Source: Gorillibacterium sp. sgz500922
Lineage (GTDB): Bacteria > Bacillota > Bacilli > Paenibacillales > NBRC-103111
DNA length: 64,000 bases
Direction: 5' to 3'
Assembly: GCF_051594785.1 (NCBI RefSeq)
Contig: NZ_JBPPGI010000006.1
Location: forward strand, 90,827-154,826
Positions 1 to 64,000 of the stretch are shown one piece after another. The translations under genes were made by a program, and so were the position numbers. The notes beneath the pieces were generated by a model. It had not been told where the DNA came from and did no database searches. It saw only the letters and a list, made by a program, of their open reading frames with translations. Numbering within the stretch: the stretch's first letter is position 1; the number at the start of each line of letters is the position of its first letter.

Positions 1-1317
1 GTCGCCATGGCGGCCGACGGCAGCTCCGTCGTCTGGTCGATCAACGACGCGGGCGTCTTTTACACGAAGTCGAGCGGCAACTCCTGGACGGCCAGCGCCG
101 GACTCCCCGTCGGGGCCAAGGTCGCGTCGGACCGGGTCAACAAGAACAAGTTCTACGCCATCGCTGCCGGGAAATTCTACGTCAGCACGGACGGCGGAGC
201 CACCTTCACGGCAACGGCGGCCTCCGGGCTTCCCAACACGGGCGATCTGAAAGCCATACCGGGCACGGAGGGCGATATCTGGCTCGCCGGCGGCGACAAG
301 GATACCGTCTACGGCCTCTGGCATTCGGTCAATTCGGGGGCCAGCTTCACCCGTCTGGCCAACGTGCAGCAAGCCGATGTCATCGGCTTCGGCAAGCCGG
401 CTCCGGGTCAGACCTACAAGGCCCTCTATACCAGCGCCAAGATCGACGGCGTCCGCGGCATCTTCCGCTCCATCGACGCCGGAGCGAGCTGGGTGCGCAT
501 CAATGATGACCAGCATCAATACGGAATCACCAACTCGGCCATCACCGGCGACCCCAAGGTATTCGGCCGCGTCTATGTCGGTACCAACGGCCACGGCATC
601 GTCTATGGCGATGCGGTAAACGGTAACCCGACGCCTACGCCGACGGCGACACCGACCGCTACGCCAACCGCGACACCGACGGCTACGCCGACAGCCACAC
701 CGACAGCCACGCCAACCGCCACGCCAACGGCTACACCGACGGCCACACCGACCGCGACGCCGACAACCACATCAACGGCTACGCCGACAGCCACGCCAAC
801 CGCGACACCGACGGCTACGCCGACAGCTACGCCAACGGCCACACCGACAGCCACGCCGACGACCGGAGCGATCAAGGTGCAAATGTATAACGGCGGCAAG
901 GATGCTACAACCAACACGCTGAATCCCCGCATCAAGCTGACCAATACCGGAACGAGTGCCCTCCCCCTCTCCAACGTGAAGCTCCGGTATTATTACACGA
1001 TCAACGGCGACAAGGCCCAGAACCTGTTCGTCGACTGGTCGACCGTCGGCGCGGCCAATGTCACCGGAGCCTTCGCCAAGATGAGCTCCGCCAAGGCCAA
1101 TGCCGATACCTATGCGGAGATCGGCTTCACCAGCGCGGCCGGATCGCTGGCTGCCGGGCAAAGCATCGAAATCCAGGTCCGCATCTCCAAGACCGATTGG
1201 AGCAACTATACCCAGACCGACGATTATTCCTTCAATGCGACGGCCAGCTCGTATGTCGACAGCCTGCTGCTTCCGGCTTACGTATCGGGCACCCTGTCCT
1301 GGGGCGCCGAGCCGTAA
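1..1317 (+). CDS. 3' part of a secreted glycoside hydrolase (GH74-like catalytic end, Thr-Pro linker, CBM3 cellulose-binding module); 5' end lies outside the window
   Basis: Repeated BNR/Asp-box motifs ([24 protein letters not shown]) typical of GH74. A (TPTA)n linker. C-terminal CBM3-like sequence (IKVQMYNGG...LRYYYT...). The reading frame is open from nt 1; stop TAA at 1315-1317. Confidence 0.7.
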
Positions 1318-1418
1318 GAACGGTTGAGCACGGTACTGCCTTCGGAACCCGCGACGCATCCGGGTTCGCCCGACCGTAAAGGCTAAGGCTTGTTGCCTGA
1401 AGCCAGCGGCTATTCAAA

Positions 1419-1457
1419 AGAAAAACGGAAGGTCCCGAGCTTTCGGGCCTTCCGTTT
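1419..1457. terminator. Bidirectional rho-independent terminator between convergent genes
   Basis: Palindrome AAAACGGAAGGtCCCGAGCTTTCGGGcCTTCCGTTTT flanked by A/T runs on both strands. Confidence 0.7.
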
Positions 1458-1475
1458 TCGCTGTTCTTCGGCTCC

Positions 1476-4214
1476 TTATTCCGGAGCGTAGACTTCAACC
1501 TCCGCCAGCTGCGCCGCCGGCCAGCCGGTGTTCGCGCTCACCACCAGGCGCACCGCTTGCGCCTTCGCGGCGTCGAGCGGAATGTCCACCCGGTTTTCCC
1601 GCTTCGGATCGAAGGAATATGGCGCTTCCGTCTTGGCCGTGGTGAACGTCTGCCCGTCCTGGCTTACCTGCACCTCGATTGTCTGATTGCGCGTGGCCCA
1701 CGCATCCTGAGGCGGCAGCTTCAACACGAGCTTGCCGATATCCGTCACCCCGCCCAGGTCCAGCGTGAGAGTTTGCGGGAAATTCTTCGCCGTGCTTTCC
1801 CAATAGGTATAAGGATCGCCGTCCAGCACCTTCTCGCCGGGGAAATCGGCCGAAGCCATGCTGGAGACCTGCACCTTCTTGCCGAATGCCAGGTTCGGCA
1901 GCTCCTTCACCTTCTTGTAGGGGAAGTCGGCGACGGATACGGCATTGTCCGAAGCGGTCAGCTCCACATACGCCGCCTTCTTGTCTCCCAGCGTTCGGAT
2001 GAAATCAAACCGGACGGAATCGCCTTGCTCCGTTGCCGGAATATCCGCAAGCTTCTCGCCCGCCATCGTATAAGCCGCCGCCGCTGCATGCTTCCAGTCC
2101 TTCGGCTTCTTCACGGCAAGGGTGGTGTCGGAACCAACCGGCTGATACAGGCGGATGCGGCCGGTCGAGCGGAGCTCGACCACGATATGATCGCCTTTGC
2201 CGAGCTCCACCCCGTTGTAGACGCTGTAGGCGCCGGCGCGAACGCCTCCGTCTTCCCCTAAGATCTCAAACCCGCTTGGAGCGAGCGTAAACCCGCTGCC
2301 CGCCTCAAAGGGCTTATCGGCGTTCCAGTCGGCCAGCACCGTGTAGCTGCCGAAATCCGTTCGGGTGATATCGGCGGCTACGGGCTCGAAGCTCTTCACC
2401 CGGGCGTCGCCGTATTTCGCCAGCACTTCCTTTTGAACAAGGCCGACCAGGTCTACCCAAGGATTGTCGATGCCGTTGAACAGGTCGGCGCTCAGGTGAT
2501 AGCCCATGGCCGCATTCCAGCGGAGCATTTCCTTCTTATCGGTCATCGTCTCGGCCGCCAGATTGTGCTGGAACAGCATCACCTTGTCGCGGGCGAGCAT
2601 GCCGATCATCGGGTAATACTCGGAATACGTTGCGGTCTTCGCCCGGTAGCCGAGCAGGTCCCACAGGTAGTTCGAGCCCATGAAGCCGACGGAGTCGCCG
2701 ACCAGCATATCGAAGCCGTCCTCCGTATACATCGGATGCTTCAGCGATGCGAAATAGCTTCTCACGGCGGCGTAATAGGACGAGGAAGCGTCGGTTCCCG
2801 GAGCCAAGGTCCTGTTGAGGGTATACGGCACGTCGCGGATGCCCCATTGGTCCTCGAAGATTCCGTCCATTCCCGCATCGAGCAGCTTCTTGTGTTCCTC
2901 GGCGATGCGGCCCGTCACATAGGGGTCGGCCATGTTCATCACGTACCCGCTGTGGACGCCGTAATCCTCCTTGACCGGGACGCCGGGAACCTTGTTCACC
3001 GCGATATCCTCGATCGCCGTTCCCGCGGGGAGCCTCGTTAAGGTCGGCGAGTGGATGCCCCACCAGGAGAAATTGGTGTAAGGCACCAGCGCGTCGCCCT
3101 TGGTCTTGGCCGCCCGGACGAACGCCTGGAACTCGGCGTCCGTTCCCCATTTGGCATCGGCCGGCAGAAAATCCGGATAGTTCTCGTCGTGTCCGCCCGT
3201 CTGGAAGCCGACCAGGTGCAGGACGCTCGGGAATGTCAGCTTGTCGACGAAGCCGGACTTGAGCGCCGTCCAGCCCGCGCCGGGGATAGCCGAGACGTCC
3301 ATTTTCAGGAAGGGCATCGCCAGATAGCGGTCTTTGTCCTTGCCCAGCTTGTCGGCGAGCGAGCGGAACCGGTCTATGCCGTTCAGCTCGCGGTAAGACG
3401 CGATCGAATCGGCGTAGTCGCCGCCTACCTCCAGCACGAGCGTCGGGCTGTTCCAGACGCCTCCCGCCGCCGTCGCCAGCTTGTAATTGTGGACGAGGCC
3501 CGTCTTGCCCGGATCGTCCACCATGGTCTTGAAGCCGAGATCGACCGAGGACATCGGGCTCGCTACGAGGTCATACAGGGCGAGCGGACCGCTCTCGGTG
3601 TTCAAGGCCAGGTAGGAGGCGAAGAAGGTGCCGGGATACTGCGCTTCGTACGAATTGTTTTCCCGGAAGAAGGCCGTCTTCAGCTTGGCCCCGGGCAGGA
3701 GCGGCAGGAGGCCGTCCTGAATGGAAGCCGACGGCAGCTTCAGCTCGTACGGGAAGCGGAAGGATTCCAGCGTTCCGCCCGTATGGTTCGTCACCTTGGC
3801 GCTCATGCGGATGCGGTTGTCTTGGCCAAAGCCGACGACCACCTCCACCTGCAGCTTGCCTCCGTATTCGAAGGTCAGCTCGTTCTTCGACCGGTTCCAG
3901 CGATACGCGAAGGAGTCGGCCTTGTTGCCGCCGACGGAGGTGTCGTCGTCGAGTATGCCCCACCAGAGCGCCCCGCTCCGGTTGGCGAGCTCGGTTTTCT
4001 TGCCGGTCTCCTTGTTCAGCACATAAGAGATCGCGCCCTTCTCCTTCTGGAAACCGATTTCATAATGTTCGTTGCCGACGGTGAGCGTATCCCCGACCGC
4101 CTTGTAGGCGACACCCGTATCGTGCCGGAACGCCATCCAGACGATAAGGCCAGCCGCAAGAATCAGCACAAGCGCCGACCCGGCGATGATCCCATTTCGT
4201 TTTCCTATCTTCAT
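1476..4214 (-). CDS. Membrane-anchored extracellular glycoside hydrolase-like protein with a C-terminal F5/8 type C (discoidin/CBM32) domain
   Basis: The 924-aa ORF begins with TTG and has no RBS. The in-frame ATG (MKIGKRNG...) follows GGGAGG and encodes a signal-anchor helix. A C-terminal discoidin-like segment (DGDPYTYWES...). It is the last gene of the sugar-utilisation array. Confidence 0.5.
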   Translation of the reverse strand: MKIGKRNGIIAGSALVLILAAGLIVWMAFRHDTGVAYKAVGDTLTVGNEHYEIGFQKEKGAISYVLNKETGKKTELANRSGALWWGILDDDTSVGGNKADSFAYRWNRSKNELTFEYGGKLQVEVVVGFGQDNRIRMSAKVTNHTGGTLESFRFPYELKLPSASIQDGLLPLLPGAKLKTAFFRENNSYEAQYPGTFFASYLALNTESGPLALYDLVASPMSSVDLGFKTMVDDPGKTGLVHNYKLATAAGGVWNSPTLVLEVGGDYADSIASYRELNGIDRFRSLADKLGKDKDRYLAMPFLKMDVSAIPGAGWTALKSGFVDKLTFPSVLHLVGFQTGGHDENYPDFLPADAKWGTDAEFQAFVRAAKTKGDALVPYTNFSWWGIHSPTLTRLPAGTAIEDIAVNKVPGVPVKEDYGVHSGYVMNMADPYVTGRIAEEHKKLLDAGMDGIFEDQWGIRDVPYTLNRTLAPGTDASSSYYAAVRSYFASLKHPMYTEDGFDMLVGDSVGFMGSNYLWDLLGYRAKTATYSEYYPMIGMLARDKVMLFQHNLAAETMTDKKEMLRWNAAMGYHLSADLFNGIDNPWVDLVGLVQKEVLAKYGDARVKSFEPVAADITRTDFGSYTVLADWNADKPFEAGSGFTLAPSGFEILGEDGGVRAGAYSVYNGVELGKGDHIVVELRSTGRIRLYQPVGSDTTLAVKKPKDWKHAAAAAYTMAGEKLADIPATEQGDSVRFDFIRTLGDKKAAYVELTASDNAVSVADFPYKKVKELPNLAFGKKVQVSSMASADFPGEKVLDGDPYTYWESTAKNFPQTLTLDLGGVTDIGKLVLKLPPQDAWATRNQTIEVQVSQDGQTFTTAKTEAPYSFDPKRENRVDIPLDAAKAQAVRLVVSANTGWPAAQLAEVEVYAPE

Positions 4215-4257
4215 GACCGATGCTGCCTCCCTTGTGAACCCCCGATTCAACTGCCGG

Positions 4258-4293
4258 TTTCTTTGAAAAAGACCGGCCCTGTGTGGGCCGGTC
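4258..4293 (-). terminator. Intra-operon hairpin terminator/attenuator downstream of the solute-binding-protein gene
   Basis: GACCGGCCCacacaGGGCCGGTC followed by a TCTTTTTC run on the minus strand, sitting between the SBP stop and the glycosidase RBS. Confidence 0.55.
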
Positions 4294-4312
4294 CCGTCGG
4301 TGCGTGAGCCGC

Positions 4313-5755
4313 TTAGTTGACCTTGATCGTGTCAAAGAATTTTTCTTGGACCGTCTTGGCGGCGGAGTCCAGCTGGGCCTTCACGTCAACCTTCTCTTTG
4401 GAGAAGATCTCCTGAATGACATTGGTCATTGCGCCGTAGTAGTCCTGGGTGTTGTACTGGGCTTCCGGCTTGCCGTCGAGCAGGCCCAGCACCTTCTGGT
4501 CGTACTGATACACGTTGGTGTATTTGCCGTAGACGTCCTTCACTTTCGCGCCGTAAGCGGAGTCCATGTTGAAGTACTCGATAACGGGCGGGATGTAGTA
4601 TTTGTTGTCCTTTTGCCGGGATTGGATGTTGGCTTCCAGCGAAGCCAGGCCCTTGTCGGAGAAGTAGTCGAAGGTGGCGTAGTTGAAGGCCGCCTGCTGC
4701 TCTTCCTTGGACGCGTTCGGGTTGATGACGAGGAAGTCGCCGCCGAGCACACCGGTGTGCTTGCCGCCCTTTTCCGCTGCGGGCATCGGGTACACGAGCA
4801 CGTCCTCCGGCTTCATGCCGCCTTGGTTCAGCGCCTGGTCGACCGGATCGGATGCGCCGGCGATGACCATCGCCGTCCGGCCCTGAGCGAAGGAACCGAC
4901 CGCATCGCCCCAGCCGAGCGCCCAATCCTTCGGAATGGCGTTCGCTTCCCAGCGCAGCTTGTGGTAGAATTCCAGCGCCTTCTGGCCGGCTTCGGAGTTG
5001 AAGGTGGCGGTGACCTTGCCGTCCGCTATGCTCTGGATGTCGCCGCCCGCTTCGAACAGGAAGTTGGTCCAGTTCCAGCCGGCTTCATTGCCCTTGCCCA
5101 TCGGGGCGATCCCGGAAATGCCCTTCCCCGGATCGGCGACGGCCTTGGCCGTGTTCAGCAGATCGTCCCAGGTCCAGTCGGCGTCAGGCGCGGCAACGCT
5201 CTTTGCGTCGAGCATCTTCTTGTTGACGACCGTGCCGGTTACGTAACCACGTTGAGCGATTCCATAGATTTTTCCGTCGATCTTGAATTGATCCTGGAGG
5301 ATCGGGTTCATCTCATCCTTGTGCTCGTAGCTGTTGAACAGATCGGTGATGTCGGCCGCCCAGCCGCGTTCGGCGAGGAACTTGCCTTCGGTGGCGTAAG
5401 TGTTGAACAGCGTCGGGGCTTCGTTCGCGCCCATCTTGATGCCGATTTCCGCCGGATTATACTGCCAGTCGCTCTTGACGATCGTGACGTTCGGGTATTT
5501 CTCGTTGAAGCGGGCGATCTTGTCGTCCTCCAGCTTCCGCTCGTCGACCTTGTCCGGCGTCGGATAGTAGATGCTGATCGTGACCGGCTTGTCGGAGGCG
5601 GCGGGTGCGGTGCTGGCCGTTGCCGAGGCTTCGCTTGAAGCGCTCGGAGCGGCGCTCGAGCTGGGCGAAGCGGATTCCTTGTCTTTGCCCCCGCAGGCCG
5701 TGAGGGCGGTGGCCGCCGTCATCAGGCACAGAAGCGAGATGGAAAGTTTACGCAT
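4313..5755 (-). CDS. Sugar ABC transporter substrate-binding lipoprotein (family 1 extracellular solute-binding protein)
   Basis: Start MRKLSISLLCLMTAATALTACGG (lipobox) preceded by AAAGGGGAG. The Ser/Ala-rich linker then SBP fold is typical of CUT1 binding proteins. Confidence 0.8.
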   Translation of the reverse strand: MRKLSISLLCLMTAATALTACGGKDKESASPSSSAAPSASSEASATASTAPAASDKPVTISIYYPTPDKVDERKLEDDKIARFNEKYPNVTIVKSDWQYNPAEIGIKMGANEAPTLFNTYATEGKFLAERGWAADITDLFNSYEHKDEMNPILQDQFKIDGKIYGIAQRGYVTGTVVNKKMLDAKSVAAPDADWTWDDLLNTAKAVADPGKGISGIAPMGKGNEAGWNWTNFLFEAGGDIQSIADGKVTATFNSEAGQKALEFYHKLRWEANAIPKDWALGWGDAVGSFAQGRTAMVIAGASDPVDQALNQGGMKPEDVLVYPMPAAEKGGKHTGVLGGDFLVINPNASKEEQQAAFNYATFDYFSDKGLASLEANIQSRQKDNKYYIPPVIEYFNMDSAYGAKVKDVYGKYTNVYQYDQKVLGLLDGKPEAQYNTQDYYGAMTNVIQEIFSKEKVDVKAQLDSAAKTVQEKFFDTIKVN

Positions 5756-5933
5756 GAATACTCCCCTTTTCCTGTAAGTGTTGGTTGGGTAAGGCGCGGC
5801 TCCCGACCGTGGTGATACGCTCATGATAATCGACCGTCTGCGAAAGAACGAGGTGTGATCTTAAGCGGTTTGTGTGTTTGGTTACGCTTGCATTGACATT
5901 TGAGTTAATAACTAGGACAAGCTTCTTCTGCCT

Positions 5934-6806
5934 TCAGCCCTTGACCCCCCCGACATGCAGCCCGCGCATGATGTATTTTTGGAAGAACAGGAAGAACAGG
6001 ACCGGAGGCAGCATGACCATCGACAACAGCGCAAACTTGATGTTCGTGTCGAGCCTGCGGGCATTCAAGACATATTTGTAAATGGCGGTCGACAGCGGAT
6101 AATGCGAGTCGTTGTGCAGCACGAGCGACGGCCAGTACCAATCGTTCCACGCGCCGGCGAAGACGAAAATGGCGATGGTCGAGAAGATCGGAATGGACAG
6201 CGGCACGGCAATCTGCACGAACAGCCGGAACTCGGATGCGCCGTCGATCCGGCCCGATTCGATCAGATCCATGTGGATGCCGTCGAAGAATTCCTTCAGG
6301 ATCAGCAGATTGAACGCGCTCGCTCCCGCCGGCAGCCAGAAGGCCCAGAAGGTATTGAGCAGGTGCAGGTCCTTCAGGTTGATGAAGTTCGGGATGATAT
6401 ACGTCGTCGGCGGAATGAACAGGGCGATCATGAAGAACAGATAGATGTACTTCTGACCGGGCACATTGAGCCGGGAAAGGCTGAAGGCGGCGAGGCCCAG
6501 CACGATCGTCGTGACGATCATGTTGCCGAAGAAGATATACAGCGTATTTCTCAAGAACTTCGGCAGGGCGATATAGACCCACGCTTTATGAAAGTTCTCG
6601 AAATGCCATTCCTTCGGGAAAAAATGCGGCGGGAAGCTGTTGACTTCGGCGTTGCCCTTCACCCCGTTGAACAAAGTGGTCAGGAACGGATAGAGCATGG
6701 AGAAAACCATGATACAGATGAACAGGATCATGACCCCGTACCCGAGCTTCACGCTCCCCCGTTTCAAGTCGTAATCGGAGACGATTCCTCTTTCCAGCGG
6801 CTTCAT
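5934..6806 (-). CDS. Carbohydrate ABC transporter permease (second membrane component)
   Basis: Six-TM permease architecture with an EAA-like loop; overlaps the upstream permease gene by 4 nt. Confidence 0.8.
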   Translation of the reverse strand: MKPLERGIVSDYDLKRGSVKLGYGVMILFICIMVFSMLYPFLTTLFNGVKGNAEVNSFPPHFFPKEWHFENFHKAWVYIALPKFLRNTLYIFFGNMIVTTIVLGLAAFSLSRLNVPGQKYIYLFFMIALFIPPTTYIIPNFINLKDLHLLNTFWAFWLPAGASAFNLLILKEFFDGIHMDLIESGRIDGASEFRLFVQIAVPLSIPIFSTIAIFVFAGAWNDWYWPSLVLHNDSHYPLSTAIYKYVLNARRLDTNIKFALLSMVMLPPVLFFLFFQKYIMRGLHVGGVKG

Positions 6807-7732
6807 CCGTTGTTCGCCCCCTTGTTTTCGATTCGGGCCCGGACGACGGCGAGTGCGCCCAGGACGAGGAACATGAGCACGCCCATGGCAGAAGCGGTTC
6901 CGTAATCCAGACGGGTAAAGGCATACCGGTTGATGAGCAGGGCGTAGGTCAGCGTTGCGTTGTTCGGACCGCCATCGAGCATTGCCATCTGCGATTGGAA
7001 GCCCTGGGAGGTGCCGATCAGCTGCAGCAGCAGCATCAAGATGACCAGGTTCTTGATCGAAGGCAACGTGATGTAACGGATGCGCGCCCAGATCCCGGCG
7101 CCGTCGATCTCGGCGGCTTCATACCAGTCTCTCGGCACGCTCAGCACAGCCGCCAGATAAATCAGCATGGCTGAGCCGAACTGCTGCCAGGTCTCCATGA
7201 TAACCAGCGAAATCATCGACCAGCGTTTGTCGGTCATGAAGGCGATCTGATCGATGCCAAGCTTGCCGAGCGCCCAGTTGAACGGACCTACGGGATCGTA
7301 CAGCCAGCGCCAGAGGCCGTACAGCACGACGACCGGAACGACGTTCGGCAGATAGGCGGATACCCGGACGAAGCCCTGCAGCCGGCGCAGCTCGGAGATG
7401 GCAATGGAGAAGAAGATCGGCACCCAGAAGCCGATGAGGAGACATAGCCCCATGTAATACAAGGTATTCTTCACGGAAATCCCCACGTCGCTGTCGTGGA
7501 AGATTCGCTTGTAGTTGTCTAATCCCAGGTAGGTGTTGCCTTTGACGAAATCGATGTGATAGAAGCTGTAGACGAAGCCCTTGACGATGGGCGTCCACAA
7601 AAAAACGATGAAAATCGCGAGTGCGGGCACAAGGAACATATAGGCCCAGAAATGCTTGCGGATCTTTCGGGCAAAGGCGCCCCTTCGGATTGCCGCCAGG
7701 CCCGTCTCTGCCGACACAGCTGGTTGATTCAT
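6803..7732 (-). CDS. Carbohydrate ABC transporter permease (first membrane component)
   Basis: Polytopic membrane protein with a binding-protein-dependent transport signature; RBS AGAGAGGGGA. Confidence 0.8.
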   Translation of the reverse strand: MNQPAVSAETGLAAIRRGAFARKIRKHFWAYMFLVPALAIFIVFLWTPIVKGFVYSFYHIDFVKGNTYLGLDNYKRIFHDSDVGISVKNTLYYMGLCLLIGFWVPIFFSIAISELRRLQGFVRVSAYLPNVVPVVVLYGLWRWLYDPVGPFNWALGKLGIDQIAFMTDKRWSMISLVIMETWQQFGSAMLIYLAAVLSVPRDWYEAAEIDGAGIWARIRYITLPSIKNLVILMLLLQLIGTSQGFQSQMAMLDGGPNNATLTYALLINRYAFTRLDYGTASAMGVLMFLVLGALAVVRARIENKGANNG

Positions 7733-7825
7733 CCGGTTCCCCTCTCTTCTTGTCTGTTGTGTCTTTATTGTAAGAAAGGGAGGGAAGCCTGAACATGTCT
7801 GCTTCTATGGAGATGGTAGGCATTA

Positions 7826-9157
7826 TTACTTCTTGCATTCGCTCGGGCTGTAGCCGAAATACTTCTTGAAAATCTTGCTGAAATGCTCCGGCGATTCGTA
7901 GCCGACCTTCTCGGCGATCTCATAGCGGCGCATGTCGCTGGCGAGCAGCAGGCGGCGGCTCTCCTCCATGCGCAGCTTGATGACGTATTCCCAGAGGTTA
8001 AAGCCGGTGTTCTTCTTGAACAGGTAGCTCAGGTAATTGGGACTGACGTGGCATTTCTGCGCCACCTGATGAAGGGTGAGACCTTTGTCGGAATAATGCT
8101 CGCTCATGTAGGCGAGCGCCTGCTCGACGATCAGATTGTTCTGGGCGCTCATCTCTTCCTCGGACGGCTCCTCCTGACCGTAGGTCGTCCAATGAAAATC
8201 CCCATAGTAAAAGACGGCGTGCTCCTCGTTGCGCCCGTTCCAGCGGATCGCCTTCTTCGCCTGCTCGTTCAGCTCGGAGAGGAAGCCGAGGCCCTTGAGC
8301 AATTGGCTCACGCCGATCACCGCGGGCACCCCCAGGTACTTGTCGATGTTAAAGTGCAGGCTGCGGCCGATCATGTCGAGGTGGTTGATCTTGTCGTTGC
8401 CCATGAGGGCGTAGCCTTCCTCGCTCCATTGCAGCAGGATGACGATCTCTCCGGCCGTGAGCGAGAACAGGTACGGATGCCAGTCCGCTTCCAGGAGCTC
8501 GCTCGCGATGTTCAGCGCAGCGTAGGTCATGAGGGTTTTGTCCCGGTCCGTCCAATGCTTTTCCCGGCCGGGGGTATCCAGATCGAGCCGAATGCGCAGC
8601 ACGGAGTAATACGGTCCGGCCAGCCGGACGCCGTGGCTCTCCTCCAGCCGGGCTACCGCCTGATCGGGCTTCACCTCGCCCTCCAGGAGGGCAGACAACA
8701 GCCGGCTCCGCTCGGGAACGGGCTCGGCCATCCGGAAGTTCTCGCGCATGCCCGAGAGGACCTCTTCGCCGGAGGCCATCGGCCGCTCAAGCCGCAAGAG
8801 CACGCTGCGGACGGAATCGAGGAACTGCTCGCTGTTGATCGGCTTGATCAGGTAATCGCGGGCGCCCAGGCGGATGGCCATCTGGGCGTATTGAAACGTC
8901 TCGTGGGCGGAGATGACGATGGTCTGCACCCAGGGCTTGATCATCTTCGCCTGATGCATGAGGTCAATGCCGCTCATCGAGCCCATCTGGATGTCCGTCA
9001 CGAGCAGGTCGATCTCTTCCATCCGCAGATAATCCAGCGCCTCGTAGCCGTTCTGGGCGGTCAGAATCTGGCGGATGGGCAGGCCGGCGGAAGCCAGCAG
9101 ATTGCTGAGCCCTTTGCAAATATACGGTTCGTCGTCAACCAGCAAAATGCTGAACAT
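7826..9157 (-). CDS. Two-component response regulator, receiver plus AraC-type HTH (YesN-like)
   Basis: The start at MFSILLVDDEPYI follows AAAGGGGA. A REC domain and a C-terminal AraC HTH (...YLSYLFKKNTGFNLWEYV...). The track ORF's N-terminal 37 codons overlap the kinase gene and lack an RBS. Confidence 0.8.
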   Translation of the reverse strand: MFSILLVDDEPYICKGLSNLLASAGLPIRQILTAQNGYEALDYLRMEEIDLLVTDIQMGSMSGIDLMHQAKMIKPWVQTIVISAHETFQYAQMAIRLGARDYLIKPINSEQFLDSVRSVLLRLERPMASGEEVLSGMRENFRMAEPVPERSRLLSALLEGEVKPDQAVARLEESHGVRLAGPYYSVLRIRLDLDTPGREKHWTDRDKTLMTYAALNIASELLEADWHPYLFSLTAGEIVILLQWSEEGYALMGNDKINHLDMIGRSLHFNIDKYLGVPAVIGVSQLLKGLGFLSELNEQAKKAIRWNGRNEEHAVFYYGDFHWTTYGQEEPSEEEMSAQNNLIVEQALAYMSEHYSDKGLTLHQVAQKCHVSPNYLSYLFKKNTGFNLWEYVIKLRMEESRRLLLASDMRRYEIAEKVGYESPEHFSKIFKKYFGYSPSECKK

Positions 9158-10973
9158 GCGAATCGTCCCCTTTCTCTTCCTGTTGTTGCGGCGGCAGCGG
9201 CAGAAGCACGACCGCTGTGATTCCGCGCTCATCGCCGCGCTCGTAGTGCAACCCATAGTCTTTTCCAAAATGCAGCCGAATGCGCTGATGAATGTTGCGG
9301 ATGCCGTAGCCGAGCGAGGGATCGCCCTTCTCCCCGTTCAGCAGGCGCTCCAGCGCAGCGAAGTCGACCTCCTTGTAGCCGTTGTCCCGCACCCGAACCT
9401 GAACGCAGCCGCCCGCGAACTGCACAGAGACGGCGATCTCGCCGTCCTCGCCCATGTTCCGCACCCCGTGGATGATCGCATTCTCGATCAGCGGCTGGAG
9501 GATGATCTTGGGGACGCTTGCGGCGAGCAGCTCCCGGTCGATGTCCCACGTCACCCGGAAGCTGTAATCGTAACGCTTTTGCTGCAGGTTGATGTAGGCG
9601 GTCGCGTGCTCGATCTCCTGCTCCAGCGTGATTAATTCGCGCCCCTTGCTGAGGCTGATGCGCATGAGCTTGGACAGGTCCTTGATCATCTCGGCCGATT
9701 CGAAATTGCCTTCGAGCGAGCTTTTCCAATAGATGCTTTCCAGCGTGTTATAGAGCAGATGGGGATTGATCTGCTCGTAGAGAATCTGCAGCTGGGCTTC
9801 CTTCTGCTTGATGTCGAGCTGGTACTTGTCGTGGATCAGCACGTTCAGGCGCTCGGCCATGTCGTAGACGGAGTGAATCAGCACGCCGACCTCGTCCGCC
9901 CGCTGCTCCTCGGGCGCCTTCGGCACGGCATTGCCCGGCTCGTAGGAGCGGACGAAGAAGGCCAGCTTCTGCATGGGCGTCATCAAGGAGCGCCAGAAGT
10001 ACATCATCAGGACGATGCCGAAGATGATGTACGCGACCGAGATGAACCAGATGACCGATTTCAGCTCGGTCTGCTGGCGGAGCATGGACTTCAGCGGAAT
10101 CTTATAGACGAGGTTCTCTTCCTCCACCGGGCTGCGGCTCTTGACGAAGATATGGTCGCTCGTGATCTCCGCCTGATCCACCGGCAGCTCTCCGCGGAAC
10201 GCGTCGGGCACGTCGAGCTTGCCTCCGAGCGGAGCATTGGAGGCGGCAAGAATCCGGCCGTTCGGATCGGTCAGGTACATCTCGCCGTCCGGGATGGAGA
10301 CAGTGCCGAACGAGGCTGCGATCTTCTTGTCGAGATTCGTGGCGACCAGCACCCCGATCACGTTGTTTCCCCGGGAAATATTGTTCACCGCCCGGATGTA
10401 GACAAGCGTATTGGTTTTGGAAAAGGTGTTGTTGAACTGGGGAATGACCCGCAGGGTTCCCTTGCCCCGCTTCTGCACGGCTTCGTCGAACCAGGCGGGC
10501 TTATCCTGGTCGGAGAAGTAGTAGATTCCCGATTTCTTCGAGCCGCTCAGCGGCACCTTGGGCACGAACGAATAGAGGTCGTCCGGATCGTAGACGAAGA
10601 ACGAGTAGGACACGGCATCCCCGCCGTTGACGCCGAGCGAGTAGCTGAGCAGGAGCTTGTCGAGGTCCTGGTATTTGTCGAGGCGGTCGACCACGCTGTC
10701 CGCGGCGGACGGAATCATCTGCTGGATGAGGGGATGCTGAATGATCGTGGTCATGACCCGGTTGATCGTATCGACATCCCGGTCGATGACATAATGGTTC
10801 TGCTTATTCAGCTCCAGGTACGCGTCGGTCACCTGCTGCTTGAGCAGCTTCTCCGCCTTGGAATTGCCGAAGCCGTTCAGGAAGATCATCGGGCACAGCA
10901 TGACGATGACGAGCAGCATGAACTGCTGGCGGACGCGAAGCCGGGTGATCGGGTTGGTGAATCGCTTCTTCAT
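9135..10973 (-). CDS. Sensor histidine kinase, YesM-like (two TM helices, HAMP, His_kinase, HATPase)
   Basis: ATG with GAGGGGAG RBS. An N-terminal TM helix, a periplasmic-type sensor domain and a second TM helix, then a kinase core. Overlaps the response-regulator start (coupled TCS). Confidence 0.8.
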   Translation of the reverse strand: MKKRFTNPITRLRVRQQFMLLVIVMLCPMIFLNGFGNSKAEKLLKQQVTDAYLELNKQNHYVIDRDVDTINRVMTTIIQHPLIQQMIPSAADSVVDRLDKYQDLDKLLLSYSLGVNGGDAVSYSFFVYDPDDLYSFVPKVPLSGSKKSGIYYFSDQDKPAWFDEAVQKRGKGTLRVIPQFNNTFSKTNTLVYIRAVNNISRGNNVIGVLVATNLDKKIAASFGTVSIPDGEMYLTDPNGRILAASNAPLGGKLDVPDAFRGELPVDQAEITSDHIFVKSRSPVEEENLVYKIPLKSMLRQQTELKSVIWFISVAYIIFGIVLMMYFWRSLMTPMQKLAFFVRSYEPGNAVPKAPEEQRADEVGVLIHSVYDMAERLNVLIHDKYQLDIKQKEAQLQILYEQINPHLLYNTLESIYWKSSLEGNFESAEMIKDLSKLMRISLSKGRELITLEQEIEHATAYINLQQKRYDYSFRVTWDIDRELLAASVPKIILQPLIENAIIHGVRNMGEDGEIAVSVQFAGGCVQVRVRDNGYKEVDFAALERLLNGEKGDPSLGYGIRNIHQRIRLHFGKDYGLHYERGDERGITAVVLLPLPPQQQEEKGDDSHVQHFAG

Positions 10974-11334
10974 GGTGGAATCGGACTCCCCTCATCGCAT
11001 TCGAAACCGTTTTCCTCTTCTGTATCCTTTCATTCTACAACGTCCGTTCCGGTTCCTCTACGGGATTACCCGCTTCCAAATCGGACCAGTCCCCAAGCCC
11101 TGCCGGAACAGAGAAGCGCCGTGCGCGCCATCCGGGAATAGGGCCGGTTGGCGCGCGACGGCGCAGGAACAAGCGAAAGGGCCGGCGGGGCGTGGGCCGG
11201 GAAGGCGAGACGCAAGCCGGAGCCGCTTCGCCCTCCCGGTCTGCGCGGAACGCGGCGTTTCCCGGAGGACCCGGCGCAGAGGAGGCGCAGAAAGTGCGCG
11301 GCCGGAAGGCGGGAACGCTTCGGCCCGGCGAACC

Positions 11335-11470
11335 GAAACTTTGTACAGGCCGGCCATTCAGGCGTCGCTCTCGGCAGAGAGCTGCCCCCTCCCCGTCAGC
11401 CCAGCGCTTCGTGCAGGCCGGCCATTCAGGCGTCGCTCTCGGCAAAGAGCTGCCCCCCTCCCCGTCAGCC
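11335..11470. repeat. Two tandem, slightly diverged ~66-bp copies of the 3' coding end of the downstream beta-phosphoglucomutase gene
   Basis: The units TGCAGGCCGGCCATTCAGGCGTCGCTCTCGGCA(G/A)AGAGCTGCCCCCTCCCCGTCAGCCCAG(C/T)GCTTCG recur twice. A third diverged copy forms the real gene end (...AGLHEALG*). Confidence 0.6.
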
Positions 11471-12088
11471 CAGTGCTTCGTGCAGGCCGGCGATCCAGGC
11501 GTCGGCTCCGGGAAGCAGCTCGGGACGGCCGATGGCCACGGCCCGCATGCCGGCGGCCTTGGCCGCTTCGATGCCGGCGGCCGCATCCTCGAAGACCACG
11601 CAGTCGGCGGGGGCGAGACCGAGCTCGCGGGCGCCGAGCCGAAACACCTCGGGGTCGGGCTTGGCTTTCTCGACCCGCGTCCCGTCGACGACGGCGTCGA
11701 ACAGGCCTGCGATGTCGAGCCGGGCCAGGATCAGCCCGGCGTTCTTGCTTGCCGAGCCGAGCGCCGTCTTGACGCCCCGCTCCCTCAGAGCGGTCAAATA
11801 GTCCCGCGCGCCCGGCAGAAGCTCGCCCGCGTCGAGCCGGGAGATATACTCCACATACTTGGCGTTCTTCCAAGCGGCGGCGCGCTCCTTCTCCGCTTCC
11901 GGCAGCGTGACGCCGCCGACCGTGAGCAGAATGTCGAGCGACCTCATGCGGCTCACGCCCTTCAGCCGTTCGTTGTCGGCTTCGGTGAAGGCGAAGCCGA
12001 GCTTCTCCGCCAGCCCGCGCCAAGCGAGGTAATGGTACTTGGCGGTATCGACGATGACTCCGTCAAGGTCGAAGATCGCTCCCTTCAT
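11465..12088 (-). CDS. pgmB: Beta-phosphoglucomutase (HAD superfamily)
   Basis: Start MKGAIFDLDGVIVDTAKYHYLAWR after GGGAGG. The DxDG HAD motif; classical partner of GH65 phosphorylases. Confidence 0.8.
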   Translation of the reverse strand: MKGAIFDLDGVIVDTAKYHYLAWRGLAEKLGFAFTEADNERLKGVSRMRSLDILLTVGGVTLPEAEKERAAAWKNAKYVEYISRLDAGELLPGARDYLTALRERGVKTALGSASKNAGLILARLDIAGLFDAVVDGTRVEKAKPDPEVFRLGARELGLAPADCVVFEDAAAGIEAAKAAGMRAVAIGRPELLPGADAWIAGLHEALG

Positions 12089-12169
12089 TCCGGCGACCGC
12101 CTCCCGAAACCCGGGACGGGCCGTCGGCTCTCTATCGTCAAGATATGGCATCGCTATCCCTCTCTCCTC

Positions 12170-14515
12170 TCATTGGCTGCCGTTCGGCGCATCGGTCGGG
12201 CTAATCCGGATCGCCAGCGTTTCGCCCGGACGGCAGCGGTACTCCCTGCCCGCCACCGCGAAGACCTGCTCCTCCGCCAGAATGAGCGGCTCCACGGTCA
12301 CGCTCTCCCGGCCGACGGTCAAGGCGAACGCCTGCCCGCGGAAACGGAAGGCAAAGCGCACCGACGTCCAGACGGAGGGCAGCGCCGGCTTCAGGCGGAT
12401 GCGTCCGGCTTCCACCGACAGGCCGGCAAAACCGAAGATCGCCGCCATCCAGGCTCCGCCGTTCGCGGCCGAGTGGACCCCGCCGATGTACAGGTCGCCC
12501 ACGTAGGTTTTCGACTCGCCGGTCAGGTCGATCGTCGCGGTTTTCATGAAATAGGGGTAGCCCCAGTCGGGAAGCCCGATGTCCGCCGCCACCATCGCGT
12601 AGATGCAAGCGCTCAGGCTGGAGCCGTGCTCGGTGCGCGGCTCATAGTACTCCCAATTGGCCCGGATGACTTCTCGGGGGAACCGGTCCCGGAACAGGTG
12701 CAGGAGCAGCACGGTGTCGGCCTGCTTCAGAATCTGAGTGGTCGTCGCGAGTCCGCTGCCGCCGCCCCAGTATTCGCTCGGATGCAGCTGCCGGCTCCGC
12801 AGGTCGCGAAGCGGCACGTCCTCCAGCGTCAAGTAGCGGTCGAACTGCTCGATCAGACCGGTACGGGGGTCGGGCGCAGGCAGGTACAGCTTCTCCCGCA
12901 TCCGGCGGATCTGGTCCAGCGCGGGGGCATAGGCGAGCTCGGAGAACAGCTCGTCCAGCCGGTCCGGATGACGGTTCCGGAGATAGTCCACGGTCTCCAG
13001 GGCGATGTCGAGCGTCCTCGCCGCCATGTAGTTGGTGAAGGCGTTGTTGTTCACCCGCTCGTGGTATTCGTCCGGCCCCGTGACGTCGAGCAGCTCGTAG
13101 CGGTCCCGGACCGGCTGATAGTAGCCGTAGGAGAGGAAGAACCGGGCGCACTCCAGCACCGTCTCCGCGCCGCCGTCGAGCAAGAGGCTGTCGTCGCCGG
13201 TGAGCTGAACGTAGCTCCAGATGCCGTGCGCCACGTCGGCGCTGATGTGAATCTGCTTGTCGCGGAAATACGTGCGCATCGGCCGGCCGGTGAAGACGTC
13301 CGTTACGTTGAACAGCGTGCAGGCGTCGTCGCCGGTGTCCTGGCTCTCCCAGGCGAAGAAGGCTCCCTCGAAGCCGTATTCCGCCGCCTTGCGGCGAGCG
13401 CCGTCCAGCGTCCGGCAGCGGTACAGGAGCAGATTCCGGGCGAGCTCCGGCTGCGTATGCAGGAAGAACGGCAGCATGAACAGCTCCGTATCCCAGAAGA
13501 TCGCTCCCTTGTAGACCTGACCGGACAAGCCCCGGGCGGGGATAGAGCCGGGCCGTTCCCCGGCGGGAGCGGCGATCAGGAGTTGATACATACTATATCG
13601 GAGGGCGAGCTGCGCCTCCGGATCGCCGCCGATCTGCACATCAGAGATGTCCCACAAGTCGGACCACACCTTCGCGGTGGCGTCGCGGAGGGCGTCCCAG
13701 CCCTCGGCGAGCGCTTCGCGGCAGTCCCGCCGGGCCGCTTCCTCCGGTTCGCCTTCCCCGTCGAGTCCGGTATAGACGGCGGCGACCTTGAAGAATCGGT
13801 ACTCCACGCCCGCCCGGCAATCGAGGGTGAACGTCCGCCGGATGCAGAGGCCATTCGCGTCGATGGCGGGATGCCCCTCCTGCGGTTCATCCGCCGCCGG
13901 ATCGCCCGCCAGCCAGACGAAGCCTTCGGCCACGGCAACGGGAACCTGCTGCTCCTGGGAGACGGCGCGGATGCCGAGAAGGCCGTCCGTCTCGCCCAGG
14001 GTATACGCCTGCAGATGCGGGCCGTTGATGTCCCACACGTCGCCGTCGATTCCGGTCGCAAGCAGCAGGCGGCAGTCCGCCGTCGTCCGGATCGAGCCGG
14101 CCAGCGCCAGCACGTGCCGGCGGTCCATGCTGACGAACCGCTCCGTCGTCAGGCGGACGCAGGCTCCGTCTTCACCCGGCAGCGGGTAGACCGTCTCCCG
14201 GCGATGGACGCCGGTTCGCAGCTCAAGCTGCTGGGCATGGGCCAGGGGCGGCGCCGACTCCGGCGTGAGCGGCCTCCCGTCCGCCAGGGCGAGACGGGTC
14301 CACAGGCCGTTCGGGGCGTTGACCGGTTCGCGCCACTTGGCGCCGACCCGGTCGTAGAGACCGGCCAGGTTGACGGCAACGAGCTGCTCCTTGGTGTACT
14401 CCTCCAGCGTCCCCCGGTAGCCCAGGTAGCCGTTGCCGGTCATGAACTTATTGCCGAGGGCGACGATCCGCCCCGGGTCCCAGCCTTCCTCCCGGACCAA
14501 CCACTCCGTCGCCAT
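12170..14515 (-). CDS. GH65 family glycoside phosphorylase (kojibiose/nigerose/trehalose/maltose phosphorylase class)
   Basis: 781 aa with N-terminal beta-sandwich, (alpha/alpha)6 catalytic and C-terminal domains characteristic of GH65. Confidence 0.8.
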   Translation of the reverse strand: MATEWLVREEGWDPGRIVALGNKFMTGNGYLGYRGTLEEYTKEQLVAVNLAGLYDRVGAKWREPVNAPNGLWTRLALADGRPLTPESAPPLAHAQQLELRTGVHRRETVYPLPGEDGACVRLTTERFVSMDRRHVLALAGSIRTTADCRLLLATGIDGDVWDINGPHLQAYTLGETDGLLGIRAVSQEQQVPVAVAEGFVWLAGDPAADEPQEGHPAIDANGLCIRRTFTLDCRAGVEYRFFKVAAVYTGLDGEGEPEEAARRDCREALAEGWDALRDATAKVWSDLWDISDVQIGGDPEAQLALRYSMYQLLIAAPAGERPGSIPARGLSGQVYKGAIFWDTELFMLPFFLHTQPELARNLLLYRCRTLDGARRKAAEYGFEGAFFAWESQDTGDDACTLFNVTDVFTGRPMRTYFRDKQIHISADVAHGIWSYVQLTGDDSLLLDGGAETVLECARFFLSYGYYQPVRDRYELLDVTGPDEYHERVNNNAFTNYMAARTLDIALETVDYLRNRHPDRLDELFSELAYAPALDQIRRMREKLYLPAPDPRTGLIEQFDRYLTLEDVPLRDLRSRQLHPSEYWGGGSGLATTTQILKQADTVLLLHLFRDRFPREVIRANWEYYEPRTEHGSSLSACIYAMVAADIGLPDWGYPYFMKTATIDLTGESKTYVGDLYIGGVHSAANGGAWMAAIFGFAGLSVEAGRIRLKPALPSVWTSVRFAFRFRGQAFALTVGRESVTVEPLILAEEQVFAVAGREYRCRPGETLAIRISPTDAPNGSQ

Positions 14516-14516
14516 C

Positions 14517-16838
14517 TCAGCGCACCTCCTGCTGCGGGAGCGCCATTCGCTGCTCGAGCGGCGCCCGCACGCCGGAGCCGTCCACGAGGCATTCCCGCCC
14601 GTACAGGCGGATGGCCACCTCTGCTCCGTTCTCGGAGACGATGCCGACTTCCTTCGGGGTAACGTCGACTGCCAGCAGGGCGCCGCCGTACGTCAGCTTG
14701 AACCGGTACGCGGTCCAGGCCGCTGGAATGGACGGAGCGAAGGACAGGCCGTCGCCGTCCGAGCGCATGCCGCCAAAGCCGTACACGATGTTCATCCAGG
14801 CGGCAGCGATGGAGGTCGTATGCAGCCCCTCGCGGGTGTTGCGGTTATAGTTGTCGAGATCGAGACGGCTCGCGAACTCGAAGAAGCGGTAGGCCTCGTC
14901 GTGCTTGCCGAGCTCGGAGGCGAGGATCGAATGGATCGACGGCGACAGCGACGATTCATGGATGCAGCGCGGTTCGTAATACTCGTAATTGGCCCGCTTC
15001 GTCCGCTCGTCGAACCGGCTGTTGTACAGGAACAGGAACATCAGCACGTCCGGCTGCTTGATCATGTCGTACCGGTAAATCCGGTCGTAGGACCAGTGGG
15101 CGTAGAGCGGGAAATCGGTCACCGGAATGGAATGGATGTCGAGGTGCGGCATGTCGAAGAAGCCCTCGTGCTCTTCGAAAATCCCCGTCGCTTCCTCCTG
15201 CGGGATATACATCGCTTCGGCGAGCCGGCCCCACTCTTCCGCTTCCTCCGGGTCGAAGCCGATGCGGGCCGCCAGGGCCGCGAAGCCGTCCGGTGCGTCG
15301 CGGCGCATCTCGGCGACGGCGGTCCGCGCGTAATCGAACAGCTCCTTGGCCATGTAATTGATGTAGCCGTTGTGATTGACCATGAGTTGGAACTCGTCCG
15401 GCCCCATCACGCCGAAGTAGCCGAAGCGCCCGGTCCGTTGACTCCATTGGCCGCGCGTGGCGTAGAAGCGGCTGATCTCGATCAGCATTTCGACGCCCTT
15501 CTCGTAGAGGTAGCCGCGGTCGCCGGTGATTTTGACGTAATGCCACAGCCCGTACGCCACGGCCGTCCCGACATGCAGCTGCGTGTTGGAATGCTGCCAC
15601 AGGTCGCAGCTCTCCGTCCCGTCGATGGTGGCGATCGGGTAGCAGGCTCCCTTGCAGTCGACGTCGCGGGCGCGCTCCCGGGCTTCGGGCAGGGTGTTGT
15701 AACGGAAATCGAGCAGGCTCCTCGCCGCCTTGGGGTTGTTGAACAGGTAGAAGGGCAGGCAGTACGACTCCGTATCCCAGAAGGCGAGGCCGCGGTACGC
15801 TTCGCCGGTCAGTCCCTTCGCCCCGATGTTGAGGCCGGGGTTGTCGCCGTGGTAGGTCTGATGCATCTGGAACACGCAGAAGCGAATGCCCTGCTGGTTC
15901 TCCGGATCGCCTTCGATGACGATGTCCGAAGCCGTCCAGATGCGCTCCCAGGCCGCTTCATGCTCGGCCAGCAGCCCGTCCAGCGTCAAGCCGGCATGAC
16001 GCTCCAGGAGCGCGGCGCCGTCCGCCCAGGCCTGCTCCTCCCGAACGGCCGCGTCTTTCACCGCCAGGTTGGTGACCACCTTGGAGAAGCCGGTTTCCTG
16101 TCCGGCGGCGAGTGTCAGCGCGAATTCGACGGCGGCGGTCTTCTCGCCTTCCAAGTAGGCGAGCTCGGGATCGCCGTCCGCCGCGAGCCGGAAGCCGCTG
16201 AACAGCCGGTTGCCGGTGGTGACGGTTCGGCCGAGCAGCGCCGCCCCCCGGTCGGTCGCGCTCTTGCGCTCGCAGACCCACAGGTTCTTGCCCTGGTCCT
16301 CGTGAATGACGGACAGGTCGAGGCCCGAGCGGATGGAGACCGCTCCCTCGAAGCCGACGGATTCGATGCGCACGCGCTGGCAGCCGACATGCGTGTTCGT
16401 CATGCTGACGAAGCGCAGAAAGGTCAGCTTCAGCGCCGCCCCGCTCGGCAGATGCCAGACGAACTCGCGGGCATAGGTCCCCCGCCTGAGATCCAGCTTG
16501 CGCCGAAAGCCGGAGATGCGGCTTGCCGCGAGGTCCAGCTTTTCGCCCTCGGCGCGGATTTCCGTATCCAGCCAGTTCACGGCGTTCACCATGAAGCGGA
16601 CTTGGCGGGTGATGCCTTTGTAATGGGGGCCGATCTTGAATTCCTCGAACAAGCCGTTGAAATAGCTGCCCACCAGCGAATCGCCGGTATAGCCTTCGTC
16701 CGCATAACCGCGGACCCCCATATATTCGTTGCCGAGCGAGAAAATCGATTCCGATACCCGGTTCCTTGCCGGATCAAAGCCTTCCTCTGCCACTGCCCAG
16801 GGATCGATGAGCAGATATGGGTCCGCTTGTTTTGCCAT
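14517..16838 (-). CDS. Second GH65 family glycoside phosphorylase (paralog, different predicted specificity)
   Basis: 773-aa GH65 architecture; RBS GAGGAGGAG; separated from the first paralog by 1 nt. Confidence 0.8.
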   Translation of the reverse strand: MAKQADPYLLIDPWAVAEEGFDPARNRVSESIFSLGNEYMGVRGYADEGYTGDSLVGSYFNGLFEEFKIGPHYKGITRQVRFMVNAVNWLDTEIRAEGEKLDLAASRISGFRRKLDLRRGTYAREFVWHLPSGAALKLTFLRFVSMTNTHVGCQRVRIESVGFEGAVSIRSGLDLSVIHEDQGKNLWVCERKSATDRGAALLGRTVTTGNRLFSGFRLAADGDPELAYLEGEKTAAVEFALTLAAGQETGFSKVVTNLAVKDAAVREEQAWADGAALLERHAGLTLDGLLAEHEAAWERIWTASDIVIEGDPENQQGIRFCVFQMHQTYHGDNPGLNIGAKGLTGEAYRGLAFWDTESYCLPFYLFNNPKAARSLLDFRYNTLPEARERARDVDCKGACYPIATIDGTESCDLWQHSNTQLHVGTAVAYGLWHYVKITGDRGYLYEKGVEMLIEISRFYATRGQWSQRTGRFGYFGVMGPDEFQLMVNHNGYINYMAKELFDYARTAVAEMRRDAPDGFAALAARIGFDPEEAEEWGRLAEAMYIPQEEATGIFEEHEGFFDMPHLDIHSIPVTDFPLYAHWSYDRIYRYDMIKQPDVLMFLFLYNSRFDERTKRANYEYYEPRCIHESSLSPSIHSILASELGKHDEAYRFFEFASRLDLDNYNRNTREGLHTTSIAAAWMNIVYGFGGMRSDGDGLSFAPSIPAAWTAYRFKLTYGGALLAVDVTPKEVGIVSENGAEVAIRLYGRECLVDGSGVRAPLEQRMALPQQEVR

Positions 16839-16991
16839 GTTGACCGCTCCTCCTCTTTTTCTTCCCTCTTAGGGTATAGGCAAGGAGGTCCGGTTTGAAG
16901 GTCAGCCGTTAAGGACTTCATGTGCGATCTTACGAATTGAACAAAAGTAACCATTCATTCCATGAGACATAGCCGATGATGCTGCTCGACC

Positions 16992-17522
16992 TCACATAAT
17001 CGTGTCTAAGTCCAGTTGCCATTCGTTGCACCGCATAAAACTCCCTTTCGGGTACTCGAATTCACACTCGCCGATGAACGAGAAGCGACTCTTCCTGCAG
17101 ATTGCATTTGAAGCCAGGTTGTCGACGGATGGGAATGCGTAGATAAACCTGTGCTTCTGCTCCGACTTAGCGCTCGATATAGCTGCCGCGGTCGCTGCGA
17201 GAGCTACGCCTTTTCCTTGAAACGGGGATATGACGCTCCAGCCCATCTCATACACGGTCTCTCCGTGGTGGAGGGTTTCCCAATAGCCGATGCTGCCAAC
17301 CAACTCAAGACTCGGGAGCCACACCATGCTGCACATACGGCCAGCCCCCGCTTGGTTGACCCTCAGGTATCGCTTATGGCGTGCAAGGAGCTGCTCCTCG
17401 GTTTCTGGCCCGCCTAAGTGCTTTGTCATTTCCGGAGCATTAAGAAGACGGAGCAATTCCAGGTTGGCAGCTTCATCTGCCCAAGACTCCATACGTATCG
17501 GAAGAGGCGGTTGATTTTCCAT
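16992..17522 (-). CDS. GNAT family N-acetyltransferase
   Basis: Acetyl-CoA-binding motif (...FQGKGVALAATAAAISSA...). Located in a low-GC islet. The start is taken at MENQPPL (after GGAGCG); the first ATG of the ORF at 17552 is equally possible. Confidence 0.6.
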   Translation of the reverse strand: MENQPPLPIRMESWADEAANLELLRLLNAPEMTKHLGGPETEEQLLARHKRYLRVNQAGAGRMCSMVWLPSLELVGSIGYWETLHHGETVYEMGWSVISPFQGKGVALAATAAAISSAKSEQKHRFIYAFPSVDNLASNAICRKSRFSFIGECEFEYPKGSFMRCNEWQLDLDTIM

Positions 17523-17551
17523 TTCCATCGCTCCATTTATCGTTTTATCCA

Positions 17552-17580
17552 TTAATGGATTTAACTATTTAAACCATTAA
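17552..17580. promoter_or_regulatory. Inverted repeat TTAATGG-N15-CCATTAA in a divergent, AT-rich promoter region (candidate operator)
   Basis: A perfect 7-bp inverted repeat, read directly from the sequence, between the divergent GNAT and hypothetical genes. Confidence 0.35.
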
Positions 17581-17643
17581 TTAAGGGTTCATCTATTTTT
17601 TAGCAGCTTATATATTTGGAAGACACTATCCTGCAAAGGGTGA

Positions 17644-18147
17644 ATGAATATGAACAGAACCGTCGTGCTCCTTGGCTTATCCCTCTTGGCCAACGCCGTT
17701 TTATTGGGAATGGTGTTCTCAAAGCCATCCCATGATCGCAACCATCGCGTCGATTATGAGGCCTCCGTTCAAGCCCTGACGCAAGCCGATCGGTACTTGG
17801 CAAGTCTTTCAAAAGGGGAAAAGCTAGATAAGAACTCTCAAGCCCTATTTCAATCCTTTCGCATGGTGGACACGTCGCTCATTTTCTTTCATCAATACAA
17901 CCCGTCATTTAGCAACAACGGCCTTCCCACAGGCAACCTCCAGCTTGTTCTGGAGGAGCTCCAATACGAGCTTGCCATTGCGATGAACCATGTTTTAATA
18001 GAGAGAACGGTTGAAGGGCAACTTGACAGGATTGCGAATGTTCAAAATGAGATAAAGGATGTCCTCACGAAACTCCCGGGCAACTACGATTACTCGACCG
18101 TTAAAAACGGATTGCAGAAACTGCAAGGCAGGCAACGGAACCAATAA
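17644..18147 (+). CDS. Hypothetical protein with an N-terminal signal/anchor helix
   Basis: RBS AAGGGTGA; MNMNRTVVLLGLSLLANAVLLG...; low-GC codon usage; no recognisable domain. Confidence 0.55.
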   Translation: MNMNRTVVLLGLSLLANAVLLGMVFSKPSHDRNHRVDYEASVQALTQADRYLASLSKGEKLDKNSQALFQSFRMVDTSLIFFHQYNPSFSNNGLPTGNLQLVLEELQYELAIAMNHVLIERTVEGQLDRIANVQNEIKDVLTKLPGNYDYSTVKNGLQKLQGRQRNQ

Positions 18148-18149
18148 AT

Positions 18150-18190
18150 AATGACCCCTCGCCGTCGTATGGCACAGGAGTCATTTTTCG
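18150..18190 (+). terminator. Putative rho-independent terminator
   Basis: AATGACCCC...GGAGTCATTTTT hairpin plus a T-run just after the stop. Confidence 0.45.
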
Positions 18191-18212
18191 TTGCAAGAGA
18201 GAATGGCACAGC

Positions 18213-18755
18213 CTACCAGGCAATCTCCTTGATGACCGCTCCGGCGAAATCCTTGATCTCGAACCGGCCGCCCGTCATGACGCCGTAGGAGGCCGGATAA
18301 TTTTCCTTCGGCAGCGACACCGAGCCGGGATTCAGCACGATGATCTCCCCCCGCTTCTCCGCCACCGGCACGTGGGTATGGCCCTGGATGAAAATATCCC
18401 CGGCCGCAAGCGGCGGCAGGTCGTCGATATGGTGGTGATGGCCATGCGTCGCGTAAATTCGACGTTTCTCGTGGAACAACATCGCGTATTCGGCCAGCAT
18501 CGGGAACCCGATCAGCATCTGATCGACCTCGGAATCGCAGTTGCCGCGCACGGCGACAAACCGCTCTTTGTAGCCGTTCAGCCGCTCCGCGACTTCCTTC
18601 GGCCGGTAGTCCTCGGGCAGCGGGTTGCGCGGGCCGTGATAGAGCAGATCGCCGAGGCTTACCAGGGTGTCCGCCCCTTCCCGCTCGAAGGCCTCGAGCG
18701 CCCGGTTCAGTCCGGCGAGCGAGCCGTGTACATCCGATAGAAAGAACAGCTTCAT
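18213..18755 (-). CDS. Metallophosphoesterase (YfcE-like phosphodiesterase)
   Basis: DVHG...GDLLYHGP...GNCD...GHTH motifs; RBS GGGGAGGAAG. Confidence 0.8.
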   Translation of the reverse strand: MKLFFLSDVHGSLAGLNRALEAFEREGADTLVSLGDLLYHGPRNPLPEDYRPKEVAERLNGYKERFVAVRGNCDSEVDQMLIGFPMLAEYAMLFHEKRRIYATHGHHHHIDDLPPLAAGDIFIQGHTHVPVAEKRGEIIVLNPGSVSLPKENYPASYGVMTGGRFEIKDFAGAVIKEIAW

Positions 18756-18965
18756 GATCTCTTCCTCCCCTTCTTGTCTTCTCTCCAGTATAGCAAGAAC
18801 GGCCGGGGCCGTCCTCTGCCGATCCTCCAGAAACCGTGAAAAGGGGACCCAAGCCGGCAGTCCTAAGGTTCATCGGACCGCGGCAGGCCAAAGCGTCAGA
18901 CCCGCAAGTTCGTCGATCCGCGGATTCGCCGGACCGCCCGCGGAAGCCGAGTGGGCCCGGTCGGC

Positions 18966-18995
18966 TTGACAGCCTTCGGCCAAATCGGGTATAGT
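18966..18995 (+). promoter_or_regulatory. Sigma-A-type promoter: TTGACA, 18-nt spacer, TATAGT
   Basis: A near-consensus -35/-10 pair read directly from the sequence; about 145 nt upstream of the ATG at 19141. Confidence 0.5.
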
Positions 18996-19022
18996 CGCAT
19001 CAAACGAGCGACTCTTACCGGA

Positions 19023-19074
19023 AGCACCCGTAAGAAAAGGCGAAATTCCGCCCTTTCCGACGGGTGCTTTTTCG
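19023..19074 (+). terminator. Intrinsic terminator about 25 nt downstream of the predicted TSS (small RNA or attenuator leader)
   Basis: AGCACCCGT...(inner AAAGGCG/CGCCCTTT stem)...ACGGGTGCTTTTT. Confidence 0.5.
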
Positions 19075-19140
19075 CTTGGCGCGCCTCCTCCGGACGGCCC
19101 GCTTCGTTGATCCCGCTCTCATCCGGAAAGGAGAATTCGC

Positions 19141-19953
19141 ATGAAACGTTCCTTATGGATCACCCCGCTTCTCATCCTGCTGCTGGCGGTCGGCTATCCC
19201 CTGTCCGCGTCGGCCGATGCCGATTGGACGCCCACGGTCCAGACGGCATTCGACAAGCTCACGGCCGGGAGCGACTCCCTTGCCGCCGGCCGCCTGAAGA
19301 CGCGCTATCAGGAATTCGTCCGGGAACGGGACCGGGAGAAATCGGCCGATGCCGATATCAAGGCGGTCCGTTACCGCGCCGACGAGCTCCGAATCGCCGT
19401 GAACAAGCGGATGAAGGAGCGCGACGCGGCCAAGCTGGCCGCCCTGGACAAGCAGCTCGCGGAGCTGAAGACGAAGCGCCAGCCGCTGTTCGACGCCTAT
19501 ACGCGCCTGAATCAGCAGCTTTCCCTCGCCCGCTCGCTGAAGAGCAAGCCCGCCATTGCCGTGGCGAAGGCCCAGGCGGATGCGCTGAAGATTCCGGCTC
19601 AGCTCGCCCGGGAGGAAATCCGCCGTAAGGAGGCGGAGGTCAAGAAGGCGAAGGACGAGCGGACGGCTCACCTGAAGAAGGTGCGCGCCGTCCTCGCGGA
19701 GAACGATTCGCTTGCGCTTAAGCTGAAGGCGGAGCGCAGCGCGGCAACGGCGGCGGGGAAGATCGTCACCGCCGAGAACAAGGTGTTTTCCGCCGCGGTG
19801 CGCAAAGCCGATGCGGCCGGCGCTTTGGCCTCCCTGACCCGGCTCGCGTCCGGCGAGCGCGATGCCGCCGCGGCCAAGCTCCGCGTCCTGGAGCTGGAGC
19901 GGAAATCGCTCGCCGTGGTGGAGCGGGCCGCCGCTCTGCTTCCGGCCCAGTAG
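19141..19953 (+). CDS. Secreted Ala/Lys-rich coiled-coil protein (hypothetical)
   Basis: Signal peptide MKRSLWITPLLILLLAVGYPLSASA; RBS AAAGGAGAA; heptad-like repeats. Confidence 0.6.
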   Translation: MKRSLWITPLLILLLAVGYPLSASADADWTPTVQTAFDKLTAGSDSLAAGRLKTRYQEFVRERDREKSADADIKAVRYRADELRIAVNKRMKERDAAKLAALDKQLAELKTKRQPLFDAYTRLNQQLSLARSLKSKPAIAVAKAQADALKIPAQLAREEIRRKEAEVKKAKDERTAHLKKVRAVLAENDSLALKLKAERSAATAAGKIVTAENKVFSAAVRKADAAGALASLTRLASGERDAAAAKLRVLELERKSLAVVERAAALLPAQ

Positions 19954-19967
19954 CCGCAGCCCATACC

Positions 19968-20004
19968 AAAGAGGCAGGAACGCGGAGGACGTTCCTGCCT
20001 CTTG
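19968..20004. terminator. Hairpin terminator between convergent genes
   Basis: AAAGAGGCAGGAACG....CGTTCCTGCCTCTTG. Confidence 0.5.
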
Positions 20005-20014
20005 CCGTTACCGG

Positions 20015-22348
20015 TCATTCTCCGGCGATAAGCCGCCGGCTCGCCCATTCGTCGTCCCGGTAGGGCATCAATTCGCCCTCGATCAGGCGGTAAGGAAGCC
20101 GGAAGCGGAATTCGGTGCCTCCGCCCTCCGGGCTGGAGGCATCGATGTCGCCTCCCATGAGCTGCACCAATTGCCGGCAGATGGCGAGGCCCAGCCCCGT
20201 GCCGCCGTACTTGCGATTGATGGCCGGGTGGAGCTGGGAGAAGGATTGAAACAACAGCCCCTTCTTGCCCTCGGGGATGCCGATGCCCGTATCGCGCACG
20301 TAGAATTCCAACAGATAATCGAGCCCGTTCGGGCAGTCCTTGAGGCAGACCCCGACCCGAACGCCCCCCCGTTCGGTGAACTTGACCGCGTTGCTGACGA
20401 GGTTGACGAGGACCTGCCGCAGCTTGCTCTCATCCCCGTACAGCGCCTGGGGCAGAACCTCGTCCAGCTCGAGCCCGAGCTCCAGCCGCTTCTCCACGGC
20501 GCGGCCGCGAAACAGCTCCATCACGTTTTCGATCAGCTCGCGCGGATCGAACAGCTCGCAGCCGAGCGTCATTTTTCCGGCTTCCATCTTGCTGAAATCG
20601 AGAATGTCGTTCAGGATGCGCAGGAGCGCATCGGCGCTCTGCTCGATAATCTGCGCGTAGGAGCGCTGCTCCTCCGTCAGCTCGGTCTCCAGCAGCAGGC
20701 TGTTCATGCCGATGATGCCGTTCATCGGCGTCCGGATCTCATGGCTCATGATGGCGATGAACTCGGACTTCGCCCGGCCCGCCCGCTCGGCCGATTCCAT
20801 CGCCCGGTAAATCTCCAGCTCGCCGGTTATGTCGCGGAACACGACGACGGCGCCCTTGCGCTTGCCGTTGTCGATAATCGGCGTCGCCTGGTACTCGGCG
20901 ATGAAGCTGGACCCGTCCCGCTTCCAGAGGATGACCTCCTGGCGCTTCGGGTACTCGCCGCCGACGATCGCCCGGTACAGCGGGGAATTCGGCTCCCCGT
21001 ACGGAGTGCCTCCGCCCTGGTGTATGAACGACAGGTCCGGCTGCGAGATGACGCCGTCCGCCCGGATGCCGAGCATAGCCGCCCCCGCCGGGTTGAGGAA
21101 GGTGATTTTGCCTTCCAAATCGACGCCGAAGATTCCCTCCGACACGGTATTCAGAATCAGCGTATAATCGTAGCTCAACTGCTCGATCTCCTCCATGTAC
21201 CGCTTGGTGGCGGACACATCCCGGGCGATGGCGTTGATCTCCAGCGGCTTGCCGTCCTCTCCGTACACCACCCGGCTGGAGGTTTCCAGCCATAGGTATT
21301 CGCCGTCCTTGCGGCGGTAGCGGTACATGATCGAGGCGGAGCCCTTATGGCCGATCAGTTGGTCCTTGAGGCTGCCCTGAACCCGGGGAAGGTCGTCGGG
21401 ATGGACCAGCGACAGCGAAGAAACCCCGATCAGCTCTTCCGGTCGGTAGCCGAGCAGCGGCAGGCTGGCGGGAGAGGCGTAGAGGAAGGCCGCCCCGGGC
21501 TCCAGGCTGTGCCGGGAGATGAGATCCTGGGCTTGCTCCGAGAGAAGCCGGTAATTCCGCTCGCTCTCGCGCAGCTGCTCCTCCATGGCGATGCGGTCGG
21601 AGATGTCGCGGCCGATGGCCAGCACCCGCTCGATTTTCCCCGACTTGTCCCTCAGGAGGTGCGTGGTCGTTTCCAACCAGCTGTACCGGCCGTCCTTGTG
21701 CCGGACGCGGCGCAGCATGGTGATCCCGCTCTCTTCCCCGGGCGGCTTGCCGCCCGGCAGCCGGTCGTCGGGATGATAGAAGTCTTCCCGGTTGCGGCCG
21801 ATCATCTCGTCCGGCGCGTGGCCGAGCATTTTCTTGACCGAGGGCGAGACGAATTCGAGTACCCCGTCCACCGAGCTCACGGAGATCAGGTAGGGCGAGC
21901 TGCCGCTGTCCATAAACAGACCGAGGAACGCTTCGCGGCGGCGGCGCTCCCGCAGGAGCCGTCTCTCGGCGGGCACCTCCTGGGCTTGCACGAGCAGCTC
22001 CTCTTCCTCCGGCTCCGGGGCGCGGTGAAGCGTGAGAACGAGCGACAAGCGGACCGGCTCGCCGCCCGCCCGGAGCAGTTTCAATTCCAGCCGCCGGGAA
22101 GGCTGCTCCTGCGAACGGAGCTCCCGGACGAGAGTCTCCAGCTCTCCCCGGCCGCGATCCTCTTCCGCGAGCAGGTCATTCCAGCGACGGCTCAGCAGGT
22201 CGCCCTCCGTATAATCCAAAAGCCGGCAAAAGGCGGGGCTCAGGCGGCTCCAGCCACCGCTCTTTACCGACAGGACCGCCATGGCGAGCAGCCCGTGCTG
22301 AAAAAGTTGGTCTATCATCCAAGTATCCGCCTGTTGCCGATTTGGCAC
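20015..22348 (-). CDS. Multi-PAS sensor histidine kinase (PAS/PAC repeats, HisKA, HATPase_c)
   Basis: PAS-box repeats, H-box ([15 protein letters not shown]) and a G-box region. The start is set at an in-frame GTG after GGAGGGGAG; the upstream ~43 ORF codons are AT-rich promoter DNA containing TATACT. Confidence 0.65.
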
Positions 22349-22521
22349 CTGATGCTCCCCTCCGCTATGCGATTTATCACTAGTATACGATATTTCTCGG
22401 CGCGATTCGTACGATTTTTTCAGTCTATCGGAAAATTTGTCAGATTCTTCAGTGCCATCGGCGATGAAGAGATTCACTCCGGAGAAAAACCGGTGGAGTG
22501 CGGTCCCTCCCCCTCTGCGAA

Positions 22522-22556
22522 CCTAAAAAAACGCATCCGCCGGCGGGTCCCGGCGA
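22522..22556 (-). terminator. Rho-independent terminator after the HD-GYP gene
   Basis: CGCCGGGACCCGCCGGCG hairpin followed by T7 on the minus strand. Confidence 0.6.
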
Positions 22557-22594
22557 ACGCGTGCGGCAGTTGCCCGTTGGAAGGCGACTCCTCA

Positions 22595-23617
22595 TCAGAT
22601 GGCCATCTTGACGATCTTGGTCTGGTGATAGGGACCGAGTTCCCGGTACTGGTCCTCCACCTTGACCACGGGAGAGAGAATCCGGTAAGGCGGTACATAG
22701 ACGATCCGGCCTTCCTCCCCGGTGTTCAAGTGGACCTTGCTGCCGGTATAGCAGGGGGGCATGCGGACGAGGAAGGTGCTGAGCACATACGGATCGAATT
22801 GGGTCATCCCGCTGGAAGAGAACATTTCAAAGGCCTCGAAGGGATTCACGCCTTTTTTGTAAATCCGATCGGTCGTCATGGAATCGAACACATCGGCAAC
22901 CGCAACGATCCGGGCCAGAATGCCGACTTCGTTCAGGGGGGTCTGCGTCGGGTACCCCTTGCCGTCCAGCCGTTCGTGGTGGAGCAGGGCCGCGGCCCGG
23001 ACCTCCGGAGACAGATCGGGGATCTGGGCCAGCAGGTTGTAGCCGAGCAGGGGATGCTGCTTCATCATGGCGAATTCCCGGTCGGTCAGCCGTCCCGGCT
23101 TGTTGAGAATCGAATCGGGGATCAGCAGCTTGCCGACATCGTGCAGGAGCCCCGCCTGAACCGCCTTGCGGATATCCTCCCGCGCCAGGCCCAGCCAGTT
23201 GGCGATAATCAGGCTGTAGAACGCGACATTCACGCTGTGCGAGTACGTGTATTCGTCCTTCGACCGAACCTCGGAGAGGCATTCTGCGATCCGCGAAGGC
23301 TGATCGAGATACGGCACCAAGCGGTCGGCGATCTGTTCGACCTCCCCGGCATTCATTCGCTCTCCTGCGATCAGCCGCTTGGAGATTTCGTTGATCCTGC
23401 CGATCCCCTTCACATAATCCTGCATCAGGGAAGCCCGGGTATTGGCCTGCCGGAGAACCGGAACCTCTTCGATGCCGTGCTCCGCGAGCCTCCGCTTGAT
23501 ATAATCGTTCATCGAGCTGTTGCGGGTAATGAGGAGAACACCGTTCGGCAAAAAAACATCCTGAGCCAGGATATCTTCTTCCCGGCATTCATTTACTGCT
23601 ACTTTTCTTCCTTTCAT
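22595..23617 (-). CDS. HD-GYP domain protein (c-di-GMP phosphodiesterase class)
   Basis: HD...HHERLDGKGYP signature. The start at MKGRKVAV follows AAAGGTGAT; the longer track ORF adds 49 codons with no RBS. Confidence 0.75.
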   Translation of the reverse strand: MKGRKVAVNECREEDILAQDVFLPNGVLLITRNSSMNDYIKRRLAEHGIEEVPVLRQANTRASLMQDYVKGIGRINEISKRLIAGERMNAGEVEQIADRLVPYLDQPSRIAECLSEVRSKDEYTYSHSVNVAFYSLIIANWLGLAREDIRKAVQAGLLHDVGKLLIPDSILNKPGRLTDREFAMMKQHPLLGYNLLAQIPDLSPEVRAAALLHHERLDGKGYPTQTPLNEVGILARIVAVADVFDSMTTDRIYKKGVNPFEAFEMFSSSGMTQFDPYVLSTFLVRMPPCYTGSKVHLNTGEEGRIVYVPPYRILSPVVKVEDQYRELGPYHQTKIVKMAI

Positions 23618-23891
23618 TTCATCACCTTTGCGTCCCGTCCACGCATGCCGATCCGCCTGATACGCGGAAACCCGCGTATTCGATGTTGTAAACCCGTACG
23701 GTCTTTGAATTGGAATTTGTACTGCTGTACCTAAGAGCATAAAAGAAATGCCATTATTCGTCAATAATTGTATGTTAATGTCGAAATGAGGCCAATAATC
23801 ATTGCGCTTTCATGAAACGGGAAACAGGCCCGGCGGTTTTACGGGCCTATTCTCCCTATCGGTCGTTTGGCAGCGAAAATGAAGCGTGCCG

Positions 23892-25103
23892 TCAGGGCCG
23901 CCGGTCAACGGCCAGCCAAGGCCGGCTGCCGGTCCGCCGCGGCGGCGAAGCCTTGCGGACGCCGCGTTTGGCGGCAGCGGCTCGGCTTGCCCCGAAAGCG
24001 GTTCGGCTTGCCCCGGCGGCCTTTGTCGCCTTGAGCGCTTCGGCCGCATTGATCCGCCCGTATTTCCAGTACGTGCCGGTCCCGGAAATCCGGTCGGCCG
24101 TGTTCTGCAGCCGCGCGCGGATCGCCGTCCCCGACAGCCCCCGGGAAGCGAGCAGCCCCGCTACCCCGCTCGCAAACGGGGCGGCCATGGACGTACCGCT
24201 GAGCGTCTGGTAGGTGCTTGGCGTGTACGTCGACAGAATGTTCGAGCCGGGCGCCGCAACGCTGACCCAAGAGCCGTAATTGGAATAGCTTGCCTTCTTC
24301 CCTCCTTGGTCCAAGGCGGCCACGGCGATGACCTGGGAAAAGGCGGCGGGGTAGCAGCGGGTTTTGTTGCCGTCGTTGCCCGCCGCGCCGATCAGCACCG
24401 CCCCTTTGCGGCGGGCATAAGCGACGGCGTCCGCCTCCAGCTTCGAGCGCTCGGAGCCGGTAAAGCTCATGTTGATGACGTGCGCGCCCCGATCGGCGGC
24501 GTATTGGATGCCCCGGACCACCTGATGGATGGTGCCGCCGCCCGCCGCGTCCAGCACCTTGACCGGCAGGATGCGGCAATTCGGAGCCGTCCCGGCAATG
24601 CCGATGCCATTGTTGGTCGCCGCCGCCGCAATTCCTGCCACATGGGTGCCGTGCCCGTTGTCATCGTTCGTATTCGTATTATTGCCGACGAAGTTATAGC
24701 CCGCGATGAGCTTGGATTTCAAATCCGGGTGGCTCGCCTGAACGCCGGTATCCACGACGGCGATGATGATCTTTTTTTTTCCGGTTGACCGTTTCCAGGC
24801 CCCCGGCGCCTGGATGTCCCGCAGGCCGTATTGCTGGCTGTAGAGCGGATCGTTCGGATAGGCTGCGGCTCGCCTGGCGTAGTTCGGTTCGACGTATTCG
24901 ACGCCGGCCTGCTTCTTGTACCGGCTCATCGCCTGCTTCAAACTGCCCTTAACTTCGATGACATCATAGCCCAACTTGTTGTTGCACGAGACGAGCCGGT
25001 CGCCGTGCTTGTGGCAGGCGGACGCGACCGACGTACGCGAGAAGCCGCGCTGGTATTTCACGATGAGGTGATTCGGGGCTTGGCCCATCGGCTTTTCCTT
25101 CAT
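23892..25103 (-). CDS. S8 family subtilisin-like serine peptidase with an N-terminal I9 propeptide
   Basis: Catalytic triad motifs VVDTGV (Asp), HGTHVAG (His) and GTSMAAP (Ser). Confidence 0.8.
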   Translation of the reverse strand: MKEKPMGQAPNHLIVKYQRGFSRTSVASACHKHGDRLVSCNNKLGYDVIEVKGSLKQAMSRYKKQAGVEYVEPNYARRAAAYPNDPLYSQQYGLRDIQAPGAWKRSTGKKKIIIAVVDTGVQASHPDLKSKLIAGYNFVGNNTNTNDDNGHGTHVAGIAAAATNNGIGIAGTAPNCRILPVKVLDAAGGGTIHQVVRGIQYAADRGAHVINMSFTGSERSKLEADAVAYARRKGAVLIGAAGNDGNKTRCYPAAFSQVIAVAALDQGGKKASYSNYGSWVSVAAPGSNILSTYTPSTYQTLSGTSMAAPFASGVAGLLASRGLSGTAIRARLQNTADRISGTGTYWKYGRINAAEALKATKAAGASRTAFGASRAAAAKRGVRKASPPRRTGSRPWLAVDRRP

Positions 25104-25227
25104 GGCTGGGGACTCTCCTCCTCGTCCTCTGCGGACAGACGATTAAGCGTTCCCTGCATCCTATGAGGAAGCCGCACCGAGGGCGAGGGCGGCTGAACTG
25201 TGCAACGCCTGATTTCGCGGATTTCCG

Positions 25228-25286
25228 CACAAAGGCAAACAGCCTCCAAACCGTCCGCTTCGCGCGGGATTCGGCTTGGAGGCTGT
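25228..25286 (-). terminator. Putative terminator after the isomerase gene
   Basis: CAGCCTCCAA...TTGGAGGCTG stem with a TTTGCCTTTG tail on the minus strand; the loop is long. Confidence 0.4.
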
Positions 25287-25302
25287 ACCGACGAACCGGG
25301 AC

Positions 25303-26070
25303 TTACAGCACGTCGTTGTTGCGGAAGAAGTCGAGGCAGCGTTCGACGCTCTTGATCGAGCTGTCGGCAAAGCCCTCCTGCTCGACGATGTAATACCGAA
25401 CGCCCGCTTCTTGCGCTGCGTCCAGCGCGCTCTTCAGGTCGACTTCTCCCTTGCCCACCTCGGCGTCGCTCGCATTCGGGCCAAAATCCTTGAAGTGCGC
25501 GAGCGGAATCCGGCCGGCGTAGCGCTTCACGTAATCGGCCGGCACCTGCCCGCCGACGTGAACCCAGCCGAGGTCGAATTCGGCCGCGAGGTATTCGGCG
25601 GGAACCAGCTCCAGCAGATGGTCCATGACCGTCTTGCCCTCCACCAACTTAAATTCGAAGGCATGGTTGTGGTAGCCGTATTTCAATCCCGCCGCCGTCA
25701 CCTGCCGGCCGGCCGCTTCCAGGATCGCCGCCAGCTCGCGAATGTCGGCGAGGGTCGGTTCTTCCGGCAGCGGAGCCCAAGGGGTAATGATGTATTCCAG
25801 CCCAAGCTCCTTCGCGTATTCGATTTCCTTGGCCAGATTGGCCGAAAGGTTGTCGGGGTCGTCGAAGGTCAGCCCGATATGGGCAGAAGGCGCTTTCAAA
25901 TTAAGCTCATCCAGCAGCGCCTTCAGCTCCCCCGCCGCCATTCCGAAATACCCGGCAAATTCCACCGCTTGATAACCCAGCTCCGCCACCTTGCGCAGCG
26001 TCCCGGGAAAGTCGTTCTCGGTCATATCGCGCAGCGAATACATCTGCAAGCCCACGATCGGCTTCGTCAT
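25303..26070 (-). CDS. Sugar phosphate isomerase/epimerase (xylose isomerase-like TIM barrel)
   Basis: The start at MTKPIVGLQMYSL follows GGTGGAAG; the track's long N-terminal extension is low-complexity with no RBS. Confidence 0.7.
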   Translation of the reverse strand: MTKPIVGLQMYSLRDMTENDFPGTLRKVAELGYQAVEFAGYFGMAAGELKALLDELNLKAPSAHIGLTFDDPDNLSANLAKEIEYAKELGLEYIITPWAPLPEEPTLADIRELAAILEAAGRQVTAAGLKYGYHNHAFEFKLVEGKTVMDHLLELVPAEYLAAEFDLGWVHVGGQVPADYVKRYAGRIPLAHFKDFGPNASDAEVGKGEVDLKSALDAAQEAGVRYYIVEQEGFADSSIKSVERCLDFFRNNDVL

Positions 26071-26299
26071 CGCTTCCACCATCCTTCGGATTATTGCTTT
26101 TTGGTCTCTTCTCTTCTGATTATACCCGGAGGAGGGAGAAATACTATTTCGGCTTTTGGGACTTTCTTTTGTGATTTTGGCATTCGCGCCTGCGATGTCG
26201 GAACGCGGAGGGACGATTTTGCTTTGGCCGCCAAACCGGCTATGATAAAAAGAAAAACCGCCGACGGCTCGCGCCTCGGCGGCAAAGGAGAATCGCCCC

Positions 26300-26758
26300 A
26301 TGAATCCGACGTTGTCTCCGCTTGTCGATCTGCTTAAACTGAAGCCCCATCCGGAAGGAGGCTGGTATCGGGAGTGCTGGCGCACCCGGCAGGAAATTCC
26401 GCACGGGGCGCTCGGCCGCCCTTATACCGGCCCGCGATCCGCCGCCACGGGCGTCCATTTCCTGCTTCATCCCGGCGAGAGGTCCGACTGGCACCTGGTG
26501 CTGTCGGACGAGCTGTGGATCTGGCAGTCGGGCAGCCCCATCGCCGTCACGCTGGGCGGAACCGGCGAACGTCCCGTTGCGGGCGAGACGATGCTGCTCG
26601 GGATGGACGTGGCCGGCGGACAGCAGCCCGCCGCACTTGTTCCCGGCGGCGTCTGGCAGATGGCCGGACCCGTCGGGGAAGAGCCCGCCTTCGCCACCTG
26701 CATCGTCTCTCCGGGCTTCGACTTCGCCGATTTCAAGCTGGAGCCGACGGAGGACTGA
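26300..26758 (+). CDS. Cupin-fold protein of the DUF985/cupin_5 family
   Basis: RBS AAAGGAGAA; (K/L)KPHPEGGWYRE...W....G signature of the YML079-like cupins. Confidence 0.65.
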   Translation: MNPTLSPLVDLLKLKPHPEGGWYRECWRTRQEIPHGALGRPYTGPRSAATGVHFLLHPGERSDWHLVLSDELWIWQSGSPIAVTLGGTGERPVAGETMLLGMDVAGGQQPAALVPGGVWQMAGPVGEEPAFATCIVSPGFDFADFKLEPTED

Positions 26759-26798
26759 CCGAAACGCACGTTCAATCCAAGCGCCGTCCGCCTTCCGG

Positions 26799-27317
26799 TT
26801 ATTCCGAGTCGAGGTGGCTGTGCAGCTTGCTTTCCACGGCATATTCGAAGTCCTCGATGTCAACGACGACTACCGGGATGCCCTGCTCCAGAATGCGGTC
26901 GACCAGCTCGAACTGGTCGGTCAGGAGCAGGGCTTTTTCCCGTGCGGCGGCCAGCATCAGCTCGGTGTCGATCTCATTGAATTCTTCGCCGTATTCGGCA
27001 TCCTCGACTGTGTTGATGACGGAGACGGTCACCTTTTCTGCGAGCGGCAGCGCGGCCGTTTTCCGCCACGGGACGAGCAGGGCGTTTTGAATCTGCTTAG
27101 CGAAGAACGGAAGCTCGAAGAATTCGATCAGCCGCTTGATCGTGTTGCGCAGCTCCTCGGGATCGAGGTCGGCGACGATCGGCTCCGGGTCCTCCAGGTA
27201 TTCATACAAGTCGGCGATCGTCGAGGACGGAACGAGGAACTCGACCGGCTCCTCGGGAACCAGCAGATTTCCATAGACGGCCAGCATGACGGCTTCGGTA
27301 ACAAAACGGATTGGCAT
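26799..27317 (-). CDS. Acidic hypothetical protein
   Basis: A clean ORF downstream of, and co-directional with, the hybrid kinase gene; no domain recognised. Confidence 0.45.
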   Translation of the reverse strand: MPIRFVTEAVMLAVYGNLLVPEEPVEFLVPSSTIADLYEYLEDPEPIVADLDPEELRNTIKRLIEFFELPFFAKQIQNALLVPWRKTAALPLAEKVTVSVINTVEDAEYGEEFNEIDTELMLAAAREKALLLTDQFELVDRILEQGIPVVVVDIEDFEYAVESKLHSHLDSE

Positions 27318-27377
27318 AACGAATCGATTCCTTTTTTTGCTTTCATCCTAACACTTCGGACGGAAAGAGCGCAAACT

Positions 27378-29657
27378 TCACTCTCCGAAATACTGCCGCA
27401 TGACGTCCCGGACGGCCTTGGCATGGACGGGCTTGCTGATGTAATCGTCCATTCCGGCCTCGAGGCATTTTTCCCGGTCGCCCTTCAGGGCGTTGGCCGT
27501 CACGGCCACGATCACCGGCTGCTTCTCCCTAGGCAGTCGCTCGCGGAGGACCCGGGTGGCCTCCAGCCCGTTCAGCCCCGGCATCATAACGTCCATGAAG
27601 ATCATGTCGTAGGGCTGGCGCATCGCCTTGGCGACCGCCTCCTCCCCGTTCTCCGCCAGCTCGGTTTCGCAGAGCTGATTCTGGAGAATCTTCTTCAGCA
27701 CGATCTGGTTGATCCGGTTGTCCTCGGCAATCAGAATTCTCAGCGGGCGGGTCAAGGCAGCGCGGTCCGACTTGCTGTCGAGAGCCGCCTCCGGCTCGGG
27801 AACCGCAGGGAGGCCCAGGTTTACCGTGAACACGAAAGCCGCTCCTTCCGTATAGGTTTCGTCCAACCAAATCTCGCCGCCCATCAGCCGAACCAGCTTG
27901 CGGCTGATCGCCAGTCCCAGGCCGGTGCCCAGGGGGCCGTTCGGGTCGACCTGATAGAACGGCTCGAAGAGCTGCCCGCGTTTCTCCGCCGGTATGCCGA
28001 TTCCCGTATCCTTGACGGCAAATTGCAGCACGGTTCGGTCCCCCTCGGCCTCCAGCTTCTTCGCGAAGATGGCAATGCCTCCTTGCTTGGTAAACTTGAC
28101 CGCATTGCCGATCAGGTTGATCAGCACCTGCTTGAGGCGAACCGGATCGCCGATGGCCTGCTGCGGCAGGTCCGGGCTTAAGTTCAGTGAGACCTCCAGC
28201 CTTTTCTCATGGGCGGAAGGGGACAGGAGATCCACCGCCTCCAGAAGGCAGCTTCTCGGCTCGAACAGCTCCGTCGCCAGCTCGGTTTTGCCGGAATCGA
28301 TCTTGGAGAAATCCAGGATGTCGTTGATGATGGACAACAGCGTTTCCCCGCTCTTGCGGATGATGCCGAGGTATTCCCGCTGCTCTTCGTCCACCTCGGT
28401 CGTTTCCAGCAGCAGATCAGTCATTCCGATCACCCCGTTCATCGGCGTGCGGATTTCGTGGCTCATCATGGCGAGGAATTCATTCTTGGCGCGGTTGGTC
28501 GATTCGGCCGCTTCTTTGGCGATGAGCAGTTTTTTCTCCTCGGTCATGTCCTTGGCAATCACGTAGCACCCGACGCTTTGGCCGCGGATAATGATGGGGG
28601 CGATCGTCGCCAGCACCTCGGCCGAATGGCCGTCCCGGTGGTAAATCCGCTCGATCAGCTTACCCGAGCGAACCTCGTTTTCCTGCTCGTACAGCAGCTC
28701 CCGGATGTTCTCTTTTCCGCAATAGCGGGAAAAGCTCGTCCCCCGCATCTCGGCGGCCGTATAGCCGGTCAGGATCTCCGCCACCCGGTTCGTGTTGATC
28801 ACATTGCCCTGCAGGTCTATGGAAATGACCGCGTCGTGATTGTATTTTTTGAGCGAGGTATAGCGCTCGACGGATTCCTCGAGCTTGCCCAGCACCTGCT
28901 TGATGTCGGTTACATCCTGAATGATGCCGCTCAGGGCGGTGGTTCGGCCGAATCGGTCGATATGGGGTACCCCCCGAATGCTCCAGTGGGCTTCCGACCC
29001 GTCCAAGCCGCGGGTCCGGTACTCGAAGTGAAGCGGCTGGCCGGTTTTCGCCTTCTGCCAAAGGATGCGAAACGAATCCCGCTCTTCTGCCGGTACCAGG
29101 TCGTCCATGGCGAGCGGCTTTCCGTCGCGCTCGAATTCCCATTTGACTCCATCCTGGTGCAGATGCACCCACGTGACTTTATCCCGATCCACGTCCCATC
29201 GCCAGGTTTCCAGATGGGCCACCCGTTCAGCGTCCGCCAGCATCCGGCAGCTCTCCTCGGTTCGGGCAAGCCGCGTCTTCAGCGCCGCCTCTTCCGTTCG
29301 GTCCTCCGCTTCCAGCAGCCAGACCGGTTCGGACTCTCCGCCTTCGGACGGTTCTCCCCCGCCGATCACGCGTATCGACAGCGTAGCCGGCGTTCCGTCC
29401 GGCTTGTGAAGGAGGCGGATAACCGGTTCGCCGCCCGGGGGCAGCTCGGCCGGCTTCAGTTCCCAAACGTTCGTTGGCTGTTCACTCGAATGAGCCCAAT
29501 CGACCGGCTTCCCGTTCGGCTCCCGGCCCGCCATCCGCCAAAACGCCGGATTGGCCCGCAGCACGACCCCCTGAGCATCCACCGCTGCGATCCCGCAGGA
29601 AAGCGCCGCGAAGGCCGGCTCTACCCATAAGGCATGATCCATCGAAAGCGACGACAT
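27378..29657 (-). CDS. Hybrid sensor histidine kinase with PAS domains and a C-terminal receiver domain
   Basis: Start ATG (MSSLSMDHALW) after GGGTGGGAGG. H-box [16 protein letters not shown], an HATPase domain, and a C-terminal REC (ILIAEDNRINQ...D...). Confidence 0.75.
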   Translation of the reverse strand: MSSLSMDHALWVEPAFAALSCGIAAVDAQGVVLRANPAFWRMAGREPNGKPVDWAHSSEQPTNVWELKPAELPPGGEPVIRLLHKPDGTPATLSIRVIGGGEPSEGGESEPVWLLEAEDRTEEAALKTRLARTEESCRMLADAERVAHLETWRWDVDRDKVTWVHLHQDGVKWEFERDGKPLAMDDLVPAEERDSFRILWQKAKTGQPLHFEYRTRGLDGSEAHWSIRGVPHIDRFGRTTALSGIIQDVTDIKQVLGKLEESVERYTSLKKYNHDAVISIDLQGNVINTNRVAEILTGYTAAEMRGTSFSRYCGKENIRELLYEQENEVRSGKLIERIYHRDGHSAEVLATIAPIIIRGQSVGCYVIAKDMTEEKKLLIAKEAAESTNRAKNEFLAMMSHEIRTPMNGVIGMTDLLLETTEVDEEQREYLGIIRKSGETLLSIINDILDFSKIDSGKTELATELFEPRSCLLEAVDLLSPSAHEKRLEVSLNLSPDLPQQAIGDPVRLKQVLINLIGNAVKFTKQGGIAIFAKKLEAEGDRTVLQFAVKDTGIGIPAEKRGQLFEPFYQVDPNGPLGTGLGLAISRKLVRLMGGEIWLDETYTEGAAFVFTVNLGLPAVPEPEAALDSKSDRAALTRPLRILIAEDNRINQIVLKKILQNQLCETELAENGEEAVAKAMRQPYDMIFMDVMMPGLNGLEATRVLRERLPREKQPVIVAVTANALKGDREKCLEAGMDDYISKPVHAKAVRDVMRQYFGE

Positions 29658-29718
29658 ACCTCCCACCCCCTACTGTTAAACAAATCACCTTATTTTTACC
29701 CGTTCTTCAGCTTCACGA

Positions 29719-29753
29719 AACAAAAAAACAGGAGGTCGGAAACCGCCTCCTGT
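29719..29753 (-). terminator. Rho-independent terminator
   Basis: CAGGAGGCGGTTTCCGACCTCCTG plus T7 on the minus strand. Confidence 0.65.
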
Positions 29754-29803
29754 GGGATGAAACCGGCTGAGCACCGACCTTCGGCCGAGTCTGATCAACG
29801 GGT

Positions 29804-30586
29804 CTATTTGCCCTGCGCGTACGTAAGCGGCGAACCGCAATAAGGACAGGCCCGGGATTCGCCCGGCTGAAGCAGCGTCCCGGAGCCGCAGCCGGGGCAT
29901 TGCACGACCATCGGCTGCGGGAGAGGGCGCTGCTTCTGCTCCTTCATCTGCTTGATGCCGTTCTCCACCCCTTGCAAAGCCGCCGCCAGAAGCATAGAGA
30001 CCGCCCCCGGCTCCGGTTCATCCTCGTTCCACGGTTGATCGTCCGGCTGCGAGTATCCGGTATGGACCGGCTGGGAATAAACCGGCTCGTTCGCCGGCGG
30101 GTAGTGGAATTGAACGCGTCCGCCGAAGATGGAGAAGTTGGGCAAGAGGCCATGCTCCCTCATGCGGAGCAGGTCGTTCTCGACCCTCTGTTTGTTCAAT
30201 CCGCCCACTTCCGCCGCAAGGTCCGAGATGGAAGTGACCTTCTCCTGCATGAGCAGCACGCCATAGCGGTCGTAGCGATCGCCCAGCCGGCGCGTGGCGC
30301 GGCGGCCGCGGACCTTGCAGTAGATGCCGCCGACGAGGCATACGAAGAACATCGCCGTGAACCCATTCCCCAAGGGGGTGTCCAAGTAGCGTCCCCCGTA
30401 GCTGAGGAAGAGGAGCGACATGAGAAACAGCAGCGTTCCGGTCAGACGCCAGTCCTTCACATTGTGATAGCTTAAATTCCGATGCAGGTAGTAGCGAAGC
30501 AGCAGGAACGGAATTGAGCTCATGTAAAAAATTGTCATAATAAACAACAATACGCCGTTGATGCGCATTTTGTCGCCTTTGTACAA
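29804..30586 (-). CDS. Membrane protein with a cytoplasmic winged-helix-like segment and a C-terminal CxxC...CxxC zinc ribbon
   Basis: TTG start preceded by AGAGGAGGAA (an ATG six codons downstream is the alternative). Three TM helices. C-terminal CPGCGSG...CPYCGSP. Confidence 0.5.
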   Translation of the reverse strand: MYKGDKMRINGVLLFIMTIFYMSSIPFLLLRYYLHRNLSYHNVKDWRLTGTLLFLMSLLFLSYGGRYLDTPLGNGFTAMFFVCLVGGIYCKVRGRRATRRLGDRYDRYGVLLMQEKVTSISDLAAEVGGLNKQRVENDLLRMREHGLLPNFSIFGGRVQFHYPPANEPVYSQPVHTGYSQPDDQPWNEDEPEPGAVSMLLAAALQGVENGIKQMKEQKQRPLPQPMVVQCPGCGSGTLLQPGESRACPYCGSPLTYAQGK

Positions 30587-30630
30587 GCGGTGTTCCTCCT
30601 CTGAATGGCTTTCAGGGCCGGTTGGCCTCT

Positions 30631-31362
30631 CTATTTAACGGCGAGCAGCTCACGGTTGCGCTTGCTCAATTCGGCGGCGATGTCTTGGATGAACCGGGCC
30701 GCCAGCTCCCGGTTGCCTTGCGGATTCGCGGCGTCCCGCCCGCAGACGCACGCCTCCAGCTGCTCGGCCTGCCAGAGCAGATCGCTCTCCCGGCTGACCA
30801 GAGACGGGTGCGACACCGGGTCGCTGTAGCGGAGCTGCTCGCATAGCGCCCGGATGTCGCGGAGCAGTTCGGCTTCTTCCGGCAGCGCCCGGCTCTCCAG
30901 ACAGACGGCCGCCGACTCGACGCTGTGCCGGATGCGGCGAAGCGGGTCGGTCCGGACGCGCTCCTCGTCCCGCTCCGCAGCATGGTGCCGCCGGTAGCCT
31001 TCCGCGACCGCGAGGGCGCCGAGGAACAAGGCGAGTACGAGGAGGTGCAGGATCAGGTAACGCTTAAACGCCAGCTGCAGGAAGCCCCAGCCGACAATCG
31101 TTACGGCGACCGCGGCAAGGCCGTAGAAAGCCGTCAGCACAAGGCGAGGCAGGTAAGCCGGAACGGAGAAATCCCGTTCCCGCTCCCGGCCGAACAGGCC
31201 GGCGGTCTGCCGGATCAGCGCGATCCCCGCCGCCGCGATCACGACGGTCGTCAACCACCAGCGAGCCGAAGCGTATCCTTGCCGATCGATCCAAGAGAAG
31301 ATGCCGAACACCGCCAGGGTGAAGAGCGCCGAGAGGAGGACCGGCCATCGTTTAACCGTCAT
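30631..31362 (-). CDS. Hypothetical membrane protein
   Basis: The start at MTVKRWPVLL follows GAGGAGG; four predicted TM helices, then a charged C-terminal domain. Confidence 0.5.
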   Translation of the reverse strand: MTVKRWPVLLSALFTLAVFGIFSWIDRQGYASARWWLTTVVIAAAGIALIRQTAGLFGRERERDFSVPAYLPRLVLTAFYGLAAVAVTIVGWGFLQLAFKRYLILHLLVLALFLGALAVAEGYRRHHAAERDEERVRTDPLRRIRHSVESAAVCLESRALPEEAELLRDIRALCEQLRYSDPVSHPSLVSRESDLLWQAEQLEACVCGRDAANPQGNRELAARFIQDIAAELSKRNRELLAVK

Positions 31363-31373
31363 ACTGCGCCTCC

Positions 31374-32627
31374 TCAGTCGAATTCCGAGCCGCACTTGCG
31401 GCAAAATTTATCGCCCGGATAGACCTTCTCCTGCTCGCACCAGGGGCAGGTCTCCAGCAGTTGATGGCGGCAATGGGGACAATAGACGGAGTACGAATCG
31501 CCGACGTCCGTTCCGCACTGCGGGCAAGGCCGGTATTCGTCGCCGCATTCCGGACAGAACTTCGAACCGGCGGGAATCGGCTTGCCGCAGTCGTCGCAAA
31601 CCGGCTGGACTTTGCCCGCAGCGGTCCCGTTTCCGGCCGGAGCGGCGGCCGCTGCCGGCGGGTGCAGCGCCGTCCCGCATTTGCGGCAGAAGGAAGAATC
31701 CGTTTCATTCGCCGTGCGGCAGGACGGGCAGGTTAGCGGCCCCGCAGCGGGGCGAAGCTCGCCGCCGATCGCTCCCACGGCTTGGGCGACCTGGCCCGCG
31801 AGCTGCTGGCCGACGCCGACGCCGATCATCGTATCCATCACCCCTCCGCCCATGCGCGGAGCCTGCGCCCCCGCCTCAAGGACCTCGAAGCTCTTGCCCT
31901 GCTGGTAGGTGTAGCCGATGATGTCCATCTCCGCCTTTTGCGCAAGCGCCTGCTTCAAGCGCGCCGTGGTGGCATCGTCATCCGGAATGTTGATCGAATC
32001 GATGGTGAAATTGAACAGTTGCAGGCCATGCTCCCGGAAGGTCGGACGGATCTTCTCCTCCAGAGCCGCGGCGATTTCCGAAGCGTACGCATGGAGCTCG
32101 AAGAGGCTGACTTTCTTCAGCACCAGATAGCCGGCCAGAATCTCCTTAATGTTCATCAGCAGGATGCCGCGGAAGTAGTTCACCAGCTCATCCTGGGTCA
32201 GCCGCGGCAGCGTGCCCACCAGCTTTTGCAGGAATTTGCGCGTATCTTCGATCTGAATCCCGAACTGGCCGAAGGCGCGGACGGAAATAAACGTCTGGTA
32301 TTTGGGCTCCTGCACCTGGATGGGCGTAGGCGTTCCCCATTTGACATCCAGCTTGTTCAGCTTGTTCACGTACCAGATCTCCGCCGTAAACGGGGAATCC
32401 CCGCCGAAGGGAAGGTTGATCAACGAGGACAGAATCGGAATGTTCTCCGTCTTCAAGGTGTGGCGTCCCGGCCCGAACAGGTCAAGCGCCTCTCCCCCCT
32501 TAAACAGGAGAGCTTCCTGCGATTGGTTGACGATCAATTGAGTCCAGCGGCCCAGCTCCGAGTTCGGGTACTTCCATACCAGCACATCGGGCGCTCCGTC
32601 ATATTTCACCACGCGAATCAGTGCCAA
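31374..32627 (-). CDS. SPFH/band-7 domain protein with C-terminal zinc-ribbon repeats
   Basis: TTG start after GAAGGAGTGA. An SPFH core, then three CxxC...CxxC ribbons (CPSCRTAN, CDDCGKPI, CPQCGTDV/CPHC). Confidence 0.6.
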   Translation of the reverse strand: MALIRVVKYDGAPDVLVWKYPNSELGRWTQLIVNQSQEALLFKGGEALDLFGPGRHTLKTENIPILSSLINLPFGGDSPFTAEIWYVNKLNKLDVKWGTPTPIQVQEPKYQTFISVRAFGQFGIQIEDTRKFLQKLVGTLPRLTQDELVNYFRGILLMNIKEILAGYLVLKKVSLFELHAYASEIAAALEEKIRPTFREHGLQLFNFTIDSINIPDDDATTARLKQALAQKAEMDIIGYTYQQGKSFEVLEAGAQAPRMGGGVMDTMIGVGVGQQLAGQVAQAVGAIGGELRPAAGPLTCPSCRTANETDSSFCRKCGTALHPPAAAAAPAGNGTAAGKVQPVCDDCGKPIPAGSKFCPECGDEYRPCPQCGTDVGDSYSVYCPHCRHQLLETCPWCEQEKVYPGDKFCRKCGSEFD

Positions 32628-33147
32628 AAGCGTTCACTCCTTCTTCCGGAAGCAACGTCCGAACCGGCCAAGTCCCATGCGGCCCTCCGGCTTCCGTCTC
32701 TTCACGAATCTCTATTCCCCGTCAGGAAAGGAGATTCCTTCCGATTTTCGGAAATTTTCGACAGGCGGAAGGCTTATTTCAATAAATGGGCACAAACGCG
32801 GACCTTCGTTTGGAAGAGACCGGCCTATTCGAGAAAAATGAAACGCAAACAGCGCTCCCGAGCGAGAGGCATCCCCAAGGGAGATGCGCCTGGCTCGGGA
32901 GCGGTGAATGCGTCGAGTACATGATAAAAGCGCAGGAGTTTTGGCAGGAGTCCAGCAGCGCAAACCGCCAGCCTGCAACGCGCAGGCAGTCTTGACGGTG
33001 CCGCCAGGAAACCCCCTTCAAAAGTTCCGACATCGTTCAACAATCTCGCGAGAATCTTGATGAACTATGTCATAGACGAGAGAAGAGAGACAACTCTATG
33101 ATGAAGGGGATTGTGAAATAAAACACTATCTGAATGGAGGTTGTTTT

Positions 33148-34173
33148 ATGCGAAGAAAGATTGCGGGTTCCTTGGCACTAACGCTTACCATCCTCATGTT
33201 GGCGGCGACCGCGCTCCCGGCGTTTGCTGCGGAGGTGCCTGCCGGTAAGTACACGTATTTCGTATCCGGCGAGACGGGAACCCAATCGAACAAGATTGAA
33301 CTGGAGGAATATGACGACAACCAGACGTTCCGCGACATTCTGGCGGAGCAGAACTACAAGATCGTGCTGGTGAAGGACGGCGCCGAGATCAAGTTTACTC
33401 CGAAGGAAACCATGAAGGCCGTCGTCAGCTATTATACGGTCGACGGCAGCTACGGCGGCGCGCTGACCTGGACGATCAACGGAAAGGAAGAGATGGTCAG
33501 CGAGGTTCCGGCCAACAAAACGGCCACCGTCCAGCTGAACAGCCGCTATGGCGGCTATACGTGCGATCTCTATTATGTATTTAGCTTCGGCAAAGGCGAC
33601 GAAAGCACCAAGATCATCTACATAGCCTCCGGCAAAGCCGCCGAATCGACGCCTAAACCCTCTGCCACGCCGACGCCCGCTCCGGCCGAATCGACGCCGA
33701 CGCCGGCCCAGCCGACGCCGACTCCGACCACTACGCCTACGGCCAAATCGGTGCAAACCGCGAATGCCGTTCCTTCGGTATCGAAGGTTCTGGTGAACGG
33801 GAAGTCGGTTTCCTTTGAAGCTTACAGCATCAACAACAGCACCTACTTCAAGCTTCGGGATCTGGCGAAGGCCGTGAACGGAACCGAGAAGGGATTCGAA
33901 GTGGGTTGGGACGGGGAGCATAACGCCATCAGCCTGACCTCGGGCGAAGCCTATACCGCGGTTGGAGGAGAGCTGGCCGTATCGGCGAATCTGAAAACCA
34001 AGAAAGCGACCCTGTCATCCGCCAAGGTTTACCTGGACGATGAGGAGATCCAGCTTACCGCCTATACCATCGGCGGCAACAACTACTTCAAGCTGCGCGA
34101 CCTCGCCAAGGCGCTCGACATGGCCGTCACCTTCGATGCCAAGACCAACACGATCGGCATCGGCAGCAACTAA
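33148..34173 (+). CDS. Secreted protein with a Pro/Thr linker and two copper-amine-oxidase-N-terminal-like repeat domains
   Basis: Signal peptide, PT-rich linker, and a duplicated ...NNYFKLRDLAKA... motif typical of PF07833-type domains in Paenibacillus surface proteins. Confidence 0.65.
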   Translation: MRRKIAGSLALTLTILMLAATALPAFAAEVPAGKYTYFVSGETGTQSNKIELEEYDDNQTFRDILAEQNYKIVLVKDGAEIKFTPKETMKAVVSYYTVDGSYGGALTWTINGKEEMVSEVPANKTATVQLNSRYGGYTCDLYYVFSFGKGDESTKIIYIASGKAAESTPKPSATPTPAPAESTPTPAQPTPTPTTTPTAKSVQTANAVPSVSKVLVNGKSVSFEAYSINNSTYFKLRDLAKAVNGTEKGFEVGWDGEHNAISLTSGEAYTAVGGELAVSANLKTKKATLSSAKVYLDDEEIQLTAYTIGGNNYFKLRDLAKALDMAVTFDAKTNTIGIGSN

Positions 34174-34203
34174 ACCGGACTCCGCTGACAAAAGGCGGCT
34201 TGC

Positions 34204-34247
34204 GAGCTTGTAACTTGGCTCGCAAGCCGCTTTTTTGCGCGGTCGGC
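34204..34247. terminator. Bidirectional terminator closing the EPS operon and the plus-strand gene
   Basis: GGCGGCTTGCGAGC..GCTCGCAAGCCGCTTTTTT. Confidence 0.7.
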
Positions 34248-34263
34248 GCAGGACAGGCATTCC

Positions 34264-35431
<1,168 letters not shown>

Positions 35432-35439
<8 letters not shown>

Positions 35440-36145
35440 ACAATCCCTCCATTCGAAATAGCGGCCTCACGACCGGAATGTCCCGCAGCTCCTGCAAGCG
35501 GGCGATGCGGTAATGCGCTTGATGGCCGGGAGCCAAAACGGCTCCCGCCGCGCTGTAAAGGCCGTCGCCCCGGTCGATGTGCACGGTGGTCCAGCCGAGC
35601 CGGTTGGCGGTCACGAAGTCTTTGGCCGGGTTATCCCCGATATACAGGCAGCGGCGGTGGGGCACCTGCAGCAGGTCGCTCGCCGCCTCGTACGGAACCG
35701 GGCTGGGCTTCCAATGGCTGCGGCCGAACAGGTCCGTAAGAATCACCGCCTGCATCCGTTCGCGGAGCCGGAGCGCCTGAACCTTGCGCTCCTGGGTTTC
35801 CACGTAACCGTCGGTAATCAGGCCGAGCTTGACCCGGCCCTCCAGCCGCTCGAGCACCCATTCGGCGTCCGGCAGCAGGGTGAGGATGGGGCGATGCTCC
35901 CGGTAGCAGGCGACGCAGTCGGCGATCAGCCGGTCGTCGTAGGGGAGGCCGAGCCGCTCGAGGGTCCGGTTGAACAGCCGGCTCTTGTCCTGCCCCTGGT
36001 AGAGGAGAGCGGCGGTCTCGAAGAACCGCTCCTCTCCGCAGAGTCCGCGCAGGTACTCGCCGACCGCGCGGAAGCCGCTCAGCGCGTACTGCTTCTCGGA
36101 AATTAGCGTGTCGTCCAAGTCGAAGACCACGGCTTGAATGTCCAT
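35432..36145 (-). CDS. HAD-IA family hydrolase
   Basis: MDIQAVVFDLDDTL (motif I DxD). Confidence 0.7.
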
Positions 36146-36149
36146 AGGC

Positions 36150-37139
36150 TCACCCGCAGAAGACCGCGTCGTCGTAGCGGTACATGCCCAAGTTGTCTTT
36201 CCAGCCGTAATCGGGCTCGCCGAGGTCGATTCCCTGACACATTTGGATCGTCCACAGCGGAAAATCCGCCCCGGCGGCGATGGACAGCGGAGCGCCGCCG
36301 CCGAAGCGGGGATTGATCTCGATAAAGGCGATGCGGCCGTCCTCCGCTTTGAAGCATTGCAGGGTGATGCAGCCGACCGCGCCGGGCAGGCATTCCACGA
36401 CGGCCGCCGCCGCTTCGAGGAGCGCCGGGTCCTTGCGGGTGATGCCTTTGCTGACCTCGCCCGCCCGCGTCTCCACCCGGAGCCGGGGAACGATGGTCTT
36501 GATCCGGCCGTTCCAGTCCACGAAGGCGTCGAGGGTGTATTCCTCGCCCAGCGCCAGCTCCTGGACCATCGCGCCCGGTATGTATTCCTTGAAAAAGTCC
36601 AGCTCGCGTCCGTTCTTCACCAGCGTCACGCCCTGACCCGAGCTGCCGGTGCGGGGCTTGACGATCAACGGAAAGCGGTGCTCTCCCCGTGCCAGCTCCC
36701 CGTCTGTGTACACGCGGGGCGTGGGAATGTCATGCGCGCAGAAAAACTGGTACGTGTTCGCCTTGTCGAAGGCGATCTCGTTCAGCAGCGGGCTGGAAAG
36801 CAGAAGCCGAATGCCCGCCTCCTCGAAGCGGCTGCGGTTCTCGGCGAGGAGCGTCAGCTCGGTGTCGATCAGCGGAATGACCGCCGCGATCTGCTCCTCC
36901 CGGCAGATCTCCAGCAGCCGGTCGAGGTAGGCGGGGTCCGTCACCCGCGGGACCAGGTAATGCCGGTCGCTGTAGAAGGCCGTAGGCGCCGTCGCCTTCA
37001 GATCGGCGGTGACGACCCGGCCCTCGAGCCCGTGCCGGCGGTACGTTTCTTTGAACTCGCGGATCAGCGAGACCCGCCGCCCCGAGCTCGTGAAGAGCAA
37101 GTTAATCGGTTCCAATGGATATGCCCCCTTCTTCCCCAT
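36150..37139 (-). CDS. ATP-grasp domain protein (carboxylate-amine ligase type)
   Basis: ATP-grasp fold sequence features (pre-ATP-grasp N-domain, ...GSSGQGV... loop). Confidence 0.65.
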   Translation of the reverse strand: MGKKGAYPLEPINLLFTSSGRRVSLIREFKETYRRHGLEGRVVTADLKATAPTAFYSDRHYLVPRVTDPAYLDRLLEICREEQIAAVIPLIDTELTLLAENRSRFEEAGIRLLLSSPLLNEIAFDKANTYQFFCAHDIPTPRVYTDGELARGEHRFPLIVKPRTGSSGQGVTLVKNGRELDFFKEYIPGAMVQELALGEEYTLDAFVDWNGRIKTIVPRLRVETRAGEVSKGITRKDPALLEAAAAVVECLPGAVGCITLQCFKAEDGRIAFIEINPRFGGGAPLSIAAGADFPLWTIQMCQGIDLGEPDYGWKDNLGMYRYDDAVFCG

Positions 37140-37154
37140 CGCTCCTGGCTGCGG

Positions 37155-37307
37155 CTACCCGTCCAGCCGCGTCGAATGAATGATTTGCCGCTTCAGCTCT
37201 TCAATGGCCTCGCGGACGCCCCAGTCCTGGGACTCCTCTCCCTTGCGGGAAACGTCGAGCATAATCGCGAGCAGGTCGTCCTGCGAAAGCTTGCCCAGAT
37301 CGTACAT
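37155..37307 (-). CDS. Small 50-aa ORF (MYDLGKLSQDDLLAIMLDVSRKGEESQDWG...)
   Basis: Below the track's size cut-off but in a clean gap between the ATP-grasp gene and galE, in the operon orientation; function unknown. Confidence 0.3.
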   Translation of the reverse strand: MYDLGKLSQDDLLAIMLDVSRKGEESQDWGVREAIEELKRQIIHSTRLDG

Positions 37308-37343
37308 AGCCGTGAACCCCCTGTATCTGTCGTATTGCTATCT

Positions 37344-38393
37344 CTATACCCGTCCCAAGCCCGCCGCTAACGCAGCCGGCGAAACTCCGTAGCCGTAAGG
37401 ATTCTGCGACTGCCAGCGCCAGGCGTCCTCGCACATTTCGGCGAGGCCCCGTTCCGCTCTCCAGCCGAGCAGGGCTTCGGCCTTGGCGGTGTCGGCGAAG
37501 CAGATCGCCACGTCTCCCGGACGCCGCTCCGCCAGCGTGTAAGGGACGCTCTGGCCCGAGGCCCGCTGGAACGCTTCGATCAGCTCCAGGACGCTGAAGC
37601 CTTGGCCGGTGCCGAGGTTGACGGCGTCCGCGCCGGTGGCTTCCGCCGTCCGTTCCAGCGCCCGCAGGTGACCGATGGCGAGGTCGGTCACGTGAATGTA
37701 ATCGCGGACTCCCGTTCCGTCCGCCGTCGGGTAGTCGCCGCCGAACACCTTCAGGAGCGGCAGCTTGCCGACGGCCACCTGAGTGACGAAGGGCATCAGG
37801 TTATTGGGAATGCCGTTCGGGTTCTCGCCGATGCGGCCGCTCTTGTGCGCGCCCACCGGGTTGAAATAGCGCAGCAGCATGATGCTCCAGCGCGGATCGG
37901 TAAGGCTGAGGTCGCGAAGCATCTCCTCGATCATCTGCTTCGTGCGCCCGTAGGGGTTGGTCGCCCCAAGCGGAGCGCTCTCCGGAATCGGCACCGTCTC
38001 GGGCAGGCCGTAGACCGTGGCCGAGGAGCTGAAGACGAGCCGGAAGACACCGTGCTCCTTCATCGCCTCGCACAGGTTCAGGGTGCCGGTGATGTTGTTG
38101 TGGTAATAGCGCAGCGGCATGCCGACCGATTCGCCGACCGCCTTCAGCCCGGCGAAGTGCAGCACCGCTTCGATGGAATGCAGGTCGAACACGCGGCTGA
38201 GTCCTTCCTTGTCGAGCAGGTCCACCTCGTGAACCGCGAGGGATTTGCCCGCGAGCTCCTCCACCCGCACCAGGGCTTCCGGATGGCTGTTGGAAAAGTT
38301 GTCTACGACCACGACGTCGAAGCCGGCCTCCAAGAGCTCCACGCAGGTATGGCTGCCGATATAGCCGGCGCCGCCGGTTACAAGAATCGCCAT
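37344..38393 (-). CDS. galE: UDP-glucose 4-epimerase
   Basis: MAILVTGGAGYIGSH Rossmann motif and YxxxK; the start overlaps the flippase stop. Confidence 0.85.
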   Translation of the reverse strand: MAILVTGGAGYIGSHTCVELLEAGFDVVVVDNFSNSHPEALVRVEELAGKSLAVHEVDLLDKEGLSRVFDLHSIEAVLHFAGLKAVGESVGMPLRYYHNNITGTLNLCEAMKEHGVFRLVFSSSATVYGLPETVPIPESAPLGATNPYGRTKQMIEEMLRDLSLTDPRWSIMLLRYFNPVGAHKSGRIGENPNGIPNNLMPFVTQVAVGKLPLLKVFGGDYPTADGTGVRDYIHVTDLAIGHLRALERTAEATGADAVNLGTGQGFSVLELIEAFQRASGQSVPYTLAERRPGDVAICFADTAKAEALLGWRAERGLAEMCEDAWRWQSQNPYGYGVSPAALAAGLGRV

Positions 38394-39955
38394 CAGCGGA
38401 TCCCCTCCATAGGTTCGATTGGTTTGATGCGTTTGGCGCCGAGCGGCAGCCTCGCCAGGAAGCCGCGGGCGACGCCGAGCAGGTATTTAAATTCTTCCGT
38501 GCGGAAGAACACGGCGGCATAAAGGACGTTGAGCGCCGCGAAGCTGACGGCCGCCTTGACGAGGAAGGACAGCCAGCCTCCCGCGGGAAGCAGGTCCGCC
38601 AGGAAGTCGACGGCCGCGAAGGCGCCGAGGCCGATGGCCGTATAGACCAGGTAGCGCACATAATACTCGCGCAGGGGCCGCTGGAAGACCTTTTTGTAGA
38701 CGAGATAAGGGGTGTACCAGAACGGAACGGCGACGGCTCCGATCAGGCTGCCGAGGAACACGCCGGAGATGCCCATCCACCGGACGAGCACGACCGCCGC
38801 TCCCAGATTGACGGCCGCCTGCACGAGCGGGGCGAACCGGTCCTCGTGGAAGATGCCGGCGGTGGTCTTGACCGTCGAGATGGTGCTGCGCATGCCCCGC
38901 TCGTAGAAGACCAGCAGCATCAGGACGACGGCGACGTGCCCCATCAGGAACTTCGAGCCGATCCAGACGACGATGAACGGCCCCATCAGGATGTAGAGCA
39001 GAATGGCGAACATCGAGTACAGCCAGAAGTTGACCAGCATGGCGACGTTATAGACGGAGTACACCTTCTCGGTCGATTCCTTTGCCACCAGGTTGCCGAT
39101 GCTGTGGTACATGTTGTTGAAGATCTGGCCCACGAAGGTCCGGCTGATGTCGATCAGCATCTTGTAGTTGGAATACAGTCCCACCGCCGCTAGGCTGACG
39201 AAGGAGGAGATGATCAGGCTGTCGGCTCCGAATACGAAGTAGCTGCCGATGTTCTGCAGCACAATCGCCTTCACGTTGCGGACGATCGAGTGCCTCGTCT
39301 CCGGGTCGAGCTTGCCCGCCGCCGGCTCCTTCAGGAACGGATAGCGCCGGCTGACGATGCGGTTCAGCACGAGCGAGGTCGTGACGGTGAGCAGACAGTC
39401 GATGACGAGGAACAGGATGTAGTTTTTGGTGTAATACAGAATGGCGATTTTCAGCACGGCCGAGAGAATCGCGGAGAGCGAATAGGCCACGGTGACGACG
39501 TAGGTTTTTTGATTGACGTTGAGAAAAGACAGCCGGCTCTGGAACAGGTAAGGCATCACCGTATTCACCAGGAAAATCAGGAAAATCAGGTGCACGTGAG
39601 CCACGCTGGCGTCCTTGACGAAGAAGCCGAGGAAGGGCATGAGCGAAAGCCCCAGAAGTCCGACGGCGAGCGCGATGACCAGGTAAGCCTTGCGGTAAAG
39701 CTTCATCAGCACCTTGATGCGCTCCACGTCGTTCTCCGCCACGGGTTTGTACAGGTTGTAGACAATGCTCGCTCCGATGCCCGCCTCGGCCAGCGACAGC
39801 ATGGCCAGGATGCTCGTGAACAGGCCGTTTACGCCCAGGTACTCCACGCCGAGGGTGGAGATGAACACACTCCTCGAGATAAAGCTCAGCAGCGTGATGA
39901 TCAGCTGGTTGCCGATGCCCGCCAGGATATTGATGAATGTGCTGCGAACTCGCAT
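38393..39955 (-). CDS. Wzx-type oligosaccharide flippase (polysaccharide biosynthesis protein, MOP superfamily)
   Basis: 14 predicted TM helices; EpsK-like. Confidence 0.75.
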   Translation of the reverse strand: MRVRSTFINILAGIGNQLIITLLSFISRSVFISTLGVEYLGVNGLFTSILAMLSLAEAGIGASIVYNLYKPVAENDVERIKVLMKLYRKAYLVIALAVGLLGLSLMPFLGFFVKDASVAHVHLIFLIFLVNTVMPYLFQSRLSFLNVNQKTYVVTVAYSLSAILSAVLKIAILYYTKNYILFLVIDCLLTVTTSLVLNRIVSRRYPFLKEPAAGKLDPETRHSIVRNVKAIVLQNIGSYFVFGADSLIISSFVSLAAVGLYSNYKMLIDISRTFVGQIFNNMYHSIGNLVAKESTEKVYSVYNVAMLVNFWLYSMFAILLYILMGPFIVVWIGSKFLMGHVAVVLMLLVFYERGMRSTISTVKTTAGIFHEDRFAPLVQAAVNLGAAVVLVRWMGISGVFLGSLIGAVAVPFWYTPYLVYKKVFQRPLREYYVRYLVYTAIGLGAFAAVDFLADLLPAGGWLSFLVKAAVSFAALNVLYAAVFFRTEEFKYLLGVARGFLARLPLGAKRIKPIEPMEGIR

Positions 39956-39967
39956 AACAATCGCCGC

Positions 39968-40963
39968 CTATTCCCGCAGTTTGCGTTTGAAAGTCATTCG
40001 ATGAAAGGTCCGCCGAATCCGCCAGGGGATGTAGGACGTATTCCGAAACACGTGCCCGTCCACCGCCACCAGCCATCCGCCGGAGGGCAGCGGCTGCTGC
40101 TCCAGGTGATGCATCCCGTCCTCGTACCAGCAAGAGCCTTCGCGGCCGCCGCCGAGAATGCGCTCGCCGGCTTCCTCGCGGTATTCCGTCTCCGACAGCT
40201 CGGTGATCCGGAAGCGGAAGACGGAGCGGCCATAATACTCCTCGCCTTCCTGCGCGAAGCGGTAGATCGCATCCTCCAGCACGACCACGCGGCCGGCCGG
40301 ACGGCTGTTGTTCATCGAATCCCGAACGACCGGACTGGCCGGATGCTCCCGCCAACCGCCGTTCAGGGCAGCGGAGTAAAATAGATGCAGCCCGTCGTCG
40401 GAACCGCTGAACATCCACCACTTGCCGCGGTAGAAGAATGTCGAGCTGTCCACATACCGCCCGTCCAGCAGTTCGCCGGCGGGCTCCCAGTCATAGGGGA
40501 AGTTCCGGGCCTTGTACAGGCGCACCTTGCCGGCCGCGAGCATCTCGGGAATCATGTAATAATTGGAGCCTTCGCGAAAGACTTGCGGGTACGACAGGTG
40601 GAACGGCTCCCTCAACACGATCCGGTCGTAGGTCCAGCGCACTCCGTCCTCGCTGACGGCGACGCCGATTTCCCCCTTCTCGGAGAGGACGTTGTAGACC
40701 TCGAAGAACAGATAATAGCGAGAACCCTCGACGAGCAGGAACGGATCGGCCACAAATTCGGCCAGCACATCCGTGACATCCTCCGCGCGCAGCGACGGGC
40801 CATCCAGGCTTGCCCGTTGCGGGCGGTCGTCCAGAGCTTTATCGGAAGCAAATACTTTGATGGAATAGACCGGGGTGCGGATCTCGAAGCTGTACCGTCT
40901 CTTAATTAGCAAGCCCAGAGCGGCGGTCATCATCGTTCCACCGGCGGTCGGCAGTATGTACAT
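39968..40963 (-). CDS. Hypothetical beta-propeller-like protein, possibly a glycoside hydrolase (GH43/GH32-like) acting on the polymer
   Basis: No confident motif; embedded in the EPS operon; overlaps the next gene by about 60 nt, so the true start may be an internal Met. Confidence 0.35.
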   Translation of the reverse strand: MYILPTAGGTMMTAALGLLIKRRYSFEIRTPVYSIKVFASDKALDDRPQRASLDGPSLRAEDVTDVLAEFVADPFLLVEGSRYYLFFEVYNVLSEKGEIGVAVSEDGVRWTYDRIVLREPFHLSYPQVFREGSNYYMIPEMLAAGKVRLYKARNFPYDWEPAGELLDGRYVDSSTFFYRGKWWMFSGSDDGLHLFYSAALNGGWREHPASPVVRDSMNNSRPAGRVVVLEDAIYRFAQEGEEYYGRSVFRFRITELSETEYREEAGERILGGGREGSCWYEDGMHHLEQQPLPSGGWLVAVDGHVFRNTSYIPWRIRRTFHRMTFKRKLRE

Positions 40964-42182
40964 GGTCCTGCACCCTCTTTCTTTGGTTCGGCTGGTCTGC
41001 GAACGGGGCTCGGGCCAGCGTGCGGCTCAGCCGGAGGCCGAAGCCTTGCGTGAACGGCAGCAGGTCGAAGCGCGAGGAATACACGCCGATGTCCTTCGTA
41101 TCGCCTTGGGAAAAATCGATCTCGCCGGTTCGGCGGGTCACCTTCATCAGGTAATTCCGGGCTTTCTCCGCTCCCTCGCGGGCCGGCTCGGAGGCGGTGT
41201 CGGCCGCCATCCGGGCGAGGAACCAGCCGAGCGCGGCGGTGGCCGACGCGTCCGCAGCCGCCTCGCGGCGGGTGAGCGTCCAGTTCCAGGCGCCGGACGG
41301 CTGCTGCACCCGCAGGATCGCCCGGGCATAGGCCTCGGCCGTCCGCGTAAGCTCCGGCCGGGCCGGATGCCCGGCGGGCAGCTCGCCGAGCGTGTCGGCC
41401 AGCCCCAGGGCGAACCAGGCGGCTCCCCGGCCCCAGCCGTAGAGGCCGAGCGGCGCGGAATCGTCCGTCCGGTATGCGTGGCAGGGGAGGTACAGCTCGG
41501 GATGCAGGCCGCGCTGTTGGAATTCCTTCAGCTGGCGGAGGGCCAGCTCGACGCATTCCCGCTTCCCGTACCGGACGCCGTAGGCGGTCAGGAACGGGCA
41601 GATGAAGCCGACGGTGTCGACGTAGCGGTATTTCATCATCGCCTTGCGGTACCCGGCCGTTCCGTCTTCGCCCAGGTGCTCCCGGATCATCGCCCACACG
41701 GCGTCATAGGCCGGCCGGAAGCGGTCGGGGTCGATGCCGGGCAGCTTCATCACCGCATAGGCGAGAATGGCCGCGTCCACCTGCTCGGGCGGCTGCCGCC
41801 AGCTGCCGTCGGGGCGGAACCGGCTCTCCAGGTAGCGCTTCGCCTCGCGGAGGGCGGCTTCGTCCGTCCGCTCCCGCAGCCGGTCGCCGAGCCCGAGGAG
41901 GAGCGCTCCCTCCTGCCACTGCTGAATCGAGCGGCGCGCATACTGGCCGCGCAGCTTATCCAGCAGGATGAGCCGGGTCTGGTCGGTCAGCTGCACCGTC
42001 GGTGTTCGGTTCAGCCAGCGGGCGGCCGTCCGGGCGGCTTTCTCCTCCCAGACGCCGATGTCGCGGTACCGGCCAATGTGAATGCGGCCCAGCCACGTCC
42101 GGAAGGCCGGCAGCAGATCGGCGGCCAGAACGACGGCGACCAAGACAACCGGAAGGCCCGCAAGAAGTCCTATCGCCATCAT
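40902..42182 (-). CDS. Membrane-anchored (alpha/alpha)6-barrel glycosyl hydrolase-like protein (GH88/GH105-like)
   Basis: N-terminal TM helix; sequence character of six-hairpin glycosidases; tentative. Confidence 0.35.
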   Translation of the reverse strand: MMAIGLLAGLPVVLVAVVLAADLLPAFRTWLGRIHIGRYRDIGVWEEKAARTAARWLNRTPTVQLTDQTRLILLDKLRGQYARRSIQQWQEGALLLGLGDRLRERTDEAALREAKRYLESRFRPDGSWRQPPEQVDAAILAYAVMKLPGIDPDRFRPAYDAVWAMIREHLGEDGTAGYRKAMMKYRYVDTVGFICPFLTAYGVRYGKRECVELALRQLKEFQQRGLHPELYLPCHAYRTDDSAPLGLYGWGRGAAWFALGLADTLGELPAGHPARPELTRTAEAYARAILRVQQPSGAWNWTLTRREAAADASATAALGWFLARMAADTASEPAREGAEKARNYLMKVTRRTGEIDFSQGDTKDIGVYSSRFDLLPFTQGFGLRLSRTLARAPFADQPNQRKRVQDHVHTADRRWNDDDRRSGLAN

Positions 42183-43378
42183 GCGGTTGCCTCCTCCGTG
42201 AGATACTGGTACAGCTTACCGATCTCGCCTTCGGTCCCGAGCTCCAGGCCGGACAACCGGCTGACGAACGACGAAGCCAATTCCGCATCGTCGATCAGCC
42301 GGCCGATGCCGGAAGCGATCGCCTCCGCGTTCATCTCGACGATCAGGCCGGTCTCGCCGCTCGCAATCTGGTCGCGGGCGGTGGAGAAGTTCGTGACGAC
42401 GATCGGCTTGCCGAGGATCATCGCCTCGTCGATGGCGATCGATTTGCCCTCGAAGCGCGAGGGCTGCACGTAGATATCGGCTTCCCGCAGGTAGGGGTAC
42501 GGATTGTCGCTCATCCCCATCAGGAAGAAGCGCCGCTCCAGGCCGTGCCGGCGGATGAGCCGCTCCAGCTGCGGCCGCTCTTCCCCTTCGCCGATGACGG
42601 TCCAGGTGATGTCCCGGCCGCTGTCGACCAGCAGGCGGCAGGCTTCCACCGCGAGGTCGAACCCCTTCTGCACGTTCAAGCGGCCGATGGACAACAGTCT
42701 CACCGCCGCCGGAGGAAGCGACACAGGTTCCTCCGCCAGCGACCGGATCGAGCGGGGAGATACGATGTTATAGATCACGCCAATCTTGGCCGCAAGCGCC
42801 GGAAACTGCCGCTTCAGCGTCTCGGCGCATTCCTCCGAGACGGTCACCAGATGGTCCAGCCGGTGGAAGTACGGCAGATCGAGCCTCGCGTCCATGCCGA
42901 GGCGGGTGTAGTCGATGTGAATGAAGCCGAGCTTCTTCTTGGCCTTGACCTTCTCAATGCAGTAGTAGATCGGGTTCTTCTCCAGAAAGCCGATCGCGGC
43001 GTCGTATTCGCCGGCAAGCGGCGGAAGCGAGCGGGAGAGGTGCTTCCACACCTTCTGCTCGCAGCGCGCGGGGTTCTTCTCCCGGCGGAACAGCCATCCG
43101 GCCTGCAGCCGGCTCAGAGCGGCGCGGAAGCGGCCGCGCTTCAGGTTGGCCGCCACCGCTTGCGCGAGCGGCATGTCGTAATACCGGTAGCCCGCCGGTT
43201 CGGGCAGCACCCGCACCCGCTCGGGAATCTTGTTCAGGAACAGCCCCTCCTGGCGAAACAGCAGGAGGTCCACGTCATACTCGCCGTAATCGATCGTGTT
43301 CAGCAGGGAGACGAGCGATTTCTCCGCCCCGCCGCAGCCCAGATTGTTCATGATAAACAGCAGTTTTTTCTTCCCCAC
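42179..43378 (-). CDS. GT4 glycosyltransferase, paralog 1 of a three-member set
   Basis: The real start is a GTG (VGKKKLLFIMNNLGCGGAEKSLV) after AAGAGGAGG. The upstream 230 codons of the track ORF are GC-rich read-through. Confidence 0.7.
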   Translation of the reverse strand: MGKKKLLFIMNNLGCGGAEKSLVSLLNTIDYGEYDVDLLLFRQEGLFLNKIPERVRVLPEPAGYRYYDMPLAQAVAANLKRGRFRAALSRLQAGWLFRREKNPARCEQKVWKHLSRSLPPLAGEYDAAIGFLEKNPIYYCIEKVKAKKKLGFIHIDYTRLGMDARLDLPYFHRLDHLVTVSEECAETLKRQFPALAAKIGVIYNIVSPRSIRSLAEEPVSLPPAAVRLLSIGRLNVQKGFDLAVEACRLLVDSGRDITWTVIGEGEERPQLERLIRRHGLERRFFLMGMSDNPYPYLREADIYVQPSRFEGKSIAIDEAMILGKPIVVTNFSTARDQIASGETGLIVEMNAEAIASGIGRLIDDAELASSFVSRLSGLELGTEGEIGKLYQYLTEEATA

Positions 43379-43410
43379 GCGCTCTCCGTGCCTCCTCTTG
43401 CGGCTGTCTC

Positions 43411-44601
43411 CTACGCGAACAGCCGCTCCAGCTTCTCCATCTCCGATTCGGTGCCCAACAAACTCGCGGACAGCTGCTCCGCAAACCGGCGGCGCAGCCC
43501 CGGGCTGCCGATCAGCCGTTCGATGCCGTCCGCCACCGCCTCCGGCTCCATGCCGACGATCAGTCCGTCCACTCCATGCGCGATCTGATCGCGCGCCGTG
43601 CTGAAATTGGTGACGACGATCGGCTTGCCGAGAATCTTCGCCTCGTCGATGGCGATCGACTTTCCCTCGTAGCGCGAGGTCTGCACGTACAGGTCGGCCT
43701 GCTTCAGATAAGGGTAAGGATTCGCCTTCAGGCCGAGCAGGACGAACCGCCCGGCGAGGCCGTTCTTCGCGATCAGCTCCTCCAGCTTCCCCCGCTCCTC
43801 GCCCTCGCCGATCACGAACCAGCGGACGCGGTGGCCGCGGTCGATCAGGCGGCGGCAGGCGGCAATCGCCGTCTCGAACGCCTTCTGCGCATGCAGCCGG
43901 CCGATGGACAGGATCACCGTCTCGCCCTCTTCGCGTCCATAGAGATCCTCCGGCGGTTCCTCGGCCATGCGGGCGATCATCGCCGGGGAGACGATGTTGT
44001 AGACGACGTCGATCTTGGCCGCAAGCTCCGGGAAATTGCGGCGGAGAATGCCCGCGCACTCCTCGGAGACGGTGACGATATGGTCCAGCTTGCGGAAGTA
44101 CGGCAGGTCGAACGCCGCATCCATTCCGTGCTGGTCGTAGTCGATATGCACCCAGCCGATCCGCTTGCGGGCCTGCACCTTATCGACGCAGAAGTAATTG
44201 GAGGTCTTCTCCAGAAAGCCGATCGCCACGTCATACGAAGCGGGCAGTGTCGGCAAGAACCGCGCCAGCCGCTTCCAATTGCGCTGCTCGCTGCGGCTGA
44301 TCCCGGCCGTCCGGCTGACCAGAGCGAACAGCAGGCGGCTTGCCGCGAGCGACAAGCGCCCCTGCGACGCGAAATGCCGAATCGAGGGCACGAGCGGCTT
44401 CGCGAAGTGGCGGTACTCATCGGGCAGCGGCAGCACCCTCACCTCGGGGGGGAGAAAATCCATGAACAACCCCTCGTGCTGGAGGAGAAACAAATCCGCC
44501 TCATACCGCGAATAGTCCAATTGCGACAGCAGCGTGACCAAGCTTTTCTCCCCGCCGCCCGCCGTCAGGCTGGGGATGATGAACAGCAGCTTCTTCTTCA
44601 T
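43411..44601 (-). CDS. GT4 glycosyltransferase, paralog 2
   Basis: MKKKLLFIIPSLTAGGGEKSLV...; RBS GGAGGA. Confidence 0.8.
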   Translation of the reverse strand: MKKKLLFIIPSLTAGGGEKSLVTLLSQLDYSRYEADLFLLQHEGLFMDFLPPEVRVLPLPDEYRHFAKPLVPSIRHFASQGRLSLAASRLLFALVSRTAGISRSEQRNWKRLARFLPTLPASYDVAIGFLEKTSNYFCVDKVQARKRIGWVHIDYDQHGMDAAFDLPYFRKLDHIVTVSEECAGILRRNFPELAAKIDVVYNIVSPAMIARMAEEPPEDLYGREEGETVILSIGRLHAQKAFETAIAACRRLIDRGHRVRWFVIGEGEERGKLEELIAKNGLAGRFVLLGLKANPYPYLKQADLYVQTSRYEGKSIAIDEAKILGKPIVVTNFSTARDQIAHGVDGLIVGMEPEAVADGIERLIGSPGLRRRFAEQLSASLLGTESEMEKLERLFA

Positions 44602-44628
44602 GGGTTCCTCCTTCCCGGTTGCATCCCG

Positions 44629-45789
44629 TTACCCCGCTACCTCGCACAGGTAGTCGACGGCTTTCTGCGACATCTGCCGGATGCGGGGAATCGCTTCGGC
44701 CAGCTGCCGCCTCAGCTCCGCCTCCTCGGTCTTCATCTCCTCGAAGGCCGCGATCAGCCGGTCGCGGTCGGAGATCTGGTCGAGGCCGAGCACCAGCTTC
44801 TCCCGGCCGAACAGGTCGCGGGCAATGCCCTTCGATTTCACGCTGTAGCCGAGCACCAGCGTCGGTACCAGGCTGGAGTAAGCGGCGATAGTAGCGTGCG
44901 TCCGCGCTCCGATGAAGAAGCGCATGCGGGCGATGTAGCCCTTGTACTGCGTCGCGTTCAGGTGGTCGGGCAGCAGCAGCACCCGTCCCGTGGAGGCGAA
45001 TTCGCGCTCGAATTCCTGCAGCAGCTCGTAGTCGTTGTTCCCTTCCTCCACCACGTGCGGCGTCAGGGCGATGGTCATGTCGGTCGTCTCCAGGATGTGG
45101 CGAATGAGCGCCCGCGCGGCCTCCCGCGACGCTTCATTGCGCTTCCAGACGAGCGGGCTGAAGTTGAACCCCAAGGTGTTCCCCGGCTGCCAGCCCGCCG
45201 GAAGCGGCAGTTCCTCCTTCTCCATGGTGAAGGCGGCGTCGGCGCACAGCCGGACGTTGGTGAGCCCCTTGCTTTTCAGCATCTCGTAGGTCAAGGTCTC
45301 GCGGGCCAGAATCAGGTCGAACAGCTTCAGGTCGGCCAGCTTGCGCTCGGACATGTCCTCCTCGCCGATCGAGCAGCCCCACAGCACCAGCTTCTTGCCC
45401 CGCTCCTTCACCCTGCGGTCGATCTCGTACCAGCCGGGCTGTTCGCCGTAGCAGTAATTGTCGCCGCCGATGGACAGGCAGACGTCCACCTGCGGAATCT
45501 GGCGGATGACGTTCTGGTGCATCCGGCCGAGGGCGTAGGACTCGTCGCCCTTCAGTTTGTACGAGAGCGCCGAGAGGAAATAATCGACGCTGTATTTCTC
45601 CACCGGCCGGGCCTTCGCGTCGTGGATTTCGTCGACCTTGTCGAGAATCCGGTCCGTCTCCGGACGCTCCGACGCCAGCACGACGCGGGCGTCTGCGATC
45701 TTGCTCTTGATCAGCTGCGTGGAGGAGCGGACGATGGCCTCGCATCCCCGGTTCAAGCTTCCCGCATGGGCGAACATCATGATTTTCAT
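44629..45789 (-). CDS. Polysaccharide pyruvyl transferase (CsaB/EpsO/WcaK-like)
   Basis: PF04230-like sequence (MKIMMFAHAGSLNRGCEAI...). Confidence 0.7.
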   Translation of the reverse strand: MKIMMFAHAGSLNRGCEAIVRSSTQLIKSKIADARVVLASERPETDRILDKVDEIHDAKARPVEKYSVDYFLSALSYKLKGDESYALGRMHQNVIRQIPQVDVCLSIGGDNYCYGEQPGWYEIDRRVKERGKKLVLWGCSIGEEDMSERKLADLKLFDLILARETLTYEMLKSKGLTNVRLCADAAFTMEKEELPLPAGWQPGNTLGFNFSPLVWKRNEASREAARALIRHILETTDMTIALTPHVVEEGNNDYELLQEFEREFASTGRVLLLPDHLNATQYKGYIARMRFFIGARTHATIAAYSSLVPTLVLGYSVKSKGIARDLFGREKLVLGLDQISDRDRLIAAFEEMKTEEAELRRQLAEAIPRIRQMSQKAVDYLCEVAG

Positions 45790-46844
45790 ATGGCTTCCTG
45801 CCTCCGGTTTCCGTTATTTCGCATTCGGCTATAAGCCGAGGCCGCATACAGCCCCGCGGTCAGCCGCCGTTTCATCAGCCACAGCACGCACCGCTCGTAG
45901 CGGCCCGCCGCCGGGTACTTCTCCGCCCAGTACAGGGCCAGCGCCTCCTTCACCTTCGCGTGCCCGACCATCCGGCGGACATACGCAAAGCGCCGGCGGA
46001 AGGGCACCCCCGGCGTCGGCGTAAAGTACAGGTAGATGTAGGACTGGACGCTGTGGATCAGCTTCACCGCCTTCTGCCGCCGCAGGCTGTCCTCCGGCAG
46101 CCCGGTGGCCGCCTCGAAGGCCGGAAGCCGCGTCTCGTACACGTCGAGCGCCCGGGCGAAGTAGTCCTTGGCCAGAATGTTGCGGGTGGCGCTGCCCGGC
46201 ACGTCCCGGTACCGGTAGCCGAGGTAATCCAGGAACCGGACGGAGGCGGCATGGGCGAAGGCCTCGAGGTTGAAGCGGGCGTCCTCGCCGAGCGCCACCC
46301 CGACGGGGAACCGCACCCGGTGCCGGTGAATCAGCTCGGTGCGGTAGAGCTTCGTCCAGACGGCGTTGAGGTTATCCTCGCGCAGGAAATACGGCAGGAC
46401 GTCGCGGTGGACCGCTTCCCGGTCCATCGGCGCGTCCGCCGGGAAGGGATAGCGGGCCTGGACGATCCGCCCCTCCTGCTCGCTCGCGAATGTCGAGACG
46501 ACGATGTCGCAGCCGTCGGCCGCAGCCGTCCGGTACAGCCGTTCGAAGTAATCCGGCCGTACCGTATCGTCCGCGTCGGCAAAGCCGATGAACGCGCCCC
46601 GGACCTCCGCAAGCCCGCGGTTGCGGGCGGCACTGACCCCGGCGTTGTCCTGGCGGATCACCCGGATGCGGCCGTCGCGCTGCCGGTAGGCGTCGAGGAT
46701 GGCCGGGCTCGCATCCTGCGAGCCGTCGTCGACGCAGATGAATTCGCAGGCCGCAAGCGTCTGATTAAGAAGCGAATCCAGGCATTCGGCCAGGTACCGC
46801 TCGGCGTTGTAGACCGGCACGACGATGCTGACGAGAATCCCCAT
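45786..46844 (-). CDS. GT2 glycosyltransferase (paralog A)
   Basis: MGILVSIVVPVYNAERYL...DDGS...; DxD motif. Confidence 0.8.
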   Translation of the reverse strand: MGILVSIVVPVYNAERYLAECLDSLLNQTLAACEFICVDDGSQDASPAILDAYRQRDGRIRVIRQDNAGVSAARNRGLAEVRGAFIGFADADDTVRPDYFERLYRTAAADGCDIVVSTFASEQEGRIVQARYPFPADAPMDREAVHRDVLPYFLREDNLNAVWTKLYRTELIHRHRVRFPVGVALGEDARFNLEAFAHAASVRFLDYLGYRYRDVPGSATRNILAKDYFARALDVYETRLPAFEAATGLPEDSLRRQKAVKLIHSVQSYIYLYFTPTPGVPFRRRFAYVRRMVGHAKVKEALALYWAEKYPAAGRYERCVLWLMKRRLTAGLYAASAYSRMRNNGNRRQEAI

Positions 46845-46845
46845 G

Positions 46846-48048
46846 TCACGTCCCCCCTTCCTGGTAGCGGATGCGCCGGGCCATGCGGTAGACGCAGAGG
46901 AACGGCCGCAGCGGGAAGTAGAGAAAATGCGCCCGTTCGGGCAGCGGCAGCGTCCGGGCGTCCTCGTAGAAGGGATAGAGCAGGCTGAGCCGGAACAGCA
47001 GCTTGAAGGGCGGAGCCATCTGCGCGTACAGATGGCGGCGGTGATAGCGGTTCACGTCCTCCGGCAGCGGATAATCGTGCAGGTTCAGCATCCGCCGGAC
47101 GTAGAACATGGCTTCGTCGGCCAATTGCCCGGCCCGGCGCGTCCGCGACAGGCGGTCCAGGGCCGGAGACAGCGGGGTGCCGAACAGCGTCCGGGCAAGC
47201 GCCAGCGCCTGGCCGCCGATCGGCAGCAGGAAGTGCCGGCGCAGGAGCGGAATCAGCCGGCTCTCGTCGAGCCCCTGGCGGACGAGGCGGTCGATGTCGA
47301 GCAGCCACCTCAGCCGCGACCATCCGTGCCGGGCTCCGTGGGACGCGAGGAAGAGGAACAGGTCCTCCCGTCCCAGGTAATAGACCGGGTGTCCGGTGGC
47401 GAGCGGCGTCCGGCGCTTGCGGCGCCACAGCTCGGCGAAGGCCGGCTCGCTCGACGGGCCGGGATTCAGCCGCCAGTGGACCTCCAGCTTGATCCCCTTC
47501 TCTTGGTGATAAAAGGCGATATGGTGATGGCGCCATTTCCAGTCGCCGAGCACCGTCTCGATGTAGTCGTCCTTGACGTAGCCGAGGCGGGGAAGCAGCT
47601 CCTCCACCCGCTCCAGGCAGCCGATCCCGACGATCATATCCAGGTCGCAGGAGGTGCGCAGCGACAGCTCTCCGTACAGGTCGCGGGCGAGCACCGGTCC
47701 CTTCAGCATCAGCGAATCGATGCCCGCCCGGTCGAACTCGCGGCTCACCGCCTCCATCTCCGCCGCAAGCTGAAGCATCTTGAAGGCGTTCGTGCGGTAA
47801 TCCCGGCGCAGGCGATCCGTCGCTTCCGCGGGCAGGGCCGGAGCTCCCGGCTGCTGGAGCAGCCCGTGCAGGTACGGATACACCCGGTGATGCCGGGCCA
47901 GCTCTACGAGCTTCCCCGCATCTGCGCCGGCAAGCCGCTCTCTCTCTTCCTCCGTCCAGACCTTATCCGGTCCCGAGCGCAGCAGCAGGAGGAGAAGCTC
48001 CAGCTCCTCTGCAAGCGGCGCCGCTACCATCGGCTCGACATTCCTCAT
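46846..48048 (-). CDS. Nucleotidyltransferase family protein (NTP_transf_5/PF14907-like)
   Basis: N-terminal ...ELLLLLLRSG... segment and a central region typical of the 'uncharacterised nucleotidyltransferase' family. Confidence 0.55.
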   Translation of the reverse strand: MRNVEPMVAAPLAEELELLLLLLRSGPDKVWTEEERERLAGADAGKLVELARHHRVYPYLHGLLQQPGAPALPAEATDRLRRDYRTNAFKMLQLAAEMEAVSREFDRAGIDSLMLKGPVLARDLYGELSLRTSCDLDMIVGIGCLERVEELLPRLGYVKDDYIETVLGDWKWRHHHIAFYHQEKGIKLEVHWRLNPGPSSEPAFAELWRRKRRTPLATGHPVYYLGREDLFLFLASHGARHGWSRLRWLLDIDRLVRQGLDESRLIPLLRRHFLLPIGGQALALARTLFGTPLSPALDRLSRTRRAGQLADEAMFYVRRMLNLHDYPLPEDVNRYHRRHLYAQMAPPFKLLFRLSLLYPFYEDARTLPLPERAHFLYFPLRPFLCVYRMARRIRYQEGGT

Positions 48049-48112
48049 GGCGTTCCCCTTCTTCTCCTTGGTCCATTTGATTCCAAAGCGTTCTTCTTCC
48101 CGTGCCCGTGCT

Positions 48113-48718
48113 TCACAGCTCCGGCTCGCGGACGCTGCCCCGGAACACCGGCATGGTGGCGTGCTGGGGGTTCTGAATGCCCTCGTGCCGCAGCACCTTG
48201 CGGACGGTCATTCCGAGGATCTTCAGGTCGAGCCGGAAGCTCCGGTTCTCGACGTACCAGACGTCGAGGCGGAACCGCTCTTCCCAGGTGATGGCGTTGC
48301 GGCCGTTCACCTGCGCCCAGCCGGTGATCCCCGGCCGGACGTCGTGCCGCTTCGCCTGCTCCGGGGTGTACAGCTCGAGGTACTCGGGCAGCAGCGGCCG
48401 CGGCCCGACCAGGCTGAGCTCTCCCTTGACGACGTTCCAGAGCTGCAGCAGTTCATCCAGGCTGTACTTGCGCAGGAATTGGCCGAAGCGGGTCAAGCGG
48501 AGATGGTCCGGCAGAAGCTCGCCGAACTCGTCCCGGGCGTCGGTCATCGTCCGCAACTTATACAGCGTGAACGGCTTGCCGCCGAGTCCCGGCCGCACCT
48601 GGCGGAACAGGATCGGCGAGCCGAGCTTGATCCGTGCAAGCACCGCCAGCACGATCAGCAAAGGCAGCGCTGCGACAAACAGCGGCACCGCCACGAGGAG
48701 ATCAAACGACCGCTTCAT
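48113..48718 (-). CDS. Priming sugar phosphotransferase (bacterial sugar transferase, EpsL/WbaP C-terminal type)
   Basis: The start MKRSFDLLVAVPLFV follows GGAGGGGGAAG. PF02397 motifs (...PGLTGWAQV...). Confidence 0.8.
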   Translation of the reverse strand: MKRSFDLLVAVPLFVAALPLLIVLAVLARIKLGSPILFRQVRPGLGGKPFTLYKLRTMTDARDEFGELLPDHLRLTRFGQFLRKYSLDELLQLWNVVKGELSLVGPRPLLPEYLELYTPEQAKRHDVRPGITGWAQVNGRNAITWEERFRLDVWYVENRSFRLDLKILGMTVRKVLRHEGIQNPQHATMPVFRGSVREPEL

Positions 48719-49928
48719 AGGCTTCCCCCTCCAGCAGCAGGCAGAACTTGGCGAGCTCGCCCGCGTGGCGGTCACCGCCGCTCCGCAGGTTCTCCTCCAG
48801 CTCGGCGCGCAGCTCCGGGCGGTCGATCAGGCGGCGGATGCCGGCGGCGATTCCCTCCGCCGTCACCGGCACGACGAGCCCGGTCGCCTCGTCTTCGATC
48901 TGCTTGCGGAAGGACGGAATGTCCGTCACGACAACCGGACGGAACAGGGCCAGCGCTTCCTCCACCGCGATGCAGTGGGCCTCCGTCTTGGAGGGCTGCA
49001 CGTAGATGTCGCAGCGGCTCATGAACGGATAGGGATTGGCCTGCTCGCCGAGCAGCCGGAAACGCCCGGTCAGCTCCAGCTCCTCGGCGCGCTGGCGGAG
49101 CTCGTCGGCCAAGGGACCGGCTCCGACCAGGTTCCAGCGGACCGGATAGCCCTCGTCCCGGAGAATCCGGCAGGCATCCAGTGCGAGCCGGACACCCTTC
49201 TCGTCTCCGAGCCGGGCGACGGTGGCGACGGTGATCCCGGCGAACGAGACGTCGTCCGCCGCCGCTTCCGGCGGCAGCGGCTCCTGGGCCAGCTCGCGGA
49301 CGGCCGTCTCCGAGACGCGGTTGTGGATGACCCGAATCTGCCGGGAGAACTCGGGGAAATACGAGGTCAGCGAATCCCGCGCCGATTCGGCCACCGTGAC
49401 GATGTAATCGCACTTGCCGAAGCTCTTGCGCTCCATCTTCGGGCACGGCCAGCCTTGGCGCTCGCTGTAGCCGTAGTCCATGTGGTTGTAGAGAATCTTG
49501 CGGCCCGCCTTCACCTTCTCGGCCACGTAATAATTGCAGAAGAAGTCGAGGTAGCTGATCGCCGCATCGTAATAGGTCTTCTGCCGGGGAAGCGCCCGGC
49601 GGTAGACCGCCCAGCGCTTGCCCACGTTCTTGCCCTTGCCGGTCTTCCCGACGAGGGCGGCGGCGAGCTTGCCGTACAGCAGCCGGAAGCGGCGCTCCTT
49701 GAGGAGGAACGGCACCGCCTGCCCGACCGGCATCGAGAAGGAAGGAAACAGCGGCGGCAGCACGTTCACCTCCGGCGGAACCATCGGAAACAGCTTGCCG
49801 CTGTGGTCGAAGAGGAGCAGGTCCACCTCATAGCGGTCGTAGTCCAGCTCCGACAGGAGCGTGAGCAGGCTCTTCTCGGCGCCGCCAGTATGCAGGTATT
49901 GGGTGACAAAGAGCAGCCGCTTTTTCAT
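48702..49928 (-). CDS. GT4 glycosyltransferase, paralog 3
   Basis: The start MKKRLLFVTQYLHTGGAEKSLLTLL follows GGAAAGGAAG. The upstream 230 codons of the track ORF are artefactual. Confidence 0.75.
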   Translation of the reverse strand: MKKRLLFVTQYLHTGGAEKSLLTLLSELDYDRYEVDLLLFDHSGKLFPMVPPEVNVLPPLFPSFSMPVGQAVPFLLKERRFRLLYGKLAAALVGKTGKGKNVGKRWAVYRRALPRQKTYYDAAISYLDFFCNYYVAEKVKAGRKILYNHMDYGYSERQGWPCPKMERKSFGKCDYIVTVAESARDSLTSYFPEFSRQIRVIHNRVSETAVRELAQEPLPPEAAADDVSFAGITVATVARLGDEKGVRLALDACRILRDEGYPVRWNLVGAGPLADELRQRAEELELTGRFRLLGEQANPYPFMSRCDIYVQPSKTEAHCIAVEEALALFRPVVVTDIPSFRKQIEDEATGLVVPVTAEGIAAGIRRLIDRPELRAELEENLRSGGDRHAGELAKFCLLLEGEAYEAVV

Positions 49929-49957
49929 GGGTTCGCGTCTTCCTTTCCTTCCGTTGT

Positions 49958-50701
49958 TCACGCCCGCGCCTTCAGCAGCCGGCGCATGCGGGCCACTGCC
50001 GCCGGCCCGAGAAGCCGGGCGATCTGCCGCTTGAGCTCGCTGCGCCGCCGGACGCCGGCGGGCAGCCACGACTTGGCGAAGTGATGGATGGCGTAGCTGT
50101 TCTCCGAGAGGTAATCGGCCCCGTTGATATAATCGTAGGGACAGAAATACGTGCGCGGATAGAACACCGTGCCGTTGTCCAGCTCCTGGTACCGGCCGTT
50201 CGGCACGAAGCCGTGGGTCCGGGCATTTTCCGTAATCCGCTTCGTGTTGGTGGTCAGATCGAGCGTTCCGTCCGCCAGCACGAACGACCGGTCCTCGTAC
50301 TCGTCCAGCAGCTCCTTGATCCACGGATGGCCGGCGCGGGCTGCCATCAGGCCGGTGGGGACATGCTGCTCGTCCTCGAATCCGGAGAAGGCTTCGTGAA
50401 CGAGGAACCGGTCGAGCGGCTTCAGCACCTCGACGTCGGTATCCATGTAGATGCCGCCTTGGGTATACAGGGCATACAACCGAACGTAGTCGCTCACGAA
50501 TGCGTACTTGCCCTGCTCGTAAGCCTCCCGTACATACCGGTTGACCGAGAGATCGAAGGTATCCTCGTTCCACTCCACGAACCGGTATCCGGCGAGCCGC
50601 TTGGGCCAGCTTTCCTGGCACATGCGGATTTTCGCAGGCTTTTCCCCCCGCCCGAACCAGCAGGAATGGACGATTTTGGGGATGGCGTCGGCTTTTTTCA
50701 C
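49958..50701 (-). CDS. GT32-like glycosyltransferase (Gly_transf_sug, DXD motif YMDTD)
   Basis: GTG start after AAAGGAG; ...SDYVRLYALYTQGGIYMDTDVEV... Confidence 0.65.
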   Translation of the reverse strand: MKKADAIPKIVHSCWFGRGEKPAKIRMCQESWPKRLAGYRFVEWNEDTFDLSVNRYVREAYEQGKYAFVSDYVRLYALYTQGGIYMDTDVEVLKPLDRFLVHEAFSGFEDEQHVPTGLMAARAGHPWIKELLDEYEDRSFVLADGTLDLTTNTKRITENARTHGFVPNGRYQELDNGTVFYPRTYFCPYDYINGADYLSENSYAIHHFAKSWLPAGVRRRSELKRQIARLLGPAAVARMRRLLKARA

Positions 50702-50719
50702 GGGATGCTCCTTTCCGTA

Positions 50720-51796
50720 TCAGAACACGAGATAGCGGCTGTTGTATTCGAAGCCGCCGAACGAGATCAGGTTTTCGTACAGGAAAAACAGCAGATAGAA
50801 CATCAAGATCAGGTAATAGACCAGCTTCCGGTCTTTTTCGCGGAACAGCTTGACCACCCAGGGAATCAGAAGCAGCGGATACAGGCCGAAATAAATGGAA
50901 AAGCGGGCGATGATCCAGTTCTGCGTGGCGATCAGCATGACCAGGGCATTGAGGAGAGACAGATTGACGATCGGATCAAGCTCCGGCGCCAAGCTCTTCA
51001 GCCGCTGCCTGCCAAAGAAGGCGATGAGGACCGGCGCCGCCGCCACGACCACGCGGATGGCACTCGCTCCGCCTTCGGAAAAGGTTGAATAATGGCCGTA
51101 CGGGGTATCGGCGATCACCGTAAACAGCGCGCCCATGAACTGGTTGAAGCCCAGGACGATGAGCACGGCTCCGCATGCCATGAGCAGCGTCTTCTTGGTC
51201 CAGGCCGGTCCCCGCACCAGGAAGTAGACCGGCAGCAGCAGGAGCGCGCTGCGGTGAAAGGTCGAGGCGACCAGCACCACGAGGAAGAACCGTTTCCAAT
51301 CGCCGTTCAACATGTATTTGGTTCCGGCAAAAATGATCGCGGCCGCCAGATACTGCCGAATGCCGTTCATCGAGGTGGTGAACGCCCCGGAGGTGATAAA
51401 GACGTAGAGGCTCAGCTCATACATCGTCGAGTAGCGGAAGAGAATCCAGGCGATCAGCCCGCTGGTGGCGACGCCGGTCACCAGGATGAGCAGCTGGGGA
51501 TCGGAGCTCAGCTGCTTGAGCAAAAGCTGTAAAATGTTAAAGCCGAAGTCCTTGCTGTAGTCGATGGTCGCCCAGGAAAAGAAGCCGGTCTTGTACGAGT
51601 ACATGTACGTCGAGGTGTCGCCGATGTTGTTGCGCAAGCCGGCGACCAGCGCGAGCGAGACCGCCGCGATCAGCGCGGGCAGCGCGCTCGGCCGATACCG
51701 GACTCCCGCATCGGTGAGGGCCACCGGATGGGACAGCAGGCGGGCGTACAGGGAAGCGGCATAGACCAGGGCGAGGTTGAACAGCATGATCGTCAT
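50720..51796 (-). CDS. EpsG-family polysaccharide polymerase (Wzy-like membrane protein)
   Basis: The start MTIMLFNL follows AAGGGG; 10-11 TM helices with a large outward loop. Confidence 0.7.
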   Translation of the reverse strand: MTIMLFNLALVYAASLYARLLSHPVALTDAGVRYRPSALPALIAAVSLALVAGLRNNIGDTSTYMYSYKTGFFSWATIDYSKDFGFNILQLLLKQLSSDPQLLILVTGVATSGLIAWILFRYSTMYELSLYVFITSGAFTTSMNGIRQYLAAAIIFAGTKYMLNGDWKRFFLVVLVASTFHRSALLLLPVYFLVRGPAWTKKTLLMACGAVLIVLGFNQFMGALFTVIADTPYGHYSTFSEGGASAIRVVVAAAPVLIAFFGRQRLKSLAPELDPIVNLSLLNALVMLIATQNWIIARFSIYFGLYPLLLIPWVVKLFREKDRKLVYYLILMFYLLFFLYENLISFGGFEYNSRYLVF

Positions 51797-51801
51797 GGCG
51801 G

Positions 51802-52722
51802 TTACCCCTTTGCGGCGCTTTTCCCGGTTCTCAGCGTGGTGGAGCGGTTCGTCGCGTTCAGATAGAGATACAGGAGGAGCCCGGCGGGCAGCGCCAGCAC
51901 GGTATAACCGGGACAAGGCGATTCCCGCAGGAAGCGGCGGTTGCCGCTCATCAGGCTGCTGGAGACGTAATGGACCGTCTCCCGCATCCGCTCCTTCCAG
52001 GTCGGTGCGTAGGTCATCGCCGTCTTGCGGAAGAAGGCGAAGCCGCGCGGGTTGCGCCGGTATTGCTTAATGATGTTAAGGCTCGACCCGTCCTCCAGGT
52101 ATTCGACGACGCACAGCGGCTCGTTCAGGAGGAGGAGCGGGTGCAGCTGATCGATCAGCACGTATTTGTAGCTGAGCGGGCAGTATTTCTCTCCCTCGAA
52201 CAGCGGGTAAGGAGGCGTCCGGCGGGTCAGCTCCGAGCGGTAGACGAGCTTCTTGTCGCCGCGCACCTTGTGGACCCCGTACAGGTCGGTCAGGGTGGAA
52301 GCGGCGACGCCCTCCGGCAGCGGCGTGCCGATGACCGAGCCGTCCGGCGCGATGTCCAGGCCCGCGATGCCCGCCGCCCGGTCGCTGCCGTGCTCGCGCC
52401 AGAAGGAGACGATCGTCTCCACGGCCTTCTCCGGCAGGTAATCGTCGGAGTCGATGCAGACGTTGAGCTCGGTGTCCACCAGCTCGTAAGCGGTGTTGTG
52501 CGCGCCGTGCATGCCTTGGTTCGCCTGGTAATGGTAGCGGATCGGCACGGCGCCTTCGGCGATCCAGCCGCGGACCAGCTCCTCCGTGCCGTCCGTCGAA
52601 CCGTCGTCGACGATCAGCCAGAGGAAGTCCTTCGACGTCTGCCGCTTTAGGCTCTCGTAGCAGGCCGGCAGGATGTAGCCGCGGTTGTAAGTCGGGGTGA
52701 ACACGGTCAGCGTGGGCCGCAC
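51802..52722 (-). CDS. GT2 glycosyltransferase
   Basis: GTG start after AAAGGAGGAAG; LTVFTPTYNRG...DDGSTD. Confidence 0.75.
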   Translation of the reverse strand: MRPTLTVFTPTYNRGYILPACYESLKRQTSKDFLWLIVDDGSTDGTEELVRGWIAEGAVPIRYHYQANQGMHGAHNTAYELVDTELNVCIDSDDYLPEKAVETIVSFWREHGSDRAAGIAGLDIAPDGSVIGTPLPEGVAASTLTDLYGVHKVRGDKKLVYRSELTRRTPPYPLFEGEKYCPLSYKYVLIDQLHPLLLLNEPLCVVEYLEDGSSLNIIKQYRRNPRGFAFFRKTAMTYAPTWKERMRETVHYVSSSLMSGNRRFLRESPCPGYTVLALPAGLLLYLYLNATNRSTTLRTGKSAAKG

Positions 52723-52780
52723 AGATCTTCCTCCTTTTCTTCGCAAGGCCGGGCTTCCGGCCGAAACTCTCGCTCTTCGT

Positions 52781-53884
52781 TCACGCCTCGCGGAGCTGAT
52801 TCCGGTAGTAGTCGCTCAGCCACTCGGCCATCCTCCGCGCGTCATAGCCGCTCGCGGCGATGGCTTCCTGCGTGTCGGCATGCGCCAGCGACAAGCCGAG
52901 AATCCGCTCGGCCCAAGCCTCGGGCGGGGCCTTCAGCGACTCGAAGCCGACGAGGCCGGTCTTATCGACCTCGCGGGTGATCGTATCGGCCACCAGGCAG
53001 GCGAGGCCGGCGGCCTGCGCTTCCACCAGCACGACCGGCAGCCCCTCGAAGAGCGACGGAAACAGGAACAGGTCGAAGCCCTGCAGCAGATCGGGAATAT
53101 CGCCGCGAACACCGAGGAACCGGACCGAGTCGGCGAGGCCCAGGCGGTTCGCCTTCTCCTTCGCCTCCGCGAGAAGCTCCCCTTCCCCCGCCAGCACAAG
53201 CAGGGCGTCGGGCCGTCGGTCGAGCACCGCCCGGAAAATGTCGAGCAGGAACCGGTGGTTCTTCTGCTTGGTGAACCGGCCGATGTGGCCGATCACGAGC
53301 CGGTCGCCAATCCCGAGCTCCGCGCGGATGCGTTCCCGCCGGATGGGATCGAACCGGAAATCCTCGGCGTTGACGGCGTTGTTCAACACCGTCACCGGCC
53401 GCTTGCGGCCGAAGAGCCAGCGCCCGGCGTTCTCGGAGCAGGCGAAGTAATGCGTCGGCTGGTCGCGCATCACCGACCGGGCATAGAGCCGGAAGGGCAG
53501 CTTGTAGTCGAGCGCCAGATCGCTCAAATGGCTGTGCGCGATCCGGCAGGGCACGCCCGCGCGTTTCGCCGCGCGCAGCACGAAGCTGCTGTTCTCGTTG
53601 TTGTGCGCATGCACGATCCGGTAGTCGGGCTGCTCCGCGAAGAAGCGTTCCAGCCGGCGAAAATACTCGCGGTACTTGCCGGGCCGCAGCATCGGCATCC
53701 GGTAGATCCGGCCGCCGAGCGACTCGATCTCGCCGTCGTAGTGGCCGCGCTCCTCGCGGTGAACGAGGAAGTCGAACTGCAGCCGGGACCGGTCGAGCTG
53801 CCGGTAGTAGTTCATCAGCATCGTCTCCAGGCCGCCGCGGTTCATGATCGTCGCCACCTGGAGCACGCGCATCGGTTCTGCCAT
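52781..53884 (-). CDS. GT4 glycosyltransferase (EpsF-like)
   Basis: GT-B fold with an E-x7-E region. Confidence 0.75.
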   Translation of the reverse strand: MAEPMRVLQVATIMNRGGLETMLMNYYRQLDRSRLQFDFLVHREERGHYDGEIESLGGRIYRMPMLRPGKYREYFRRLERFFAEQPDYRIVHAHNNENSSFVLRAAKRAGVPCRIAHSHLSDLALDYKLPFRLYARSVMRDQPTHYFACSENAGRWLFGRKRPVTVLNNAVNAEDFRFDPIRRERIRAELGIGDRLVIGHIGRFTKQKNHRFLLDIFRAVLDRRPDALLVLAGEGELLAEAKEKANRLGLADSVRFLGVRGDIPDLLQGFDLFLFPSLFEGLPVVLVEAQAAGLACLVADTITREVDKTGLVGFESLKAPPEAWAERILGLSLAHADTQEAIAASGYDARRMAEWLSDYYRNQLREA

Positions 53885-53912
53885 GCCTAACGCCTCTTTT
53901 CCTTCATGACGT

Positions 53913-54971
53913 TTATCTCCGCCTCATCCGGTTTGCCGCGGCGAGCAGCGCGTAGAGGCCCGCCGTGAACCGGAGCTTGGCGCACCAGTAGAAGACCCGC
54001 CAGACGGGCGAGCCCTCCGGTTGGAAGCGCGCCAGCGCCGAGCGGAACCGCTCCTCCCGCAGCAGCTCCTGGAGCCGGCTCCGCTTCTCCGCCAAGGAGA
54101 GGCTCTCCCCCGCCGACAGGATGTTGAGCCCGAGTCCCAGAACGCTCAGCGCGATGCGGTTCTCCAGCGCTTCGCGGTAAATGCCGTCCAGCCGATGCTC
54201 GGCCAGAAACTGCTCCATGAGTCCGAAAAGCTGCAAAAACTGCCGGGTAAGCCGCGGATTGAACCCCGAGGTCAGGGATTCCGCGTTCACTCGCCAGTAA
54301 TGGTAGTATGGCGTATGTAAGAAGACGAAGCTGCGGGCCGCCTGCACAACCTGCAGGTTGAACAACGTATCCTCGTTGCTGCCGATCCGCTTGAGATCGG
54401 TAAATTCCGCTTCGGTCTCGCGGATCAGCTCCGCCCGGTACAGCTTGTTCCAGACGGTTCCCCATGCGTCGAGCAGCTCCGGACTGCCCTTCTCGTCGCC
54501 CACCGGGCCGACCAGCCGGCGCAGGATCCGCTCGGCCACCGCTTCGTCCCGGTAGACGGTACGGTCGGCCAGCCCGAAGTCCTTCTCCTTCGCATGGTCG
54601 CCGAATTCGCGGACGTACGAGCACATGACGATGTCGGCGCGGTCGGCGACCGCCGTTCGGTACAGGGCTTCGAACATGCCGGGATCGGCCCAATCGTCGG
54701 GATCGACGAAGCCGATGAAGGCGCCGCCCGCTTCCGCCAGGCCCGCATTGCGGGCGGCGGAGACGCCGGCGTTCGGCTGATCGAGCACCTTGAGCCGGCC
54801 GTCGCGGGAAGCCGCCTCGCGGAGGAGGGCCAGGCTGCCGTCCCGGGAGCCGTCGTTGACGGCGATGATCTCGATGTCCTTCAGGGTTTGGCCAAGCAGG
54901 CTATCCAGGCAGCGGCCGAGGTAGCGCTCCATGTTGTACACCGGAACGATGACGCTCACCAGCGGACCCAT
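53913..54971 (-). CDS. GT2 glycosyltransferase (paralog B of the gene at 45786-46844)
   Basis: MGPLVSVIVPVYNMERYLGRCLDSLLGQTL; near-identical N-terminal signature to paralog A. Confidence 0.8.
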   Translation of the reverse strand: MGPLVSVIVPVYNMERYLGRCLDSLLGQTLKDIEIIAVNDGSRDGSLALLREAASRDGRLKVLDQPNAGVSAARNAGLAEAGGAFIGFVDPDDWADPGMFEALYRTAVADRADIVMCSYVREFGDHAKEKDFGLADRTVYRDEAVAERILRRLVGPVGDEKGSPELLDAWGTVWNKLYRAELIRETEAEFTDLKRIGSNEDTLFNLQVVQAARSFVFLHTPYYHYWRVNAESLTSGFNPRLTRQFLQLFGLMEQFLAEHRLDGIYREALENRIALSVLGLGLNILSAGESLSLAEKRSRLQELLREERFRSALARFQPEGSPVWRVFYWCAKLRFTAGLYALLAAANRMRRR

Positions 54972-54972
54972 G

Positions 54973-56100
54973 CTACACCCAGGCGTACCGGGCGTAGATT
55001 TGGCCCAGCCGCTCCTTGACTTCCTGCACCGAATACGCCGCTACCCGGGCCAGGCTCTCCTCGCCCATCCGGCGGCGCAGCGCTTCGTCCGCCGCCAAAT
55101 CCTCCATGCGGCGGGCGAAGCCGTCCGCATCGTTCGCGTCGACGAGGTAGCCGTTCACGCCGTCCGCTACCAGCTCGTGGTGGCCGCGGTTCTCCGCCGC
55201 GATCACCGGCAGGCCGCTCGCCATCGCCTCCATGATGTTGACCGGCAGACCCTCGCGGAAGCTCGAGGCCACCGCGATATCGCAGGCCGGCAGCAGCTCG
55301 GCGACATCGTCGCGGTAGCCGAGGAAGTCCACGCGGTCCGCGATGCCAAGCCGCTCGGCCAGCTCCCGGCAGGCGGGCAGCAGCGGCCCCGAGCCGGCCA
55401 GCGCGAGCCGGACCGTAGGAGCTCCGGGCTCCTGCCGGACCTTGGAGAGCGCGTGCAGCAGCAGCTGCTGGTTCTTGTTGCGGTTGAATTCGGCGGCATA
55501 GAAGAACAGCAGCCCTTCTTCCGCGAGGCCGAGCGCCCGCCGCCGCCCCGCCTTCTCATCCGAACCGAGCGGCCGGAAGCGGTCGAGCTGAACGCCGACG
55601 CCCGGCACATGGGCGATCTCCGCCGCCTGGAAGTGCCGCCGGAGAGCCAGCCGGTAATCCTCCGAATTGATCGTGATCAGGCAGTCGGTCACCCGTGCGA
55701 GCATTTTCTCCACCGGATAATAGAGCAGCCAGTTGACCAGCGGGGCACCCTTGCAGAAGTGAAAGCCGTGGGCCGTGTAGAGGACTTTCGTTCCCCGCTT
55801 GCGGGCCTTCCAGCCGGCCAGCCGGGCGAGCATGCCGCCCATCGGCGTATGGCAGTGAATGACATCGTAAGCGCCCCGTTCCATCACCGCCGACAGCTCG
55901 CGGTACGCCTTCACGTTCCCCGCCTTAAGCGGCGAGCGCTCGAAGGGAATGTCGAATTTCTGGTCGACGTGGGGCAACGAACGCCCTCCCTTGGCCGCAA
56001 CGTGAACCTCCCAGCCCTGCTCCTTGAACCATTCCAGGTAGGGAAGATGAAACTTCTCTACATGCGTATCGACCGTTGCCACAAACAATATGGCCGGCAC
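54973..56100 (-). CDS. GT4 glycosyltransferase (EpsD-like)
   Basis: The start is taken at the second GTG, which has a GAGGAGG RBS; the first GTG at 56109 abuts the RBS. Confidence 0.7.
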   Translation of the reverse strand: MPAILFVATVDTHVEKFHLPYLEWFKEQGWEVHVAAKGGRSLPHVDQKFDIPFERSPLKAGNVKAYRELSAVMERGAYDVIHCHTPMGGMLARLAGWKARKRGTKVLYTAHGFHFCKGAPLVNWLLYYPVEKMLARVTDCLITINSEDYRLALRRHFQAAEIAHVPGVGVQLDRFRPLGSDEKAGRRRALGLAEEGLLFFYAAEFNRNKNQQLLLHALSKVRQEPGAPTVRLALAGSGPLLPACRELAERLGIADRVDFLGYRDDVAELLPACDIAVASSFREGLPVNIMEAMASGLPVIAAENRGHHELVADGVNGYLVDANDADGFARRMEDLAADEALRRRMGEESLARVAAYSVQEVKERLGQIYARYAWV

Positions 56101-56121
56101 CGCCTTCACCTCCTCTTCGAA

Positions 56122-57957
56122 TCAGCGGGACGACACGACGGCAAGCTCCGCTTCGCCGGTATCCGGCGCGCGGCGGCTGGCGATCCGCAGCAGGGCTTCG
56201 CGCAGCTCCGTCTTTTCCATGCCCGCATAGCCCTTCAGCAGCTCCTGAATTTCCTTCATGCGCAGCTCCGCCGTCTTGCCGATGTAGATCTTCGGATAGA
56301 CCTGCTCCTCGTGGACCTCGTCCTTGCCGAGCAGCTCCTCGAACAGCTTCTCCCCGGGCCGGATGCCCGAGTATTCGATCCCGATGTCCTCGACGGAATT
56401 GCCGGAGAGGCGGATCAGGTTGACGGCGAGATCGGTGATCTTCACGGGATCGCCCATGTCGAGCACGAAGATTTCGCCGCCGCGGGCGAGCGCGCCCGCT
56501 TGAATGACGAGCCGCGAGGCTTCGGGAATCGTCATGAAATAGCGGATCATCTCCGGATGGGTGACCGTCACCGGGCCGCCCTTCTCGATCTGCTTCTTGA
56601 ACAGCGGGATGACGCTGCCCCGGCTGCCCAAGACATTGCCGAAGCGGACCGCGACGAATTTGGTGAAGCTGCGCTGGTCGAGGTCCTGGATGATCATCTC
56701 GGCGAGCCGCTTGGCCGCGCCCATGACGCTCGTCGGGTTGACCGCTTTGTCCGTGGAGATCATCACGAACGTCCGGACCCCGGAAGCGCTGGCGGCGTTC
56801 GCCGCGTTCAGGGTGCCGAGGACGTTGTTCTTGACCGCTTCCTCCGGGTTGCGTTCCATCAAGGGAACGTGCTTGTGCGCCGCCGCATGGTAAACGACGT
56901 CGGGGCGGTAGGTCTTCATCACCGCCATCATCTTGGCGGCGTCCTGAAGATCGGCGATTTCCGGCACGAATTTGATGCCGGAATCCTTGAACTGCTCCCT
57001 CAGCTCCATCTCGATGGAATAGATGCTGTTCTCTCCATGCCCGAGCAGCACCAGCAGCTGGGGCTTGAACCGGGACACCTGGCGGCAGATCTCCGAACCG
57101 ATGGAGCCGCCCGCACCGGTGACCAGGACGATTTTGCCGGTGACGGACTCGGAGATCTTATCCATGTCCATCTCCACTGGCTCGCGACCGAGCAGGTCCT
57201 CCACCTGCACGTCGCGGACCTGGTTCACCGAAACCTTGCCGGAGACAATGTCCTCGATCATCGGCAGAATCTGCGTCTTGGCCGCCGTCTTGGCGCATTC
57301 CTCGTAGATGCGCTGAATTTCCCGACGCCTCAGCGAGGGAATGGCGATGAGGATCGTATGGATGCGCATCTCCCGGGTGATCCGCTCGATGTCGCCGAGA
57401 CCGCCGACGACCGGAACGCCGAGGATGTCGAGGTTCCGCTTGTTCGGATTGTCGTCGACGAAGGCCACCGGCATCAGGTCCGTCTCCCCGCTGTTCAGGA
57501 GCTGGCGGACGATCATCGTGCCGCCCGATCCGGCGCCGACGATCAGCGTGCGCTTCTTCGTATTCGCCTTGCGGCCCGCCGTATGGAGCAGCCGCCAGGA
57601 AAGCCGCGTACCGCCGATGAGCAGCACATGCAGCATCCAGGTGATGGCGAGCATTCGGAAGTAAACGGTGCCCATCATCGCCGCCTGGACGACGACGGTG
57701 GCGGCGATCGAGAGGCTGACCGCCTTCAGGATGGCGGCGAGCTCGCTCACGCTGGCGTATTCCCAGGCTTTTTTGTACAGCTTATAGCGGAAGGCGAAGA
57801 AGTGGTGGCTGACGAGAAGCGTCAGCGAGGTCAGAATGAGCGGCGTCTCATTGACGGCCATGCCGGCGTGCGTCAGGTACCGGCTGAAGAAGATTGCCGT
57901 AAGGACCACAAAGGAATCCGTAAAAAACAAAAAAGACAGCCGTTGTCGATAGGTCAC
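56122..57957 (-). CDS. Membrane-bound UDP-sugar 4,6-dehydratase/epimerase (CapD/EpsC/PglF-like polysaccharide biosynthesis protein)
   Basis: GTG start after GGGAGGA; four N-terminal TM helices, then two Rossmann domains (GAGGSIGSE). Confidence 0.8.
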   Translation of the reverse strand: MTYRQRLSFLFFTDSFVVLTAIFFSRYLTHAGMAVNETPLILTSLTLLVSHHFFAFRYKLYKKAWEYASVSELAAILKAVSLSIAATVVVQAAMMGTVYFRMLAITWMLHVLLIGGTRLSWRLLHTAGRKANTKKRTLIVGAGSGGTMIVRQLLNSGETDLMPVAFVDDNPNKRNLDILGVPVVGGLGDIERITREMRIHTILIAIPSLRRREIQRIYEECAKTAAKTQILPMIEDIVSGKVSVNQVRDVQVEDLLGREPVEMDMDKISESVTGKIVLVTGAGGSIGSEICRQVSRFKPQLLVLLGHGENSIYSIEMELREQFKDSGIKFVPEIADLQDAAKMMAVMKTYRPDVVYHAAAHKHVPLMERNPEEAVKNNVLGTLNAANAASASGVRTFVMISTDKAVNPTSVMGAAKRLAEMIIQDLDQRSFTKFVAVRFGNVLGSRGSVIPLFKKQIEKGGPVTVTHPEMIRYFMTIPEASRLVIQAGALARGGEIFVLDMGDPVKITDLAVNLIRLSGNSVEDIGIEYSGIRPGEKLFEELLGKDEVHEEQVYPKIYIGKTAELRMKEIQELLKGYAGMEKTELREALLRIASRRAPDTGEAELAVVSSR

Positions 57958-58013
57958 GTTCTCATCCTCCCGTGCTCATGTCAATGTAGCCGCAAGCGTT
58001 CCGCTGCGGCTTA

Positions 58014-58544
58014 AACCCCTTCGAAGCCGATCCCAGGCGGCGCCCGGCGAAAGACATCAGGCTCGCGTAAACGCAGAGTGCGCCCGAAATGACGAAGATC
58101 GGACGCACTTGCGGTTCGCTTGCTTACCTGTGCGGTTTCCAGGGAGGAATCCGCACAAGTAAAGAAACGAAACCGCAGGCTTCGCCGCCGCTTGAGGAGC
58201 AGGCCGCGCGGGCGGGCCGCGCGCAAGGCGCGCGGAGCCGGCAATCGCGGCAGTCGCCTTAAGCGATGGGCGGCGAACATTCGGTTTCAATCGTAATCCG
58301 GGGCATCCAACCCCGCCTCACGCCACACCCTCGACGACCCGCGTCTAAGGTCCTGCGACCCACAGCATGACCGAGTGCCTCCATTGATATCGGCCAGGAG
58401 ACATCGCCGCAGCTTGGGTTCATCCGGCTAATGACCGGAAATCCGTCCACTGTTGTTCGCTATGTAAATCATTATCGTTCTTAATATAGAACAGCGAGGC
58501 AAAAGGAAAGCCCTCCGTATCGTCGGCGGGAGAGCCGGGCGAGG
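58014..58544 (-). ncRNA. About 530 nt of structured non-coding spacer between the BY-kinase and capD-like genes (candidate EAR-type anti-termination RNA or internal promoter)
   Basis: No credible ORF. Hairpins visible include TGTGCGGattcctccctggaaaCCGCACA. The position is equivalent to the epsB-epsC spacer that carries the EAR element in Bacillus. Confidence 0.35.
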
Positions 58545-59204
58545 CTACTTCTCGTTGAGCACCGTACCGAGCAGCGTGGCCCCGGCGAACTCCAGGGTCA
58601 TCTTGGCGTTCAGCGCCGCATCTTCCTTGGTCCGGCCCTGTTCCAGGACCAACAACACGGCGTCGCTGCAATGCGCCAAAGACTTGACCTCGAAGGCTTC
58701 CAGCACCGAGGGAGCATCGATGAGGACCATATCGTAGTGGCTGCCCAGCGTGTCCATGATGCCGGTCAGGACTCCATCGTCCAGGAGATCGTTGGCTCCG
58801 AAGCCGTAGGTACCGGCCGGCATGACGTCCAGCTCGCCGATCTCGGTCGGATGAACCGTATCCTTCAGCTCCTTGCGGCCGGACAGGACATCGGACAATC
58901 CGGGCTGTCTCTCCATGCCGAGCAGCTTGGTGATTCCCGGACGGCGGACATTCGCGTCCACCACCAGCACCTTGCTGCCCTTCACCGCCATCGAGGAAGC
59001 CAGGTTCATGACCAGCGTGGTCTTCCCTTCCCCGCCCTCGGGCGAAGTGACAAGAAGCGACTTCTTCTTCTGGCTTTCAAACAGCAGGCGAATATTGGCG
59101 CGGATGCTGCGGAATTGCTCGGAAGCGCGCGCGGCGGGCTGCAGGTAGCTGATCAGACTCCGCCGGGCGGGGAGACTGGATGCGACCGCTTCGTTAAGAT
59201 TCAA
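58545..59204 (-). CDS. BY-kinase (tyrosine-protein kinase, CapB/EpsB/YwqD-like ATPase)
   Basis: Walker A (SPEGGEGKTT), Walker A' and Walker B. TTG start after GAGGAGGGAG; overlaps the modulator gene by 11 nt. Confidence 0.8.
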   Translation of the reverse strand: MNLNEAVASSLPARRSLISYLQPAARASEQFRSIRANIRLLFESQKKKSLLVTSPEGGEGKTTLVMNLASSMAVKGSKVLVVDANVRRPGITKLLGMERQPGLSDVLSGRKELKDTVHPTEIGELDVMPAGTYGFGANDLLDDGVLTGIMDTLGSHYDMVLIDAPSVLEAFEVKSLAHCSDAVLLVLEQGRTKEDAALNAKMTLEFAGATLLGTVLNEK

Positions 59205-59907
59205 CGCTCTCCCTCCTCGTGAGTTGAATTCGCTGATGGGTCTTGGCGCGGAACTTCACCTTTCGAATGCGGGACACTTGCCCGAGCACCGGCAGGCCAA
59301 GCACTTCCTTCGCCCGCTTCTCCGAGCGGATCGCTTCGTCGAGGGTATCGCGGAGGAAGGCGGCTCCGATGCCCAGCACCAAGCCGGCGATGAGGCCGAT
59401 GAGGATCATCCGGTTTTGCTCCGGCGGATTGATCGGCTGTGGCGAACCGTCCTTCTTGGCTTCGGATAAAATGGTCACGTCGCTGAAGTTCAGGAGCGTG
59501 CCGATGGTCGCCTTGTATTGCTTCACGGTGGAGTTGGCGATAGCCGCGGCGAGCGGCTGGCTGCGGTCGGTAACGGTGACCAGCACCACCTGGGTGTTGT
59601 CGACGCTGGAGACCGAAATCTGGCTCCGCAGAGCGGAGACGGAGCGGTCGAGCGAGAGTTCATCCGCTACCTTTTGCAGGACGACGGGCTCCTTGAGAAC
59701 CACCTTGAGCGTATTGATGAAATCGGTATTCGAATGGATGATGATGCGGGCCGTCGCCTGATACAGCGGTGCATGCGGCCTGTTGGCATAGTAGGCGCCA
59801 AGCCCGGTGCCCAACAGAGTAACGAGCGACAGGATCAGCCAGCGCCTGCGCAGGGCGAGCAGAAGGTCACGGATGTTGATCTCTCGGGGGATACGCATAT
59901 TGTCCAT
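59194..59907 (-). CDS. Polysaccharide chain-length determinant / BY-kinase transmembrane modulator (Wzz/CapA/EpsA-like)
   Basis: The start MDNMRIPREI follows CAGGAGAAT; two TM helices flank a periplasmic domain; first gene of the EPS operon. Confidence 0.75.
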   Translation of the reverse strand: MDNMRIPREINIRDLLLALRRRWLILSLVTLLGTGLGAYYANRPHAPLYQATARIIIHSNTDFINTLKVVLKEPVVLQKVADELSLDRSVSALRSQISVSSVDNTQVVLVTVTDRSQPLAAAIANSTVKQYKATIGTLLNFSDVTILSEAKKDGSPQPINPPEQNRMILIGLIAGLVLGIGAAFLRDTLDEAIRSEKRAKEVLGLPVLGQVSRIRKVKFRAKTHQRIQLTRRESVES

Positions 59908-59939
59908 GGGGATTCTCCTGATCTTTATAATGAACTCGT

Positions 59940-59975
59940 TACTCATTATAGTTCTTAATAGCGAACATGTCAAAC
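59940..59975 (-). promoter_or_regulatory. EPS operon promoter: TTGACA, 17-nt spacer, TATAAT, with the inverted repeat GTTC-N8-GAAC filling the spacer
   Basis: A consensus sigma-A hexamer pair read on the minus strand, about 30 nt upstream of the first EPS gene. The inverted repeat resembles Bacillus SinR operators (GTTCTYT half-sites). Confidence 0.6.
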
Positions 59976-60006
59976 CATGAAAACTCCATTTTCAAAATCA
60001 CCGGCG

Positions 60007-60345
60007 TCAGCCGCCGATTTCGTCCTCGTCCTCTTTTTCCTGCCGCTGCATCTGGTACAACCGGACGAAATCCTCCTTGCGCATTCCATCCTGAATGGCG
60101 GTGTAAATCAGCGTTTTCCATTCCTCATCCAGCGGATCGGCGCCCAGGTACTCTTCCCCGAGCAAAAATTCCAAATGGGTATCCAGCGATTCGGCCAGCT
60201 TGGAGAGCATGAGCAGGGACGGGTTGTTTTGCAGCTTGCGCTCGATATGGCTGAGGTAGGACTTGGAGATATCGGCCATCTCGGCGAGCTCGGTGATGGT
60301 CAGCCCCTTCTGCTCCCGCAGGTATTTAATTCGATCTCCGATCAT
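60007..60345 (-). CDS. XRE-family transcriptional regulator resembling SinR (HTH plus C-terminal multimerisation helix)
   Basis: MIGDRIKYLREQKGLTITELAEMADISKSYLSHIERKLQNNPS aligns by eye with the B. subtilis SinR N-terminus. RBS AAGGAGAAAG. The start lies 20 nt inside the 3' end of the ABC exporter gene. Confidence 0.7.
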   Translation of the reverse strand: MIGDRIKYLREQKGLTITELAEMADISKSYLSHIERKLQNNPSLLMLSKLAESLDTHLEFLLGEEYLGADPLDEEWKTLIYTAIQDGMRKEDFVRLYQMQRQEKEDEDEIGG

Positions 60346-62158
60346 AGCTTTCTCCTTCGTCGGATTGGATAAAATCGTTCCCTCTTTGCATCCCGAGCAG
60401 CCGGCGGAACATGCCCCGCCTCTCCCGGGCCAAGCTGGAATACTCGCCGCACTGCACGACCCGGCCCTGATCGAGGACCACCACTTGATCCGCGTCGCGG
60501 ATCGTGGTCAGCCGGTGGGCGATGACGATCAGCGTGATTCGGCCTCTCAGCCGGAACAGCGCATCCTGAATCTTGGCTTCGTTCTCGCCGTCGAGGGCGC
60601 TCGTCGCCTCGTCGAGCACGAGAACCGCAGGGTCCCGGAGGAGGGCTCTCGCGAGCACCAGCCGCTGGCGCTCGCCGCCGGACAGCCGCACCCCGCGGTC
60701 GCCCAGCACGGTGTCGAGCCCCATCGGCAGCCTGGCGACAAAGTCGGAGGCGGCGGCCAGCTCCAGAACCTCCCAGATCCGCTCGTCGCTTGCCTCCGGC
60801 TGAACGAGGAGCAGGTTGTCGCGGATGCTGGCGTTGAACAGGAACGGGTCCTGCGACACGTAGCTGACCGTCTGCCGGAAGCGGCGGATCGCAGCGCCCT
60901 CCAGCGGCGTCCCGTCCACCAGAATCCGCCCGTCCTCGGGCACGATGAGGCCCATGATGAGGTCGGCCAGCGTGCTCTTGCCGGCGCCCGAGCGTCCGAC
61001 GACCGCCGTCATCCGGTTGGCCGGAATCGTCAGGGTGATCCCCGCGAGGGCATAGGGGCCTTCGCCCCGCTCGTAGCGGTAATTCACGTCCTCGAGTTCG
61101 ATCGCCTCGGTAAGCCGCAGCGGTTCGCCTTCCAAGGCTCCGATCCGTTCCGCCGACAGCCGGCATTCCTCCTGCAGCCCGCGCAGGCTGCGGAACGCCG
61201 GTAGGCTTGCCGACAGCTGCTCCAGGTTCATCTGGATGTTCATGAACCGCGGCCACAGCCGGGAGAAGATCGCCACGACGATGATCAGCTGCCCTGCCGG
61301 CGTCTTCAGCCACGCCACGGAAGCGAAGAGGAAGAACGCGATAAGCCCGGTGGAAGCGAGCTTATAGACCATCTGAGAGTTGGAGCGCAGCTTAACGTAG
61401 CCGTCCTGCTCCTTCTGCAGCTTGCCGGACTCCTGCCGCATCCACTCGAGGCGCGAGCCTTCCAGCCGGTTGCTCTTAATGTCCTTAATGCCGTTGATCT
61501 GCTCGGTGATGCCGGCGAGGTAGCCCTGCGACATCTCCGTCGTCTGCTTGCCGAGCGCGAGCGCCTTGCCGAGCGAGCGCTTGGAGAGGAACGCGAGCGC
61601 GAGCCCGCAGACCACGACGAAGGCCGTGACCTGCCAGGACAGCCAGAGCGCAATCGCCACCTGAAGCGCCGTGAACAGCACGTTGGTTACAAGCGAGAGG
61701 AACAGGTTGATGCCCGCTCCGACCCGTGCCAGCTCGGCGGTCATCGTGTTGACCAGATCGGAGCGCCGCCGCTTCAGGAAGAAAGCCCAGTCGGCCATCA
61801 AGAGATCGCGGTAGACGGTGAAGCGCAGGTGATGCACGAACCCCTGATGGATGCGCGCGTTCTGAATCGTGAACCTTCGCTGAAGCAGGTTCTGGACCAA
61901 GGCCAGCATCACAAAAATTCCCAACACCGTCAGCAGGCCGGCCATCCCGGACAGGCCCTGAAGAAACGAGAACGCCTGGAACAGGGGATGGCTCGAAGCC
62001 GAATAGCTGATGATTCCGCTGATGCCCAGCATGGGAATTAATAGGATCAGACCGATGCCGTCCAGCAAGCTGATCGCGAGCATGCCGGCCATGTTGGCGT
62101 ACAGGACCGAACCGGAATAAGCCGCCAGTTGTTTGACATAATGCCGAATTTCCTTCAT
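60326..62158 (-). CDS. Lasso peptide ABC exporter (D protein; fused TMD-NBD, type I exporter)
   Basis: The start MKEIRHYVKQL follows GGGAGGAAG and overlaps the B2 stop (ATGA). Six TM helices, then Walker A GRSGAGKST, the signature LSGGERQR and Walker B. The 80 codons upstream in the track ORF are artefact. Confidence 0.8.
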   Translation of the reverse strand: MKEIRHYVKQLAAYSGSVLYANMAGMLAISLLDGIGLILLIPMLGISGIISYSASSHPLFQAFSFLQGLSGMAGLLTVLGIFVMLALVQNLLQRRFTIQNARIHQGFVHHLRFTVYRDLLMADWAFFLKRRRSDLVNTMTAELARVGAGINLFLSLVTNVLFTALQVAIALWLSWQVTAFVVVCGLALAFLSKRSLGKALALGKQTTEMSQGYLAGITEQINGIKDIKSNRLEGSRLEWMRQESGKLQKEQDGYVKLRSNSQMVYKLASTGLIAFFLFASVAWLKTPAGQLIIVVAIFSRLWPRFMNIQMNLEQLSASLPAFRSLRGLQEECRLSAERIGALEGEPLRLTEAIELEDVNYRYERGEGPYALAGITLTIPANRMTAVVGRSGAGKSTLADLIMGLIVPEDGRILVDGTPLEGAAIRRFRQTVSYVSQDPFLFNASIRDNLLLVQPEASDERIWEVLELAAASDFVARLPMGLDTVLGDRGVRLSGGERQRLVLARALLRDPAVLVLDEATSALDGENEAKIQDALFRLRGRITLIVIAHRLTTIRDADQVVVLDQGRVVQCGEYSSLARERRGMFRRLLGMQRGNDFIQSDEGESYDRRSN

Positions 62159-62691
62159 CGTGCTTCCTCCCGAAGCCTGCCGCGAACCGCCGGGTCCAGT
62201 CGGGACGGCTTGGCGAATTTGCCGACCGTGGTAAACCTTCTCATTTCCTCCGCGCCGGTGACGTACCGGTCGCCGCTGCGCAGCCAGGCATGCGCCGCCA
62301 GGCCGCCCGTTTCGTCCCGCCCGGTTCCCAGGTACAGCGTGCAGCCGATGCCCCGCCGCTCCAGCATCCTCAGGCCGGCCACGGCGCGGGTGAGGCACAT
62401 GCTGCTCCAGGGCGTATGCCGGCTGGCGGCCGCAATCGCGTCGGCGACCCGGCCGACGATGGCCCGCTCCGCCTCCGGCGCCCGCTCCGAGGGCGTCTCG
62501 CGCTCCCGCTCGCCGAGCGACGGAGCGAGGCGCGCGAACGGCCGGAGCAGCGCCAGCCGGGCCCGGCCGAGCTCGAAGAACGCCTCGGCGAGGAGCCGCC
62601 GGTTTCCGGCGGGCAGCGCGAGGAGCACCCGCGCCGGACGCAGCCGGCCTTTCAGCCTGCCGACGAGCCGTGTCCGCGGCGCCCCGCTCAT
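62155..62691 (-). CDS. Lasso peptide biosynthesis B2 protein (transglutaminase-like cysteine protease, leader peptidase)
   Basis: The start MSGAPRTRLVGRL overlaps the B1 stop (ATGA). N-terminal ...RRLLAEAFFELGRARLALLRPFARLA... The catalytic Cys (SMCLTRAVAG) ... His (AAHAWL) arrangement of PF13471. Confidence 0.75.
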   Translation of the reverse strand: MSGAPRTRLVGRLKGRLRPARVLLALPAGNRRLLAEAFFELGRARLALLRPFARLAPSLGERERETPSERAPEAERAIVGRVADAIAAASRHTPWSSMCLTRAVAGLRMLERRGIGCTLYLGTGRDETGGLAAHAWLRSGDRYVTGAEEMRRFTTVGKFAKPSRLDPAVRGRLREEAR

Positions 62692-62978
62692 ACGGCTTCG
62701 ATCAGGCCTTCGCGCAGGAGCAGCTCGATGAAGCCGCCGACCTGGCGCGAGCATTCCTCCGGCTCCACCTCGTACTCCTCGGTGAGGCGCTCAATCACAT
62801 CCTCGGTGCGGGCGGGCTCGGCGAAGCTGCGCCAGATTTCGCCGCCGATCTCGCCGAGGTTGTAGTAGTTGCCGTTCTGCACGCTCAGCATGACCGTCTC
62901 GCCGTCCATGTCGCTCACAATATTGCCCGGGGCCTGCCGCAGCAGGACGCGGGACAGGTCCTCCGTTCGGTTCGTCAT
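62688..62978 (-). CDS. Lasso peptide biosynthesis B1 protein (PqqD-like RiPP recognition element)
   Basis: MTNRTEDLSRVLLRQAPGNIVSDMDGETVMLSVQNGNYYNLGEIGGEIWRSF...EEYEVEPEECSRQVGGFIELLLREGLI is the PqqD/RRE pattern. RBS GAAAGGAGGAGAAGGG. The start overlaps the kinase stop. Confidence 0.75.
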   Translation of the reverse strand: MTNRTEDLSRVLLRQAPGNIVSDMDGETVMLSVQNGNYYNLGEIGGEIWRSFAEPARTEDVIERLTEEYEVEPEECSRQVGGFIELLLREGLIEAV

Positions 62979-63916
62979 CCCTTCTCCTCCTTTCGGGTTT
63001 CCGCCACGATGCGGTCGGCCAGCTCGTGCGCGGTGAAGCCTTCTTCCGGCCGAATCAGCCGGTAGAGAGGGACCGTCTCGGCCAGCCTTGCGGTGACTTG
63101 AAAATGCCAGTCCAGCCGGTTCATCCGGCGCAGGAACAGGTTGCGGTAGGTATGGTCGTACAGCAGGCGCATGCGGGCGAGGCCGCGCACCGGCTCCAGC
63201 CTCGGGGCCGCAACGGGGCCCTTCGTCAGCTCGAAGATTCCGCCGAGCGGCAGCTCGTGGGCCGCGAACTCGCACCCGACCGGCACGGCGTATTTCGTCT
63301 CCCGCTCGAACAGGGGCTTCAGCCCGGCATTCCCGCGCCCGAGGGCCTCGAGGCTCTCCTGCCACAGCTTCTGCTGCGGGTAGGACGGCGTCACCCGCGG
63401 CGGGTCCGCGCCATCGGTGTGCACCGGGATCACGTCGTCGCTCACCAACGGCAGGCCGCGGTCCATCAGCGCCCGGGCGAGCGTCGACTTGCCCATGCCC
63501 GATTCGCCCACGACGGCGTAAGCCTTACCGCCGATGGCGACGGCGCTTCCGTGTAGCGGCAGGATGCTCCGCTGCAACAAGATGGCGCCCATGCAGGTGC
63601 CGAGGATATATAAGCGAACCTTGTCCATATCGGCTGCGGGTACCGGGGAGACCCGGATGGTCCGGCCCTCCCGCACCTCGAACAAGGCGGTATCCGGAAT
63701 GTGGACGAGGAGGGTGTCCCCTTCCGCCTGGATCTTGCGGTCCGAGCGCTTCATGCGCTCCCACTCCTCCGCAAGCGGCTCCAGCCGGATCTCAATGTCC
63801 CCTCCTTCGCCGGCCCCCGGGATGACGGAGAGCTCCGGAAACGGCAGATCGCTTACGAGCCGAAAGCCGAAGGCCTCCGCCCTCCATTCGTTCTTCGTCA
63901 GTTGCAACGCCTTCAC
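62975..63916 (-). CDS. HPr kinase/phosphorylase-like protein (lasso precursor Ser-kinase type, as in paeninodin-class clusters)
   Basis: P-loop VVGESGMGKSTLARAL, as in HprK. GTG start; sits immediately upstream of B1 with an overlapping stop/start. Confidence 0.65.
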   Translation of the reverse strand: MKALQLTKNEWRAEAFGFRLVSDLPFPELSVIPGAGEGGDIEIRLEPLAEEWERMKRSDRKIQAEGDTLLVHIPDTALFEVREGRTIRVSPVPAADMDKVRLYILGTCMGAILLQRSILPLHGSAVAIGGKAYAVVGESGMGKSTLARALMDRGLPLVSDDVIPVHTDGADPPRVTPSYPQQKLWQESLEALGRGNAGLKPLFERETKYAVPVGCEFAAHELPLGGIFELTKGPVAAPRLEPVRGLARMRLLYDHTYRNLFLRRMNRLDWHFQVTARLAETVPLYRLIRPEEGFTAHELADRIVAETRKEEKG

Positions 63917-64000
63917 CTCAATCGGACAAGAATACGGATCAATGATAAGGAAAAGCCCTTATGCTTCATTTCGAAGGATAAGGGCTGCCAGCCGAAATGG

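Follow-up and report, generated by a model that had tools for sequence, protein, structure and literature searches.

An EAR (epsC, RF01735) RNA in the long spacer of a Gorillibacterium polysaccharide operon, with a conserved downstream hairpin and a putative SinR-type operator at its flanks

The stretch of DNA analyzed here, a 64-kb window from a member of Gorillibacterium (family Paenibacillaceae; not Paenibacillus), carries a chain of minus-strand ORFs that runs from 59907 to ~34264 and belongs to an eps/capsule operon. The chain opens with a Wzz/chain-length-determinant gene (59194..59907, minus strand; epsA-like; Pfam Wzz) preceded by the RBS AGGAG at 59919-59915. The true start of this gene is the ATG at 59907, not the TTG at 59973, and independent gene calls in two relatives, a metagenomic one with 90% identity (L081) and one with 99% identity (L083), likewise give a protein of 237 aa. 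Next comes the gene for a BY-kinase ATPase (58545..59204, minus strand; epsB-like; Pfam AAA_31, ParA and CbiA), whose length of 219 aa is also found in the independent gene calls for L081 and L083. It is separated by a long spacer from a capD/epsC homolog (56122..57957, minus strand; Polysacc_synt_2, Pfam PF02719, E = 1e-122), which starts at the GTG at 57957-57955 behind the RBS GGAGG at 57970-57966 and is followed downstream by glycosyltransferase genes (Pfam). The capD/epsC-like protein is identical (100%) to one of Gorillibacterium sp. sgz500922.

The spacer extends from 58544 to 57958 (587 nt), and the minus strand is the sense strand for both the spacer and the operon. A sequence-only reading of this DNA had described a structured gap of 530 nt at this point; a long, non-coding, structured spacer is indeed present, but its length was underestimated, with 58014 being the end of a spurious plus-strand ORF. 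No other junction in the chain comes close to it in length. The other junctions range from overlaps to ~205 nt when measured with longest-ORF starts, and the statement that all of them are 30 nt or less holds only roughly, as some measure 34, 64, 98, and ~205 nt. A Pfam search with the eight ORFs in the spacer (34-89 aa) returned no match at E<=10, in agreement with the proposal that it holds no plausible ORF. Its sense-strand RNA, in which several hairpins had been noticed, folds better than dinucleotide shuffles of the same sequence (-271 kcal/mol compared to -238 +/- 6.7 kcal/mol; z = -4.9), with 0/100 shuffles folding as well.

An Rfam scan of the window identified an EAR (eps-associated RNA; Rfam epsC, RF01735) at 58300..58409 on the minus strand. 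The cmscan match reaches 105.5 bits (gathering score 42; E = 2.9e-17 in 64 kb) and covers model positions 1-117 of 117, i.e. the full length of the model. No other Rfam 15 family attains its gathering score in any part of the window. Matches to other Rfam families within the spacer, including over the hairpin that follows the EAR, were sub-threshold noise only (miRNA models etc.). The sequence-only reading was therefore right to place an EAR-like anti-termination RNA in this spacer, although the accession it gave for the family, RF01494, should be RF01735. The EAR occupies 110 of the 587 nt. It is oriented in the sense direction and flanked by the BY-kinase gene and the epsC homolog, as in B. 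subtilis, and its host, a member of the Paenibacillaceae, falls within the taxonomic range of the EAR, the Bacillales (an order that NCBI now names Caryophanales). The EAR of the B. subtilis epsB-epsC spacer is said to have been described by Irnov and Winkler in 2010.

Conservation and covariation of this RNA in orthologous spacers were assessed in 80 related Bacillales loci, one per species, which were obtained by scanning genomes with the capD-like protein as the query; the closest are those of Gorillibacterium timonense (86% identity) and Gorillibacterium sp. CAU 1737 (82%). An nhmmer search with the window EAR detected a counterpart ahead of the capD/epsC homolog in 76/80 loci, and two of the four loci without one have almost no upstream sequence. 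Rfam confirmed the EAR in 12 related loci at 100-115 bits, and no other Rfam family was found in 14 related loci. A BY-kinase gene lies upstream of the EAR in 60/76 EAR loci. The BY-kinase-to-epsC spacers that contain an EAR range from 224 to 698 nt (median 390 nt), with the 587 nt of the window being the second longest of the 61 measured. RNAalifold recovered the Rfam helices from a 77-sequence alignment, in which 13/32 predicted pairs keep pairing through two-sided, compensatory changes. By its identity, position, strand, conservation, and covariation, the spacer RNA is a genuine EAR. It is an unambiguous further member of an established RNA family, found where expected and ordinary in itself. 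For the annotation of this genome, an unexplained gap becomes a known regulatory RNA.

The antitermination activity of the Gorillibacterium EAR would follow from its membership in this family. Weinberg et al. (2010) list epsC, RF01735, as the element named EAR by Winkler's group; they attribute antitermination activity to it, with direct contact to the elongation complex as the probable mode of action, and predict a pseudoknot that lies outside the Rfam model. In B. subtilis, the EAR is located between epsB and epsC (PMC7858274; PMC10653937) and is needed for transcription of the entire eps operon, by read-through of distal intrinsic terminators (PMC7858274; PMC10653937; PMC8191782); heterologous terminators are also antiterminated by the EAR (PMC7858274; PMC8191782). 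By homology with the B. subtilis element, transcription from the promoter at 59973-59945 would make the Gorillibacterium EAR part of the eps/capsule operon mRNA. Once folded, the EAR would act in cis on the very polymerase that made it, such that the modified polymerase would resist termination and pausing signals over the next ~24 kb of glycosyltransferase, polymerase, and export genes. The two elements share a full-length sequence and structure match, position, strand, a long polysaccharide operon, and bacterial order, while the Gorillibacterium EAR differs in its GC-rich host, its 587-nt spacer, and the lack of evident intrinsic terminators inside the operon. The HK022 put RNA, a processive antiterminator that works independently of factors, is likewise a cis-acting structured nascent RNA thought to modify its own polymerase (PMC8191782), but put is a phage element whose sequence and structure are unrelated to those of the EAR.

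A simple scan for intrinsic terminators inside the operon returned 18 weak sites compared to 13.2 +/- 3.2 expected, none of them convincing. Since only chance-level numbers of intrinsic terminator sites are present in the operon, the signals that the EAR overrides in this GC-rich genome may be Rho-dependent. A scan for sigma-70-like sites detected none in the spacer and none in 38100-58000. Upstream of wzz, in contrast with the spacer, lies a recognizable operon promoter (P1; 59945..59973, minus strand), which consists of TTGACA, a 17-nt spacer, and TATAAT (12 of 12). A 16-nt box, GTTCGCTATTAAGAAC (59966-59951), fills the 17-nt spacer of P1, and a second box, GTTCATTATAAAGATC, at 59935-59920 covers the start region ahead of the AGGAG and the ATG at 59907, so that these two boxes lie within or directly after the promoter. 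The same design, TTGACA-N1-box-TAnAAT, recurs in most loci. These features suggest that a single transcription unit, starting at a promoter under SinR-type repression, probably spans the 25-kb polysaccharide operon.

A candidate for the repressor is encoded by an adjacent gene (60007..60345, minus strand), whose 112-aa product belongs to the SinR/SlrR family. In a phmmer comparison with B. subtilis SinR (1b0n, 3zkc), it matches over residues 1-108 with E = 2.2e-20; in addition, it matches Pfam HTH_3, and among NCBIfam models SlrR scores best (E = 2.2e-22), though below the family cut-off. The recognition helix reads SKSYLSHIER in the Gorillibacterium protein and AKSYLSSIER in SinR. A SinR-like gene was found in the upstream flank of 24/80 loci. 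As judged from these similarities, the 112-aa SinR/SlrR homolog is likely the cognate repressor of the boxes.

A third box is located in the spacer itself, just upstream of the EAR (58477..58492). Read on the minus strand, it has the sequence GTTCTATATTAAGAAC, an inverted repeat of two GTTCTYT-like half-sites in a 7+2+7 arrangement. When split into its parts, it reads GTTCTAT-AT-TAAGAAC, which matches the family consensus GTTCTTT-AT-AAAGAAC at 6/7 positions per half, i.e. with two mismatches. SinR recognizes the half-site GTTCTYT, and the duplex it binds most tightly is the inverted repeat GTTCTCTAAAGAGAAC with a 2-bp centre (PMC3163267). The box in the window has the same layout as this high-affinity duplex. 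A search of the 64 kb for matches to GTTCTTTATAAAGAAC with <=3 mismatches returned three sites compared to 0.05 expected, namely 58477-58492, 59951-59966, and 59920-59935, and all three fall in eps regulatory DNA.

The spacer box is widespread. A 16-mer with the consensus GTTCTTTATWAAGAAC lies <=120 nt upstream of the EAR in 71/77 loci from many genera, while the B. cereus-group loci lack an EAR-proximal box. The distance from the box to the EAR is usually 11-40 nt, and three loci have as little as 1-3 nt between the two. In a position table of the 71 loci, GTTC is invariant (71/71), and the right half changes without compensation in the left half. These two observations rule out the box being an RNA hairpin or stem, and because of them we read it as a DNA site with a transcription-oriented flank. 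The flank is seen in the same table, where T dominates at positions -17 to -10 from the box with no mirrored A-run downstream. Relatives have a T-run ahead of the box, which reads TTTTTTT in the related Gorillibacterium loci L001 and L002; its counterpart in the window is degenerate, namely the T-rich tract CTTTCCTTTT (58501..58510, minus strand). The possibility that the T-run is the tail of an intrinsic terminator was rejected, as a stable abutting hairpin was found in just 5/89 cases, with a median z of -0.1.

Downstream of the box, at a distance of 15 nt, is an extra inverted half-site, AGCGAAC (58455..58461, minus strand; reverse complement GTTCGCT). The left half of the promoter box at 59966-59951 likewise reads GTTCGCT. 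The block around the extra half-site is ATAGCGAACAA in the window and in L002 and ATAACGAACAA in L001, and it is kept at the same distance in L001, L002, and L081. Aligning the window with L001 and L002 gives the order of the Gorillibacterium upstream block as the T-run, 8 nt, GTTCTnTATTnAGAAC, ~15 nt, and the half-site block.

Across all loci, 277 box sites follow two main designs, with about one third fitting neither. The promoter-type design is the TTGACA-N1-box-TAnAAT arrangement of P1, and 86 sites were so classed. The T-type design consists of a T-run, ~9 nt, and the box; it lies 60-125 nt downstream of a promoter and again right before the EAR. In ~460 kb of downstream coding DNA, boxes are rare and all have three mismatches. 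The exact 16-mer was not found in the literature we searched, nor does the term "EAR element" occur in the papers we searched on SinR.

On the strength of these sequence features, we read the spacer box as a putative intra-operon SinR-type operator. A SinR/SlrR-like repressor bound there could hold up or release RNA polymerase before the EAR is made, which would make the spacer box a second lock beyond the two promoter operators, and a polymerase stalled at such a roadblock would sit on a weak rU:dA hybrid. The roadblock is nevertheless our conjecture about the role of the box, as looping to the promoter operators or bending of the T-tract DNA would fit equally well.

Some precedent for SinR-family action during elongation exists in B. 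subtilis, where a SinR-SlrR heteromer attenuates elongation within the fla/che operon (bioRxiv 10.1101/2025.01.06.631544). Those sites resemble the one described here in that a SinR-family site (putative in the present case) lies inside a long operon, and binding in fla/che lowers the levels of downstream transcripts. In contrast, the fla/che sites are composites of SinR and SlrR half-sites in coding sequence, whereas the Gorillibacterium box is palindromic, of the SinR type, lies in non-coding DNA between genes, and has a T-tract at positions -17 to -10. Several points weigh against the operator reading: the B. subtilis ChIP-seq results consulted in a preprint name SinR peaks only upstream of slrR/eps and tapA, the EAR-proximal box is missing from the B. 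cereus group, and in the window the T-tract is degenerate and the box departs from the consensus. Relative to the B. subtilis eps and tapA operators, the half-site, the 7+2+7 inverted repeat, the association with an eps operon, and the presence of a full-length SinR homolog nearby are the same. The differences are that one of the Gorillibacterium copies lies ~1.4 kb inside the operon, before the EAR, with a T-tract on the sense strand, and that the Gorillibacterium repressor gene is upstream of the operon in the same orientation, while slrR is divergent in B. subtilis.

The same T-tract and box could instead mark an internal promoter region that starts a separate EAR-epsC transcript, leaving wzz and the BY-kinase gene as a unit of their own. 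Loci without an upstream wzz/BY-kinase do carry a box-embedded promoter 130-270 nt before the EAR (e.g. L028, 3625-3653), and in the window a GATAAT follows the spacer box at the same offset as the TATAAT in P1. However, this GATAAT is not kept in L001 or L002, the corresponding -35 position reads CCTCGC, and the spacer was devoid of sigma-70-like sites in the scan described above. Furthermore, neither a -10 signature (+16 to +21) nor a -35 signature (-7 to -2) appears in the 71-locus table, and in the three loci whose box stops 1-3 nt short of the EAR, a -10 element and a start site could not be accommodated. We consider an internal promoter improbable and retain the reading of the box as an operator within a single operon.

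On the other side of the EAR, the window contains a long hairpin, UUUCGUUUCUUUACUUGUGCGG...CCGCACAGGUAAGCAAGCGAA (58110..58177, minus strand), that is kept in L001, L002, and L081. When all EAR-to-gene spacers were searched, a homologous hairpin of >=12 bp (median 24 bp) was found in 72/77 loci, a median of 8 nt after the EAR, with arms that are recognizably homologous across loci (AAAGTTCTTAACTATAnGG...CCnTATAGTTAAGAACTTT). In one further locus, L064, a recognizable EAR has been lost and the post-EAR hairpin is kept. A MAFFT alignment of 65 hairpins revealed two-sided changes at 23/24 pairs; the number of double-change cells was 267 compared to 69 +/- 10 in shuffles, and this signal collapsed when the partners were slid. 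Since the hairpins were chosen by a hairpin finder, the figure of 91% paired is inflated, while the covariation and the fixed position are independent of this selection. When only Watson-Crick pairs were used to call hairpins, G.U (G.T) mismatches outnumbered A.C mismatches (109 versus 30, p ~1e-11), which indicates that the hairpin pairs in sense-strand RNA. The post-EAR hairpin lies outside the RF01735 model and is covered by no Rfam family.

The hairpin resembles a terminator in 24/65 loci, in which it is followed by >=6 U in 10 nt. In the window, GCGAACCGCA follows with 0 U in 10 nt, so the hairpin there does not qualify as an intrinsic terminator, and the Gorillibacterium sequences as a group have 0-2 U in the 10 nt after it. 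In AT-rich relatives, the hairpin and its U-rich tail may represent the first terminator that the EAR-modified polymerase has to pass, while the Gorillibacterium hairpin, without a U-tail, may have a role in pausing, folding, or stability.

The terminator-like tails also allow a reading in which epsC is a metabolite-sensing riboswitch and the post-EAR hairpin its terminator-type expression platform, giving local attenuation rather than processive antitermination, and epsC was in fact first listed as a riboswitch candidate (Weinberg et al. 2010). Yet the same study itself reports antitermination activity, and later reviews credit the EAR with overcoming terminators that are distal or heterologous (PMC7858274; PMC8191782). 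Moreover, the hairpins of the window and the other Gorillibacterium sequences have no U-tail, and in no locus do the EAR and hairpin overlap in a manner that would permit an alternative fold. These considerations leave the riboswitch reading very unlikely. The explanation of the whole that we favor, and hold with considerable confidence, is that the EAR is part of the operon mRNA, would act through processive antitermination, and forms the centre of a three-part module.

A functional role of the flanks is more tentative. We regard it as possible, though not probable, that the T-tract with the SinR-type operator, the EAR, and the hairpin together form a conserved module of control, centred on the EAR, that goes beyond the Rfam model and the literature consulted. 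In such a three-part module, a T/U tract without a hairpin would precede the operator by a fixed 8-10 nt, and a repressor roadblock at the operator would decide whether the EAR is transcribed. The ~24-bp hairpin ~8 nt after the EAR would either be needed for loading the EAR onto polymerase or be the first barrier that the polymerase passes. If this proposal is correct, SinR-family biofilm repressors would control eps operons at the level of elongation as well as initiation across the Bacillales, and the hairpin would provide a new handle on the mechanism of the EAR, which is still unsolved (PMC8632103). If the flanks are functional, they would be needed in the constructs used for structural and mechanistic work on the EAR, and the SinR biofilm switch would be linked to the control of transcription elongation. 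Both flanks, the putative operator and the hairpin, merit attention from specialists.

Judged by its sequence, the remaining ~250 nt of the spacer is lineage-specific filler around the conserved core. Unlike the usual EAR layout, the Gorillibacterium spacer has a GC-rich insertion of ~110 nt (roughly 58178-58292) between the EAR and the downstream hairpin, which contains a GC-rich hairpin of its own (58183..58275, minus strand). This insertion is present in L083 and absent from L001, L002, and L081. The idea that it belongs to a repeat family was discarded, with no second copy found in the window or in the loci. Beyond the conserved hairpin is a variable GC-rich tail (57958..58109, minus strand) that ends in the RBS GGAGG (57966-57970) and precedes the GTG at 57957; except for its last ~30 nt, the RBS region, the tail cannot be aligned with L001 or L002. 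In L081, ~450 nt of other sequence replaces the tail downstream of the hairpin, giving a spacer of ~948 nt, and GC-rich tandem repeats are found upstream of the T-tract.

The unusual length of the spacer could also be explained by a decayed pseudogene, either of the missing CpsB phosphatase or of a small Bacillaceae ORF, as at least 24 Bacillaceae loci have a conserved 45-60-aa ORF between the EAR and epsC. There was no sign of such a gene. In addition to the lack of Pfam matches among the eight spacer ORFs, a tblastn search with the small ORF against the window and eight Paenibacillaceae loci gave only chance-level matches, none of them at the corresponding part of the spacer. The non-conserved parts, which consist of GC-rich hairpins and tandem repeats, are wholly different between close relatives, as fits filler, and we give a decayed gene hardly any weight.

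Finally, the sequence-only reading had pointed to a seven-codon uORF, MLWVAGP, with a GGAGG RBS. Both the frame (58345..58368, minus strand) and the GGAGG are present, but they do not amount to a gene. The frame lies inside EAR helices P2/P3, the GGAGG at 58382-58378 belongs to the 3' arm of helix P1, and the ATG falls within the near-invariant EAR segment CAUGCUGUGGGU; all of this is conserved EAR core in which the frame is variable, and by its sequence the uORF is a by-product of EAR conservation. Although the frame has a start codon (ATG), a stop, and a GGAGG located 10 nt before the ATG, a translated seven-codon leader peptide that controls the downstream genes is scarcely credible, as the GGAGG would be base-paired in P1, the ATG is replaced in 10/76 EARs (by ATA in nine and GCG in one), and indels in the P3 loop determine where the frame ends. 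Owing to the variable length of this loop, the frame spans anywhere from 4 to 43 codons across the 76 EARs.

The eps promoter, a perfect sigma-70 match (TTGACA-17-TATAAT), is located upstream of wzz at 59945-59973 on the minus strand. Its 17-nt spacer is made up of one base followed by a SinR-type box, a predicted operator (59951-59966), while a second such box (59920-59935) covers the start region. Of the 80 loci from the genome scan, most have this TTGACA-N1-box-TAnAAT layout in front of their eps operon. The TTG at 59973 that starts the longest wzz ORF (59194-59973) sits within the promoter; the true start is ATG 59907, preceded by the RBS AGGAG (59919-59915), and the resulting 237-aa length was the same in independent gene calls of the 90%- and 99%-identity relatives (L081 and L083, respectively).

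Immediately 5' of the promoter, and co-oriented with it on the minus strand, is a gene for a 112-aa SinR/SlrR-family repressor (60007-60345). Because its ORF shares 20 nt with the preceding ABC-transporter ORF (60326-62398), the two genes may be co-transcribed. Among the 80 loci, 24 carry a SinR-like gene in their upstream flank, in either the same or divergent orientation. Further downstream in the operon, no sigma-70-like promoter matches were detected on either strand across the 20 kb from 38100 to 58000, where shuffled sequences predict 2.6, a pattern consistent with a single long transcription unit.

Neither nhmmer nor Rfam recognized an EAR in two Paenibacillus loci, L035 (3805-3958) and L064 (3592-3990). 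Since both loci retain the promoter-type box and the T-type box (a T-run, ~9 nt and then a box), with L064 also retaining a hairpin of the post-EAR type immediately 5' of the RBS, the elements flanking the EAR can be maintained in its absence. In six EAR loci of the B. cereus group and its relatives (L067, L068, L075, L045, L054, and L074), the 300 nt preceding the EAR contain no T-type box. The promoter-type box is kept ~1.5-1.7 kb upstream in these loci except L045, where it was not seen, and the post-EAR hairpin is kept in all except L074.

The usual apex of the post-EAR hairpin, GGTCTTT...AAAGACC, is one base off the box in each half, and in at least two loci the apex is a box-like palindrome (L015, 3770-3785; L056, 3779-3794). 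Box-like sites also occur in the matching region of L061 (3939-3954) and L077 (3777-3792). Given this resemblance, the hairpin DNA might also be a repressor site or have evolved from one.

A conserved ORF of 45-60 aa with the pattern M..IDxYPKSIKKAVRYIKQDAxKEQLEEIKKLIxYAIxRR separates this hairpin from the epsC homolog in ~24 Bacillaceae loci (e.g. L015, L021, L029, and L066), often with an RBS-like AAGGAG shortly 3' of the hairpin. This ORF, which has no family in Pfam or NCBIfam and is not present in the window, explains the ~240-285-nt class of EAR-to-gene spacers. In the 90%-identity Gorillibacterium relative (L081/L082), the spacer between the BY-kinase gene and the epsC homolog is ~948 nt, with ~48-nt GC-rich tandem repeats 3' of the BY-kinase stop (1950-2140) and three copies of a 25-nt repeat (ACACAATCAGGCAGTCAGCAAGAGC) ahead of the epsC homolog (about 2700-2790). 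This spacer seems to accumulate lineage-specific repeats.

Follow-up and report, generated by a model that had tools for sequence, protein, structure and literature searches.

The closest described counterparts of the locus reported here are the SinR and SlrR regulators of Bacillus subtilis and the paeninodin/pseudomycoidin-type lasso peptide clusters. SinR is a two-domain protein of 111 aa, encoded beside tapA, which targets an EpsA-O-type operon harboring an EAR RNA. Its high-affinity inverted repeat, GTTCTCTAAAGAGAAC, displays a GTTC-N8-GAAC geometry, and its tetramerization residues are Glu97, Tyr101, Trp104, and Arg105 (PMC3163267). The gene of its paralog, SlrR, is located right beside the eps operon of B. 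subtilis and is divergent from epsA (bioRxiv 10.1101/2025.01.06.631544). Lasso clusters of the paeninodin/pseudomycoidin type follow the order C-A-K-B1-B2-(N)-D (PMC6993621, PMC13381572), and the function of PsmN has been described (PMC6993621). In 2026, paeninodin-like lasso clusters were reported within capsular-polysaccharide loci, with synchronous eps induction and a speculated role in biofilm formation; a lasso gene of P. alginolyticus was found to rise in stationary phase in synchrony with an eps gene, and the authors call the function of paeninodin-type lasso peptides in the cell unknown (PMC13381572). The only trace of HTH_3 and SinI domains in that study is as counts in a supplementary table.

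The stretch of Gorillibacterium sp. sgz500922 DNA analyzed here (64,000 nucleotides; hereafter, the window) carries a SinR-family regulator gene between a paeninodin-type lasso operon and an EpsA-O-type exopolysaccharide (EPS) operon. All features of the locus are on the minus strand, and their coordinates are as follows.

63947..63985, minus strand: hairpin followed by a U-run, predicted attenuator/terminator upstream of K (-19 kcal/mol, z = -3.3)
62975..63916, minus strand: HPr-kinase-like lasso kinase K, paeninodin type (Pfam Hpr_kinase_C; NCBIfam HprK-related families)
62688..62978, minus strand: lasso RRE protein B1, PqqD-like, 96 aa (Pfam PqqD, 1.6e-16)
62155..62691, minus strand: lasso leader peptidase B2, transglutaminase-like, 178 aa (Pfam Transglut_core3, 2.7e-23)
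60326..62158, minus strand: lasso ABC exporter D, 610 aa (Pfam ABC_membrane and ABC_tran; start and stop verified)
60346..60358, minus strand: Shine-Dalgarno sequence of the regulator, GAAGGAGAA-N4-ATG, inside the 3' end of D
60007..60345, minus strand: SinR-family paralog regulator, 112 aa (ATG start; TGA stop at 60009..60007)
59945..59973, minus strand: P_eps, sigma-A-type promoter TTGACA-17-TATAAT (12/12 match; hexamers conserved in 10 loci)
59951..59966, minus strand: putative operator O1, GTTCGCTATTAAGAAC (fills 16 of the 17 spacer nt; 26.3 bits)
59920..59935, minus strand: putative operator O2, GTTCATTATAAAGATC (22.5 bits; 31 bp downstream of O1)
59194..59907, minus strand: epsA-like Wzz chain-length modulator, first EPS gene (Pfam Wzz)
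58545..59204, minus strand: epsB-like tyrosine autokinase (Pfam AAA_31/ParA/CbiA)
58477..58492, minus strand: putative operator O3, GTTCTATATTAAGAAC, between epsB and the EAR RNA (24.5 bits)
58300..58409, minus strand: EAR/epsC RNA, processive antitermination element of Bacillales eps operons (Rfam RF01735)
34264..57957, minus strand: rest of the EPS operon (Pfam scans)
46846..48048, minus strand: lasso-type tailoring gene N within the EPS operon (PF14907, NTP_transf_5; Pfam 4.3e-59)

The lasso genes bear the marks of the paeninodin type, namely, a split B1 (RRE) and B2 (peptidase), an HprK-like kinase, and an ABC exporter. B2 overlaps B1 at one end and D at the other by 4 nt each (ATGA type), and the identity of D to the D genes of homologous lasso clusters ranges from 54 to 88%. 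The cyclase (C) and precursor (A) genes of the present genome lie beyond base 64000, with syntenic genes in the related loci L001, L002, L005, and L006. Relatives display the order C-A-K-B1-B2-D, also reported in PMC6993621, and their precursor ends in Ser (for example, MKKEWKQPELEVLSVQMTMAGPGKAFPDSFIEDEDEVAHLNHS). The hairpin upstream of K follows the out-of-window precursor gene, an equivalent being present after gene A in L001, L002, and L006.

On the opposite side of the regulator, the anticipated 25-kb EPS operon extends over approximately 25.6 kb on the same strand, from the epsA-like start at 59907 down to a DegT aminotransferase gene at 35439..34264. Its layout is of the EpsA-O type, with an epsA/epsB modulator-kinase pair, the EAR element between epsB and epsC (105.5 bits against a gathering threshold of 42; E=2.9e-17), and then polysaccharide genes, which specify an epsC-like dehydratase, GT4/GT2 glycosyltransferases, an EpsG polymerase, an EpsL-like Bac_transf protein, a pyruvyl transferase, and GH88, epimerase, ATP-grasp, and HAD proteins. 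The product of gene N is 53% identical, over its full length, to that of the lasso-cluster N of L044, which is located between B2 and D.

The regulator start codon had been placed inside the last 20 nt of the exporter gene, and this overlap was verified, the D stop codon TAA (60328..60326) sitting 20 nt within the regulator ORF. Six loci share both the overlap and the Shine-Dalgarno sequence without variation, and none of them has any intergenic space between D and the regulator, even though the neighboring D tail diverges and protein identity falls to 48 to 55%. Because the regulator possesses a strong and conserved Shine-Dalgarno sequence of its own, strict translational coupling to D is not required. 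The proposed kinase-B1-B2-D-regulator unit is indeed tightly packed: no promoter-like site of at least 9/12 was found on the coding strand in 60346..64000 or in the lasso genes of L001 and L006, nor was any found on that strand from the lasso promoter, P_lasso, to P_eps (window, L001, and L006), and no terminator was detected between the regulator and P_eps. This organization points to co-transcription of the regulator with the lasso genes.

The likeness of the 112-aa XRE protein to SinR, as first proposed, holds over its full length in both sequence and fold. The available evidence supports a full-length SinR-family protein, with an XRE HTH domain at residues 1 to 66 (Pfam HTH_3, 4.7e-17, 62 bits against a cutoff of 23) and a C-terminal SinI-type helical hook at residues ~72 to 110, which Pfam SinI matches weakly (residues 72 to 93, 16.8 bits against a cutoff of 31.4). 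The closest PDB sequence is that of SinR, 1b0n (E=2e-20, residues 1 to 108 against 1 to 110); the alignment carries on through the hook (residues 72 to 108), identity over the whole protein is approximately 42 to 44%, and phmmer against the SinR DNA-binding domain returned an E value of about 1e-14. In the AF2 model (pLDDT 83), which contains helices at 74 to 85 and 90 to 110, the fold of the DNA-binding domain is near-identical to that of SinR, 1b0n_A being the top Foldseek match (105 columns aligned) and the DNA-bound SinR structure 3zkc_B superposing with an rmsd of 0.6 A (Foldseek).

This likeness does not make the protein a canonical SinR, a separate clade of which exists in the same bacterial family; judged by its sequence, the regulator belongs to a distinct eps-linked paralog clade. 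Residue 33 of the recognition helix is His instead of the Ser of SinR, and the DNA-binding surface S27 to S43, His33 included, is invariant across the regulator subfamily. The tetramerization positions E97/Y101/W104/R105 of SinR are occupied by R/M/Q/E, whereas canonical SinR proteins of Paenibacillus and Bacillaceae retain E, F/Y, W, and K/R at these positions. Since the tetramerization residues are not conserved, looping of O1/O2 to O3 by the regulator alone is doubtful. The genetic context also differs, in that no sinI adjoins the regulator gene, which is directly upstream of and co-directional with eps.

The regulator stop codon had been estimated to lie about 35 nt upstream of a TTGACA-17-TATAAT promoter; the actual distance to the -35 hexamer (59973..59968) is 33 nt, and the -10 hexamer is at 59950..59945. 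P_eps is the sole promoter-like site on the minus strand within 58500..64000. Its 17-nt spacer harbors O1, which on the plus strand reads GTTCTTAATAGCGAAC, the string quoted in the original prediction as a SinR-operator-like GTTC/GAAC inverted repeat; its geometry is identical to that of the SinR repeat, and it is footprinted in 10 loci, occupying the same position in 10/10. O2 spans the predicted positions +4 to +19 of the eps transcript and is conserved in the multi-locus alignment. O3 is likewise in the same position in 10/10 loci, always preceded by a T-run and with no conserved -10 after it, and an extra half-site, GTTCGCTAT, is found nearby on the plus strand (58455..58463). The consensus of the 16-bp palindrome is GTTCkyTATwAAGAAC (GTTC-N8-GAAC), its half-site being GTTCkyTAT, as opposed to GTTCTYT for SinR.

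An operator weight matrix was built solely from sites in other genomes, the window's own sites being left out. Applied to the 64-kb window, it returned three matches of at least 18 bits (59951, 59920, and 58477) versus 0.02 expected per dinucleotide shuffle; among 100 such shuffles, the highest score was 19.4 bits. The TTGACa-N-[palindrome]-TAnnnT design is kept in 10 loci of the genera Gorillibacterium, Paenibacillus, and Neobacillus, with the sequence upstream of the -35 hexamer being unconserved. Several further candidates were discarded. Although GATAAT follows O3 in both the window and L005, the loci share no -10 or -35 element that would make O3 an internal promoter; a plus-strand promoter-like match at 59924..59952 (9/12) was taken to be a by-product of the AT-rich operators; and GTTC-N8-GAAC matches at 61859, 56853, and 50567 are coding, have GC-rich centers, score at most 12.5 bits, and are ascribed to chance. 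The sequence evidence makes the regulator a candidate occupant of these operators.

The wider regulator family was taken from a profile search; a contig scan with two peptide patterns gave few members and many irrelevant XRE proteins. The clade precedes EpsA-O-type operons across the Paenibacillaceae, with or without a lasso cluster, and a homolog is positioned directly upstream of an epsA-like gene in nine loci. Gorillibacterium and two Paenibacillus species have a paeninodin-type lasso operon (C-A-K-B1-B2-D) upstream of the regulator gene, while the homologous regulator of L041, L043, L044, and L045 has no fused lasso gene; in lasso-free genomes, the regulator's own promoter also carries the operator in its spacer (L043, position 9891; L044, position 9922). 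Because the clade precedes eps in many lasso-free Paenibacillaceae, the link between regulator and eps is old and ordinary, and only the lasso fusion is lineage specific. Where P_lasso could be inspected, in five relatives, a palindrome lies beside the -35 hexamer (at least 14 bits in four loci, the L006 copy being degenerate), and a perfect palindrome is located ~9 nt past the -10 hexamer in 5/5. Equivalent operators are expected at P_lasso of Gorillibacterium sp. sgz500922, which lies beyond base 64000.

A SinI-like antagonist had also been suggested as a target for searching, and none was found: with SinI and hook queries, tblastn on the window and on the Gorillibacterium loci detected neither SinI nor any further SinR-like ORF. 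Three Paenibacillus species additionally encode canonical SinR, and each has a SinI-domain gene within the locus or at its edge: in P. swuensis and P. aurantiacus, canonical sinR and sinI are both situated 2.5 to 10 kb upstream, and P. mendelii has its SinI gene at the edge and its canonical SinR on that same contig. The SinI-domain genes of L006 and L041 adjoin canonical sinR and not the paralog, and that of L005 is at the edge. In these three species, canonical SinR could be the operator occupant instead.

The gene anatomy, the fold, and the positions and conservation of the operators are the basis of the reading that we favor, to which we assign a probability of roughly 55%, namely, that the paralog binds the operators, the lasso-regulator operon being autorepressed and the EPS operon co-repressed. 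According to this proposal, the regulator, as a member of an eps-linked SinR/SlrR-type subfamily, would bind the GTTC-N8-GAAC palindrome as a dimer, either alone or with a SinR-family partner. Occupancy of O1, between the -35 and -10 hexamers, and of O2, over the predicted start, would exclude RNA polymerase from an otherwise constitutively strong promoter, and a third copy, O3, is located upstream of the EAR antiterminator RNA. As the presumed last cistron of the lasso operon, behind the attenuator hairpin located after the precursor gene, the regulator would close a unit bounded at its other end by an operator-flanked promoter, an arrangement which would result in negative autoregulation together with EPS co-repression. 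Antagonism of the repressor, likely by a SinI-type partner that engages the helical hook, would then release lasso and EPS expression together. The original prediction held that EPS production is repressed when the exporter is expressed; a candidate EPS repressor with its operators is retained, but since relatives carry this operator on both sides of the lasso promoter, autoregulation and co-repression would apply, and not repression of EPS by expression of the lasso exporter. Peptide and polysaccharide are, thus, probably switched together, the predicted sign of the regulation being negative.

The alternative that survives best, although we consider it unlikely, is that the palindromes are operators of a canonical SinR encoded elsewhere and that the local paralog, instead of repressing eps on its own, is an SlrR-like partner, itself repressed by SinR, heteromerizing through its hook and thereby titrating or retargeting SinR. 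Lasso co-expression would then stabilize the matrix-ON state, and the effect on EPS would be opposite in sign to that first proposed. The slrR gene of B. subtilis neighbors epsA-O and is transcribed from a divergent promoter under SinR repression; the regulator gene resembles it as a SinR paralog gene right beside the eps operon, with SinR-type operators at the promoter of its own transcription unit that would form a feedback loop, and, like SlrR, its product is without the SinR dimer-dimer residues. The closest homolog in Neobacillus drentensis is divergent from its eps unit, as is slrR, and canonical sinR and sinI genes accompany the locus, or share its contig, in the three Paenibacillus species named above. 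Furthermore, several half-sites fit GTTCTYT exactly, and the O2-type sites match the B. subtilis SinR-SlrR heteromer motif, GTTCWTTATATRA, at 11 to 12 of 13 positions. The regulator also differs from SlrR in being co-directional with eps, as the presumed last cistron of a RiPP operon, and in carrying His and not Lys at residue 33. Against the alternative, it has one hook in 112 aa, as opposed to two hooks in the 152 aa of SlrR, and its score of 79.7 bits with the NCBIfam SlrR equivalog NF046032 is far under the cutoff of 250 (model positions 1 to 108 of 149 covered). At position 5, the most frequent half-site, GTTCGTTAT, differs from GTTCTYT, and the invariant, subfamily-specific recognition helix (His33) suggests operators of its own. 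Of 266 canonical SinR matches, the 120 listed, many of them nameless, include no protein named as Gorillibacterium, nor was a sinR or sinI gene found in the Gorillibacterium loci.

It is improbable that the regulator is instead transcribed apart from the lasso genes, from a weak promoter in the 3' part of D or past the attenuator, with the overlap being an accident of packing. The regulator would then be a plain local eps repressor, as in lasso-free Paenibacillus. Such a scheme would suit the four loci that have no lasso fusion, at least two of which (L043 and L044) have an operator promoter of their own for the regulator, and the D stop codon falls within the conserved ATT-AAA codons of the regulator's MIGDRIK, so that the length of the overlap may be a by-product. 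The hairpin and U-run upstream of K would, moreover, cut read-through from P_lasso, and several weak 9/12 promoter-like sites in the lasso genes of L005 leave room for an internal promoter, although their number is approximately background for this AT-richer sequence. However, the coding strand offers no such site in 60346..64000 of the window or in the lasso genes of L001 and L006, the six seamless junctions have persisted at ~50% protein identity, and the identical operators at the lasso promoter of relatives point to deliberate integration.

MerR-type activation from within a spacer needs spacers of 19 to 20 nt. Some XRE-family proteins activate transcription, but activation of the eps promoter by the regulator is highly improbable, given that O1 sits in the spacer of a perfect 12/12 promoter of optimal 17-nt spacing, which is unlike the MerR type and needs no activator, and that the second site covers the predicted start.

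The locus resembles the published paeninodin/pseudomycoidin-type clusters in gene order, in the Ser-ending precursor of its relatives, in its siting within a capsular/EPS locus, and in the reported co-induction with an eps gene. It differs in its terminal SinR-family cistron, in operators shared between lasso and eps promoters, and in the location of N approximately 12 kb into eps, none of which feature in those publications (PMC6993621, PMC13381572). The original claim that such wiring had not been described is, therefore, valid for the regulator and its operators, whereas the link between lasso peptide and polysaccharide had already been made (PMC13381572).

A widespread eps-linked clade of SinR paralogs in the Paenibacillaceae, with a strikingly conserved operator-in-spacer promoter, emerges from the present analysis. 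Within the literature searched, we know of no earlier characterization of either, and both could aid the understanding and engineering of EPS production in this family. The shared operator type at both promoters (for lasso, in relatives), the candidate repressor as last lasso gene, and the presence of N inside the EPS operon together provide a testable link between lasso peptides and biofilm. Were the SlrR-like alternative to be true, the locus would represent a bistable matrix switch that has recruited a RiPP operon. More speculatively, and with rather low confidence, paeninodin-type lasso peptides may be dedicated components or signals of the biofilm-matrix program: the lasso operon would belong to the SinR-paralog regulon, the glycosylating enzyme N would be expressed only with the EPS operon, and the exported phospho-glycosylated peptide would be decorated with, or would anchor, EPS-derived sugars or, alternatively, would serve as an extracellular feedback signal to the SinR-type switch. 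If true, this would provide a physiological function for the paeninodin-type lasso class.

The original prediction described a SinR-like regulator gene that overlaps a lasso peptide exporter gene and directly precedes a promoter, with a GTTC/GAAC palindrome in its spacer, driving a 25-kb EPS operon. Each of these elements was found where it had been placed, and all relevant genes lie on the minus strand.

Features of the lasso-eps region (window positions)
63985..63947, minus, hairpin followed by a U-run (UUUUCCUU), upstream of K (-19 kcal/mol, z = -3.3)
63916..62975, minus, K, HprK-like kinase gene, upstream of D
62978..62688, minus, B1, RRE (PqqD-like) gene, upstream of D
62691..62155, minus, B2, leader peptidase gene, upstream of D
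62158..60326, minus, D, ABC exporter gene, upstream of the regulator; TAA stop 20 nt inside the regulator ORF
60345..60007, minus, regulator ORF, 112 aa, ATG start, stop at 60009..60007
59966..59951, minus, O1, GTTCGCTATTAAGAAC, palindrome filling 16 of the 17 spacer nucleotides of the eps promoter
59935..59920, minus, O2, GTTCATTATAAAGATC, second conserved 16-mer, 30-31 bp downstream of the first
59907, minus, start of the epsA-like gene
58492..58477, minus, O3, GTTCTATATTAAGAAC, third palindrome, between the epsB stop and the epsC/EAR RNA, found in every locus (10/10)
58409..58300, minus, epsC/EAR RNA (Rfam RF01735, 105.5 bits), in the 590 nt that separate the epsB-like from the epsC-like gene
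48775..48113, minus, EpsL-like Bac_transf gene, in the EPS operon
48048..46846, minus, N-type gene (PF14907, NTP_transf_5), in the EPS operon directly past the EpsL-like gene

The kinase, B1 and B2 genes, as well as D, are joined by 4-nt ATGA overlaps. The Shine-Dalgarno sequence 5′ of the regulator ATG, GAAGGAGAA, is invariant among the loci compared, while the neighboring tail of D diverges. Polysaccharide genes run on in the same orientation to approximately position 34264 (roughly 25.6 kb), and the EAR RNA occupies the same position as in B. subtilis, which marks the locus as a true EpsA-O-type operon.

Based on sequence comparison, the regulator is treated here as a distinct SinR/SlrR-family paralog and not as canonical SinR. 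Its likeness to SinR, as originally claimed, holds at the level of sequence and fold: Pfam assigned an HTH_3 domain (4.7e-17) and a sub-threshold SinI-domain match (residues 72-93), and the top solved-structure match was B. subtilis SinR (1b0n; E=2e-20, residues 1-108 versus 1-110). The AlphaFold2 model (mean pLDDT 83), with five N-terminal and two C-terminal helices, likewise returned SinR (1b0n_A) as its best Foldseek match (105 aligned columns, TM 0.66/0.71), and its predicted DNA-binding domain superposed on that of DNA-bound SinR at 0.6 A. Identity with canonical SinR, however, was not upheld. In a 24-protein alignment, the C-terminal motif common to canonical SinR proteins of Paenibacillus and Bacillaceae is (Q/E)FKEFLEFxKW(K/R), which keeps the tetramerization residues E97, Y/F101, W104, and R/K105 (as named in PMC3163267), whereas the window protein and its close relatives carry DFVRLYQMQRQ, with R, M, Q, and E at these positions. 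Residue 33 of the recognition helix is an invariant His in this group but Ser in SinR and Lys in SlrR. Against the NCBIfam SlrR equivalog, the regulator scored 79.7 bits, below the cut-off of 250, and matched a single hook only.

The eps promoter comprises TTGACA (59973..59968), located 33 nt past the regulator stop, a 17-nt spacer, and TATAAT (59950..59945). This 12/12 match is the only promoter-like site on the minus strand within 58500..64000, and no terminator-like site was found between it and the regulator. Alignment of the regulator-epsA intergenic regions revealed near-complete conservation from the -35 element to about +25 and none upstream of it; the conserved stretch includes spacer positions on which the promoter itself places no constraint. 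The design TTGAC(a/t)-N-[GTTC-N8-GAA(C/T)]-TAnnnT recurs in 10/10 loci, and the high-affinity SinR inverted repeat, GTTCTCTAAAGAGAAC (PMC3163267), has the same GTTC-N8-GAAC geometry. O2, which would span about +4 to +19 if transcription starts near 59938, has a type of sequence similar to the SinR-SlrR heteromer motif of B. subtilis, GTTCWTTATATRA (bioRxiv 10.1101/2025.01.06.631544). When a weight matrix that excluded the sites of the window itself was applied to the 64 kb, exactly three sites reached at least 18 bits, namely O1, O2, and O3, against a chance expectation of 0.02 per dinucleotide shuffle (top shuffle score, 19.4 bits). O3 is always preceded by a T-run on its 5′ side, with no conserved -10 or other promoter hexamers across the 10 loci; a roadblock, a looping anchor, and a weak internal promoter are candidate roles. 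A half-site, GTTCGCTAT, accompanies it within 58455-58492, shortly before the EAR RNA. On the plus strand, the operator region contains a 9/12 promoter-like match (59924-59952), probably a by-product of the AT-rich palindromes.

An NCBI protein 100% identical to the regulator belongs to Gorillibacterium sp. sgz500922. Gorillibacterium sp. CAU 1737, G. timonense, three metagenome contigs, Paenibacillus mendelii, and P. aurantiacus share the order beta-helix protein, C (cyclase), A (precursor; 42-43 aa with a terminal Ser), K, B1, B2, D, regulator, Wzz, tyrosine kinase, epsC-like, and the rest of eps, with a regulator/D overlap of exactly 20 nt; the lasso gene order matches that of paeninodin/pseudomycoidin clusters (PMC6993621). 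Both Paenibacillus species lack B2 between B1 and D (P. mendelii L005, 7811-10020; P. aurantiacus L006, 7889-10020), and these clusters may still be functional, since pseudomycoidin can be made without a leader peptidase (PMC6993621). Palindromes with less typical centers (GTTC-N8-GAAC) also lie upstream of the beta-helix gene, a possible further regulon member, in Gorillibacterium-type loci (L001 at 1672 and 1840, L002 at 1072, L008 at 1729) and are absent in Paenibacillus loci.

The lasso promoter of this genome lies outside the window, as do the precursor and cyclase genes, just past its end; lasso operators were read from five relatives. There, TTGACA-17-TA(A/C)ACT with an extended -10 TG precedes C, a palindrome of at least 14 bits adjoins the -35 in 4/5 (degenerate in L006), and a perfect GTTC-N8-GAAC follows the -10 by approximately 9 nt in 5/5. 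In L043 and L044, where no lasso gene is fused to the regulator, the regulator's own promoter has the operator-in-spacer design, and the simplest account is that the lasso operon became interposed between the regulator gene and an autoregulated promoter. Between the lasso and eps promoters, the window, L001, and L006 showed no further promoter-like site on the coding strand; several 9/12 matches in L005 are about background for that sequence. The hairpin upstream of K has equivalents 3′ of the precursor gene in L001, L002, and L006 and is probably an attenuator that sets the precursor:enzyme ratio; expression of K-B1-B2-D-regulator would thus probably need read-through. Such read-through is a common arrangement in RiPP operons.

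Within the EPS operon itself, the N-type gene product shares 53% identity along its entire length with its counterpart from the metagenome locus L044, encoded between B2 and D of a lasso cluster, and only 24% with an LPP-type N protein. PsmN-type enzymes glycosylate the phosphorylated lasso C terminus (PMC6993621), and the former identity suggests that the EPS operon of this genome encodes a lasso glycosylating enzyme, which seems to be expressed together with the other EPS genes.

In a profile search, hundreds of proteins, the majority from Paenibacillus, showed 50-64% identity to the regulator; they are distinct from canonical SinR (approximately 40%). Genomic context was examined for five. 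In P. swuensis and P. arenilitoris, the paralog gene lies immediately upstream of, and co-directional with, Wzz-eps without a lasso cluster; two metagenome contigs show the same placement, with paeninodin-type and/or LPP-type RiPP clusters nearby yet unfused to the regulator; and in Neobacillus drentensis, the gene for the closest homolog and an HTH-Wzz-eps unit are divergently oriented, recalling B. subtilis slrR. Association of the regulator with eps predates its association with the lasso genes. LPP-type clusters (NTP_transf_5, ScmC-type kinase, PqqD, ABC) divergent from the paralog occur at L044 5104-9687 and L045 2293-6753, and the same palindrome in the shared intergenic regions (L044 9387, 9462, and 9922; L045 6643 and 6735) suggests that they also belong to the regulon.

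It is established that SinR represses eps, that slrR neighbors eps, and that EAR occurs in eps operons. Frequent embedding of paeninodin-like and LPP clusters in capsular polysaccharide loci has been described, along with co-induction and a speculated biofilm role (PMC13381572, May 2026); the main text of that study never mentions SinR, and its supplementary table gives counts only (HTH_3, 28/126 neighborhoods; SinI, 14/126). A full-text literature search for lasso peptides together with SinR yielded nothing relevant. Three findings appear to be new: a clade of eps-linked paralogs and the associated promoter with an operator in its spacer; operators common to both promoters, lasso and eps, where the regulator is the last lasso cistron; and the position of the N gene inside the eps operon.

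The best-supported reading of these sequence data is co-repression of EPS and of an autoregulated lasso-regulator operon by a SinR-family dimer. Bound at O1/O2, the dimer would block an otherwise very strong eps promoter; the same protein, or a complex containing the regulator, would also repress the lasso-regulator operon, with relief through a hook-binding antagonist. Its main competitor assigns the paralog an SlrR-like role: canonical SinR would bind the operators as repressor, with the paralog as its modulator, and the sign of the regulator's effect on EPS would then be reversed. A canonical sinR-sinI pair lies a few kilobases upstream in P. aurantiacus (L006 1396-2185) and P. swuensis (L041 7131-7941), near the conserved beta-helix protein gene, the sinR product being SinI-domain-positive with its tetramer residues retained; P. 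mendelii has a SinI-domain gene at the locus edge (L005 position 1) and, on the same contig, a canonical SinR. The sinR and sinI genes and the eps-linked paralog make up a "matrix island", of which the Gorillibacterium loci showed no equivalent. Under co-repression by the SinR-family dimer, negative autoregulation and joint control of peptide and polysaccharide would result. This reading departs from the original proposal of EPS repression upon synthesis of the lasso exporter, and it agrees with the published finding that a paeninodin-like B1 gene and an eps gene are induced synchronously in P. alginolyticus (PMC13381572).

What the first reader, a model, noticed from the sequence alone, without database searches (positions are those of the whole stretch)
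62155..64000. Truncated lasso-peptide cluster with an HPr-kinase-like tailoring enzyme (kinase-B1-B2-D); precursor and cyclase lie beyond the window edge
Four consecutive minus-strand genes, each joined to the next by an overlapping ATGA stop/start. They are an HprK-like P-loop kinase, a PqqD-like B1, a transglutaminase-fold B2 with Cys/His catalytic residues, and a fused ABC exporter. This is the architecture of Firmicutes phospholasso clusters (paeninodin type), where the HprK homolog phosphorylates the C-terminal Ser of the precursor. The A (precursor) and C (Asn-synthetase-like cyclase) genes are not in the window. An unfinished minus-strand reading frame (one of the frames ending near 63959 or 63968) runs to nt 64000, so the cluster continues upstream. 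If the contig confirms it, this is a new member of a small family of phosphorylated lasso peptides, with an unusual downstream fusion to a biofilm-type regulator.
Basis: partly seen in the sequence, partly recalled or inferred. Interest (0 to 1): 0.8.

Follow-up and report, generated by a model that had tools for sequence, protein, structure and literature searches.

The report
Paeninodin-type phospho-lasso peptide gene cluster
This is the downstream two-thirds (kinase, leader-binding chaperone, leader protease, exporter) of an ordinary paeninodin-type phosphorylated lasso-peptide gene cluster from Gorillibacterium sp. sgz500922. The window edge cuts it off, and its cyclase and precursor genes almost certainly sit just beyond nt 64000.

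Summary
Four minus-strand genes are joined by ATGA stop/start overlaps: an HprK-like kinase K (62975-63907, TTG start), B1 (62688-62978), B2 (62155-62691) and an ABC exporter D (60326-62158, outside the stated range). Curated lasso HMMs hit B1 and B2 above their cut-offs, and K carries the invariant His-Lys-Asp-Asp residues of lasso kinases.

The window is from Gorillibacterium sp. sgz500922. Its RefSeq protein numbers follow gene order (…867 to …874 for eight window genes). The genome's lasso cyclase homologue is …876, on a contig of the same length. That leaves exactly one protein (…875) where relatives encode the precursor.

In 163 related loci the order is C-A-K-B1-B2-D, and every recognised precursor ends in Ser. 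Nt 63908-64000 is the A-K spacer with a conserved hairpin. It is not an unfinished gene.

The family is large (344 of 9173 complete Bacilli genomes in a 2026 paper), not small. The "regulator fusion" is a separate SinR-like gene overlapping D by 20 nt, followed by an eps operon, and that association has been published.

Verdict: a routine new member of a known family. The only mildly interesting feature is a sharp recombination breakpoint inside K, which shows the cyclase/precursor segment was exchanged.

The parts
63954..63986 (-). Stem-loop (AGCCCUUAU-C-CUUC-GAAAU-GAAG-C-AUAAGGGCU) followed by UUUCCUUAUCAUU. Terminator/attenuator-like hairpin in the spacer between the unseen precursor gene and K.
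   Evidence: Centroid fold. The equivalent hairpin (GCCCUUGUAC…GUAU(A/G)AGGGC + UUUUC) lies ~36 nt after the precursor stop codon in L001, L004, L005 and L084 (alignment). The simple terminator scan missed it, and the whole-spacer fold is not better than shuffles (z -0.87).
63908..64000 (-). Intergenic spacer upstream of K (A-K spacer). No coding frame of the cluster ends here.
   Evidence: Three-frame translation. The spacer is 109-132 nt in Gorillibacterium relatives versus 93 nt available here, so the precursor stop is expected ~20-40 nt beyond nt 64000.
62975..63907 (-). K: HprK-like lasso-precursor kinase, 310 aa, TTG start. Catalytic H119, P-loop G134-T142 with K140, D157-D158.
   Evidence: PF07475 1e-7 and TIGR04355 9.5e-10. 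PDB HprK/P 1jb1 aligns H, GxSGxGKS and DD. H119, K140, D157 and D158 are invariant in 120/120 homologues. Identical to WP_438434874.1.
63795..63800 (.). Recombination breakpoint relative to the near-identical metagenomic relative L001. Identity is 97-100% downstream and 50-75% upstream.
   Evidence: Alignment and sliding identity. The cyclase of this genome is only 62% identical to that of L001, while B1, B2 and D are 98-100% identical.
62688..62978 (-). B1: PqqD-like RiPP recognition element (leader-peptide chaperone), 96 aa.
   Evidence: NF033536 4e-35, above cut-off. PDB 9x90_B 'lasso peptide biosynthesis PqqD family chaperone' 3.1e-23, TbiB1 3.6e-9. WP_438434873.1.
62155..62691 (-). B2: transglutaminase-fold leader peptidase, 178 aa. 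Cys99 and His134.
   Evidence: NF033537 1.4e-29, above cut-off. C99 and H134 are invariant in 134/134 homologous loci. WP_438434872.1 'lasso peptide biosynthesis B2 protein'.
60326..62158 (-). D: fused permease/ATPase ABC exporter, 610 aa.
   Evidence: PF00664 plus PF00005. WP_438434871.1. It follows B2 with an ATGA overlap, so there is no PsmN-type gene between them.
60007..60345 (-). SinR/SlrR-like XRE-family HTH regulator, 112 aa. A separate gene overlapping the D stop by 20 nt, with its own GGAG ribosome-binding site.
   Evidence: PF01381 4.7e-17; NF046032 SlrR 2.2e-22 (below cut-off); weak SinI tail. Sequence. The D-HTH-yveK-capB-epsC order is conserved in L001, L004, L005 and L084.
59945..59973 (-). 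Perfect sigma-A promoter (TTGACA-17-TATAAT) of the downstream eps-like operon, with an inverted repeat GTTCGCTATTAAGAAC in the spacer. This marks the 3' boundary of the lasso/HTH unit.
   Evidence: Promoter scan, 12/12 match. The promoter is invariant in five Gorillibacterium loci, and the spacer repeat differs at only one base (C/T), even though the flanking genes are only 72-99% identical.

Best explanation
The region is the K-B1-B2-D part of a complete C-A-K-B1-B2-D paeninodin-type lasso-peptide operon of Gorillibacterium sp. sgz500922. It is truncated only by the window edge.

Proposed mechanism (steps inferred from the characterised paeninodin and ThcoK systems unless marked 'shown'):
1. 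A ~43-aa precursor is encoded just beyond nt 64000. It is expected to have a WxxP leader, Thr at -2, an AGPG…D9 core and a C-terminal Ser.
2. K uses its P-loop and His-Lys-Asp-Asp centre (shown: residues present and invariant) to (poly)phosphorylate the C-terminal Ser hydroxyl of the linear precursor.
3. B1 binds the leader and presents it to the Cys/His protease B2 (shown: family membership, C99/H134). B2 removes the leader.
4. The Asn-synthetase-like cyclase C (WP_438434876.1, outside the window) activates Asp9 and closes the 9-residue isopeptide ring around the tail.
5. D exports the product.

There is no PsmN-type nucleotidyltransferase, so a phosphorylated but non-glycosylated product is expected. 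A conserved hairpin after the precursor gene probably attenuates read-through, so that precursor mRNA exceeds enzyme mRNA. A SinR-like regulator gene is coupled to the 3' end of D and precedes the promoter of an eps-like exopolysaccharide operon.
For: - Gene order and ATGA overlaps.
- Lasso-specific HMMs above cut-off for B1 and B2.
- HprK-like kinase with H119/K140/D157/D158 invariant in 120 homologues. This matches the His-Lys-Asp-Asp motif reported for lasso kinases (PMC9266682).
- C-A-K-B1-B2-D is the published firmicute/paeninodin order (PMC5067487). It is also the dominant order in the 163 fetched loci.
- About 100 recognisable precursors lie between C and K. All have a W..P leader and all end in Ser. 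The L001 precursor hits NF033524 'paeninodin family lasso peptide' at 58.9 bits against a cut-off of 27.
- The source genome was identified by exact protein matches. WP_438434867 to …874 map to eight consecutive window genes. The cyclase homologue P0137 is …876, on a contig of the same length. Its best family is NF033535, lasso cyclase, at 1e-106.
- The near-identical relative L001 shows the whole cluster.
Against: - The DNA beyond nt 64000 of this genome could not be retrieved, so A and C adjacency is inferred from accession order, a matching contig length and relatives. It was not read.
- The precursor sequence of this genome is unknown. It is not in the 90% cluster of the other Gorillibacterium precursors.
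- The segment upstream of ~63795 is a divergent allele.
- K falls just below the Pfam gathering score, and C falls below the NCBIfam cut-off (358 vs 525 bits).
- Nothing here shows expression, phosphorylation or lasso topology.
Confidence: 0.9

Rival explanations
1. The cluster is a genuine remnant in the genome. The precursor and/or cyclase are lost, displaced or pseudogenised, so no lasso peptide is made.
For: The region upstream of ~63795 has been replaced by a divergent allele. The precursor of this genome was not found in the protein collection. The DNA beyond 64000 was not seen.
Against: An intact 648-aa cyclase homologue is annotated in the same genome on a contig of the same length, two accession numbers after K. 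Accession order equals gene order for eight genes. All four visible genes are intact with conserved catalytic residues. The post-precursor hairpin is retained. The failed precursor search returned only one candidate in total, which indicates a limitation of the search rather than absence of the gene.
Confidence: 0.05
2. It is a pseudomycoidin-type cluster whose product is phosphorylated and then glycosylated or nucleotidylated.
For: 83 of 116 related loci carry an extra gene of 1 kb or more between B2 and D. In B. pseudomycoides (L046) that gene is an NTP_transf_5 protein, i.e. PsmN-like.
Against: Here B2 and D overlap by ATGA, so there is no room for such a gene. The same holds in L001, L004 and L084, and L005 has only a 39-nt gap. 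Glycosyltransferases further downstream belong to the eps operon, which has its own promoter and an EAR element.
Confidence: 0.03
3. It is a linear polyphosphorylated peptide (LPP) cluster, or K is a housekeeping HPr kinase ('aldolase' in RefSeq), rather than a lasso system.
For: LPP clusters share an HprK-like kinase, an RRE and an MsbA-like exporter, and they also sit in capsule loci (PMC13381572). RefSeq names K 'aldolase'.
Against: LPP clusters are defined by a SipW-like signal peptidase and an NTP transferase, and most lack B2 and C (PMC13381572). Here B2 is present, C is in the genome, and neither defining LPP gene is present. B1 scores above cut-off on the lasso-specific RRE model. K scores 32 bits against a cut-off of 240 for true HPr kinase TIGR00679, and it is translationally coupled to B1.
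Confidence: 0.02

Closest known systems
Paeninodin cluster padeCAKB1B2D of Paenibacillus dendritiformis C454 (Zhu et al. 2016, via PMC5067487 and PMC9266682)
   Same: It has the same gene set and order (K-B1-B2-D seen; C-A inferred), a split B protein, an HprK-like kinase with the His-Lys-Asp-Asp motif, and no extra tailoring gene between B2 and D. Relatives' precursors share the AGPG…D9 core start and the C-terminal Ser.
   Different: The genus is different, and the kinase is only ~45-50% identical to Paenibacillus/Bacillus homologues. The Gorillibacterium-type core (AGPGKA[HF]PDS[FY]IEDEDE[VT]AHLNHS in relatives) differs from paeninodin. The actual core of this strain is unknown. PadeK itself was not aligned here.
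Gorillibacterium timonense and Gorillibacterium sp. CAU 1737 clusters (L004, L005) and the metagenomic contigs L001 and L084
   Same: They show identical synteny: C-A-K-B1-B2-D-HTH-yveK-capB-EAR-epsC. The precursors are annotated by NCBI as 'paeninodin family lasso peptide'. L001 is 97.9% identical to the window over 11.2 kb.
   Different: Upstream of nt ~63795 the window carries a different allele. The first ~37 residues of K differ, and C is only 60-63% identical to any of these relatives.
Pseudomycoidin cluster (psm) of Bacillus pseudomycoides
   Same: It has an HprK-like kinase acting on a C-terminal Ser, plus B1, B2 and D, and the same overall order.
   Different: The psm-type clusters carry the nucleotidyltransferase PsmN between B2 and D (L046). 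It is absent here.
LPP (linear polyphosphorylated peptide) clusters, PMC13381572
   Same: They have an HprK-like kinase, a discrete RRE and an MsbA-like exporter, and they are embedded in capsule/EPS loci.
   Different: LPP clusters use a SipW-like peptidase and an NTP transferase and lack the cyclase. This locus has B2 and a cyclase in the genome.

Membership tests
Paeninodin-type (kinase-associated) lasso peptide BGC | Discrete PqqD-like RRE (B1) | tested here: met
   NF033536 119.8 bits (cut-off 80), PF05402 63.6 bits. PDB lasso RREs 9x90_B 3e-23 and TbiB1 3.6e-9.
Paeninodin-type (kinase-associated) lasso peptide BGC | Transglutaminase-fold leader peptidase B2 with catalytic Cys and His | tested here: met
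   NF033537 103 bits (cut-off 33). C99 and H134 are invariant in 134 homologues. The third (Asp) triad residue was not identified: D141 is not conserved.
Paeninodin-type (kinase-associated) lasso peptide BGC | HprK-like kinase with conserved His-Lys-Asp-Asp (PMC9266682) | tested here: met
   H119, K140, D157 and D158 are invariant in 120/120 homologues and align to HprK/P 1jb1. PF07475 scores 32.1 bits, marginally below the gathering score of 33.3.
Paeninodin-type (kinase-associated) lasso peptide BGC | Gene order C-A-K-B1-B2-D with an ABC exporter | tested here: inconclusive
   K-B1-B2-D is read directly. C-A upstream is inferred from consecutive RefSeq numbers (…874 K, …875 unknown, …876 C), a matching contig length of 361,438 bp and relatives. 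The DNA beyond nt 64000 was not available.
Paeninodin-type (kinase-associated) lasso peptide BGC | Asn-synthetase-like macrolactam cyclase C | tested here: inconclusive
   P0137 from the same genome has NF033535 'lasso peptide isopeptide bond-forming cyclase' as its best family, at 1e-106. Its 358 bits are below the 525 cut-off. It is not in the window.
Paeninodin-type (kinase-associated) lasso peptide BGC | Precursor with WxxP leader, Thr at -2, ring-forming Asp/Glu at 7-9 and C-terminal Ser | not testable with these tools
   The precursor of this genome lies outside the window and could not be fetched. In relatives, every recognised precursor meets all of these features, and NF033524 is met by the L001 peptide.
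Paeninodin-type (kinase-associated) lasso peptide BGC | Product is a threaded lasso carrying phosphate on the C-terminal Ser | not testable with these tools
   This needs expression, MS/MS and NMR or a protease/thermal unthreading assay.
Pseudomycoidin-type (kinase + PsmN) | NTP_transf_5 nucleotidyltransferase gene between B2 and D | tested here: not met
   B2 and D overlap by ATGA. Such a gene is present in L046 and in 83 of 116 related loci.
LPP clusters (PMC13381572) | SipW-like signal peptidase I plus NTP transferase; no B2 or cyclase | tested here: not met
   No such genes occur between K and the eps promoter. B2 is present and a cyclase is in the genome.
Bona fide HPr kinase/phosphorylase | Full-length match to TIGR00679 / N-terminal HprK domain | tested here: not met
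   TIGR00679 scores 32 bits against a cut-off of 240. Only the ~50-residue P-loop core aligns.

The most novel reading that the evidence does not exclude
Within one Gorillibacterium species-level lineage, the cyclase-precursor segment (C, A and the first ~37 codons of K) has been exchanged by homologous recombination. The rest of K and all of B1, B2 and D stayed 98-100% identical. This strain would then make a core peptide different from its near-clonal relatives using the same leader-recognition, protease, kinase and export machinery. The whole operon would be read through into a SinR-like regulator that controls the adjacent eps operon, tying phospho-lasso production to biofilm-matrix control.
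Probability: 0.25. Interest if true: 0.45.

Novelty: new member of a known kind. Interest (0 to 1): 0.2.

Why it matters
It adds one more uncharacterised paeninodin-family cluster, and RefSeq already labels its B1 and B2 as lasso genes.

Two things give it modest value. First, the sharp recombination junction inside the kinase gene is a clean natural example of how RiPP core and cyclase segments are swapped against a constant processing and export backbone. Second, the tight, genus-conserved arrangement D / SinR-like gene / conserved sigma-A promoter with an inverted repeat / eps operon with an EAR element offers a concrete locus for testing whether paeninodins are linked to biofilm formation. 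PMC13381572 leaves that question open.

Tried and rejected
**Fetching the DNA beyond nt 64000**
- Exact-product look-ups failed for K (313-aa and 310-aa forms, and P0001), B2 and the HTH protein.
- B1 returned only near relatives L001-L003.
- An exact 33-nt pattern from the window end found nothing in the metagenome contigs.
- The GTDB representative scan does not contain this genome; the best kinase hit is 68% identical, from G. timonense.
- The metagenome protein scan gave at best 72% (L084).

**Finding this strain's precursor**
- It is not in the 90% cluster of the other Gorillibacterium precursors.
- A homology search with the 43-aa peptide returned only one candidate in total, apparently because the search's shared-word requirement is too strict for so short a query.

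**Readings considered and rejected**
- The open frames at the window edge as the precursor 3' end: they have the wrong tails and lie in the hairpin spacer.
- A D-regulator fusion: the two ORFs are in different frames, and the regulator has its own ribosome-binding site.
- A second A or C copy elsewhere in the window: only chance hits.
- A canonical B. subtilis SinR operator GTTCTYT near the eps promoter: none there, and the motif is not enriched in the window.
- No PDB sequence relative was found for B2.


Full report
**Observation.**
The minus strand of 60326-63916 carries four consecutive ORFs. Their junctions are plus-strand 'tcat' (= ATGA) at 62975-62978, 62688-62691 and 62155-62158. The reported translational coupling is therefore real.

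Pfam and NCBIfam give the following assignments.
- ORF 62688-62978 is a PqqD-like protein. It scores above cut-off on the lasso-specific model NF033536 (119.8 bits, cut-off 80).
- ORF 62155-62691 matches Transglut_core3 and NF033537, 'lasso peptide biosynthesis B2 protein' (103 bits, cut-off 33).
- ORF 60326-62158 is a fused ABC permease/ATPase.
- ORF 62975-63916 has an HPr-kinase C-terminal-domain core (1e-7; 32.1 bits against a gathering score of 33.3).

The stated range 62155-64000 omits D.

The kinase most likely begins at TTG 63907, which has GAGGTG 6 nt upstream. The 310-aa product is identical to RefSeq WP_438434874.1 and aligns end to end with relatives.

**Catalytic residues.**
In an alignment of 120 kinase homologues, H119, the P-loop G134-x-S-G-x-G-K140-S-T and D157-D158 are invariant. 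They align with the same residues of L. casei HprK/P, PDB 1jb1. This matches the His-Lys-Asp-Asp motif shown by mutagenesis to be essential in lasso-tailoring kinases (review PMC9266682, citing Zhu et al. 2016).

In B2, Cys99 and His134 are invariant in 134 homologous loci. I could not assign the third triad residue.

B1 resembles solved lasso RREs: 9x90_B at 3e-23 and TbiB1 at 3.6e-9.

**Source genome and what lies beyond the edge.**
Exact-sequence look-ups identify the window as Gorillibacterium sp. sgz500922 (TaxID 3446694), on a contig of 361,438 bp. Eight consecutive window genes carry consecutive RefSeq numbers:

| RefSeq number | Gene |
|---|---|
| WP_438434867 | epsC-like |
| WP_438434868 | CapB |
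| WP_438434869 | YveK |
| WP_438434870 | HTH |
| WP_438434871 | D |
| WP_438434872 | B2 |
| WP_438434873 | B1 |
| WP_438434874 | K |

A search with a relative's cyclase found a 648-aa 'asparagine synthase-related protein' of the same organism, on a contig of the same length, numbered WP_438434876. Its best NCBIfam family is the lasso isopeptide cyclase NF033535, at 1e-106. Its 358 bits are below the 525-bit cut-off. Exactly one number (…875) is left between K and C, and that is where relatives encode the precursor. This is inference, because the DNA itself could not be fetched.

**Relatives.**
A Logan metagenome contig (L001) is 97.9% identical to the window over 11.2 kb. It reads C (652 aa) - A (43 aa, MKKEWKQPELEILGVQMTM|AGPGKAHPDSFIEDEDEVAHLNHS) - K - B1 - B2 - D - HTH - eps genes. 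Its precursor meets NF033524, 'paeninodin family lasso peptide'. NCBI gives that name to the G. timonense and CAU 1737 orthologues.

Across the 163 loci fetched from GTDB species representatives and JGI metagenomes, C-K-B1-B2-D is by far the dominant order. About 100 precursors were recognised between C and K. All have a W..P leader and Thr at -2, most have an AGPG…D9 core, and all end in Ser.

This is the published firmicute 'C A K B1 B2 D' organisation of paeninodin (PMC5067487), and the W..P leader is a known hallmark of the family (PMC13381572).

**The last 93 nt.**
The three minus-strand frames reaching nt 64000 close after 10, 13 and 28 codons. None ends in Ser.

Instead the stretch contains a 13-bp interrupted hairpin (63954-63986) followed by a U-rich tail. 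The hairpin base is conserved ~36 nt after the precursor stop codon in L001, L004, L005 and L084. By that spacing, the precursor stop codon should lie roughly 20-40 nt beyond the window.

I read the hairpin as a partial terminator that sets the precursor-to-enzyme transcript ratio. That is inference. The simple terminator scan did not call it, and the whole-spacer fold is not better than shuffles (z -0.87).

**Subtype.**
In 83 of 116 relatives an extra gene of 1 kb or more lies between B2 and D. In B. pseudomycoides that gene is an NTP_transf_5 protein, i.e. PsmN of pseudomycoidin. Here B2 and D overlap, so this is the minimal paeninodin subtype. A (poly)phosphorylated, non-glycosylated lasso peptide is expected.

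LPP clusters (PMC13381572) are excluded by the presence of B2 and C and by the absence of a SipW-like peptidase and an NTP transferase.

**Downstream 'regulator fusion'.**
The 112-aa XRE/SinR/SlrR-like gene (60007-60345) is in a different frame from D. It overlaps D by 20 nt and has its own GGAG ribosome-binding site, so it is not a fusion.

Several features follow it:
- a perfect TTGACA-17-TATAAT promoter, with an inverted repeat (GTTCGCTATTAAGAAC) in the spacer;
- yveK/epsA-like, capB/epsB-like and epsC-like genes, then glycosyltransferases;
- an epsC/EAR RNA (RF01735, 105 bits) at 58300-58409.

The promoter is invariant in five Gorillibacterium loci, and the spacer repeat differs at only one base. 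The D-HTH-eps synteny is conserved across those loci.

Co-localisation of paeninodin clusters with capsule loci, and a possible biofilm link, are already noted in PMC13381572.

**Recombination.**
Identity to L001 drops from 97-100% to 50-75% at window ~63795-63800, about 37 codons into K. This genome's C is only 60-63% identical to any sampled Gorillibacterium C. The C-A-5'K segment has therefore been exchanged for a diverged allele. The precursor of this strain probably differs from those of its relatives, since it is not in their 90% cluster.

**Verdict.**
This is a routine member of a large, well-studied family:
- more than 1600 kinase homologues at E<=1e-30;
- 344 of 9173 complete Bacilli genomes (PMC13381572);
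- antiSMASH 'paeninodin' hits reported in many genome announcements.

It is also partly annotated as such in RefSeq. Interest is low. The recombination junction and the conserved SinR-like/eps linkage are the only points worth a follow-up.

Noticed in passing
window 58300-58409 (-): An epsC/EAR RNA element (RF01735, 105.5 bits, full length) lies in the ~590-nt gap between the CapB-like tyrosine kinase gene and the epsC-like polysaccharide biosynthesis gene. The downstream operon is therefore organised like the B. subtilis eps operon, with its processive-antitermination RNA.
   Followed up: partly
window 59945-59973 (-), with 5' UTR to 59908: A perfect sigma-A promoter (TTGACA-17-TATAAT) lies between the SinR-like gene and yveK. 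Its spacer holds an inverted repeat, GTTCGCTATTAAGAAC. The promoter and the 5' UTR are almost invariant in five Gorillibacterium loci whose flanking genes are 72-99% identical, and the repeat differs at only one base. The repeat is a candidate operator for the adjacent SinR-like protein. No canonical GTTCTYT site is present there.
   Followed up: partly
window ~63795-63800 (inside K): A sharp homologous-recombination junction relative to the metagenomic contig L001. Identity is 97-100% downstream and 50-75% upstream. The cyclase of this genome is only ~62% identical to that of L001.
   Followed up: yes
window 54931-58014 (+): A 1027-aa plus-strand ORF runs antisense to the epsC-like and glycosyltransferase genes. 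It is a spurious long ORF typical of high-GC DNA, not a gene.
   Followed up: partly
related loci, e.g. L006-L009, L016, L021, L023 (C ends more than 600 nt before K in 23 loci): In about a fifth of related loci, roughly 2 kb of extra DNA separates the cyclase from the kinase. In L147 a second precursor copy lies upstream of the first. These may be additional precursor or tailoring genes, or the co-localised LPP-type genes described in PMC13381572.
   Followed up: no
RefSeq annotation of window 62975-63907: The lasso kinase is named 'aldolase' in RefSeq. Homologues are variously named 'phosphoenolpyruvate carboxykinase (ATP)' or 'HPr kinase/phosphorylase'. This looks like a systematic misannotation of the family.
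   Followed up: partly
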